A stretch of 34,109 bases of DNA from Nemertoderma westbladi (taxonomy: Eukaryota > Animalia > Xenacoelomorpha), in contig JAUCBJ010000513.1 in assembly GCA_032718475.1 (NCBI GenBank), forward strand, positions 1-34,109, given 5' to 3'. Position numbers and translations under genes: made by a program. Positions 1-34,109 of the stretch are shown here, one piece after another. Under the pieces are notes generated by a model, which did no database searches, had not been told where the DNA came from, and saw only the letters and a program-made list of their open reading frames with translations. Every line of letters starts with the position of its first letter. Positions within the stretch are counted from its first letter, which is position 1.

Positions 1-2
1 TA

Positions 3-218
3 AGTAGTAGGGTCTTGGTCCTCTCTGCGACACTTGGACCTCACTGACACCCATTGGGTGTCATATGACACCCAATTATCACCCTATGGGTGTCATTGGG
101 TGTCATTGGCGCCAGACTGTCTGGGTGACACCTCCCAATTAGGCTAATTAGACCCTAATTGACAGGTGTCATCAATTAATTAGTACAATTAAACCCTAAC
201 AGGTGTCATATGACTCCT
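3..218 (+). repeat. Left terminal inverted repeat
   Basis: Reverse complement of 5164..5379, with one mismatch noticed (position 125). Rich in TGACACC/GGTGTCA and CTAATTAG sub-palindromes. Confidence 0.97.
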
Positions 219-1035
219 AATTAGGGTTTAATTGATTATCCTAATTAATCAGACTGATTAGCGCCCTGACACACAATGGGTCATCAGTGTTGTCCAACTG
301 TCGCAGAGAGGAGCAAGAGGGTGTCATAAGTGACACCGCAGCTCTTTTATTTATTAATACTTATTTATTTGTACCTAATTTTAATTAATTGTATTCTATC
401 TTACTTTATTTATTCATTTGTACTTTATTTTAAATTAAATATTTGTATTACTTTTACTTTATACATTGATTTCTATTTTTAGATTAAGTAGTTTTTATAT
501 TACCAATGAGATCACTATGACATCATGTCTATATTTAGCTATATAATTACCTATTGCATCCCCCGTTCACCACATTCCCGGCAACTATCAACTACGTTCA
601 TCGGTGGGGACCCCTCCTCTGCCATCATTATTCATTAACTAGATACAACAGGCAGTGAATCTTCTATACGTATACCCCAAGGCAAATATAAATGAGCGGT
701 CCCGTCTATTAGCAGTCCCTTCGTTGACTCACTAATAATCCCATCGCGGCCTTGACTACAGCAAATCCGTATATCGCCCAAGGCTAATGGTCCAGCGGCC
801 CTCCATTGTTCTCATTATAGCCGGCATCGCTTTATCCCTTTCCTATATCCAGGCAGCCCGTATCATAACAATGAAGCGCCTCTAAACACGCAATCCTCTC
901 TACTAATCCCTTTCCTTTGCACCAGACCTGCTTCTGTTATACAGCCAACTCAACATAATTAGTCAAGATGCCTACAGGGGTTTCTAATATAGAATCAACA
1001 CGAGAAGTTGCCCTGGTAACCGCTTTTGCGCGAAC

Positions 1036-1130
1036 AGCCAATCAGCGGGCTTCATTTCTGCTGCTGCGCTCTGATTGGCTCATTTAAGAGACAAGGGCCT
1101 CCCCTACTAACCGAATTGCTATTTAATACA
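1036..1130 (+). promoter_or_regulatory. Putative Pol II promoter with a pair of inverted CCAAT boxes
   Basis: AGCCAATCAG near 1037 and CTGATTGGCT near 1071, followed by AT-rich TATTTAA, upstream of the duplicated leader exons. Motif inference only. Confidence 0.4.
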
Positions 1131-1279
1131 TCCCCACTAATATATTAGATCATTATTTCAATTGCAAGTTACGATTAACATCATTTACCATTATTTTGTT
1201 TTCGAATTTAATATTATTTATTTAAGAATATTTATTTGTTATCGTCAGTCAACTATCCAGTTGTATAGTTATATTATTG

Positions 1280-2070
1280 TCATTTCGCCGCGCTATCGCT
1301 CATTGTCGACAACAAACTTTCCGCGTATCCGCCGCGTAATATTCTTCCGATACCATTCCGTTCTATCGGTTGATAAACTCTCTCGTCGTCCACGTCAACC
1401 AACTTCCTCATCGCCACCGCTTCCAACTTCTTCTTTCCGTGAATATTTACTAACACCGTAAGTAAAATCTGCCTTCCATCTAGCTATACTTTCGACGCCG
1501 CTAGCAAACAATTTACATTTAATGTCTACCGGTACAACAGTATTGCAGTAGGCTCATTATTAATTACTGTCAGACTGCGGTGGTACCGATAGCCTAAACC
1601 GTGATCGAAGCATTCGATCAATAGGCTTACATCCGCCTATCTGCTTACAGTATTTTTTATCTTTTTACAAATAATCATCTTATTTTTCTAGTATCATTTC
1701 GCCGCGCTATCGCTCATCGTCGACAACAAACTTTCCGCGTATCCGCCGCGTAATATTTCAATATTTCTAATTTCCGATATCATTCCGTTCTATCGATTAA
1801 TAAACTCTCTCGTCGTCCACGTCAACCAACTTCTTCGCGAACATCCAAACTTCTTCTTTCCGTGAATATTTACTAACACCGTAAGTAAAATCTGCCTTCC
1901 ACCATCTCCATCGACGCCGCTAGCAAACAATTTACATTTAGGCCTAATGTCTACCGATACAACAGTATTGCAGTAGGCTCATTATTAATTACTGTCAGAC
2001 TGCGGTGATACCGATAGCCTAAACCGTGATCGAAGCATTCGATCAATAGGCCTACATCTGTCTATCTGCC
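1280..2070 (+). repeat. Direct duplication (about 370 bp, two copies) of a probable non-coding leader exon and intron start
   Basis: 1280..1644 matches 1694..2069. Each copy has a donor CC|GTAAGT (1458, 1881). Near-identical acceptor blocks ...AAATAATCA...TATTTTTCTAG end at 1691 and 2583, the latter 7 nt before the ATG at 2591. Confidence 0.85.
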
Positions 2071-2590
2071 TGTCTACCTGACTATCGGTACCGCACATTC
2101 GAGTTAGCCTAGTGCCACTGTAGTAACGATATAGACCCTACTGAACAACAATGAATACTGCAGTTTTCACTATATATCCTACTGACTAACTGAGATCTCA
2201 CACAGCGATTAGCTAGGCCTATTGTTGATTTGTATTGGTTAACGCTACCGGTACGTCTGACTTGTAGCAGACTATATCACTAGCACTACTGCACTGACTG
2301 ACTGCTGTTTATAGACCCTCTTTCCACGAATAATAACTGCCATCGCTATTGTGTCTTGGTTATCGCCACTATCTGACCGCTGGTACACTAACACTACTGC
2401 ACTAGGCACTACCGACGGTCTGCTTTATGTTTCACTGTCTGATTGCTACAATACAGCAATAGGCCTAACTATACAAACACAGTATTGTTGCCTAGTAACC
2501 GATTAATACCTACTGTTTTACTTTATTTTTAGCACAGTATACAGTATTTTTTATTTTTATAAATAATCAACATATTTTTCTAGATTCAAG

Positions 2591-3427
2591 ATGCCAAGAT
2601 CAACCAATAAAGTCAGCTGCCCCATCTGCGACAAAGAGACGCGGAGTGATAATTTATCTCGTCATATTAAAACTCATTTCGTGCAATATAGATGCGATTG
2701 TTGTTCGACTTGGTCTTCGGAAAAGAAGACGCTGGTTGGCCATCTTGTTTCGTGTCCTCAGGGGGGAACAGGATTTAGTTACGTAAACGAGCCAGCCGAT
2801 TGCCGCTGCGGGGATTCGCTCACCCTGTCATCCTTTACTGAGCATGAATGCTATACTCGACTTTTTTCGCGGAAACGCAAAACTCCGACTACCTCCCACT
2901 CATCCCCCATCAACTCTACTCCAGAACAAGTCGGCGGCGGCGGCTCCAATAATGAACCTTCAACTTCGCGAGATTCTATTTCCCCAAACAATCCATTTCA
3001 ACCACCCTCTAACGGAAGCGCACACGGACGACTGTTTACCTATAACAACGACCTCGCAGAAACAAGACTCGACGCAGAATTAACATTAAACGAAAATTTT
3101 CCACACATTCAAGAACACGTTAGTAGCCATTTACAAAGTGCTTTGGGAACTTTTTTAAGAGTCTGGCTTACAATCAATATCGTAATGGAGCGTGAAACCA
3201 GCGAGGGTTTTCAAATTGAATCATTCTGTTTTAAATCTAGCGGTAACAATAATCAAATTCTAAATAATAGCGACTTTAATAACTGGTTTTCTAGCGCCGT
3301 CAATCGTATCGATGAACTGTTAAGCGTGTTTCTCTGCCTCGGCTCGGGTTGGCGCATAATAGCCATCGAGCGAATAACTATTGAGATTGCATGTTCCCAA
3401 CGCAACCCCTATTTAACGGGTCAATAG
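2591..3427 (+). CDS. Zinc-finger protein with a Polinton pPolB N-terminal GSGW domain (putative stand-alone terminal protein)
   Basis: C2H2 finger CPIC..HIKTH and two further Cys/His clusters, then a QVGGG linker. The C-terminal part reads LRVWLTINIVM..FCFKS..IDELLSVFLCLGSGWRIIAIERITIEI..NPYLTG, which matches the GSGW-x-I-x-I..P-L-x-G pattern that precedes the pPolB core. Intact ATG-to-stop ORF. Confidence 0.75.
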   Translation: MPRSTNKVSCPICDKETRSDNLSRHIKTHFVQYRCDCCSTWSSEKKTLVGHLVSCPQGGTGFSYVNEPADCRCGDSLTLSSFTEHECYTRLFSRKRKTPTTSHSSPINSTPEQVGGGGSNNEPSTSRDSISPNNPFQPPSNGSAHGRLFTYNNDLAETRLDAELTLNENFPHIQEHVSSHLQSALGTFLRVWLTINIVMERETSEGFQIESFCFKSSGNNNQILNNSDFNNWFSSAVNRIDELLSVFLCLGSGWRIIAIERITIEIACSQRNPYLTGQ

Positions 3428-3447
3428 GATTTAATTTTAATTTCTAG

Positions 3448-3963
3448 AATAAGAAATTGAGCATCAAAATAGAATTAACCAATAAACAGTTTACCGGAAA
3501 AAACATTGCCAAATTTGAACTAGAGAAAATTTCACAGCAAATTACAGGTCAAAGATGCTTAAAACCAAACATGTTTATCTACAAAGGTGACGATTCAACT
3601 ATAATGCTATTTCCCAGCGGCGCAGTAACAATTGTAGGCCTGTGCAATAATTTAGCTAGTGAATTGCTTTATTTAAAACAAACTATCGGTATGCAATTAC
3701 AAAATTTGAAACTTAATACCGAAACACGAACTATTATTTTTCCAAGTGTTAATTTTAAATTATTAATGAAAAAATGTGGACATCATACAATTAATAATAA
3801 AGCAATATTTATTAGCTATACCCCTGAATTATTTTGCGCGATTAGAATATATATAGGACGTGCATATTTCAGTGTATTTCATAGTAATAAAATTGTTTCC
3901 ATGTGTCCTGCCGGTGAATTCCCCGGATCATTATCTATTTTACAAACTTTATTATTAAATTAG
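3448..3963 (+). CDS. Divergent TATA-binding protein (TBP)-fold protein, probably a spliced terminal exon
   Basis: Two-repeat TBP pattern: TIMLFPSGAVTIVG (compare TALIFASGKMVVTG) and ISYTPELFCAIRIYIGRAYFSVFHSNKIV (compare SYEPELFPGLIYRM..LLIFVSGKIV). About 170 aa, the size of a TBP core. No ATG; the frame opens directly after a TTTCTAG acceptor ending at 3447. Confidence 0.8.
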   Translation, partial: NKKLSIKIELTNKQFTGKNIAKFELEKISQQITGQRCLKPNMFIYKGDDSTIMLFPSGAVTIVGLCNNLASELLYLKQTIGMQLQNLKLNTETRTIIFPSVNFKLLMKKCGHHTINNKAIFISYTPELFCAIRIYIGRAYFSVFHSNKIVSMCPAGEFPGSLSILQTLLLN

Positions 3964-4031
3964 TTTATTTACTATGGTATACATGAAAGTTTACTATATT
4001 ATTTATTTTGTGTTGGTTTTTATTTTTCCGT

Positions 4032-4509
4032 GAGTAGGGTTTGAATCCATGACCATCCGTGTTACCTACTTTTTATAATTGCATTAGTAGGACTCGAACC
4101 CTGGTTTAACTTATTTTGTGTTGGTTTTATAATGGTCGCGAGTAGGGCTTGAACCCGTGACCAGCTGTTTTTCCTATTTTGTGTTTACTTTTTATATTTT
4201 TCCATAAAACGGGATACGAGAAGGGGTCGAACCTATGACCATCTGTTTATCATATTTTGTGTTTAGTTTAGATACTCTAGTTATTTTATGTTTAACTTAT
4301 TTTGTGTTGGTTGTATATTGGTCGCGAGTAGGGATTGAACCTATGACCTCCTGTTTATTTTCCATAAAACGGGATATGACTAGGGATCGAACATGTGACC
4401 ACCTGTTTATCCTATTTTATGTTTAGTTTAGGTACTCTAGTTATTCTATGTTTAACTTATTTTGTGTTGGTTTTATATTGGTCGCGGAGTAGGGATTGAA
4501 CCCGTGACC
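4032..4509 (-). repeat. Array of about 7 tRNA 3'-half / B-box motifs within a T-rich higher-order repeat
   Basis: Minus-strand copies such as GGTCACGGGTTCAAGCCCTACTCGCGACCA (4162..4133), starting at about 4032, 4086, 4133, 4217, 4319, 4378 and 4479. They carry the GTTCRA T-loop (ATTCAA in the first copy), and three end in CCA. Confidence 0.75.
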
Positions 4510-4916
4510 ATCTGTTTATCCTATTTTGTGTTTAGTTTAGTTACTCTATGTTAAAGTGAATTTTCACATTATATTTATGTTAAATGATAAATTTATGCTA
4601 CAATTATTATTTATATTATAAAAACAGAAATATTCGAGTTATATTGCATTATATATTTTTCATTGAAGTGGAATACTTTAGATGTTGTTTGCGAGGGATA
4701 TTTGAATGGTGAGTATAACTATCCTTGAGAGCTAGTGCGACGTTATCTCACTATGGATGGGCTTTACCACTGTACTCGCATCTGAAAGGTTAGCTGTGGT
4801 GTATTAGTTACGCTTAGCATTAGAGAATCCGTCCGTATCACCGACTAGACAGCGAATCTGGCAACCCAGTTTTTGTTCTAGAGGCTTCAGTTTGTTGTAA
4901 ATCAGGGCGTTAGGCA

Positions 4917-5162
4917 CTGAGGCATAGACTATGACTCACTGAGGCATAGACTATGCCTCACGTGAGGCATAGACTATGCCTCACTGGGGCACTGAGGCAT
5001 AGACTATGACTCACTGAGGCATAGACTATGCCTCACTGAGGCACTGAGGCATAGACTATGACTCACTGAGGCACTGAGGCATAGACTGTGACTCACTGAG
5101 GCATAGACTATGCCTCAGTGCCTCACTGAGGCATAGTCTATGCCTCAATGAGGCATAGTCTC
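4917..5162. repeat. Subterminal tandem array of the 21-bp palindrome TGAGGCATAG-A-CTATGCCTCA
   Basis: Roughly 9-10 near-identical units with short CAC/GGCAC linkers, abutting the right TIR. Confidence 0.93.
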
Positions 5163-5163
5163 A

Positions 5164-5379
5164 AGGAGTCATATGACACCTGTTAGGGTTTAATTGTACT
5201 AATTAATTGATGACACCTGTCAATTAGGGTCTAATTAGCCTAATTGGGAGGTGTCAGCCAGACAGTCTGGCGCCAATGACACCCAATGACACCCATAGGG
5301 TGATAATTGGGTGTCATATGACACCCAATGGGTGTCAGTGAGGTCCAAGTGTCGCAGAGAGGACCAAGACCCTACTACT
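5164..5379 (-). repeat. Right terminal inverted repeat
   Basis: AGGAGTCATATGACACC...GGACCAAGACCCTACTACT is the reverse complement of 3..218. Confidence 0.97.
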
Positions 5380-5507
5380 AGCATATATGATATGATTACC
5401 GATTAAATATGCAATAGTTTAAATCTTTTAAACGTTATTGTTCATGTTACAACCATTAATTATCAAATAAGCGTTAACAGATTAATTTCGTTTAGAATAC
5501 AGTTTAT

Positions 5508-6434
5508 TCAAACATTAAAAGTAGCAATTTTCTGCTGAGCTGCGATAATATCCTCGTCATGAGGGCGCACATATATGAGGTAGCAATCACTGCTCCAACG
5601 CCCCATTTTCTTGATAACACCTGCTGCAATGCCACACTTGGCGGCTTCTGTGGCCAATCCAGCACGCATGCTATGACTGCTATACGTTTTTCCATAGCAT
5701 TTCCGCAGCATGCTATTAAATGAAGAAGCTGTCATCCTCGAACCATCATCAAACAGAAAGAGGAAAGCATCTGCATGAGCAACACGGTCTCGGCAATGAA
5801 TGTAACGTAACAAAGCAGTATATGGGCAGATGAAGCCAACAGTCTTGGCCACAGGACATGGCTGTGGTAACGCAGTGGTTTTAGTAGCGAAAACCATTAA
5901 GGTCAAATGGTCTTGATGGAATTCAACATTAGACCTCTTCAGAGCGAGTAATTCCGAAATTCGTAACGCCGAAAAGAATCCAACATACAAACAAGCCCTA
6001 AAGCACCGAAAATTCCATGTTGAAACTCTTCCAAAGTTTCGTTCATACTTAGAAGCGAAAACACATAAGTCTTGCAGTCTTAAAGGTGTAGCTCGTTGTA
6101 CAACCGAAACAGAACTATTCCTATATCCATGTAACAGCTGGGATAATCGTGAGTCATCACAATTTATTGCTACGTTCCGAATCCTTGCTTCATTCTTTAT
6201 ACCGCTCAACATGCATTGAACTGTGTTGGGACTAAACGAATGACACCAAGCATAGACCACAAAACCCTCTAACTTATCTAAAGTCACAGGGCCGGGCACT
6301 AGGCGGGAAATATGACACCACTCAACATATTGTTTCCACCAATTGGCATATTTCTTCTTAGTAGATGGACGTAAGCTGCTATCGTACAGAGCAGCAGTCT
6401 GCCTCTTACAAGCAAAGCTGACTAAATACCTCAA
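5508..6434 (-). CDS. Tyrosine recombinase, DIRS/Ngaro (lambda integrase) type
   Basis: N-terminal SLRPSTKKKY..WKQYVEWC helix. Catalytic set LRISE (R), TKT (K), HSMR (HxxR), GRWSS (W) and CYLIYVR (Y). Uninterrupted frame; the TGA stop overlaps AATAAA. The start is uncertain (TTG, with a possible acceptor TTTCCCAG just upstream). Confidence 0.92.
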   Translation of the reverse strand: MRYLVSFACKRQTAALYDSSLRPSTKKKYANWWKQYVEWCHISRLVPGPVTLDKLEGFVVYAWCHSFSPNTVQCMLSGIKNEARIRNVAINCDDSRLSQLLHGYRNSSVSVVQRATPLRLQDLCVFASKYERNFGRVSTWNFRCFRACLYVGFFSALRISELLALKRSNVEFHQDHLTLMVFATKTTALPQPCPVAKTVGFICPYTALLRYIHCRDRVAHADAFLFLFDDGSRMTASSFNSMLRKCYGKTYSSHSMRAGLATEAAKCGIAAGVIKKMGRWSSDCYLIYVRPHDEDIIAAQQKIATFNV

Positions 6435-6737
6435 GTGTTGCTGGGAAACGAGCCAACTTGGATGTTAACCAATAAATGAGCAGTATTTAATGAGAATCAA
6501 TTTCTTAAGCCGTTTTAATTAATTTAGATCAATTAAAGACACAATTATTAAAGCAAATCACTTGAACTAATTAAAAACTATAATAGAATGGGGTATGTGG
6601 ATTACATCTGTATAATTTTTAAGTATAATTATTTAAATCTTATACTGTAAAATAATTAATTTCCTTTAACAGGCAGGTTGAAAGTGCTGTTTTTACCGTA
6701 ATCAATTTAATTAACTAATTAACTGCTATTATCTTAG

Positions 6738-7000
6738 CTTCTCGAAGGCCACACGAAAATTCAACTTGGAAAATTTCTAAACTTTTGCCAAACTACATGT
6801 GTACCAAGTTTGGATAGATTTCATCGAAGATTGGCCGAGTTATTTAACGTTTAAAATTGAACACTGCAAAAAAAGCGACAGAACGACAGGTTGATTAATG
6901 GTACCACTACGCTAAGGCTCACTCTCTTCGTGGCTCGCCCCACAGGTTGATTAATGGTACCACTACGCTAAGGCTCACTCACTTCGTGGCTCGCCCCACA
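6738..7000 (+). mobile_element. Possible Helentron/HINE-like non-autonomous fragment
   Basis: TGTACCAAGTTTGG...TTTCATCGAAGATTGGCCGAGTTAT, short GACAG repeats and a GC-rich end motif resemble HINE/DINE-type cores. Recognition by pattern only. Confidence 0.3.
6886..6997 (+). repeat. 56-bp tandem duplication
   Basis: ACAGGTTGATTAATGGTACC...TTCGTGGCTCGCCCC twice, one mismatch. Confidence 0.95.
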
Positions 7001-7231
7001 ACTTGGACCTCTGTCAGTGTAATATTCCAAAAACCAATATATTTCTCGGGTGGAATTATTTGTCGTTTCTGCAAGCAATATTAGGTCACATGACTGTCCT
7101 ACCTCTGAGTAACCCTTGACTACAGCCTAAGGCTTGCACTCCCTGTTCAGTAAGTTGTTGCTTTAGGCAGGCTGCATTACCCCTAACAGGAAACATTGTC
7201 CCAGCTTGCTAGCCTTCACCCATCCTGTTGA

Positions 7232-7285
7232 TTGGGTGTGTTACGTGGAAAGGTAGCTTGGGTGTGTTACGTGGAAAGGTAGCTT
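7232..7285 (+). repeat. 26-bp tandem duplication
   Basis: TTGGGTGTGTTACGTGGAAAGGTAGC twice. Confidence 0.95.
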
Positions 7286-7694
7286 ACTGTATACATTCTA
7301 TAGCGGTAGTTCACTGCCTTGCTTATACCCCTTCTCTTATTGTTGGGCTATCCTACCCCTAATCTAATAGGAGGTAATTCTTTACTCTGTTAGTGAGTAG
7401 CATTGCTTGTAGTAGTGATTTAAACTTAATAGTTTCCCCCATCCAGCGCTGAATCAGATTTATCATGGTGTATTCCTGACAAATAAATTACCGGTCCTAT
7501 ACTTGTTATTTACCAGTGATTAACTTGTGGACTGAATTAATTAATTTAATTCCGTGTTGTTTATTTGGGTGCGATTGTAATAATTATTTACAATAAATTA
7601 TTATTGTTACAATAAATCGTTGATAATAAAAGGAGGCATAATAATTATTTAAAGGGTTAATAAAATACATTCTCTCCAAATAAAAGCTAACAAA

Positions 7695-8534
7695 ATGTCT
7701 TATCATTCAAGTATCAACAAGAGTGCCTCAGACAGTTCTCACAGCGACCACATCTCCAACCTTGACGTGACTGCGATACCAGTACATTCCGACCTAGACA
7801 GATCTCCGACTAGAGAATTGCCCGAGCCGGAATATTCCAGTTCGAATCAAACCGGAAACCCCATTATGCCCACAAGACTAAATCGACCACCCAATGTCAC
7901 CAGAACTAACCAACCCACTACTGGCCTCGAATTACAATCTGATTGACCGCAAGTGACTGCGACCTCCGACTTAGACCGGACGGAAGTCAACAGGCTTAAA
8001 CCTGCCATCGGAAATGGACCCACTTATGGCCCCTTCCCCAGGTTTATTAATCGGCCTACTAAGGGCCATTGACACGTACTGGGCCTCTGTGAGAAAGGGA
8101 CTAAGGTCCAAATACTGTCTATGTCTATCACGGAGATGCAACATGCTGTATTGCGATATTATAACTATCCCGCTTTGGATAAGTTTTTACTCTTACATTC
8201 TGCCACCTCTGATGAACTGACAGCATTGAGAGTACCGGCCGATCCCACCGACCTTAGTAAGGTGGGAAGGACCCTAAGAGGATTTCAGACTGGCTTTGCT
8301 AAGCAAATCGCTGGTTTTGAAACCGCCTTACGGGACCCGAACATAGACCATCCTCCGCCATTCTTTTTTGACATAAAGGAGAGAATAGTCTGTATCAGGA
8401 TAATCCTCTCAACCTTCTATCAGTCTGCTACCCGGACTGGAGCCGCAGTGATAGAAACTGCAGCCAATGACAACATAAAAAAAATTCGCTCAGTCAGCAC
8501 GTACCTGCCTCTCCTTCCAAGGCGAACCCCCTAA
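7695..8534 (+). pseudogene. Decayed gag-like N-terminal fragment
   Basis: Broken ORFs with an S/P/T-rich start followed by a helical segment (VGRTLRGFQTGFAKQIAGFETAL), a layout similar to the gag N-terminus at 11679. No diagnostic motif. Confidence 0.35.
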
Positions 8535-9539
8535 TCCTGAAACTCTGGATTTTGACCACCCATCCCTGATCGATACCCAAGATGTTGAAGGATACACGCA
8601 GACCAAACCCGAGACTCAAATGGTACAAGAAGATGCGATCCGTAAACAGCTCGGAGATTACATATAGCAAGTGTGTTACGATATATGGCGCTGTATACTA
8701 TTATCAGCCCATTATACAGAATAGAATATTTAGATAAGCCGTAATGACATGCAGCCATAGTTAGATAGGGAAAATAAAATATCCACATTCGTAGATCTTA
8801 TCCATTTTGTATAGTATGTAGCCCTACGTACGTAATTTTGTAATAAAATATAAATAAATAACATTTACGGTAGCAAGTTTCCTATAAAACCTTAATGCAA
8901 GCTTGCTGTTATTGGTATTAAACGAAATTAATTGTGTATTTGCATCAAATTCCATTATATTTGTCTTCAAATTGGCTTTATATTAGATTGTGCTTAATGT
9001 ACTTTAAATATCGTGAAATTAATGTTAGGGCCACACAATTCATTACCATATATGGTAATAATTTGCGATTTGGAAACCCTGAGGTTCACAATCCAGCTTC
9101 CTTATTGACCCAGTTGTTCCAGGTTGGTCTAGTGGTGGCGTGGATTGATGAGCCAATGGGACGATTATTGCGTCATCCCTGTTGTATCACCTATAAATTG
9201 GCTGTGTTTCCAGTATGTGCATCTATCTTTCTTATTCATCTTTGGACCCTTTTCCCTCTTTTGTTTTCGCTTGCAATATTCGTAATTCTTTGTAATTCTT
9301 TGTAAATTCTGATGTGTATCTTATTTCTCTTTAAATTCTTTGCTGTGTTTTCTCAATCATCAATGGTTACTGCAAATTACAACCTCGAACTATGATTTCT
9401 ACCCTCTGATTAATAGTTTTCTATGTGATTTAAGATGCGATAATCCCACGGGATTTCCTTAGACTGCCAGACTGTTTGTGAATGCATGCGCCGCTATGGT
9501 AGCTATTTGTTCTAATGGAGGGCTAAGGTACCGGTAGGC

Positions 9540-10708
9540 GCGGCGGGTGCACCGGGGGGAAGCAACGAAGGGAGTGCAGAGGATTCAAAATGGGCAATGT
9601 TGGCGGAGGGGTCACCGTTGCGGTCGGGAGGTAGTCAGTCAGTGGGGACTGAATTCCTGTTGCCGGATCAGTATTTGGGGGCTGACGATCCAGATTTTGT
9701 CTCTATTTGTAGTGTTAGGGGGCAGGACTTGGGTTTGTTAGGAAGCCTATATGTAGCCAGGGGAGGCCTTCGTGTTCTACACTGCTAACTGCTAATTGTA
9801 AATTGTTAATTGCATACTATACTGGTATACTGATACACTACTGTGTGGCTTTAGTGCACTAGCTGACTGGTAGTCAACGCAGTACTGTACTACTAGCTGA
9901 TTGCTATGCTAATTTCTGTGTTGCTAAAGTGTGCCTGATTCTTGATTATGAATGCTTAGTTAGGCGCCTTTCCCTTGATTGATTTCTATTTCTTAGTTTA
10001 CGTTTAATAATTGCTGATTAGGTCAAAATAATACAGTATTAAGGCTGTTGCTAGTGTAACCCAGTACGTAATAAATTAGAATTGCGTATTCTGGAACATT
10101 CAGTAATTAGTACGCTGTTCCCTATTTATGACTGTAATTAATTAGCGTTCAAATAAGAATTTGTACGGAGCATAGCGGAGAGTAGTTTAAGTAATTATTT
10201 AGAATACTGTAGACTATTCACGCTAGGTGGTTATTTGAAAATAGCGGGCAACAAGCTGATAGCAGCATCCTGTATACAGTAGTAGGTTGCTGGCTTAAAG
10301 CCAGCCGAAGGCAAGTTTAGACCCTAAATACAGTACCACGATTGGTCCCGGTAGGTCATTAAGTTATTTAAACATTCTCACATTCATCAATTCTGTTAGT
10401 GAATTCCAGTACTTGCGATAAGTGAACATGCTGAGTGTAAGCCACCCCCACACTCGTTTTAAGTAGCTTAGGCGAGCCGATTCGTGTTTATTGTTTTGGT
10501 TATTCCCGCGTGGCTCATAGATTCGAACAGTTAGCTCTCTGTCGAGCGATCGGTAGAGAAAGGAGCAAGCGATTTTGTAGGAGCCGTATAAAATTAGTAA
10601 AACAAATTAGCGGATGGCCAGGTTAGCGCCATCCAGCAGTGAGAAGCAATTTTGTGTTTAGCAGCAGTGCAGCAGTAATAACGCGCTCCTGATCGCGCTT
10701 GTTTAACA
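9540..10708 (+). repeat. 5' LTR
   Basis: Colinear with 24179..25338. Homology ends at GATCGCGCTTGTTTAA(CA). The left edge is fuzzy (about 9530-9550). Confidence 0.88.
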
Positions 10709-11678
10709 GTAGAACACGTGATATTTGCTGTTGCTTGCAACAGTAAAGAGTGTGTTCACTAATCGCAAAATACAGCAGTTCATTGGGCTGTTAGGGTAGT
10801 GTACTGTTTTTATTTACTGTTACTTCGTAATAGTAAAACACAATTTTTATTTTTTGCTGTACTACGTACAGTAAGATATAAGGAGTGCATTTACTAATCG
10901 TAATACAGTAATTCATTAGGCTGTTAGGGTAAATTGTAAATTAGTAAGTTTTGAAATTTTAGCTAGGTTTGTGAGAATTCAGTTTCGGTCAAAATTATTT
11001 TATAATATAATCCAGAGTTTTTGTACCGGTATGTTAGATAACCGCTTAGTTGTTTTATACCATCTGGAGATACATGGCGAGACGGAGCTTCTGAGTTTGG
11101 GGTTTGTGTGGGCCTGCGGGTTTGGTTTGCAATCAGCGACGAGACTGAAACTTTGGACGCGGATGTGGAATCTCACAGCAAACAAGGTTGGTTGTTCTGT
11201 TGGTACCATTGTATTTGTGGAAGCAGTAAAAAATTACCGGTTGTTTAACGGCGAAGCTGAACTTAATTTATTAGTTAGGATAGTTATAGGTTAAGCCGGT
11301 CATGGTATCCAGGTCGCAACCTGAAGGTGTAGCCACGCGCCAGTGGATATATATAATATTTAAAAATAAAATTACGTCGATTTTGAGCTATATATAAAAT
11401 TAGAAATATTTGGGTGACTGATTCATTTTTTTGAATTTTTTGAATTAGATTCAAAACTATTTTGTGTCATACCGGTATTTAAATGCTATATAATAGCTAT
11501 AGAGCAATATTTTCGTTTAAATGTCATACCGGTATTTACTATAACTATATACCATTAAATTCACAATATTATATTGCGAATTTATTTTGACATTTGAGAC
11601 CAAATTATTTGGTACATAATTTAATTGTATTTCGATTAAATTAATATATCTCGAATTTTTGCGAGATTTTAGCCGACT

Positions 11679-14600
11679 ATGAGTGTCTCAGAGAAGGAGG
11701 CACTAGAGGACAGTTATGAGACGGCGGCCGGACCACCGAATGATAACAGTATAGACATAACTGTTGATGACAATGCCGACTATGACGATGCAGCAAGTGA
11801 CGCTGACGTAAGTGAACAGGAGGACGAGACAGTAACCAGTGAGGAAGAACAAGGTGAGATAATACCTTTAGGATCCCCTACCACTACAGTAAGGAAGGAT
11901 TGCACAGCAGCCTGGCCAGAGGTGAGTGATAGGGAAGGAAGTGTAGCAGGAGCGAAAGCCCAGAGCCCGGTTTCCAGACCTGTGGGTATGGTAAGTGCCG
12001 TGGCCCCAGTGGATGTAAGAAGTACCCGTAGTTCCCGTAATAATCCCTCAAGTCCACCGAGTGTGAGTCAGGTAAGCGAGAGAGAGGTAGATATCAAGAT
12101 AAAGAAGAAACTTCGCGCGCATTCCAGACATATAACCTGGATGACAGACAAGGTAAGGAAGATGCTAGCCGACTCTGTTAACATCGGAAGAGAAGGGTTA
12201 GTAGAATTTAGAAAGGGATATAACTCAGCGTTGTTTAAGCAGATGGAGGAACTTGCAGTCCTAGCGAAGAGAGCAGTGGAGTCTCAGTTGAGTGATGTAG
12301 CGACTAGGGTTTATGACAGGGCTTTGGCGGCCTTGTTGGATCACCGCGCGTTATCGGAGCGATTCCGACGAGTTAGGACAGAAAACTGGTTGCTATGGGT
12401 GTCGCAAGCGCAGGCGACTCAGGTAAGTGACGCGGAGCTAAGGAACTTAGTGGGGCAGGAAGAGACCCAAGACAAGGAAGAGCAACGATACCAGAAGGAA
12501 GTCACCAGCTGGCTGATGCAGAGCAGAGTATTAGTACCGGGTCAGGTGTTACCGACGACGGAGAATATCCAGCAGAGGACGTTAACTCCACCCGACGACG
12601 CAGCCAGAAACAGTGGTGATTCTCAGGTTAGTCGTGCGCAAGGGAAGGTTATATGCGCTAGATCCCTAGTTTCTCACAACTCGGCAGAGGAGAGAAGACG
12701 ACAATTAGACGAACAACAGGCAGACGTTTTACGTGCGTCGGAGGCACGGAAGGAAGCCAAAAGAGAAAGGGAGCGCAAACGGAAGTTAGACGCAAAGCTG
12801 GGCGAGTTGGAGGACATAAGTAAGCGTGAGCAAGCCGAGTGCGAACACGAAGAACGCGAATTCTAACTCGAGCGCAAACATGAACAGAAGGAACTCTAAC
12901 TCGAGCGCGAATGCAAAGAGAAGGAACGCGAGCGCAAGAAGCGCAAACTCCAACACGAACGCGAATGGGAAGCCAAGGAACGCGAACAAAGGAGATGCGA
13001 ACTCGAGCGCGAGAAAGAGCGACGCGCACTATACGAAGAAAAGGAGTGACTGGAAGAAGAGAGCGCAGCGAGACTCGCGAGGGAAGAAGAACAATGCAAA
13101 CTGGCGCAATTGGAAAGTGCGAGACTAAACTTAGAGAGCAAAGAACGAACTAGGAAGGCGAATGAAATCGCCGAGAAGGGGATGCGAATGATTGAAGAAT
13201 GTGGGGCGAGTGTAGGTACCGAGTTGCGAGAACTGTTCGCACAGCAGAAGGCCAAACAGGAGGCGAGAACTCCAGTTATATGTAAGTCGACGGCGACCAG
13301 AATTCCTATACCCGGTCCAGCTATTATGAGTACTCGGATCGCTAAACCGTTTTCTACATATCGCACGCTGGTTGGCATTAGTGCTTCACCCATCGCGCAG
13401 GATCCGTGCCATCAGGACGGCGCACCGCGACGCAATTATTATTGGGACGAGAAGGAGTTTAGAGAAGAAACTCCTAGAGGCCGAGTATTGGGCGAACCGA
13501 AACCGCAAGTTTGGAATACGCGGATGGATCGCCGACCCAGTTCGACGGAGAACTTCCGGGTTAAAATGGAAGAGGGATCATATGAGAGACAGCGGATTAC
13601 ACAAATAGAGCCGAAAATTCAGCAGAACCCTAGCCAGGAGTTTATTACAAGGGAGGAGTTAGGTGCCAGTTTAGCGCAAGCTATATCGCCACACATCCAA
13701 CCTATAACGGACATGCTTAGTAACCTACAGTTAAAGGAAGCAGCACAGGTAAGAAGTAATTCTAATCCTAGCAGGCCTGAACTAGATAGAGTCCAACCTG
13801 GCCAACAAGTACGCATATCGGAGGCAACAATACCACAAGGACCTCAGGTAAGAACGCCCGTCCCTATGATCTATAATCCCGATTTCGAACACTCGGCGGA
13901 AAGGTTTATACAAGAAGCATCAGCACATGAACATTCGGCATGAACACTCGGCACATAAACCGACGCGAGCGCTGAGAACCGACACAGACTCGAGCGATGA
14001 ATAGGAAAAATGAGACGTCAGAAGTCCCAAAACCGGAAGGAAAGAAGGACCGACGCCGAGCAGGTAAGTATGAATCCCCGGGAAAGGACCAGACTTAACA
14101 ACCCTGCAGAACTAAACAATTTGTTAACCTGGAATGACGCAACCCTTAGAGACATAGGTAAGTTTGCCGCTGGGCAAGGACTGCCGACGCAACAACCCCA
14201 GAAGTTTATGGGCAACCATAGGCATTGGAGGACGTTTAAAACCTATGTCGACGAACAGCTGACCAACAGCACCTTTACTCCCAATGAGAAATTCAACTAT
14301 TTACTGCAAATTCTCCATCGAGAACCTATAGCCATTGCTGATAACTTCGTCAGCAATGAAAGAGTGTTTGAACTAGCTATGAAGACACTTAGTGACATCT
14401 ACGGGAATAAAACCAAGATGGCACAGTCGATAGTGGAAGACTTGGGTAAGGGCAGAAGGATTACGACCCCATTGGAGCTGTTGAACTTAGCGAACGCTAT
14501 TTCAAACGCATTGGACATCATAAGGATGGTAAATCAGCCTCATCATGGTGATCATGCCGAAGTTTTAAAGAGTATAATTAAGACTCTTAAATATGCATTA

Positions 14601-15224
14601 CCGACAGAAATGGTGCAAACTAGAAAATAAGTTAGAGGGTCAAGGTAAGGTGTTGACACTTCAACACATCCATGACATGATAGCCACAGATGCGGTAGCA
14701 GAGATGAAATCAAACTTCTCAGAGGAGAATATGAGAGAGTCTAAACCTGTTACCGGTAAGTCAATGGTAAGTTTTGACGATGACAGAACCACTGTAACTT
14801 TTAACTCAGTAGACAGATACAATTCGAGTACCCCTGCCTTTAGACCAGACTTGTGAGTATGGTCAGGTGAGAGGTCAGATAGACCTAAGGTGAAACAACA
14901 GGAGTTGCCGAATTCTGCCTACTAAAGGAGGTAAGATCGGACGACCATAAGTTAGACAGTTGCAGACGGTTCAAAGAATTAACTTCGGAACAGAGAAGGG
15001 TTCAAGTGCGGACGTTGGACACCTGTTGGGCATGTCTTGCACCAGGTCATATACGGCGCCAGTGCCCGAACAGCAAGGACAGATGCATGGAATGCGGCAG
15101 ACTACATCACAAGTTGCTACATGCAGACATCCATACCCCAACCCCTACAGAGGAATCCTCAAAGGAAGGGGAGCAGAGATCCCGTAACGATAAGAAGAAA
15201 TACGTACACTGGCATCCACGATGA
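11679..15224 (+). pseudogene. gag: BEL/Pao gag (coiled coil, DUF1759-like capsid region, Cys/His knuckles), disrupted
   Basis: E/R/K-rich coiled coil; PQKFMGNHRHWRTFKTYV..EKFNYLLQIL; knuckles CWACLAPGHIRRQC and CMECGRLHHKLLH. Several stops and frameshifts. Confidence 0.9.
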
Positions 15225-18200
15225 TGGATATCAACCAGGTTCGTCAGACAAGGATGGCGAAGCGAGCGCGAGAGAGGTGACCTGCCAAGGGTTCACCACG
15301 GATAGTTCATCGACCAGCGCGCGGACGTATTTATCATCAGCCACGTCAGAAATATTCAGCGTGATTCCGGTGAAACTTACTGGAGATAAGGGATCGAAGA
15401 GAATATATGTGATGTTGGACACTGCATCCACATTATCGTATATAGATGAGGAAGTGGCGAGAGCCGTTTCCAGCTTCCAGGACGCCGATGAAATAAAGAT
15501 AGAGTTAAAATCCATGCACGGGGTAGGTGACCTCAAGGGACATAAGATTTCGGTAGAACTAGACTCCCTACTCCCGGGAGACCAGCACACTCACCAAGAG
15601 CGGAGAGCGTTGCCATTGGATGGATTTAAGTGTCTAGCTATGAAAGGGTTCAGCAGGCAGTTAGGTAAGGTGCCACCGATGAGTCCCATAGCACAGGAGT
15701 ATTTTGACAAGCTCAGAATACCGAGACACCAGGTGGGTTATAGGAACGTATCTATGTTGATTGGAGCAGAACAGCTAATCGCGCACCAAATATGGGAAAC
15801 GAGACCAGCTGAGCTGTATGTAAATGGGCCACACGCCCATAGGACTATATTATGTTGGTATACACGAGTACCCATGTCCTATGAGTTTTCAGGCGGCGAC
15901 AAGCCAAAGGATAGACACGACGAATTACAGCCTATAACACAACAACCATTAGTAGAACCACCAGACATAGACGAGTTTAGGAGAACCTGTATTGACCACT
16001 ATAGCAACTTTAGCGAGTCAGACGAGGAGTTGATTCCCGATAATGTTAGATTGTCGGAACCACTCTACAATGACCGGACAGATACTGAACCCGAGGACTA
16101 CTGTTATCAGACCCGTGGGTCTGGTTCAGCTGCCCACGCCACTTATTTGAGTAACGTTTTGACTTATACCAATATAGTGGATGGTCAGGTGGCTAAATAT
16201 CGAGACCTCGACATTTTTCAATTCAGTAAGGAGGAGTTACAGAAGGAACTGATACGCCAGTACCTCGAGACAGGAGCTAAAACTGTCAAATGGCTGGACA
16301 GGGATGCGATGGAACCCGGTGGTTATGACCTAACCATGTCCACAGATGAGAAGCGGTCGCTAGAGATGATGGAAGATATCATACATCTGCTACCGACAGG
16401 ACATTTTGAAGTTGGAATGTTGTGGCGTCGACAACCCCTTAAGTTGGAGAACAACTACAACTTGGCCCTGAAAAGATTGAACGGAGTAAGGGCTCGGTTG
16501 CTAAAGAATCAAGACGCACAAATCAACAACTATTTCGTCAAGGGATTTGCTGGGAAGGTAGAGAACCCCGACTTAGTAACGGACCAGACTTATTACCTCC
16601 CACACCACTATGTGACTCACCCCGACAAACCAGACAAGGTTCGAGTAGTCAATGACTGCGCAGCAGGCTATAGAGGTATGTCCCTGAATTCAGAGTTGAT
16701 GGATGGTCCCAACCTAAATAACTACTTGATAGGGATACTATTACGCTTTAGACAGCGGCGATTTGCGTTTACTTGCGACATCGAGGCGATGTTTCACCAG
16801 GTAAGAGCCTGTAAGGCGGACCAAGATAGTCTCAGATTTCTCTGGTACGAGAATGAAGACCTATCCGGCCCAGTGATCACATACCAGATGTATGTTAGGA
16901 TATTCGGCGCCCGCGATAGTCCCAACGGCAAGCTGTTTGTCTTAAAGAAAATGGCAACGGCCCAGATTGGTAAGTATCCAGTAGATGTTATCGAGTCCAT
17001 CCTGAGAAACTTCTACATGGACGACGGATTGGTGTCCAAGGACACAGCGGAACAAGCCATAGAAGTGGCTCACGGCCTACAGGAGTGCTTGGCTATGGGA
17101 GGTTTCCCACTGACCAAGTTCACCACCAACTCGGAGGCCCTATTAGAGTCATTCCTGGTGTAAGATCGCGGGAGCGGAGACATTGAATTGGGTGTAGAAC
17201 CCATCCCCATGGCGTGAGTACTGGGACTCGCTTGGAATCCGAACACGGATAAGTTCCAGGTGAGAGTTAGGTTTGAACCTAGTAGCCCAGACAAAATTTT
17301 GACTAAGAGAATCTGCTTATTAACAATGAGTAGACTATTTGACCCGATGAACTTTATCAGCCCGGTAATATTACAGGCACGAGTATGTATGAGGAAAATT
17401 TGGCTGTCTGACCTAGAGTGGGACGAGCCAATATCCCCTATACATGCAAAGCAGTGGAGAGAGTGGGAAGCCGAGTTACATCTATTGAAAAATATAGATG
17501 TACCCCGCTCCTACTTTCCAAATCAGCTGGTATTTCCAGCTGATCTTGAACTGCACTTATTTAGTGACGCAAGTGACACCGGCTTTGGTATGGTAGCCTA
17601 CCTTCGCCGTGAGGTAAGTCAAGATAAGTTTGAGACGGCCTTTGTGAATTCTAGATCAAAGACAATGCCGGTCAAATACATGACTGTCCCTCATGCAGAG
17701 TTGCAGGCGGCAGTAGTCTCAGTCGAGGTAAGTAAGCAGATAATAGAGGAGTTGGACATGACATTGACATTATTCTATTGGACGGACGCATCCTTAGTGT
17801 TAGTGTATATTGCAGCTGACAATATTGCACTAAAGACATTTGTGGCCAACAGACGCGCTCAGGTCGTAGACTTTTCGACAAAGGAACAATGGAGACATTG
17901 TCCGGGAGTGTTAAACCCGGCCTACATAACTTCGAGAGGTGCTATGCCGGCGGAATTCTGTCAGGAGGAATCCCAGGAGTTTTGGTTACATGGACCTGAT
18001 TTTCTAACCAGGACACAGGAGCATTGGCCAGAGCGATTGAAGATTGTGACCAATCCGATGCCGAAGGATGCAGAAGTCAAAGTGGAGAAAGTCTCCAAGT
18101 CTAAGTCGAAAGCCAAACTCGAGTCATTGGAGCGGCCTGAAGAGTCATTGGAGCGGCCCGGAGACCTGTCAGACCAAGAGACGTACGTGACTATGAGGTC

Positions 18201-19925
18201 CGGAAGGGTAAGTTATGACATAAAACCACCCTTACAGACTACACAAGGGTCACGATTAGTAAGTGACGGACAGAAAATGACCGACAAAATGGAGCCTTCG
18301 GTTTCCATACCTGCGGGTTTGGATTCGAAACTTCCATTAGCCAGTGGGCAACCGTCGCTGGCATTAGAGCCATGTAGTATTTATGACAAATTACTAAATT
18401 CGTCCGCCTCTTGGCTGACAATTTGTAAAAGAACTGCGTGGTTAAGCCGATACGTTTCGTATCTTTGTTTAAAACATTCAGAACATTTAGGAGAACAAAC
18501 GAGCACTAATAGTGAGCGAATTCAAAAATTGAAACGACCTCTGACAGAGGATGAGATTGATCAAGCGGAATTAAAGCATTTGAGGCATTATCAAATGTGT
18601 GCCTTCCCAAAAGAATTCTATCTGTTATCGGCTCAACGACCAGTTCTCTATAAACCCCTCAAAAAATGGAGTCCATTAATCCATAAGGGTTTGATTTGTC
18701 ATAGATCGAGAATCCAGACTGTCGACATAAACTCACAGTTTAGGTTCCCAGTGATAATCCCTAGTCACCCAATAGAATTGCAAAGAGCGATTCTATGGGA
18801 TATACATAAGAGGCTGCATCACGCGGGAAGGTTACACTGTTTGTCGGCAGCGAGACAGCGATTCATTCTATTGCAGTTAAGCATAAGCAGGGCAGTAGGT
18901 ACTATGTACGACGCCTGTCTGGTTTGCAAGAGGGTGAACGCCAGAGTATTGGAACAGGAGATGGCTGAACTCCCGGAAGCGAGAGTGCAGGCATATGACC
19001 CACCCTTTACAAATATGTGGATGGACTGCTTTGGTCCAAATGATGCAAAGAGTGGACGGCTGACCCACAAGAGATGGGGCCTGCTACTGATATGTATGGC
19101 TAGTTGAGCCGTACACATAGAGCGTGTGGCAGATATGTCGACCAAATCTCTGCTCCTGGCCTTAAAGAGATTTGTGGCCAGGAAAGGACTAGTAAAGGCA
19201 TTCTACTCTGACAAGGGTACAAACTTTGTCGGGGGGAATAGCGAGTTAAACGCAGCTCATAGGGCGGCGCAGAATGGAGAAATCTCTGCAGCACTTTTGC
19301 CGCAAAGAGTGGAGTGGAAGTTTAACACTCCAGAAAGACCCTGGAGAGGAGGAAGTTGGGAGCGTTTGGTTCGCTCCATAAAACAGGCTATTGCTAAAAC
19401 ATTGCCTGTAAACAAACAACTTACAGACAACGAGCTGGTAACAGCTTTCATCAAAATCGAGCATACCTTAAACTCGAGGCTGATAGCTATGTTGCCTGAT
19501 GGTGTTGCATTAACGCCGAATCATTTGCTAATGCAGAGTCCAGCGTTTCTTGTGCCAGCATCAGAACCCAATAGTGCCGACCTATACAGTCGAAAGAGCT
19601 GGAAAATAACACAGTTCGTAGCGTACACATTCTGGGAATATTGGCGGGAATATTATCTTCCCACAATATCCACCAGATCTAAGTGGTACAAAACAGTTCA
19701 GAGCCTCCAAAGAGGAGACTACGTATTAATAACCGAACCAGTTGTCAGAGAAAATATTGGGAGACTGGAGTCATCTTGCACATACACCCGGACGTACAAA
19801 ATATAGTACGCACTGTCACTGTAAAAATAAGGTGCAAGTATCCAAACAAGAATAAGTATAAAACTAATGGTTTACACACACAGACTGGTCCAAGATATCG
19901 TGTTACTAGAGAAGACACGCATTGA
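15037..19925 (+). pseudogene. pol: BEL/Pao pol (aspartic protease, RT, RNase H, integrase), disrupted
   Basis: Protease MLDTAS. RT: YYLPHH, KVRVVND, DIEAMFHQV, LRFLW, NFYMDD. RNase H: LHLFSDAS, FYWTD. Integrase: HHAG..CLVC, MDCFGP, YSDKGTNF, GGSWERLVRSIK, FWEYWREYY. Stops at about 17161, 17215 and 19105, plus frameshifts. Confidence 0.96.
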
Positions 19926-20727
19926 GACAGGAGACTATAATTTATCTTCTGCCTCAAACCAAAATTAGTGTTAGAATGCAAATTCACTTCGTATACATTC
20001 CTCGTATGCAAATACTCGGAAATGCATAGGAGCGGGTTTGTGGTGATTTGTGTTGAGAATTTGTCTGGTGGGTATCAAAACAAAATTTTATTTTCATAAA
20101 ATGTTTGGAAAATTAAAAAATTTTAAAATTATATGTTGAACCCAAGACAATTCCAAACGCTGCATATAGACGCGTTCTAGAATTCGTCTATAGATGTACA
20201 GTAATTTGAAAGTCGTGAAGCCTGGAAAATAGTATCTAGACACCATGGTTACGGCTATATTAAGTAGGAGTGTAAATTGAGTTCAGTAACTTCCACAGAT
20301 TGGTGCCAACAGTACAACAACCAAGGTGCTAAAGGTTAGTAGCACCAGAGGCGTACACAGACCCCACTCAGTAGTTTGCAGTGGAGTGAGGTGTTCGATT
20401 ATCAAACCTGCGGGTTTGGTATAGTCGAACGCCATAACTATTATCCTTTCTAACTACTGTAGTCTACTACAAGTATTGGGGAGTAGCTTGGGCATCAAAA
20501 AGTGAGTCGGTCATGGCCAGTTTATCTCCGAAGTTTTTGTGCTATGCATGGGAATAGGTTAGAAGGTAGTTAGGAATGAGACGGGATCTAGAAACCTGAA
20601 CCTGAACTGCTGGAAGGCGGCCGGGTAGCTCGGGAAGTTCGTCCCTCCGCATCATCTAGCTGACTTACCCACAGTGTAATTAGTTACGTAACGGACCTAA
20701 TTGGGATAAATATATATACTTGGCAAT

Positions 20728-23700
20728 ATGGAAAAGGAGATTCGAGCACAACCGAGGAGAGGTTTCACCGCCAGAGAGGAAGCGGAACTACGGTTCGCCC
20801 GACCTGGGTGTAAAGATTCCAATGTTTACTACCATGGGAGATCGGTAATGGAGTTGAATGGGAAGTGTAACCCCACGTACGAGAAGGAGTTGAGGAGGGA
20901 ACGGATGCGAGCGTTGGGAGACCGCATGGAGGTTCTACGAAAGGAATATCGCACTCGTTATCCCTACGACTTTGCCCTTGATGTGTGCAACATTAGCGCC
21001 GGCCCTGATGAGGAAATCACCTGTCTATATCATATGAACATGTATTTACGGCACGATGAACCGCTACCTGCAGTCCGAGATCAATTCAACGGGATGCATC
21101 TTTACCGGAGGACCCGAGGCGAGGATCCTGAGACGCCAAAGGTTTTCAGTGTATACAAGTTGTTCTAAAAATGCGGCGAATGCATGAATAAGCAAGATGT
21201 AGCAATTCCCGATCGACTGAATGAGCAGAATCCTGAACCGATATTAACGTGATGTCAAGCTCATCAGTTTCTTAGATATAACGAGGGAGGTTACCCGATG
21301 AGCAACCCGATGATCAGTATCGACTGTAACAGAAAGAGACCTCCGAGACCCATTACGCCGACCGTTATGACTTTAGATCTGTATACGGAGATTAAACCCT
21401 GTTCGACACCCGCCTTGATAGAAACGGCGGCGGCCATTTCGCTTTACCGAGCCTATAAAGACCTAGAGGCGCGGCGCGAAGCGGCACGGGACTCAAGTAC
21501 CAAACCCGGGGGTTTGGAACTCTCGAGTCCCTGGACCACATTTACTTCGCCTCACCGAGGGAGAAAGCTCACGCCTGAGCATCAGGACGATATAGACACG
21601 TTGCAGCAGGAGGAGCGAGTGGCGAAAGCGAAGCAGTTATTCGAAGAGCATATAGCGGAGTACAACAAGACTGCGGATAGACATCAGGAGGAAACTAGGA
21701 GAGTGACTGGATTTGTTCCACAGGCTGTATCTCAACCCCGACTGGTGTATTATTCCGACGGCAACGGACCTGCAATATTGGTAGATCACCCGGAGTCGCG
21801 AGAAGCCATTCGATTCTTGCCGATGGTGACATTGTCGGATCATTGGAACGTTGACTGCTTACAGGAAGTTTTATGCGCGAAGTTCTTGCGTGACGTCCCG
21901 ATGCAAATAACGGATTATGATACGTTAGACAAGATCGGAGCTCCGGGGAAGGAGAGTAAGTTATTCGGTTGGTTGGACAAGTATATAAAGGAATGGGTCG
22001 CGGTGGCTACGTTCCCAGACGACCAGGAGGTATATCAGGTGTGGCTGAGGAGGAAGGGTTCCTATACCCAATATGATGACCATAAGGCTATCGAGCGCAT
22101 ATGGACCCCATCCGACGACATCCAGCGTCAATGGAGGAAGACGGAGGAATCCCTAGAGGATTGGCATGTAATGTTCTATGACAACGAGGGAGGGTCCCAC
22201 CAAGAGTGCCTAACTAGCAAGTGCATTCAAATTCGCGTGGCTGATGGCATGACTCACGTATTTATGCGCGTGAGGGCGGACTGAGAGAGACTGGAGCCCA
22301 TCATAACGACGCAATACCGGCGAGGGAAGGATCCTAGGGAGCAGATCTTGGAGGTATGTAGGCGAGGGGGTATGCATGGAGCGGAGCGTATCGACGCCAG
22401 GATGTTACCCAAGAAGGTTAGAGAGGCGATTCTTAACCAGGATTACGTAAAGGTGGGATCAGGAGTCCAAAGTGATTTGGAGAGCGACTTCAACGCCATG
22501 GCGGATTTGGAGGATCGATTGCCGAGACCGTTTGTCGACACCAAGCTATTATTGCTATGGGCACAGGATATTGGAATTTATAGGGAGTACCCAAACTCTG
22601 CTAAGACTGGTATGGGCTTTATAGCGCATTTGTTGTACAACTGGGACTTCAAGTTGAAGACGCAAAAGAAATATGAGAAGGCGTACGGTGAATATAACAC
22701 GCCGCCGCGAGCGGAGTTCAAATCCCACTTTAAGTGGCAAGCGTTAGTATTGGAACATCTGCGCGCCACCCCGTGCGTTGCTGCAATATTATTTGGTACT
22801 AGAGTCGAACACGGTAACTTGTTTAGTGGCAAATATCATTGCGCGAGTTCTGAAGCGTCATCCATTGGTGTTCGGAGGAGATCAATACGTTCGTTCGAAA
22901 GGAGGAATCCAATCTGACGTGATGAAGCGTTTCTTAACCCCGTTCTTCAACCAATCGCTACAAAACACGTCGAAGGTTTGCCGTTGGTGAAACGAGACTG
23001 ACCATTCATTCCATACGTGCACCGTCTTCATTTCTCAGTGTGGATATTGTGGGGTAAAGGGACACCGTAGTGCAAAGTGTCAACTGTGTGATGATTCCTT
23101 CCAGAATCATAGCGCCGAACCTCCTTCGGGGGATGTTAGACAAGTGGGAGGGTGTGGCTGACTACCACATCCAGGCGCAAATGCGGTGGTTGTCGTTTAA
23201 AGCAGGATACAGGTTCTGGGCGGTAGATCCATCACACGTTGCCTACAAACCGTATTTGCAATCCCTACCACAATACCAGGAGCTAATACTGACTGCTCAA
23301 GACCTTCCGCAGAATACAGGAGTTATAGTCGTTAGATCATATTTTCGACAGTTAAACATGGACAATAAGTATACCTGGAATTTCGTTGCTATTTGCGACA
23401 GAATAACCAGAGGTTTATTTTCAGAGACGAGAAAGGTGCGCGAGGAGACTGGAGGATGGCGGCTATACAATACCGCAACGAATTCTTGTTGACTCACATA
23501 CGGGTGGGGTCATTGACCGCCGAACGGGTGGAGGTGCAACGAACCGCGGCGCCCACAGCGACAACAGCCGGAGCTCACAGCTCGCAGCAAGTACCAGAAG
23601 GAGGAGTCCTAGACAAGCGTCAAGTTAAGGACGAGCAGTTTCACTCTATTATCGACACACAACGACTGCAACGGAAGGCACAAGGCGCGTCTGAAAGGGC

Positions 23701-23944
23701 GCGCTTGCAATTGCAGAAGGAGGAGTTGGCAGCAGAGGCGCCCGCAGGGACACGGCAAATGGGACGAGGCCGAGGGAGAAGCACCAGTCAAGAGATAGTC
23801 GGTGCTCAGGGAACGTCGTCGCCGGTTCCGGGAAGTGACGCCCCACGGACGCCGTCAACCGAGTCTACAAGAGGAAGATTAGTGTATCTGGGGAGGGGGC
23901 GAAAGAGAGGAACGAGCCCGAAGGACCCAGGAGCAAGCCGATAA
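20728..23944 (+). pseudogene. Extra ORF: RNase D/WRN-like DEDDy-type 3'-5' exonuclease with CCHC knuckles, disrupted (about 1050 aa)
   Basis: ExoI FYDNEG (22180) then CIQI. ExoII MLPKKVREAILNQDYVKVGSGVQSD (D at 22474), then FVDT. ExoIII-like LLQYYLVLE (22790-22804). Knuckle CGYCGVKGHRSAKC near 23040. Colinear homology with 28327..32388. Confidence 0.8.
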
Positions 23945-24178
23945 TGCGATAATATCATGGAGCGACAGACTCTAGACATATACATCATCATCACTCTGAT
24001 GTATATCGTAGGTTTTGATAAAACAATCGACTGGACTCGTATACACTAGTCGTATTCATATATTCTAGAATTTTAGCGAATATTAGCAGAGAGAGGCGAA
24101 GGAGGTGACTGGGGAGACAAACCCGCGGGTTTGGCTTACTCCTTTCACCTGCCCTAGCCAGGCGGCTGGCTGGTGGCT

Positions 24179-25338
24179 GCGGCGGGCTTCCCACCGCACC
24201 GGTGGGAAGCGACGAAGGGATTCAAAATGGGCAACGTTGGCGGGGGGTCACCGTTGCGGTCGGGAGGTAGTCAGTGGGGACTGAAGACCTGTCGCCGGTA
24301 CAGTGTTAGGGGGCTGACGATCCAGATTTTGTCTCTATTTGTAGTGTTAGGGGGCAGGACTTGGGTTAGTTAAGAAGCCTATATGTAGCTGGGGGAGGCC
24401 TTCGTGTTCTACACTGCTAACTGCTAATTGTAAATTGTTAATTGCATACTATACTGGTATACTGATACGCTACTGTGTGGCTTTAGTGCACTAGCTGACT
24501 GGTAGTCAACGCAGTACCGTACTACTAGCTGATTGCTACGCTAATTTGTGTGTTGCTAAAATGTGCCTGATTCTTGATTGTGAATGCTCAGATAGGCGCC
24601 TTTCCCTTGATTGATTTCTATTTCTTAGTTTAAGTTTAATAATTGCTGATTAGGTCAAAATAATACAGTATTTAGGCTGTTGCTAGTGTAACCCAGTATG
24701 TAATAAATTAGAATTGCGTATTCTGGAACATTTAGTAATTAGTACGCTGTTCCGTATTTATGACTGTAATTAATTAGCATTAAAATAAGAATTTGTACGC
24801 AGCATAGCGGAGAGTAGTTTAAGTAATTATTTAGAATACTGTAGACTATTAATGCTAGGCGGTTATTTGAAAATAGCGGGCAACAAGCTGATAGCAGCAT
24901 CCAGTATACAGTAGTAGGTTGTTGGCTTAAAGCCAGCCAAAGGCAAGGTTAGACCCTAAATACAGTACCACGATTGGTCCCGGTAGGTCATTAAGTTATT
25001 TAAACATTCTCACATTCATCAATTCTGTTAGTGAATTCCAGTATTTGCGATAAGTGAACACGCTGAGTGTACACCACCCCACACTCGTTTTAAGTAGCTT
25101 AGGGAGCCGATTCGGGTTTATTGTTTTGGTTATTCCCACGTGGTTCATAGATTAGAACAGTTAGCTCTCTGTCGAGCGATCGGTAGAGAAAGGAGCAAGC
25201 GATTTTGTAGGAGCTGTATAAAATTAGTAACACATATTAGCGGACGGCCAGGTTAGCGCCATCCAGCGGTGAGAAGTAATTTTGTGTTTAGCAGCAGTAC
25301 AGCAGTAATAACACGCTCCTGATCGCGCTTGTTTAATA
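24179..25338 (+). repeat. 3' LTR
   Basis: High-identity copy of the 5' LTR with scattered transitions and small indels. It ends GTTTAATA, versus GTTTAACA in the 5' copy. Confidence 0.88.
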
Positions 25339-25340
25339 AA

Positions 25341-27017
25341 GTGGGAGAAGAAGAACTAATGAGAAGACTTCGTGGCCATCCCCCATCAAGTCCCACAACT
25401 ATAAGGATCCTAAAGGATATCGATGAGGAATGTCAACGTAGATCGATTGTGGACCGGAAGCTAGAGTAAAATAAAGGTAAATTAAAACAACTACAGGATC
25501 AGGCAGAGGATGAACGCTTACAATGTGAATACGAAGCTGAGGAAGCGGAGGAACGAAAACGCGAACTGGATGCGGAGAAACGAAAACGCGAACTGGAAGC
25601 GGATAAACAAAAACGCGAACTGGAAGCGGAGAAACAAAAACGCGAACTGGAAGCGGAGAAACAAAAACGAGAACGGAAGCGGAGGAACAAAAACGCAAAC
25701 TGGAAATGGAGGAACGCAAAAAACAGTTTCAGGCGGAACAAAAAAGAAAGCAGAATGAGAGGGAGCAAGAGAGCATATTGAGAGAGATCGAATCAATAGA
25801 AAAACAACAGTCCGACTCCCAATCAAAGGAAAACAGGACCAAACTCGATTGCTATACCTCCTCCGACGAGTTCGATAAATTATCAGACAAATCTCGAAGT
25901 TCTAGAAGTGGACGACTTAGAACGGGCTGAACGTCATCGCCTCGCCTGCCAGAACTGCCACCCCAACACCCTGCTAACTCCGTTAAAAACACCAACGATC
26001 TTAGAACTGACTCCGACTCGGATTTTTTCAGACCAATGAACACCCCTCTTGCGGCGCCAAATATTGTTCCCTGTATATTAATAAACCCCTCTAAGACGAA
26101 TGTAACATCTGCGGCTATGGCGACCCAAACAAAATGTACACCAATTGGTATTACGACAACTACTGTAGAAAGTAACCCAACTGATAGTTTACAGCCCAAA
26201 ACTTCTACAGTATATAGGGATAGAATAGTTACGCCTACAGTAAGACCTAAGCAGGCGCGACCAATCCCAGTACTGGCAGACAGAATGTCCAGTACTGCCT
26301 TCGCCCACCCATTAAACACTCACACCCTGGTCTTAGTCTGTCCCCCATCATCGACTCCCGTGATGGACCATTATGCCGCCTCCAGGCTGGTCGTGTCTGT
26401 CGGCTCGGTTGAGTTGATGGGGGATGCGGGACCCATTGGGGCGAAAGAGAGAGTCGCCCGGGTGAATGAGGATTCCCTCTATAGGGAAAGAATAAATGAA
26501 TACTCATTAAATCTGCAAAAGTAAATAATAAAATAAAACAATTAAATAATATCGATTTTGAATTAAATCTATTAAATAAACAACGAGAGATAGTGAGTGA
26601 ACAAAATCAGCAAGCACTGGAAAAGCAGCAACAGCAGCGGCAACAACTACAGCAGCACTTAAAGCAGTTGCATGACAAAGCCGCTAACAGCGAGCAGATC
26701 CAATGTAGACGTTTGCAGGAGCTGCGAGGTGAATCTGTACAAGCCGCCAAGGTTCTAGAGGAGCTACAACAAAAGCTGGCTAATTCTCAAGACCTCCTAG
26801 CCTCAAACAACGCTGCCATGATGAGGAACCCGGACTCTCCTGAATATCAGATCCTAAAGAGAGCCTCTAATATAAACGGCGTTGAAGCTGAAAATATGTC
26901 ACGCTCTCCTATCTCACCCAATGTTAGAAACCCTGAGTACAACACAAGTACACAAAATGACACACAAAATATTAACAACCATTATAGACCCCCCCCCCCC
27001 CCCCCCCTCCAGACTGA
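25341..27017 (+). pseudogene. Decayed gag-like coiled-coil ORF of another retroelement
   Basis: Frameshifted reading frames with EAEKQKREL repeats, a P/T-rich linker and a Q-rich coiled coil, similar in composition to the gag at 12700-13900. Confidence 0.5.
25542..25702 (+). repeat. 27-bp coding minisatellite, 6 units (EAEKQKREL)
   Basis: GAAGCGGAGAAACAAAAACGCGAACTG units. The fifth unit lacks one base, causing a frameshift. Confidence 0.93.
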
Positions 27018-28326
27018 TGTAGGCCCATGTGATAACTCTACATATGTTTGCGCTTTTAGACCTTTAGCAGTTTAACCCGCTAATTTTAGGTGTCTTTTAG
27101 TTTGTAAATCGACTTTAGCCTATGACTAGTATTTGATACAAATAAACACTACATTAGCCAAAGCCAGCCTATGCGCGACCATTCACCCGCTGGATTTACC
27201 CGGGAGACTGGATTTGGAAGCTCTGACCTTATTGCGGTGTAGGCCTACTGTACTATTCGATTGATCGGTAATATATATAATCTCTGACAAATATTATTCA
27301 CTTTCGGGAAATACTAACAGTTCCTTTAGGACGTGGCGCTCTAAATATGTAAACAGAGTTATGACTTATACTAAACACAACGGGATGGCTTATGATTCAC
27401 ATATAAGGCGCATTCTTTAGGAGATGCTTTGTTATCAGTCACACTCATGCCCACCACCGCACAATACTGCCCACTGATCTGCCGACCGTCACTGAATTTG
27501 ATCATACATAAAGAGAATAACAACTGACACCTGTAGTGCCTATGAAATAGCATTAGATTCACTCCAAAACCAATATAATGTAAGTCGAAATTGCTATATG
27601 TAACCGGTCTCTTACCTTCAGTATATCAAGAAGATGGGGGTTTTATGATTATTTATCGATATTATCCAAATATAACATTATTCCATCAACTGATACAATT
27701 AATAACCGACAGTAAAATAGCAGTAAAATAAAGCGGTGAAAGGTATGCACAGTATGATATAGGCTGTTGTGAGTTGATATGACTTGTATGAGATTTGAGT
27801 TAAGTAAGATAACAGTTATACGTTTCTATATTCAAAGCCGTTCTAATGTTTGGCTAAAGTCTGAAACACAGAATAATTCCACAGCCGATGTTCTGGCATC
27901 AGGAAAAAAGGTAAACATAGACCATAATGTATTGCGCAATTTCCCGGAGGCTTCTGTGCAAATAAAATGAAAATCGCTCTGATTGGCTGAGCCGAACAAA
28001 GAAAGCTCCACGAGTACAGTAAATCAGCTGATAGATGTTGTAATCTGAACTACACTGTATTAAGAGTATTTTGACGCATTGCGACATAAAATCGCTAGTT
28101 ATGTCTGCTAAAGCACACATACAGAAAAATGGCTTTTTATGTCCACTAAAACACCAGTACAGTAAAGAAATGGCTTTTTACGTACGCTAAAACACCTACA
28201 GAGTACTTTGCGGGGAAAATGACTAGCTATATCCGCAAAAGCTTTTACACCGCTCCCAGAAAATGGGATTTAATTCTATAAAATATAAAAAATCACAGTT
28301 TCTAAAATATAAAATATTCTAAACAG

Positions 28327-31300
28327 TTAGTCTTTTTTGCGCGGACGGCGTTTACGCAGTTTTTTGAGGCTAGCAAGAGTCCTTTTCTCTTTGGGGCGAG
28401 CCACTTTACTAGGAGGGCTATAACTTCTGGGTGAAGGGTGCAATACGATTGCATCAGAAGGTTTAGGATTACGGTCGGTGTATCCGCCGGTCGAGGTACC
28501 TGGTTGATCTATATCAACTTCAGTGGAGCGAGGTCTAACAGCCTTTAGAGTGTGTCTTAGGACCGCAGCTCCTACTGGTCCCTGACGAGTCGTCTGGACA
28601 ATAGTGGTAGGTGGACCGCGAGTGGTAAGAAACTTCCTCGGTTTAATGGTTCTTTCCAGCTCGCTTTCTCAGGCTCGATATTCGTAGGGCCGTCGATGTA
28701 CTTCCTGTAACTCAGGGTGCGAGTTGATGAACAAATCGCCATACTCGGGGTCTTGACGGACGGAATTAATCAAATTGTATGAATTAATATTGTTAGGATT
28801 GATGTTCCTGAGATATTTACGAACAAATTTGGTGGAAACACACTCACCTATACGCTTCATTAGTTCGTAACTCGGTGTGCGCGATTTTTGTTCAACAGAT
28901 GCGAATAGATAAGGATGGAACGCGTAAACTCCTTCGTAGGCTCGTCCAGGGTAATAGCGATGGCGTGACTCACAATGTAAATCCGCATTCGCTTCCCAAG
29001 CTCGGATGTAGCGCAGGGTAATCATCTCATCTAGGCTTTCCAGATCGCGGTTAAAAGGGCAATCAAAACTGGCATGTCCTTTAAGTTGACAATGATGGCA
29101 TTGAGTCATAAATTGGGGGCAGATTGCGAAAATATGCGAGTTATTGAGTCTGCAATACGCACAATAGATCTCCATCATCGGTTGTTCATGGAAATAGGAG
29201 CAGGGTATGTCTGAGTCCATAGGTGTGAAATGATCTCTCGAGGCGCATAATCGGCAACGTTTTCGAGAAACATAGTTGGCGTGCCGATAATCGTATGCGG
29301 TGAGACATTGTGGACCTTGATACCATTCCAAGACGTAGTCGTTATCGCTGCTCCTGGGCGCTGTGGGATGAATCTCCTCAGATTCTAAGCATATTGGTTC
29401 GTCTTCCAATTGCATAGCTGAGGTAGGAGCGGATGTCTCCGCAAGCAAACCCACTGTCTGAATTTCCACGACAGAATAACCCGTGGGTATTCGAGGTCTT
29501 TGTATAACAGATGAATGTAAGTTCTGTATACAAACGTCCTTGAAAAGGGCGAATCCCGCGCTGTCTAACTTCTCCGCAGCTGAGTCTCTTAGGCTGAGCT
29601 TAGTCAGAGCGCGGTCCTTGAACTGACTATCAACGTTACGGAACGGAGTCAGAAAGCGCCTGAAACATTCAAAGCGGATGAATTTATTGTGTTCATCTAG
29701 CTTGGCGAGTTTGGTTCCAAGTATTAAGGGATGGGCGCGTATGGTACGACTGCACACATCGGCTAGCCAACCGGCAATTGCGGCGTTTTCAAAGATCGTG
29801 TATATAGCTAAGGAGGGACGAAGTGGAATGCTCATAAAGCCATACACGGCGCCAGGTGCGGTCAATGGTCCATCAAAGTATAATCGAGAATAATGATCTC
29901 CATATACTTGTTGGTAGTTGATAGGATTTCCAACCTTGAAATTCCATCCATATTCTTGAAAGGCAAGATGTCCTATGGAGGTTCGTTGTACTTTAGTGAT
30001 GCCGCTGGGTGTATTTGCATACATAGTGCGGAAGAAACCTCAGCCTTCTGCCCAGGGAGCAATCAGCTGAGTATCGACAAAAGGGTATGGAATGTTCTCC
30101 ATTTTCCGAAAGTCGTTTTGGAGATCTCCATAAACAGCTGAGCCGATTTTAAGGATTCTTTCGTTAAATAACATCTCAAGCACGGGCTGGGGTAACATCG
30201 ATCCATCGATACCCATGGCCGGTTTGCGCTCGGTGTCGGTGACGTAACGCTGCGCGAGTTCGAATTGTCCATGTTTCTTTTGTATCTCGGTACGGGTCTC
30301 AAAAGAATAATCAATCACATCAGAACACGCTCGAGTAAATACGTGGGTAGAACCAGCTAGTCCTCGTATATGTATCATGCGCGTAGTTCCCAGTTCTCCA
30401 ACCGGAACGCTACCTTCGTTATCGTAAGTGACAATTCCATACATCTCGATAACATTAAGAGTCTCATTCCACTCTTTAGTGGCGTTTTCTAGAGTCATTC
30501 CCACTGGATGCCACAAGGTAGCGCTTTTGCTAGCATTAGGTAGATCTCTATACTTTAAGTATTGTGTAGTATATGTTTCCACATCTCCATATCGTTGTAT
30601 TCTTTCCTCCTCGAACAACACGTCGAGATTCCAGTGGACGTATTGTCTCTTTCTCTATTCTGGAAACATTATAGGGTTTTCGAAATGAGTTTACTTTCAC
30701 TAACTGATCCAAATATTTCTGTAGTTGTTCGAGTTCGACAAGATCGAGAGGATTTATTAGTGGTAGAAACTTCAGACTATGTGTAGGATCTTCAGGTTTT
30801 ACCATGTAATATTGCGTTAGATTGACATAATAAGGATGATCTTTAATCCCATAAAACGATTTCGGTAAAGGTCTAGCGTGTATGTTAACCTCGTGTACCA
30901 TACGACGGACAAGATCCGCTCTATTGTCCGGAGGTTCAACAAGTATACCATCGACACGAGCAGCCTCGATTGGCGGACTTTGCAACATGGGAGCGTCAGC
31001 GATAAGATTTTGAGATCTTAGGTTGATATCCACCGGTTGAGGCTGTGTCGTGGTGAAGAGTTTGTCTCCGAAATGGGGAACCATCAAAGGATGGATGATG
31101 GTTTTAGAATAGAGATCCGTCATAAGGATTTGAGCTTCTAGCTGGGCTAAAGCTGCTTATTCTCTCTCATCCATTTCTATGTGTTTCTCTTCGAGCTGAT
31201 TTTCCTCCGCTTGTTGTTGTAAACGCTCATCTAGAAACTCTTGTAGAGAATAGGTTCATCCACGTTCGATGTCTTCCTCGAGATTCTGGATTTCTTTATC

Positions 31301-32388
31301 GAACTGGGGTAAAGCTAATTCTTTCACCGCTTGGACTTGTTGCTGCAATTTGCGTTTCTCTAAACAATCATAAGTTCCTTTTCCGATCTTCTGCCGAATA
31401 GCGTCTAACATGTTTCGTACAACGCTCTCTTTGACGTCGGTAACGGGTTGGATTGGGGTTAAGCCTGGACGGTTATATGGGTTAAACGGCGATATTAGAT
31501 GACCGCGTCCTAATTCGGCTAGGTAGGGTTGGTGAATATCTAGTGAGCCCACTACCGGAGTGCCGCCGATTAATTGTTCGGGTAACACAAGATCTTTAAA
31601 CAGTGAGTACAGTTCAGGGGGATCCGTTATACTATTAGGATCAAGCGTTTGAGGTCTCACTAAGGAATGAGGAGGTCTGACCGAGTATTCCGGAACTCTG
31701 ATCATTGGTTTATTTAAGGATTGTTTGAGCCGAGCGAGCGTAGGTGATACATCAAACAGGTTTCGCTCGAAACTCCCATAAGTATATCGTGTAAAACTGT
31801 GTTTAGCGCAACGTCTCCGCGAATGTTTAGGTCTTTCCGTTTGCTGATTTGGTCTAGGGCATTCGTCGCAGTAATACCAAAGACGCACGTCCTGCGTCGC
31901 GGAAACGCGGGTGATCGTTCTCCAGTTTTACAATATTCCTCCATCTGTTCGAAGCTAGGTAGCGGTCGATCGGCGGTAAGATACATCATAGTGAAATAGA
32001 GCCGTTTGAGTTCTATCATAGGGTCATGATGTATACCTTGAGGATATCAAGTTTCTAGATTTTGTTGACTGGCAATATTGAGATATGTTTCTCTCAGGAA
32101 TTCCAGATAATCGTTGAAGTTGCTGCGTTTATCCGGCTCTTCAACGTCTTCTCTTTTGAGTCTGTTTCGAATAGAATTCTCGTGTTCTATTCTCGGTTTA
32201 TCGTTACGACTCTGCTGGGTATGATATTTAAATAAAACCATTTCCCTTTCGGTGTCTACATTGTCCGTATCGTGTAAATCGATAGGATGGCCAGTAGTTA
32301 AGAAGTCCATATACGTACCATTACGATGCGTATAGCGAGCGGTGAATTTTCTATAGTCCAATTCACGCGTAAGTTGCTCCTGGGACAT
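28327..32388 (-). pseudogene. Second, diverged homolog of the exonuclease/CCHC extra ORF (about 1300 aa, disrupted)
   Basis: ExoI TYDNEG (30423). ExoII MLPQPVLEMLFNERILKIGSAVYGD, then FVDT. ExoIII-like LAIYTIFE. Three Cys/His clusters. The frame continues past the TGA at 28669 to a TAA at 28327, ending LKKLRKRRPRKKD. Confidence 0.8.
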
Positions 32389-34109
32389 TGGCGGTTCGAT
32401 ATAACAACCATCGTCCTCCGTAGTAGTTAGTCAGTACCTTCCAGAATGCCACGTTATTATTAATTATATGATGTTGACAACCACGACTTTAGAGGGATTG
32501 TAATATTAATATTAAAACAATAAAATAGGACATTATTTTCGTTATTATTATGTATCCTTGGATACTAGCAGTGTGCTATTTATTCCCTATGCTATTCAAT
32601 GGGGCAAGCTTTCTATTGTTCTTTTTACTCACTTCTAATTCTAGCGTGGTTGTTGCTATGGTGACATTATGGAAAGCTAGCAGTAGAATTAGGGTAATTC
32701 TCATGCATACAGATCTGGGATGCTATTTAATAGTAATTCTTTAATTGTCAATATCCCCTTTATACATGATTTGGTAAATTTTATCGGCTATTGACTATAT
32801 ATTGGAGATTCTCGCACACTAATACACTTAATAGGGTGAATCTCCGCTCCCATGATCTATTAATTAATAGAATTTTGGGAACATTATAAATTGTATAAAA
32901 TGACAATTTATCAAATTCATTAAAAGAGATGAATTAGAATTTATTCCCGTAAATTTTATTATTTAATATTAAAATAGACACAATTTTATTCCAGAACATG
33001 TCTGGGGACGTTAACCACTGATTCTAGAATTTTGTCTTTCAAGTATATCGGTGGGTGCCGCGATATCTTAATCGACTAGAATTACAGATGGTCAAAGTGT
33101 TTAACAGATTTATTTTGCGTTTTACGCTACTGTTAAAGGGACATCACGCTACTATATGTATTATTTAATATACGGTATGAGAGCAATATCGCACGAAGCA
33201 ATGTCAGTGTGAAGAGGCAAGTCGTTTCCAAGGTCTACCCAGAGCTTGGTTTCGCCGAGACACGAGGATCTGAACTTTGCATTCCTAATACTCTGCTTAC
33301 CAATAATACTGGAATATAGTAGGAGCTTTATTGTACTTTAATAAGTACGGATATTTCATCTTACTGTAGTCACGTATTTATAATATGATACGGACAGTAA
33401 GGAAAGAGAAAAAGAATTATTTCTCGCCGTCGCACTAAATATATAATATACATAATTAAGTAATAAGACTAATATATTGCACTAATCTACTAAATAATCG
33501 CTAAAATAACACTATTTAAATAACTTGCGATATTTCCAAAGCTAGCCTTTTAAGTTTTAGCAATGGTGTGGACCAAGTATGTTGTATGTACTTAACATAT
33601 CTTTAAGTGCAACTACGTAGTTCTACAAAGTATAACAAGTTTAATGCATATACTTTGAAAGCTTAGAAAGTTTCTAGCAAGGGCTTTGAATGTATTTATA
33701 TGTACAACTACTTAGCTTTAGAGGGTATAACAAGTTTTAAAGAGGCACTTAGAAAGATTAGTACGCCTCAACCATGTAATTTGAAAATATAAAATTGTAT
33801 TGACTTCGGAATATAATATGGTGACTGTACGGGTGTTATATTCTTCCAATTTTTAATGAAACATCAAGATGAATCTAATTTTTGTTTAAGGGCATTGTAT
33901 AAGTGTCATACTTTAATGTAAGTGAGATACTCAAATATTGTCATCTTTTTTTTATACGTTTTATTATATTTTTGTTATTTATTATTTGTGATATACCGAT
34001 CTAGCACTTTATATGATACCAGGTCGATTCGCTTTAAGGCGGTATAGAGACGAGTAACTCCCCGTAAAAGGTGCCTAGGGGGCGTTCATAAATTATGTCA
34101 CACACAGGG

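Follow-up and report, generated by a model that had tools for sequence, protein, structure and literature searches.

A repeated 5.4-kb Polinton-type element of Nemertoderma westbladi with a stand-alone terminal-protein-like gene and a likely TBP-like frame

Results and discussion

Ends, target site and copies of the element

Contig JAUCBJ010000513.1 of Nemertoderma westbladi begins with a short element between Polinton-type ends, which raises the question whether it is a satellite with genes of its own or the remainder of a larger Polinton. The window, i.e. the whole stretch of DNA analysed, had a length of 34,109 nucleotides. The element occupied positions 3..5379 (5,377 bp) with the termini AGTAGT...ACTACT. 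The boundary features were:

1..2, no strand: TA, the visible end of the left target-site duplication, from the sequence and the empty site
3..218, plus strand: left TIR, 216 bp, starting with AGTAGT, with a 24-bp palindrome at 53-76
267..318, minus strand: inner inverted copy of TIR positions 13-63
5164..5379, minus strand: right TIR, ending with ACTACT
5380..5385, plus strand: right target-site duplication AGCATA, from the sequence and the empty site

The TIR arms (3-218 and 5164-5379, 216 nt each) were identical in 215/216 positions with a single mismatch at position 125, in agreement with the near-perfect Polinton-type TIRs described in an earlier note on this DNA. Polintons are recognised by TIRs with (AGT)2//(ACT)2 or (AG)3//(CT)3 ends, and the element has the former. 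For the region 13-318, a single long DNA hairpin was predicted (-104.6 kcal/mol, a value without shuffle control). At the target site, the window held AGCATA on the right side and only TA on the left, where the first four bases lie outside the view. A contig reading ...ATATATAC directly followed by AGCATA... was present in all four sequencing runs (at most three samples) and thus represents an empty site without TA before 5380. The target-site duplication ends in TA, and its length is in the simplest reading 6 bp (AGCATA), as in Polintons, while 8 bp fits too. The empty site hence supports the AGCATA duplication proposed before, whose left copy is visible as TA only.

Contigs of the sequencing runs revealed a repeated family with other flanks and divergent copies, so the element is not single-copy; single-copy status together with an origin by exact internal deletion would have spoken against the reading of the earlier note. 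Other flanks behind the terminus were observed in three of the four runs, with 5-6 contigs each; these flanks were assigned by the terminal 50 bp that their elements have in common. With the flanks assigned by these 50 bp only, the element has the Polinton ends, the repetition and the distinct insertion sites of a non-autonomous Polinton derivative. Other elements had the first 390-547 bp in common with it, beyond which the sequences diverged. Contigs of the ORF1 region with 9-11 % divergence and without gaps occurred in runs X2, X3 and X4; some divergent ORF1 contigs were gapped, in run X4 one with a single gap in 394 nt and another with 9 gaps. Relative to the flank, one ORF2 contig had a depth of 15.6 in X3 vs 1.6 in X4, a tenfold difference between runs. 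Summed contig depths were set aside as a measure of copy number, because short repeated contigs count many times.

Gene content

The element carries two open frames of interest:

2591..3427, plus strand: ORF1, 278 aa, with zinc fingers of C2H2 type (from aa 9 to about aa 56), a linker and a PRD1/adenovirus-type terminal-protein (TP, D1) domain (aa 147-278)
3448..3963, plus strand: ORF2, 171 codons from stop to stop, likely a divergent two-repeat TBP-like protein with a start likely provided by splicing

Further ATG-initiated ORFs of at least 80 aa were absent from 3-5379, and twelve other stop-to-stop frames of at least 55 aa had no Pfam match. A tblastn search with 904 ORFs from 90 Polinton-bearing loci yielded seven matches at E<=0.01, six of them in the TP domain and one short match near 1220 (E=0.003). 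Remnants of vOTU, polymerase, integrase or capsid genes were not detected in the element. The RVE integrase, capsid, ATPase and protease of autonomous Polintons are missing, as is the catalytic core of the protein-primed PolB, a protein represented by its D1/TP part only. The tblastn and Pfam searches of the element frames thus confirmed the reported lack of replication, integration and capsid genes.

The terminal-protein-like gene

ORF1 combines zinc fingers with the TP (D1) domain of a Polinton pPolB, an assignment strongly supported by sequence comparison and structure modelling. A profile of 11 Polinton pPolB D1 regions matched ORF1 with E=3.5e-10, the runner-up among 602 window frames having E=1.5, and the reciprocal phmmer search gave E=1.6e-5. 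The AF2 model of the domain, built on a 52-sequence alignment, reached a pLDDT of 83 and showed the order b-a-b-b-a-(GSG)-b. Its top VIA match, 4ir1, was the little finger of a Y polymerase (Z 9.6, rmsd 2.8, 105 aligned residues), and the ten best structural matches were all Y polymerases; the fold comparison with the PDB listed neither an adenovirus TP nor that of PRD1. PRD1-type TPs have been reported to possess the little-finger fold of Y polymerases (bioRxiv 10.1101/2024.03.18.585575). The four-stranded sheet with two helices typical for D1 was present in the ORF1 model, whose fold partly reflects the TP family because a family alignment served as input. Between helix 2 and strand 4, D1 domains also have a Ser or Tyr close to Gly/Pro, and here Ser252 (nt 3344-3346) within GSGW is the predicted linking residue; its column was at least 90 % conserved in the TP alignment. 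For Polintons, structure models predict D1 as the priming protein, the GSGW serine as the linking residue and a vOTU cut between TP and vOTU (bioRxiv 10.1101/2024.03.18.585575). ORF1 ends with LTG-Q-stop: the stop lies one residue past the LxG linker, within the stretch of the predicted vOTU cut, and the tblastn search described above found no vOTU remnant downstream.

The best BFVD matches to ORF1 were an adintovirus C2H2 protein (E=3.4e-6) followed by MELD PolB; the former belongs to Drosophila-associated adintovirus 2 and with its 560 aa is roughly half as long as a pPolB. Other searches were less productive. A word-based search with aa 140-278 among longer proteins retrieved no relatives among 265 candidates; in viral_contigs, ORF1 found one zinc-finger-only locus and the GSGW pattern none; PDB sequence, PHROGs and NCBIfam searches returned only zinc fingers or nothing useful. 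The D1 profile and the little-finger fold hence uphold a stand-alone terminal-protein-like gene. That it is the satellite's own priming protein needs qualification: the order zinc finger and TP is also present at the N-terminus of pPolB P0005, thus an ordinary N-terminus of some pPolBs, and a deletion can yield ORF1.

The TBP-like frame and the noncoding parts

ORF2 is likely TBP-like on the basis of a weak sequence match. Pfam TBP (PF00352) matched both repeat 1 (aa 16-65) and repeat 2 (aa 115-150). The scores of 17.8 and 16.3 bits obtained for ORF2 lie below the curated cut-off of 22.9; shuffled ORF2 sequences scored as high once in 2000 in one test and once in 200 in another. The TBP-like gene noted before therefore stands as a match over both repeats, but a weak one. 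The spacing of 74 between Phe55 and Phe129 equals that in L098 and L096, with the first Phe displaced or lost, and the spacing Phe129-Phe144 is 15 vs 17 in L098. None of 300 shuffles of 3428-4000 reached an open frame of 171 codons (longest 103). ORF2 relatives were not obtained by phmmer against 1.84 billion representative proteins (E<=0.001), in a word-based search (0/40 candidates related) or in viral_contigs, and the single-sequence structure model had a pLDDT of 30. A TBP profile run on 94 fetched loci, a good part of which were short, detected no TBP-like ORF (best E=1.1), and the element had no DNA in common with any of these loci. The first ATG of ORF2, at 3571, leaves 130 aa only and was judged an unlikely start, because most of repeat 1 would be lost; ahead of repeat 1 there is no in-frame ATG. 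Of the two intact ORFs claimed originally, ORF1 is complete with 278 aa, while ORF2 is open over 171 codons and its ATG-initiated part is shorter.

The noncoding features were:

1038..1090, plus strand: inferred promoter-like region, in which two CCAAT boxes at 1038 and 1074 face opposite ways and ATTTAAG is TATA-like
1100..2583, plus strand: 5' leader with predicted splicing (exons about 1100-1457 and 1692-1880, introns 1458-1691 and 1881-2583)
3428..3447, plus strand: ORF1/ORF2 spacer, 20 bp, with a splice-acceptor-like tract ending in TTTCTAG
3996..4550, minus strand: array with seven tRNA T-arm/B-box-like units (units 4037-4502)
4909..5161, no strand: 22/30-bp palindromic repeat array adjoining the right TIR

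Both predicted leader introns have the form GTAAGT...TTTCTAG and lie inside a 425-bp duplication. The two predicted exons contain no ATG vs four in the introns, with a probability for none of about 0.02 for exon 1. The spliced leader of the earlier note thus gained these two introns and ATG-free exons, the splicing itself being a prediction from the sequence. The spacer was covered by contigs in all four runs, with a length variant at 3440, and its acceptor resembles both leader acceptors. Candidate in-frame donors for the 3448 acceptor are located at 2612, 2783 and 3119; a 28-nt intron from 3420 fusing ORF1 to ORF2 was ruled out as out of frame. The structured repeat arrays reported before were recovered at about 3996-4550 and 4909-5161. 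ARAGORN and Rfam identified no tRNA in the element, and Rfam miRNA matches on the palindromic array, far below the gathering scores, were dismissed.

Propagation and origin

We hold with moderate confidence that this repeated Polinton-type element without polymerase, integrase or capsid gene is a helper-dependent satellite with a free zinc-finger terminal protein and a likely TBP-like factor. As only two intact genes were kept, the element likely spreads by use of the copying and insertion enzymes of a full-size helper. One promoter and the spliced leader would give the mRNA of ORF1, whereas ORF2 would be expressed when the acceptor at 3448 is used in alternative splicing. The zinc fingers may recognise the TIR, and Ser252 would take the first nucleotide from the helper pPolB, possibly one already without its own fused TP; primed by a free TP, the satellite would not be limited by the single fused primer of the helper. 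The helper RVE integrase would insert the copy with a 6-bp duplication, and the target of the TBP-like protein may be the promoter of the element itself or the B-box-like array. A more tentative claim, possible in our view but short of probable, is that selection keeps an exactly processed TP, with origin-binding zinc fingers, a priming domain and an end at the predicted vOTU cut, together with the element's own TBP-like factor, re-priming the helper polymerase at the helper's expense. The selected ORFs of the earlier note were not substantiated: among the variants listed, 6/12 coding variants were synonymous (0.27 expected, p=0.076) and 0/12 indels fell within the ORFs, the 25 % coding part (p 0.03-0.06), which is only suggestive of selection on ORF1 and ORF2 and not significant.

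These values are also compatible with a passive deletion derivative, a Polinton from which the whole region separating the pPolB N-terminus from an accessory TBP-like gene was deleted, and which is copied due to its TIRs alone and has intact ORFs as the family is young. The domain order of P0005 and the divergence of other elements beyond the first 390-547 bp agree with such an origin, and in Pieris, according to the accessible text, polB-less Polintons are still mobile (bioRxiv 10.1101/2025.02.07.637071). We nevertheless regard it as unlikely: the stop falls one residue past the LxG linker, the tblastn search showed no vOTU remnant behind it, the 20 bp that follow make up an acceptor resembling those of the leader, gap-free copies of about 10 % divergence exist and none of the 12 listed indels hit the coding part. 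The free TP may alternatively be no invention of the satellite, if the parent, a Polinton relative of adenovirus-like type or a segment from a split genome, natively had the TP as a separate spliced gene. Adenovirids and tectivirids have such a separate TP gene, the 560-aa adintovirus protein would suit this layout, and vertebrate Mavericks are described as intronless in the part of PMC8097293 available, vs the predicted introns here. Among the fetched loci, however, each of the 26 long ORFs that matched D1 ran at least 500 aa beyond the TP, in a set biased to fused forms because the loci were fished with vOTU motifs; we consider this inheritance improbable. Least probable, and very much so, is an interfering element that represses autonomous Polintons because its free zinc-finger TP occupies origins and blocks them, or titrates the polymerase. 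Repressors of this kind have parallels in defective-interfering genomes and the KP repressor of the P element. A dominant negative would be expected to bind the ends and to lack the polymerase, and the tenfold difference in ORF2 contig depth between X3 and X4 would accord with repression, but the predicted linking serine is retained and the element itself is repeated and inserted with near-identical TIRs.

Were the ORFs under selection, Polintons would have gene-bearing satellites as other viruses do, and a free TP would serve, in trans, a polymerase that usually has a TP of its own, mirroring the presumed split of TP and polymerase in adenoviruses. ORF1, as a natural gene ending in the predicted TP/vOTU linker, offers a small separate protein for priming assays and hints at where cleavage takes place.

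Relation to known elements

The element shares with Polintons/Mavericks (Polintoviricetes, adintoviruses) the (AGT)2//(ACT)2 ends, TIRs and, in the simplest reading, the 6-bp duplication (PMC8097293, accessible part), the D1/TP domain of pPolB and, with P0005, a zinc finger N-terminal to the TP. It differs in size, 5.4 kb vs the 15-25 kb stated in the accessible part of PMC6431247, in the lack of the pPolB core, vOTU, integrase, ATPase, protease and capsid, and in the stand-alone TP ORF and predicted introns. Polymerase-less Polintons are already known: those of Pieris mannii are TIR-bounded, without polB and inferred to be mobilised in trans, but have at least 12 kb, kept core genes and TE cargo, and the accessible text does not contain the words 'terminal protein' (bioRxiv 10.1101/2025.02.07.637071). 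TBP genes are known as well, since MELD viruses have been listed with TBP homologues before, which qualifies the TBP gene as a distinguishing feature. MELD viruses, set beside the element by description only, are likewise midsize linear dsDNA elements whose accessory genes include a TBP-like one, and are whole viruses (Starrett et al., bioRxiv 10.1101/697771; PMC8502044, accessible parts). In the literature covered, with Repbase, subscription journals and the original Polinton papers outside the scope, no element reduced to TP and TBP was described, and a prior database entry is possible. Transpovirons are, in the available part of PMC5499653, TIR-bounded, capsid-less and helper-dependent linear DNAs of about 7 kb; they encode a TP-vOTU-palm-helicase protein and need giant viruses, whereas the present element encodes none of these parts but the TP and is integrated, with a target-site duplication. 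The adenovirus pTP and PRD1 TP are stand-alone little-finger TPs with a Ser or Tyr near Gly between helix 2 and strand 4 as well, in genomes that encode their own polymerase. Both carry helical extensions absent from D1 domains, whereas ORF1 is D1-like and has zinc fingers instead.

Structure and gene content of the element

The element proved to carry near-perfect terminal inverted repeats (TIRs) and two ORFs as its sole long frames, in line with the earlier description as a mini-Polinton.

3-5379: element, bounded by the TIR arms
3-218 and 5164-5379: TIR arms, 216 bp each, one mismatch
1038-1090: a pair of CCAAT boxes in opposed orientation, with a TATA-like word, predicted from sequence
2591-3427: ORF1
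3448-3963: ORF2, stop-to-stop
4037-4502, minus strand: seven tRNA T-arm/B-box-like units, copies of one unit
5508-6212, minus strand, in the right flank outside the element: tyrosine-recombinase ORF (Pfam Phage_integrase, E = 1.2e-7)

The termini AGTAGT and ACTACT represent (AGT)2//(ACT)2, reported as the commonest end motif of Mavericks, together with 6-bp duplications (PMC8097293). When 904 ORFs taken from 90 loci with Polintons were compared with the element by tblastn, seven matches reached E ≤ 0.01: six within the ORF1 C-terminal domain, and a 32-residue one near 1220 (E = 0.003). Since the matches were confined to these places, no remnant of vOTU, polymerase, integrase or capsid was detectable by this search, as anticipated in the earlier note for replication and capsid genes. 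Without polymerase, integrase or capsid, the element is not an autonomous Polinton. At the left end, the terminus is repeated inverted further in (within 13-318), so that this end is predicted to fold into a single long hairpin; a palindromic 22-bp array of another kind lies at the right end, with TGACTCA occurring four times.

ORF1, a probable terminal protein

A C2H2 finger is located at residues 9-29 of ORF1 (Pfam E = 7.8e-5, just below cut-off). Direct database searches gave no relatives of the C-terminal part, therefore loci of Polinton-type polymerases (pPolB) were fetched with a motif of the vOTU domain, and the set was then extended. A profile built from 11 regions located upstream of vOTU matched ORF1 with 35 bits (E = 3.5e-10); the runner-up among 602 window frames reached 4 bits. 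In the alignment of ORF1 with 51 such regions, Ser, Trp and Pro of GSGW...P were at least 90 % conserved, the ORF1 C-terminus LTG-Q-stop was in register with the LxG preceding vOTU, and an LxG-type motif formed the row end in 44 of 52 rows. By sequence match, ORF1 is thus tied to the terminal-protein family (TP or D1), the predicted replication primer, as had been proposed. A model of residues 140-278 (pLDDT 83) contains two helices and four strands, Ser252 falling in the stretch from helix 2 to strand 4. The model was matched best by Y-polymerase little-finger domains (4ir1: Z 9.6, rmsd 2.8, 105 aligned; best Foldseek match E = 2.7e-3); in the comparison with viral models, a 560-aa adintovirus C2H2 protein (E = 3.4e-6) and a MELD PolB came first. 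The same fold, residue position and little-finger match have been reported for D1/TP by Krupovic et al., who also predicted cleavage between TP and vOTU (bioRxiv 10.1101/2024.03.18.585575). Our model was built on the family alignment and so speaks for family identity more than for ORF1 alone. Zinc fingers precede TP also in fused pPolBs (P0005; one of 26 long locus ORFs), while others have a Rho_N-like module in place, which suggests a swappable DNA-binding front end.

ORF2 and predicted expression signals

TBP was the only Pfam match of ORF2, with repeat 1 for the 171-aa form (E = 0.003) and repeat 2 for the 130-aa form (E = 0.009), both below cut-off. With a profile built on those 81 of the 126 TBP-motif frames fetched that measure 170-330 aa (mostly archaeal), ORF2 came out top of the 602 frames in the window with 10.2 bits (E = 0.011) and was beaten by 1 of 2000 shuffles; hhalign aligned 154 columns, 1 of 200 shuffles scoring equally high, and BLAST against the TBP of a fetched sequence, L098, gave 26 % identity over 114 aa (E = 0.001), all these tests sharing one signal and not being independent. 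The middle Phe spacing is that of TBP (74) and the last is 15 versus 17, with the first Phe out of place. A search of 1.84 billion proteins returned no homologue, and the single-sequence structure model had a pLDDT of 30. The proposed TBP-like gene leads the ranking but scores below the Pfam cut-off; TBP ancestry is probable from sequence comparison. Figure legends on MELD viruses mention TBP homologues (bioRxiv 10.1101/697771; PMC8502044), hence genes of this class were already known from that virus group. A 450-aa protein from viral contigs (472-1821 in both L095 and L100) combines a divergent TBP domain (Pfam E = 1.1e-15) with a long basic tail in one chain.

The spliced leader noted before was recovered as a prediction: two GTAAGT...TTTCTAG introns upstream of ORF1, with no ATG in the predicted leader exons (P ~0.02 for the first exon). 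The 20-bp ORF1/ORF2 spacer also ends with TTTCTAG, in frame with ORF2, and predicted candidate donors in this frame lie at 2612, 2783 and 3119. AATAAA follows ORF1 at 3481, and ATTAAA is at the ORF2 end. Adenovirus early units use a shared leader with alternative acceptors, an arrangement that the predicted signals would resemble. Directly behind ORF2, the array units resemble tRNA 3'-halves with B-box words, two ending with CCA; all five exact B-box-like matches of the window fall within 4037-4502. ARAGORN and Rfam called no tRNA genes in this array, which possibly binds Pol III factors or serves as an insulator.

Insertion site, copies and selection

Contigs of four public runs (X1-X4; at most three samples and three studies, one run possibly being the window's source) were aligned to the window. 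In all four runs the right flank from exactly 5380 was matched by a contig continuing leftwards as ...ATATATAC. The left flank of the window ends with TA, where these contigs have AC, thus bases ending in TA were duplicated on insertion. For the target-site duplication, the AGCATA proposed earlier (6 bp) is the simplest fit, but AGCATATA also fits. The insertion lies 128 bp beyond the stop of the tyrosine-recombinase ORF, which probably belongs to a DIRS/Ngaro- or Crypton-type repeat. Flank depth was 130-250 versus ~20 for three flank-bearing contigs; the flank itself seems repeated, therefore the empty site may be a paralogue instead of an allele.

The element is clearly repeated. In each run, 30 of 30 bins of region 1-6500 were covered, with thousands of short variant contigs in X1-X3 and 188 in X4, and contig pieces 9-11 % divergent were found in ORF1. 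Beyond the terminus, 6, 5 and 5 low-agreement contigs entered other flanks in X1, X2 and X3, showing that the terminus has inserted at other sites too, although these insertions need not include the 5.4-kb interior. Loose contig ends at 390, 547, 4784 and 4901, among those listed (636 further), mark other elements that have the sub-terminal regions in common with this one before diverging, candidates for a helper, the hypothetical full-size Polinton, or sister families; among the 636 may be a minority of copies running from ORF1 on into vOTU. The element/flank depth ratio (3692-4123 versus 5380-6389) was tenfold apart between X3 (a single ORF2 contig, 2033.6 versus 130.5, ratio 15.6) and X4 (likewise one, 72 versus 46.4, ratio 1.6), contig depth not being readable as copy number; differing copy number, extrachromosomal copies or a bias of the library could each be the reason.

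Twelve of the 40 substitutions listed (318 further) were in ORFs, six of them synonymous against an expected fraction of 0.27 (p = 0.076). None of the 12 indels listed (33 further) hit an ORF (p 0.03-0.06), and one fell within the 20-bp spacer. Gaps in two divergent ORF1 contigs of X4 count against selection, for which the data are suggestive, not decisive.

Origin of the element

We favour, with some reserve, a helper-dependent satellite. The product of ORF1 would be a free TP with zinc fingers, equivalent to what vOTU cleavage is predicted to release; it would prime the element's own ends using the helper polymerase, and the helper integrase would insert the element. Random deletion accounts least well for three features: ORF1 stops cleanly at the linker, an acceptor follows this stop immediately, and no vOTU remnant was detected. 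A passive deletion derivative is less likely. Descent from a parent with a natively separate TP is more doubtful still, and an interfering repressor appears the least probable reading. Mobile polB-less Polintons have been reported (bioRxiv 10.1101/2025.02.07.637071), and Polinton-N1A_NV is an example of the names already used; an element reduced to TP and TBP was not found in the literature searched, a scope outside of which were Repbase, the founding Polinton papers, figures and supplements.

Neighbouring sequences

A BEL/Pao LTR retrotransposon occupies about 9625-25336, with repeats ~14.63 kb apart, Peptidase_A17, DUF1759 and DUF5641, and is broken into several ORFs. Extra ORFs at 20728-23944 lie behind the integrase; the two scanned had no meaningful Pfam match. 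A run of ORFs at 28669-32388 (minus strand) includes one with a weak zinc knuckle, and 30040-30498 appears by eye related to 22372-22917 within the BEL/Pao element.

Follow-up and report, generated by a model that had tools for sequence, protein, structure and literature searches.

A family-level accessory gene of a BEL/Pao retrotransposon that combines a predicted exonuclease fold with zinc knuckles

Between the integrase and the 3′ LTR of a BEL/Pao retrotransposon of Nemertoderma westbladi, in the position of an env gene, lies a coding region (ORF3) that resembles a nuclease followed by zinc knuckles. What is this gene, does it belong to the element, and what might its protein do? We analysed a window of 34,109 nt from contig JAUCBJ010000513.1 (forward strand), starting from a first-pass annotation of the locus. 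In our best explanation, to which we give a probability of roughly 0.55, the ORF3 protein would be an RNA-trimming accessory factor of the element, a knuckle-fed 3′-5′ exonuclease of the RNase D/EXD type.

A decayed BEL/Pao element with a broken third gene

The plus strand of the window carries, at about 9.5-25.3 kb, a BEL/Pao LTR retrotransposon that is a decayed copy of an abundant family. Its classification, already given in the first-pass annotation, is borne out by Pfam matches to DUF1759 (2.4e-8), Peptidase_A17 (8.4e-38) and DUF5641 (4.3e-9), by a YMDD motif at 17014 and by a pair of LTRs. The gag region combines DUF1759 with CCHC knuckles, as expected of BEL/Pao (Pfam), and pol is of the Pao type, with a Peptidase_A17 region, a DUF5641 integrase tail and the order PR-RT-RH-IN; stops break both genes in the window copy. 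The LTRs, aligned over 9549-10706 and 24196-25336, are direct repeats with 94% identity and a divergence of 4.8% (K2P 0.048 over 1141 sites). They are of the TG...CA type and come with a polypurine tract, the 5′ copy being without its start and the 3′ copy ending in TA. By eye, no TGG-type primer-binding site follows directly after the 5′ LTR, which is itself incomplete at its start. Depth of coverage drops past about 25.3 kb, at the 3′ end of the element. At the element, Rfam gave no ribozyme or other family and two chance-level miRNA matches on a minisatellite, a tRNA search found none, and a hammerhead-core pattern had one loose match. The features of the element are as follows.

9549..10708, plus strand: 5′ LTR, truncated by some 90 bases at its start relative to the 3′ copy, with CA as its last two bases
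11680..15224, plus strand: gag region, broken, with coiled-coil repeats, DUF1759 and CCHC knuckles (Pfam)
14983..19806, plus strand: pol, broken by stops, with protease (LDTA at 15415), reverse transcriptase (YMDD at 17014), Pao RNase H and integrase
19807..20727, plus strand: non-coding spacer of 921 bases, covered by other copies as deeply as ORF3
20728..22098, plus strand: ORF3 N-terminal part, of no known family, interrupted in frame by two stops; a weak match to the minus-strand homologue described below covers 20920-21141 (E 0.004, two-sequence comparison)
22099..22963, plus strand: ORF3 putative DnaQ-fold, RNase D/EXD-type exonuclease domain and following helices, with one stop and one frame change inside
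22979..23080, plus strand: two ORF3 CCHC zinc knuckles, with a stop inside the first
23112..23387, plus strand: ORF3 conserved, unnamed post-knuckle domain, common to the minus-strand copy and the proteins P0003 and P0004
23369..23944, plus strand: ORF3 tail, low-complexity and mildly basic, presumably part of the gene
24085..24105, plus strand: polypurine tract (from the sequence)
24106..25338, plus strand: 3′ LTR, starting with TG (from LTR alignment and depth)

ORF3 is a sense-strand coding region that runs from an ATG at 20728 to a stop at 23944, between the end of the integrase (19806) and the polypurine tract and LTR start (~24106). Its main frame is interrupted by stops at 21166, 21250 and 22282, with a further stop at 22988 inside the first knuckle, and the frame changes three times, near 22700-22745, 23090-23140 and 23390-23490. 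The window copy is a broken gene, with four stops or more, three frame changes and no single open frame. Of the ORF of about 3.2 kb in the env position that had been annotated, the sense-strand region and its position thus stand, but the single ORF does not. The annotated parts fared better: the long N-terminus is indeed uncharacterised, and the tandem CCHC knuckles are present, matching those of nucleocapsid, Lin28 and Air2 (E 1e-4 to 2e-3). The tail described as basic is so to a modest degree (K+R make up 23% of its last 40 residues). No signal peptide or transmembrane anchor was found in the pieces of ORF3, across which the 19-residue hydropathy (KD19) is at most 1.37. Because no piece has a hydrophobic, transmembrane-like segment, and because the predicted fold is that of an exonuclease, ORF3 is not an env gene.

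The predicted exonuclease fold

The three motifs of a 3′-5′ exonuclease can be located in ORF3: an ExoI D-x-E (D at 22180, E at 22186), an ExoII block LP..KVGS....D (D at 22474) and an ExoIII block (Y at 22790, E at 22802). The first two, annotated earlier as DxE and LP..L....KVG.G...D, are invariant in all three rows of an alignment of the exonuclease domains of both window copies and P0003, an outside homologue, and are in register with RNase D. An ExoIII-like motif had likewise been annotated, and the block is there, but its fourth acidic residue is Glu, not Asp. ORF3, the minus-strand copy and P0003 all have Y-x3-E, which HHalign aligns with the Y-x3-D of RNase D. Read from its motifs, the domain would be a DEDE-y variant and not a canonical DEDDy member, and the Glu in place of Asp as fourth acid may weaken catalysis.

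The assignment of ORF3 to the RNase D/EXD type is a prediction that depends on its homologues. None of five ORF3 pieces matches a Pfam exonuclease, nor does a read-through piece. We therefore compared the domain with a reference profile of 11 RNase D/PolA exonuclease domains, of which one comes from E. coli and the other 10 from among 40 listed plasmid matches. The ORF3 copy alone reaches a probability of 11% (score 25.6 vs 12.9 ± 2.7, maximum 20.4, in 30 shuffles), the minus-strand copy alone 22% (score 29.3, shuffle maximum 28.2), the two window copies together 65.9% (score 37.3, maximum 16.9 in 30 shuffles) and P0003 alone 89%. The three-row alignment reaches 95.7% with HHalign (score 60.1), with ExoI, ExoII and ExoIII in register, against 12.4 ± 2.2 (maximum 21.0) in 100 column shuffles and 17.4 for the reversed alignment. 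The minus-strand copy also matches NCBIfam rnd (E 0.0045), and rnd is the sole match of the family profile in the E. coli chromosome (E 0.45). In a PDB search, the exonuclease profile found RNase D at E 2.2, ranked under chance transferrin matches, and a single-sequence PDB search gave no useful match.

Structure prediction points the same way. Folded as a single sequence, P0003 has a pLDDT of 33; an AlphaFold2 model of its domain, with both window copies as alignment, has a mean pLDDT of 57.5, about 75 for residues 1-123 and below 50 for residues 124-228, ExoIII included. The best Foldseek matches to this model are EXD2 (E 2.4e-6), Egalitarian, RNase D and trypanosome RNase D (E 1.2e-4), and RICE1, Exd1, NrnC, Pol I, Nibbler and Rrp6 are also among the 41 matches listed; viral matches are giant-virus and phage 3′-5′ exonucleases. 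VIA-align places the model close to diDNase (Z 11.9), RNase D (Z 11.1, rmsd 4.1, 166 aligned), PolI (Z 10.6 and 9.8), Nibbler (Z 10.4, rmsd 4.2, 176 aligned), trypanosome RNase D (Z 10.3, rmsd 4.0, 169 aligned) and WRN (Z 9.5). These Z values run from 11.9 to 9.4 across the superfamily with no clear best subfamily, so that Nibbler/Mut-7 and EXD1, the small-RNA relatives brought up in the first-pass annotation, are not set above RNase D, EXD2, NrnC-like proteins or Rrp6. Taken together, the profile comparison, the P0003 model, Foldseek and VIA-align support a predicted DnaQ-like (RNase H-like) fold of the RNase D/EXD type in ORF3, in agreement with the fold proposed at the outset.

The fold scores do not separate RNA-acting from DNA-acting relatives, since DEDDy domains that act on DNA (diDNase, PolI, WRN, EXD2) score like those that act on RNA. 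ORF3 could thus be a DNA 3′-5′ exonuclease that trims or proofreads cDNA ends in the particle before integration, and weak tblastn matches between P0003 and family A polymerases of phages (E 5-10) fit such an activity. CCHC knuckles also bind single-stranded DNA. We consider this reading improbable, however. BEL/Pao elements generally replicate, to our knowledge, without such a gene, and the same gene lies in a second repeat, of which the window copy lacks pol. Furthermore, the solved exonuclease-plus-knuckle protein acts on RNA (PMC7797062, in excerpt). Because the second repeat keeps the same gene while sharing no DNA with the first, we favour a trans-acting role on RNA, as in our best explanation, over a step inside the particle.

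Distribution of the gene within and beyond the window

The second homologue lies on the minus strand at 32430-28327 and is about 30% identical to ORF3 and colinear with it from the N-terminus through the post-knuckle domain. The exonuclease parts are 31% identical over 212 residues (E 7e-25), and further matches fall in the helical part (1e-5), the knuckles (7e-5), the post-knuckle domain (0.002) and near the N-terminus (0.004), all E-values coming from two-sequence comparisons. We found no DNA similarity between the two copies. The minus-strand features are as follows.

28327..32430, minus strand: second ORF3 homologue, about 1370 codons, broken, with N-terminal part, putative exonuclease, three knuckles (the first degenerate), post-knuckle domain and basic tail
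27080..33511, minus strand: separate repeat carrying the second homologue, with very deep coverage; cut at 33511, its left edge estimated from binned depth

The depth of this repeat (about 27.1-33.5 kb) is several times that of the BEL element, and drops sharply to 68-219 beyond 33512. Neither a pol nor an LTR pair nor terminal inverted repeats were found within the span of this copy. Other copies continue past 33511, so the span does not establish a complete pol-less element and may instead be the truncated 3′ part of something longer; a family that really lacks pol seems to us somewhat less likely than not. Two abundant, separate repeats of one genome carry the same type of gene. This second homologue, the ExoIII Glu and the spaced stem-loops described below were missed in the first reading.

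Outside the window, a search of 1.84 billion representatives with the minus-strand copy returned two proteins at E up to 0.001, P0003 and P0004, both unnamed singletons and neither with a known link to pol. P0003 is an uninterrupted protein of 648 aa with an exonuclease domain, three knuckles and the post-knuckle domain. P0004 has a degenerate exonuclease and a doubled module. Word-based protein searches found no relative among 633 long candidates or among 3417, and P0003 alone among 7989. The viral contigs and the first metagenome set that were scanned held no relative, and the sole return of a second metagenome scan was P0004's own 3.7-kb contig, in which 123 bases lie upstream of P0004, too few to show a link to pol. 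Three of the four family proteins, at 23-31% identity, retain D, E, D and Y together with a fourth acid. In P0004, however, the ExoI Glu is missing although two knuckle modules are present, which counts against a catalytic reading of the family.

Does ORF3 belong to the BEL family, or is it a one-off insertion into this copy? We placed contigs from three public DNA runs, which come from 2 samples and 2 studies, on the window at 85% likeness. Diverged contigs cover all 30 bins of 9000-26000 in each of the three runs. Short diverged contigs bridge the joints between integrase end and spacer (19597-19845) and between spacer and ORF3 start (20667-21000), as well as those between ORF3 tail and 3′ flank (23596-23989 and 23741-23982). 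Among the 15 joints listed, of 124 in all, none skips ORF3, and no contig in the three runs spans pol to LTR or the whole element. Summed contig depth, which is not a copy number, is 35-74 thousand in pol and 8-27 thousand in ORF3. The depth of ORF3 is thus about 1/7 to 2/3 of that of pol, which counts against our best explanation; some relatives may be without ORF3, or their ORF3 may have diverged past the 85% cut-off. At those stops of gag, pol and the minus-strand copy that come up in the 40 rows listed, of about 1160, all placed contigs read otherwise than the window, and these breaks are therefore private to the window copies; ORF3's own stops fall outside the 40 rows. With the bins covered throughout, both flanks bridged and a second homologue at hand, ORF3 is not a one-off insertion, as the first-pass annotation had allowed, but a family-level accessory gene of the BEL element.

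The state of the window copy raises the alternative that ORF3 is a neutral passenger, a fragment of a host exonuclease that was captured once and is decaying. The window copy is indeed broken, ORF3 depth lies under pol depth, and the rotifer ORF3s discussed below are described as showing no clear departure from neutrality (PMC5408684, in excerpt). However, pol and gag are broken too. Two colinear copies with ~30% protein identity and no DNA similarity that keep the catalytic positions, both in high-depth repeat families, are hard to reconcile with simple decay, and we regard a passenger as very unlikely.

Spaced stem-loops, possible roles and known systems

An 18-base near-palindrome occurs in seven copies (up to four mismatches) inside the BEL element and in none outside it, against an expectation of 0.01, or 0.18 with a looser pattern; since the pattern was derived from its own copies, these expectations lean in its favour. 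An eighth site has a compensated closing pair, giving a total of seven to eight, listed here.

11974..11991, plus strand: copy 1, in gag
13497..13514, plus strand: degenerate copy, in gag
14845..14862, plus strand: copy with compensated closing pair
16107..16124, plus strand: copy between protease and reverse transcriptase, with a compensated stem pair
18305..18322, plus strand: copy between RNase H and integrase, on a long lower stem (z -3.8)
20402..20419, plus strand: copy in the spacer, on a long lower stem (z -6.1)
21500..21517, plus strand: copy inside ORF3, on a long lower stem (z -2.8)
24117..24134, plus strand: copy at the start of the 3′ LTR, on a long lower stem (z -2.6)

Because the copies lie in different codon phases, the pattern is not a protein motif. 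The gaps are 1.1-2.6 kb and more even than random (CV 0.30, P 0.003, 8 sites). Such sites bring in the main rival to our best explanation, namely that ORF3 acts as an RNA adaptor without catalysis, in the manner of Egalitarian or EXD1: its exonuclease fold and knuckles would bind the spaced stem-loops and thereby mark the element's RNA for transport, protection or packaging. Several properties of the copies suit it. Among the seven good copies that could be aligned, 89% of the cells pair, with two-sided changes in three of eight pairs. The departures from a perfect palindrome are 10 C-to-T vs 1 G-to-A, a bias that fits RNA pairing, where G-U is allowed, and CpG is not depleted in the element. 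In four copies the motif tops a long lower stem, these stems being unrelated in sequence (z -2.6 to -6.1). The loops read N-G-N-G in all seven, and HIV nucleocapsid knuckles bind a GGAG tetraloop (PMC7599994, in excerpt). Egalitarian, one of the top fold matches, binds stem-loops through its exonuclease fold without using its catalytic residues, which are about 15 Å from the RNA (PMC13186709, in excerpt). The ExoIII Glu and the loss of the ExoI Glu in P0004 also count in favour of an adaptor.

However, the covariation is weak when compared with shuffles (25/500 for two-sided pairs, 66/500 for the score), five of nine folded windows are no better than z -1.4, and at least one C-to-T departure is private to the window copy. 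The palindrome could equally be a DNA-binding site, and Gag's own knuckles would be a simpler reader of stem-loops. Furthermore, the minus-strand repeat has an ORF3 homologue but none of the BEL stem-loops, and a 14-mer scan found no dispersed motif of its own; the stem-loop is thus tied to the BEL element but need not be tied to ORF3. We therefore hold an adaptor to be possible, though unlikely.

Under the explanation that we prefer, an RNA-trimming exonuclease, the knuckles would, by prediction, hold single-stranded RNA and pass its 3′ end into a two-metal site, by analogy with trypanosome RNase D, which has the same two-part design. Possible substrates are the ends of the element's RNA or small RNAs that the host directs against it, and trimming them would help the element to persist. 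The anti-silencing or end-processing role proposed in the first-pass annotation is likewise a conjecture. A bolder idea, which we consider doubtful, takes nuclease and knuckles as a mobile module that has passed between unrelated elements of the genome. Its product would be an element-encoded RNA factor that reads regularly spaced stem-loops as a code on the retrotransposon RNA and protects that RNA against small-RNA silencing, and would be of enough value to stand as the sole gene of a very abundant element that has no pol. The trimming of host small RNAs by an animal retrotransposon protein would, if real, be a new mechanism, and so would such a protein's recognition of its own RNA via a dispersed structural code. 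With its nuclease-plus-knuckle design, a solved cellular analogue and an unusual fourth active-site residue, the ORF3 family offers a testable case, and a natural uninterrupted homologue (P0003) together with a candidate RNA ligand (the stem-loops) makes its role approachable.

RNase D-like (DEDDy) cargo has, according to the first-pass annotation, an occasional precedent in nematode elements. The precedent in bdelloid rotifers, also invoked in the first-pass annotation, is real: DEDDy exonuclease ORF3s occur in the gypsy-like LTR elements Juno and Vesta and are common to Athena/Terminon elements (PMC5408684, PMC6431247, PMC5718144, in excerpt), and the role of extra ORF3 enzymes in retrotransposons is stated there to be an open question (PMC5408684). 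As far as these excerpts describe them, the ORF3s of Juno, Vesta and Athena resemble ours in having an RNase D-like DEDDy domain after pol, in the env position and with no transmembrane segment, and in occurring as the same ORF type in unrelated elements of one genome. They differ in that the host element here is BEL/Pao and the motif is D-E-D-E, as opposed to ‘DEED’ in rotifers. Compared by description with Juno and Vesta, the genes here have ~1070-1370 codons, 2-3 CCHC knuckles and a post-knuckle domain, whereas a Cys-His-Cys motif is reported in two rotifer ORFs. In the library that we searched, the literature on such cargo amounted to the rotifer work, with no BEL/Pao or knuckle-fused exonuclease case.

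Among animal proteins, EXD2, Nibbler/Mut-7, EXD1, Egalitarian and the WRN exonuclease are predicted to share the fold (Z 9.4-10.4), EXD2 being the best Foldseek match. Animal EXD-family proteins are, however, 11-20% identical to the P0003 model, no single donor can be named, and we know of none that carries this knuckle plus post-knuckle module. The closest solved design is that of Trypanosoma brucei RNase D (TbRND; PDB 7c42), in which a DEDDy exonuclease is likewise followed by tandem zinc fingers; there, the RNA is bound by the zinc-finger domain, which also enhances cleavage (PMC7797062, in excerpt). Unlike ORF3, TbRND is described as a cellular enzyme that trims guide RNAs in the mitochondrion, and it has four fingers and the canonical acids. 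Identity in the structural alignment is ~20%, and the two are probably independent fusions. What is new here is thus an accessory gene that is a variant of known DEDDy cargo, its sharing between two abundant elements, and the spaced stem-loops.

Depth of the minus-strand repeat and the region it interrupts

Summed contig depth, which is not copy number, is 3e4 to 1.3e6 over the minus-strand repeat (27080-33511), as against 68-219 beyond 33512. Since the middle of this repeat is covered less deeply than its ends, and a joint skipping 28489-31174 is present in all three runs, the data suggest that internally deleted derivatives of it exist. The repeat interrupts a region that belongs to a repeat family of lower depth:

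25340-27075, gag-like coiled-coil repeat region, directly after the 3′ LTR of the BEL element

Over the BEL element and the minus-strand repeat together (11680-33511), the CpG observed/expected ratio is 0.77-1.18, and there is thus little sign of CpG methylation decay in either. The BEL 5′ leader also holds a half copy of the near-palindromic stem-loop motif (11109-11126), which gave no hairpin on folding.

The locus encoding P0004

The database protein P0004, which is related to ORF3, is encoded on a 3.7-kb contig (L002):

L002 124-2022, P0004 coding region

Its exonuclease domain is degenerate, its knuckle and post-knuckle module is present twice at a spacing of 585 bases, and no pol was found within 1.6 kb downstream.

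Features upstream of the BEL element

The left end of the window is occupied by an element with internal tandem repeats, within which no transposase was seen; two further frames follow it:

3-5379, the element as a whole, flanked by inverted repeats of 216 bases that match at 99.5%
2567-3427, C2H2 zinc-finger ORF inside this element
3448-3963, weakly TBP-like ORF inside this element (Pfam E 0.003)
5508-6464 (-), uninterrupted tyrosine recombinase frame, 318 codons (Phage_integrase E 2.5e-7)
8073-8534, open frame of 153 codons upstream of the BEL 5′ LTR

A recombinase of this type is found in DIRS- or Crypton-type elements.

What the first reader, a model, noticed from the sequence alone, without database searches (positions are those of the whole stretch)
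28327..32388. Second, deeply diverged full-length homolog shows the extra ORF is an old conserved family
Seen: colinear blocks between the two copies: EITCLYHMNMYLRHDEPLP / ELKRLYFTMMYLTADRPLP; IRFLPMV / LKFLPLI; YDNEG / YDNEG; GMTHVFMR / GSTHVFTR; PRPFVDTKL..WA / PYPFVDTQL..WA; YNWDFK / YGWNFK; HPLVFG / HPLILG; KRFLTPF / RRFLTPF; WEGVADYH / WEANADLH. I saw no obvious DNA-level identity. Inference: long-term purifying selection in at least two element families. Its own gag-pol should lie to the right of the window.
Basis: partly seen in the sequence, partly recalled or inferred. Interest (0 to 1): 0.8.

Follow-up and report, generated by a model that had tools for sequence, protein, structure and literature searches.

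The report
Exonuclease gene in second retrotransposon family
A broken gene inside a very high-copy animal repeat encodes the same large protein (a nuclease domain predicted to trim RNA ends, plus two zinc knuckles) as the extra gene of a neighbouring BEL/Pao jumping gene, so it is likely a conserved accessory gene of a second retrotransposon family, although this copy is cut short and its own replication genes were not seen.

Summary
Observation confirmed. The minus-strand frame 32388-28327 (about 1,350 codons, five internal stops, two frame changes) is a colinear homolog of the extra ORF of the BEL/Pao element at 8674-25338. There is no DNA-level match, and third codon positions are saturated. 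One outside relative was found (P0005). Its fold matches DEDDy exonucleases (EXD2, RNase D, Nibbler). Public contigs show the gene inside a high-copy unit (about 27030-33511), so it is not a single-copy host gene. The window copy breaks off at 33511 into unrelated low-copy DNA, so gag-pol is not simply to the right, and the carrier's class is unproven. Verdict: a new variant (BEL/Pao, large, knuckle-bearing) of the exonuclease ORF3 known from rotifer retroelements. This scan earlier noted Rrp6-like ORF3 genes on gypsy elements in other genomes. Its function, likely RNA 3'-trimming that counters small-RNA silencing, is untested.

The parts
28327..32388 (-). Copy 2: broken long ORF, about 1,354 codons. 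Internal stops at 32049, 31258, 31159, 30042 and 28671; frame changes near 31766 and 30660.
31890..32120 (-). N-terminal block shared with copy 1; function not assigned, no Pfam match
   Evidence: 26 of 63 codons identical
29718..30489 (-). DEDDy-type 3'-5' exonuclease domain: ExoI D-x-E at 30429-30412, ExoII D at 30135-30118, inferred ExoIII Y-x3-E at 29805-29785
   Evidence: fold of the aligned relative P0005; weak RNase D match E 0.016
29059..29163 (-). Two CCHC zinc knuckles in tandem, shared with copy 1 (one broken there) and P0005
   Evidence: P0005 knuckles match retroviral nucleocapsid, E 1e-4
28700..29040 (-). Conserved block after the knuckles (WEANADLH), followed by a divergent tail that ends in a basic run
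27028..33511 (-). High-copy mobile unit that carries copy 2. Left end between about 27028 and 27100 (a ...CA end at 27028 is inferred); right side is a break, not a natural end.
   Evidence: depth steps, loose ends and flank contigs; junction sequence
32389..33511 (-). AT-rich non-coding stretch upstream of copy 2 (1,123 bases up to the break), part of the high-copy unit; no pol remnant
33512..34109 (.). Low-copy flank that does not belong to the unit
   Evidence: depth 164-203 in the last bin; three contigs begin to match exactly at 33512
20728..23944 (+). Copy 1: broken ORF3 of the BEL/Pao element, between integrase and the 3' LTR
8674..25338 (+). BEL/Pao element carrying copy 1: gag (DUF1759), pol (Peptidase_A17, integrase zinc finger, DUF5641), LTR parts 94% identical, 5-base target duplication, empty site seen

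Best explanation
This is a decayed copy of a large accessory gene, homologous along most of its length to the third gene of the neighbouring BEL/Pao element, lying in a separate high-copy repeat that is likely the 3' half of a second LTR-retrotransposon family; its protein is predicted to bind RNA through two zinc knuckles and to trim RNA 3' ends with a DEDDy-type exonuclease domain, likely to blunt the host's small-RNA silencing. Shown: homology, domain order, multi-copy setting, the break at 33511, and the ORF3 position of copy 1. Predicted: the DEDDy fold (from the relative P0005, aligned with both copies). Inferred: that the carrier is an LTR element whose gag-pol was lost from this copy (about 0.7); that intact family members are active nucleases although the last acidic residue is Glu (about 0.6); that the target is host piRNA/siRNA or their precursors rather than the element's own RNA or cDNA (about 0.4 against 0.35). 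The window copy itself is dead.
For: Colinear homology in five blocks. Codon-position identity 45/56/26%. Copy 1 lies inside an element with a proven empty site and 5-base duplication, and its ORF3 has depth of the same order as gag-pol and far above the flanks. Copy 2: summed contig depth 33,000-1,480,000 inside against 164-2,800 on the flanks in 3 of 3 DNA runs (2 samples, 2 studies). At two of the five internal stops nearly all laid depth reads otherwise, so these stops are private to this copy (only 40 of 1,262 rows were shown). Layout matches element 1: stop to element end 1,299 against 1,391 bases; upstream spacer at least 1,123 against about 803. Foldseek: 35 matches at E<=0.001; all those listed are DEDDy-type domains (EXD2 E 1.8e-5, RNase D, Nibbler, NrnC, Rrp6, EXD1, Egalitarian). 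VIA-align best Z 9.0, rmsd 5.1, 123 aligned, EXD2. ExoI D and E and ExoII D are invariant in 3 of 3. No transmembrane segment (best 19-residue hydropathy 1.23-1.37), so not an envelope. Precedent: DEDDy ORF3 in rotifer LTR elements (PMC5408684, passages read).
Against: No gag, pol, second LTR, primer site or target duplication was seen for the second carrier, and no clear polypurine tract before a TG. Both ends of the unit are several times deeper than the ORF, which also fits a non-autonomous element. The fold rests on P0005; its model has mean pLDDT 53.6 and is below 50 over most of residues 114-219, which hold ExoIII; copy 2 alone did not fold (pLDDT 30.6). Sequence profiles give only weak support (RNase D E 0.016; PF01612 E 0.2 for P0005). 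The Glu at ExoIII departs from DEDDy and may mean reduced or no activity. Nothing here bears on the substrate. The genomic setting of P0005 could not be seen. Summed contig depth is not a copy number.
Confidence: 0.6

Rival explanations
1. Same identity, other job: the nuclease works on the element's own replication intermediates (3' end of the genomic RNA, primer tRNA or cDNA ends) inside the particle, with the knuckles acting like a second nucleocapsid.
For: The knuckles resemble retroviral nucleocapsid. EXD2 and RNase D, the best fold matches, act on DNA/RNA ends and structured RNA (established knowledge). PMC5408684 proposes 3'-end processing of element RNA for the rotifer ORFs (passage read).
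Against: Most BEL/Pao elements replicate with gag and pol alone (PMC8742986, whole text), so the step is not essential. Nibbler and EXD1, small-RNA factors, match about as well.
Confidence: 0.3
2. The unit is a non-autonomous or non-LTR element that carries only this gene and is moved by enzymes of another element.
For: No gag or pol in 25339-34109. Ends deeper than the ORF, and contigs that skip inner parts (28480 to 31165, 31214 to 32150). Rotifer DEDDy ORFs are shared between LTR elements and Penelope-like Terminons (PMC5408684; PMC6431247, passages).
Against: The right end is a break: other copies go on, so the lack of pol in the window says little. The two ends share no direct or inverted repeat. 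No hammerhead or other Rfam family at E<=1.
Confidence: 0.2
3. The domain is a catalytically dead RNA-binding scaffold, like EXD1, Egalitarian or Maelstrom, that binds or hides RNA rather than cutting it.
For: The last acidic position is Glu, not Asp, in 3 of 3. EXD1 and Egalitarian are among the fold matches.
Against: The other three acidic residues and the Tyr are kept across about 25-33% identity, and the fourth stays acidic. Rotifer ORFs also show a D-to-E change (DEED) and were judged possibly active.
Confidence: 0.2
4. Copy 2 is a single-copy host gene, or a chance likeness, unlinked to any mobile element.
For: No replication gene lies beside it in the window.
Against: High-copy setting with sharp edges in 3 of 3 DNA runs; no introns; many breaks; it interrupts another repeat's reading frame near 27028; significance far above chance.
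Confidence: 0.02

Closest known systems
DEDDy (RNase D-like) exonuclease ORF3 of bdelloid-rotifer LTR retrotransposons Juno and Vesta, shared with Athena/Terminon elements (Rodriguez et al. 2017, PMC5408684; passages and section 3.1 read, figures and supplements not seen)
   Same: Extra ORF after pol, not an envelope, DEDDy fold, one D-to-E change among the acidic residues, no transmembrane part, function untested.
   Different: Here the proven carrier is a BEL/Pao element; the protein is 1,070-1,350 residues with an unassigned N-terminal half, two CCHC knuckles and a conserved C-terminal block; the change is at the last acidic position (the paper writes DEED). Direct sequence kinship with the rotifer ORFs was not tested.
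Cellular DEDDy exonucleases EXD2, RNase D, Nibbler/MUT-7, Rrp6, NrnC; inactive relatives EXD1 and Egalitarian
   Same: Predicted fold and ExoI/ExoII motifs.
   Different: 12-22% identity in the structural alignments; no HRDC or MUT7-C domain found by Pfam; Y-x3-E; tandem knuckles; mobile setting. The donor cannot be named.
Belpaoviridae (BEL/Pao) with an env-like third gene, such as Tas, Cer13, Roo, Atlas (PMC8742986 whole text; PMC9094657 and PMC13524379 passages)
   Same: Third ORF between integrase and 3' LTR (copy 1).
   Different: No signal or transmembrane segment; element 1 is 16.7 kb against the 4.2-10 kb given for the family; the word exonuclease does not occur in PMC3118150, PMC9094657 or PMC13524379 and is not in the ICTV profile.

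Membership tests
DEDDy (DnaQ-like) 3'-5' exonucleases | DnaQ/RNase H-like fold | tested here: met
   Model of P0005 aligned with both copies: Foldseek E 1.8e-5 to EXD2, VIA Z 9.0. Confident only for the first 110 or so residues; copy 2 alone gave no model.
DEDDy (DnaQ-like) 3'-5' exonucleases | ExoI D-x-E and ExoII D | tested here: met
   Invariant in 3 of 3.
DEDDy (DnaQ-like) 3'-5' exonucleases | ExoIII Y-x3-D (recalled consensus) | tested here: inconclusive
   Y-x3-E at the expected place in 3 of 3; Tyr kept, Asp replaced by Glu; the model is unreliable here, so the assignment is by sequence position.
DEDDy (DnaQ-like) 3'-5' exonucleases | Metal-dependent 3'-5' activity | not testable with these tools
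   Needs an assay.
BEL/Pao (Belpaoviridae), carrier of copy 2 | gag and pol (PR-RT-RH-IN) upstream | tested here: inconclusive
   None in 25339-34109, but the copy breaks off at 33511; no genome is held.
BEL/Pao (Belpaoviridae), carrier of copy 2 | Paired LTRs with TG...CA ends, polypurine tract, target duplication | tested here: inconclusive
   A ...CA end at 27028 is suggested; no second repeat, clear tract or duplication; the 5' end is missing.
BEL/Pao (Belpaoviridae), carrier of copy 1 | BEL-type gag and pol domains | tested here: met
   DUF1759 E 2.4e-8, Peptidase_A17 E 8.4e-38, DUF5641 E 4.3e-9. The frame expected to hold RT (14983-17160) gave no Pfam match at E<=0.1.
BEL/Pao (Belpaoviridae), carrier of copy 1 | LTRs and target duplication | tested here: met
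   1,158 aligned bases at 94%; 5-base duplication and empty-site joint in 2 of 3 runs, one sample. The first 875 bases of the 5' LTR have no partner at the 3' end.
Envelope-type ORF3 | Signal peptide and transmembrane anchor | tested here: not met
   Best 19-residue hydropathy 1.23-1.37; hydrophilic N-termini.
Penelope-like / Terminon elements | Athena-type RT; hammerhead ribozyme at the 3' end | tested here: inconclusive
   No Rfam match at E<=1 in 26900-34109; no RT in view.
Rotifer Juno/Vesta DEDDy ORF3 clade | Groups with these ORFs in a tree | not tested
   The rotifer sequences were not retrieved by any search here.

The most novel reading that the evidence does not exclude
BEL/Pao retrotransposons of this animal group carry their own Nibbler-like small-RNA trimmer with a re-tuned active site, and the second family is a very abundant unit that spreads this counter-silencing gene without replication genes of its own, as a helper for other elements.
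Probability: 0.12. Interest if true: 0.75.

Novelty: new variant of a known kind. Interest (0 to 1): 0.42.

Why it matters
Exonuclease accessory genes of retrotransposons are described, in the papers found here, only for rotifer elements, and their function is open. A large knuckle-bearing version kept by two diverged, multi-copy families in one genome, one of them a proven BEL/Pao element, widens the kind to a third retroelement group. It gives a system with many copies in which selection on the active site and effects on small RNAs can be measured. The family is nearly absent from protein collections (1 hit in 1.84 billion representatives), so such genes are probably under-annotated.

Tried and rejected
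No whole genome is held, so the sequence beyond 34109 and full-length copies could not be read. Word-indexed protein searches: none for copy 2, only P0005 itself for the alignment and for its nuclease region (lengths 'near' only). JGI metagenome scans with the two-copy alignment and with P0005: no relative; the viral-contig scan did not run because the alignment had no conserved stretch. Phage records, tblastn with P0005: none. PDB by sequence: only chance-level matches for the nuclease profiles (best E 0.56 and 0.015), rejected. Pfam gives no nuclease match for either copy; PHROGs nothing useful. Single-sequence fold of copy 2 failed. The ESM Atlas gave no result. No RNA holder was listed; run X5 is only guessed to be RNA, so expression is open. 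Search for a second LTR, inverted ends or a duplication around the second unit: none. Bacterial promoter scan is not informative for an animal. The pair IRFLPMV/LKFLPLI is rejected as unsupported. Literature searches found no BEL/Pao exonuclease ORF. I have an uncertain recollection of an exonuclease domain in nematode Cer elements (Malik et al. 2000 or related); these papers are not held, so this could lower the novelty and is unchecked.

Full report
Observation. Copy 2 runs from ATG 32388 to the stop ending at 28327, with five internal stops (32049, 31258, 31159, 30042, 28671) and two frame changes near 31766 and 30660. Both copies were read with X at every break. The whole proteins score 299 against a shuffled mean of 42.5 (0 of 200). 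The core is 31% identical (68 of 216, E 5e-27). Four blocks outside it are significant at 0 of 1000 shuffles each: an N-terminal block, the block after the core, the zinc-knuckle block and the block after it. The middle part is not (75 of 500; 11 of 1000 when narrowed), and the pair IRFLPMV/LKFLPLI is not its best alignment. Borders were set after seeing the anchors, so the counts are optimistic. blastn finds no match better than E 0.98. Over 399 aligned codons identity is 45, 56 and 26% at positions 1, 2 and 3; the alignment was made on the protein, which raises positions 1 and 2, but position 3 is at chance level.

What the protein is. Pfam names nothing but weak knuckles; NCBIfam gives RNase D at E 0.016 over 45 residues. 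A profile of the two cores found one relative among 1.84 billion representatives, P0005 (648 residues, E 2.4e-8), an unnamed protein seen on one contig of 9,449 bases. It has the same order: nuclease, spacer, tandem CCHC knuckles, tryptophan block. Its knuckles match retroviral nucleocapsid (E 1e-4). A model of its nuclease region, with both window copies as the alignment, has mean pLDDT 53.6, good over about the first 110 residues and poor beyond. Foldseek gives 35 matches at E<=0.001; those listed are all DEDDy-type: EXD2, RNase D, Nibbler, NrnC, Rrp6, EXD1, Egalitarian. VIA-align ranks EXD2 first (Z 9.0, rmsd 5.1, 123 aligned), with DnaQ-like domains filling the list. ExoI D-x-E and ExoII D are invariant in 3 of 3. 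Where the recalled DEDDy consensus has Y-x3-D, all three have Y-x3-E. There is no transmembrane segment. The N-terminal 600 residues of copy 2 remain unassigned.

Where copy 1 sits. It lies between a BEL-type pol and the 3' LTR. A 5-base duplication flanks 8674-25338, and contigs of 2 of 3 runs (one sample) join 8668 to 25339, the empty site. Summed depth over ORF3 (12,000-28,000) is of the same order as over gag-pol (19,000-78,000) and far above the flanks (280-2,400). So copy 1 is an integral third gene of a multi-copy BEL/Pao family.

Where copy 2 sits. In 3 of 3 DNA runs (2 samples, 2 studies; one may be the window's source) summed contig depth jumps from 220-2,800 left of about 27030 to 33,000-1,480,000 across 27033-33435 and falls to 164-203 in the last bin. 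This is no copy number, but the step shows a high-copy repeat with sharp edges and rules out a single-copy host gene. At two of the five stops nearly all laid depth reads otherwise, so these stops are private to this copy (40 of 1,262 rows shown). On the left the unit interrupts the reading frame of a low-copy repeat near 27028, where the minus strand ends in ...CA as LTRs do; this end is inferred. On the right, 25 contigs of X1, and contigs of X2, X3 and X5, leave the window at 33505-33511 and agree with each other, while three contigs that match the flank start matching exactly at 33512. So the window copy breaks off at 33511 and the flank is other DNA. No gag or pol remnant lies in 25339-34109, and the longest open stretch upstream is 58 codons. 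The two ends of the unit share no repeat and no duplication. The layout resembles the 3' half of element 1 (1,299 against 1,391 bases from stop to end; spacer at least 1,123 against about 803). Against this, both ends are deeper than the ORF and some contigs skip inner parts, which would also fit non-autonomous derivatives.

How it likely works. Inferred throughout: the gene is read from its own shorter RNA; the knuckles grip single-stranded RNA; the DEDDy domain trims 3' ends. I favour counter-silencing (about 0.4): the gene is dispensable for BEL/Pao replication in general (PMC8742986, whole text), yet kept by two abundant families, and Nibbler, a structural match, trims piRNA 3' ends (PMC13269885, passage). 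Work on the element's own RNA, primer or cDNA is nearly as likely (0.3-0.35), and a non-cutting scaffold is possible (0.2) because of the Glu. No call bears on the substrate.

Comparison with what is known. DEDDy ORF3 genes are described for rotifer Juno and Vesta LTR elements and Terminons (PMC5408684, passages and section 3.1; PMC6431247, PMC5718144, PMC6338049, passages). Figures and supplements of these papers were not seen and may bear on the motif comparison. Eight searches found no such gene in BEL/Pao elements, and the word exonuclease is absent from three BEL/Pao papers checked. An uncertain recollection of an exonuclease in nematode Cer elements could not be checked. Earlier notes of this scan report Rrp6-like ORF3 genes, some with a knuckle, on gypsy elements of other genomes (untested here); look-ups by sequence found no look-alike of this family.

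Verdict. Real and significant; a second, strongly diverged, high-copy carrier of the same nuclease-knuckle gene. It works like the rotifer DEDDy ORF3; membership of the DEDDy fold family is met for fold and three acidic residues, open for the fourth; membership of the second carrier in BEL/Pao is not shown. New variant of a known kind, interest 0.42.

Noticed in passing
window 3-5379: Element bounded by 216-base, 100% complementary inverted repeats, with a C2H2 zinc-finger ORF (2567-3424), an ORF with a weak TBP match (3448-3960, E 0.003) and several tandem and palindromic arrays.
   Followed up: no
window 5511-6464, minus strand: Tyrosine-recombinase frame (Phage_integrase E 2.5e-7; weak Ndc10_N), possibly a Crypton- or DIRS-like element.
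   Followed up: no
window 8674-10709 and 24196-25338: The BEL element's LTRs are unequal: the first 875 or so bases of the 2.0-kb 5' LTR have no partner at the 3' end, although the target duplication and empty site are clean.
   Followed up: partly
window 11966, 16099, 18297, 20394, 21492, 24109: A 26-base, partly palindromic motif recurs six times through the BEL element at 1-4 kb spacing, also inside coding parts (family D9).
   Followed up: no
window about 7700-8668 and 25339-27027: A low-copy repeat with a broken, coiled-coil-rich ORF and no Pfam match was hit by both exonuclease-carrying elements, 1.7 kb apart.
   Followed up: partly
window 27033-27706 and 32088-33435: The non-coding ends of the second unit are several times deeper than its ORF, and some contigs skip inner parts, a hint of deleted derivatives.
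   Followed up: no
window 29464-32250: A run under a different organism label (X5) holds gap-free pieces of the ORF at about 86-92% identity, so the family may be shared between species.
   Followed up: no
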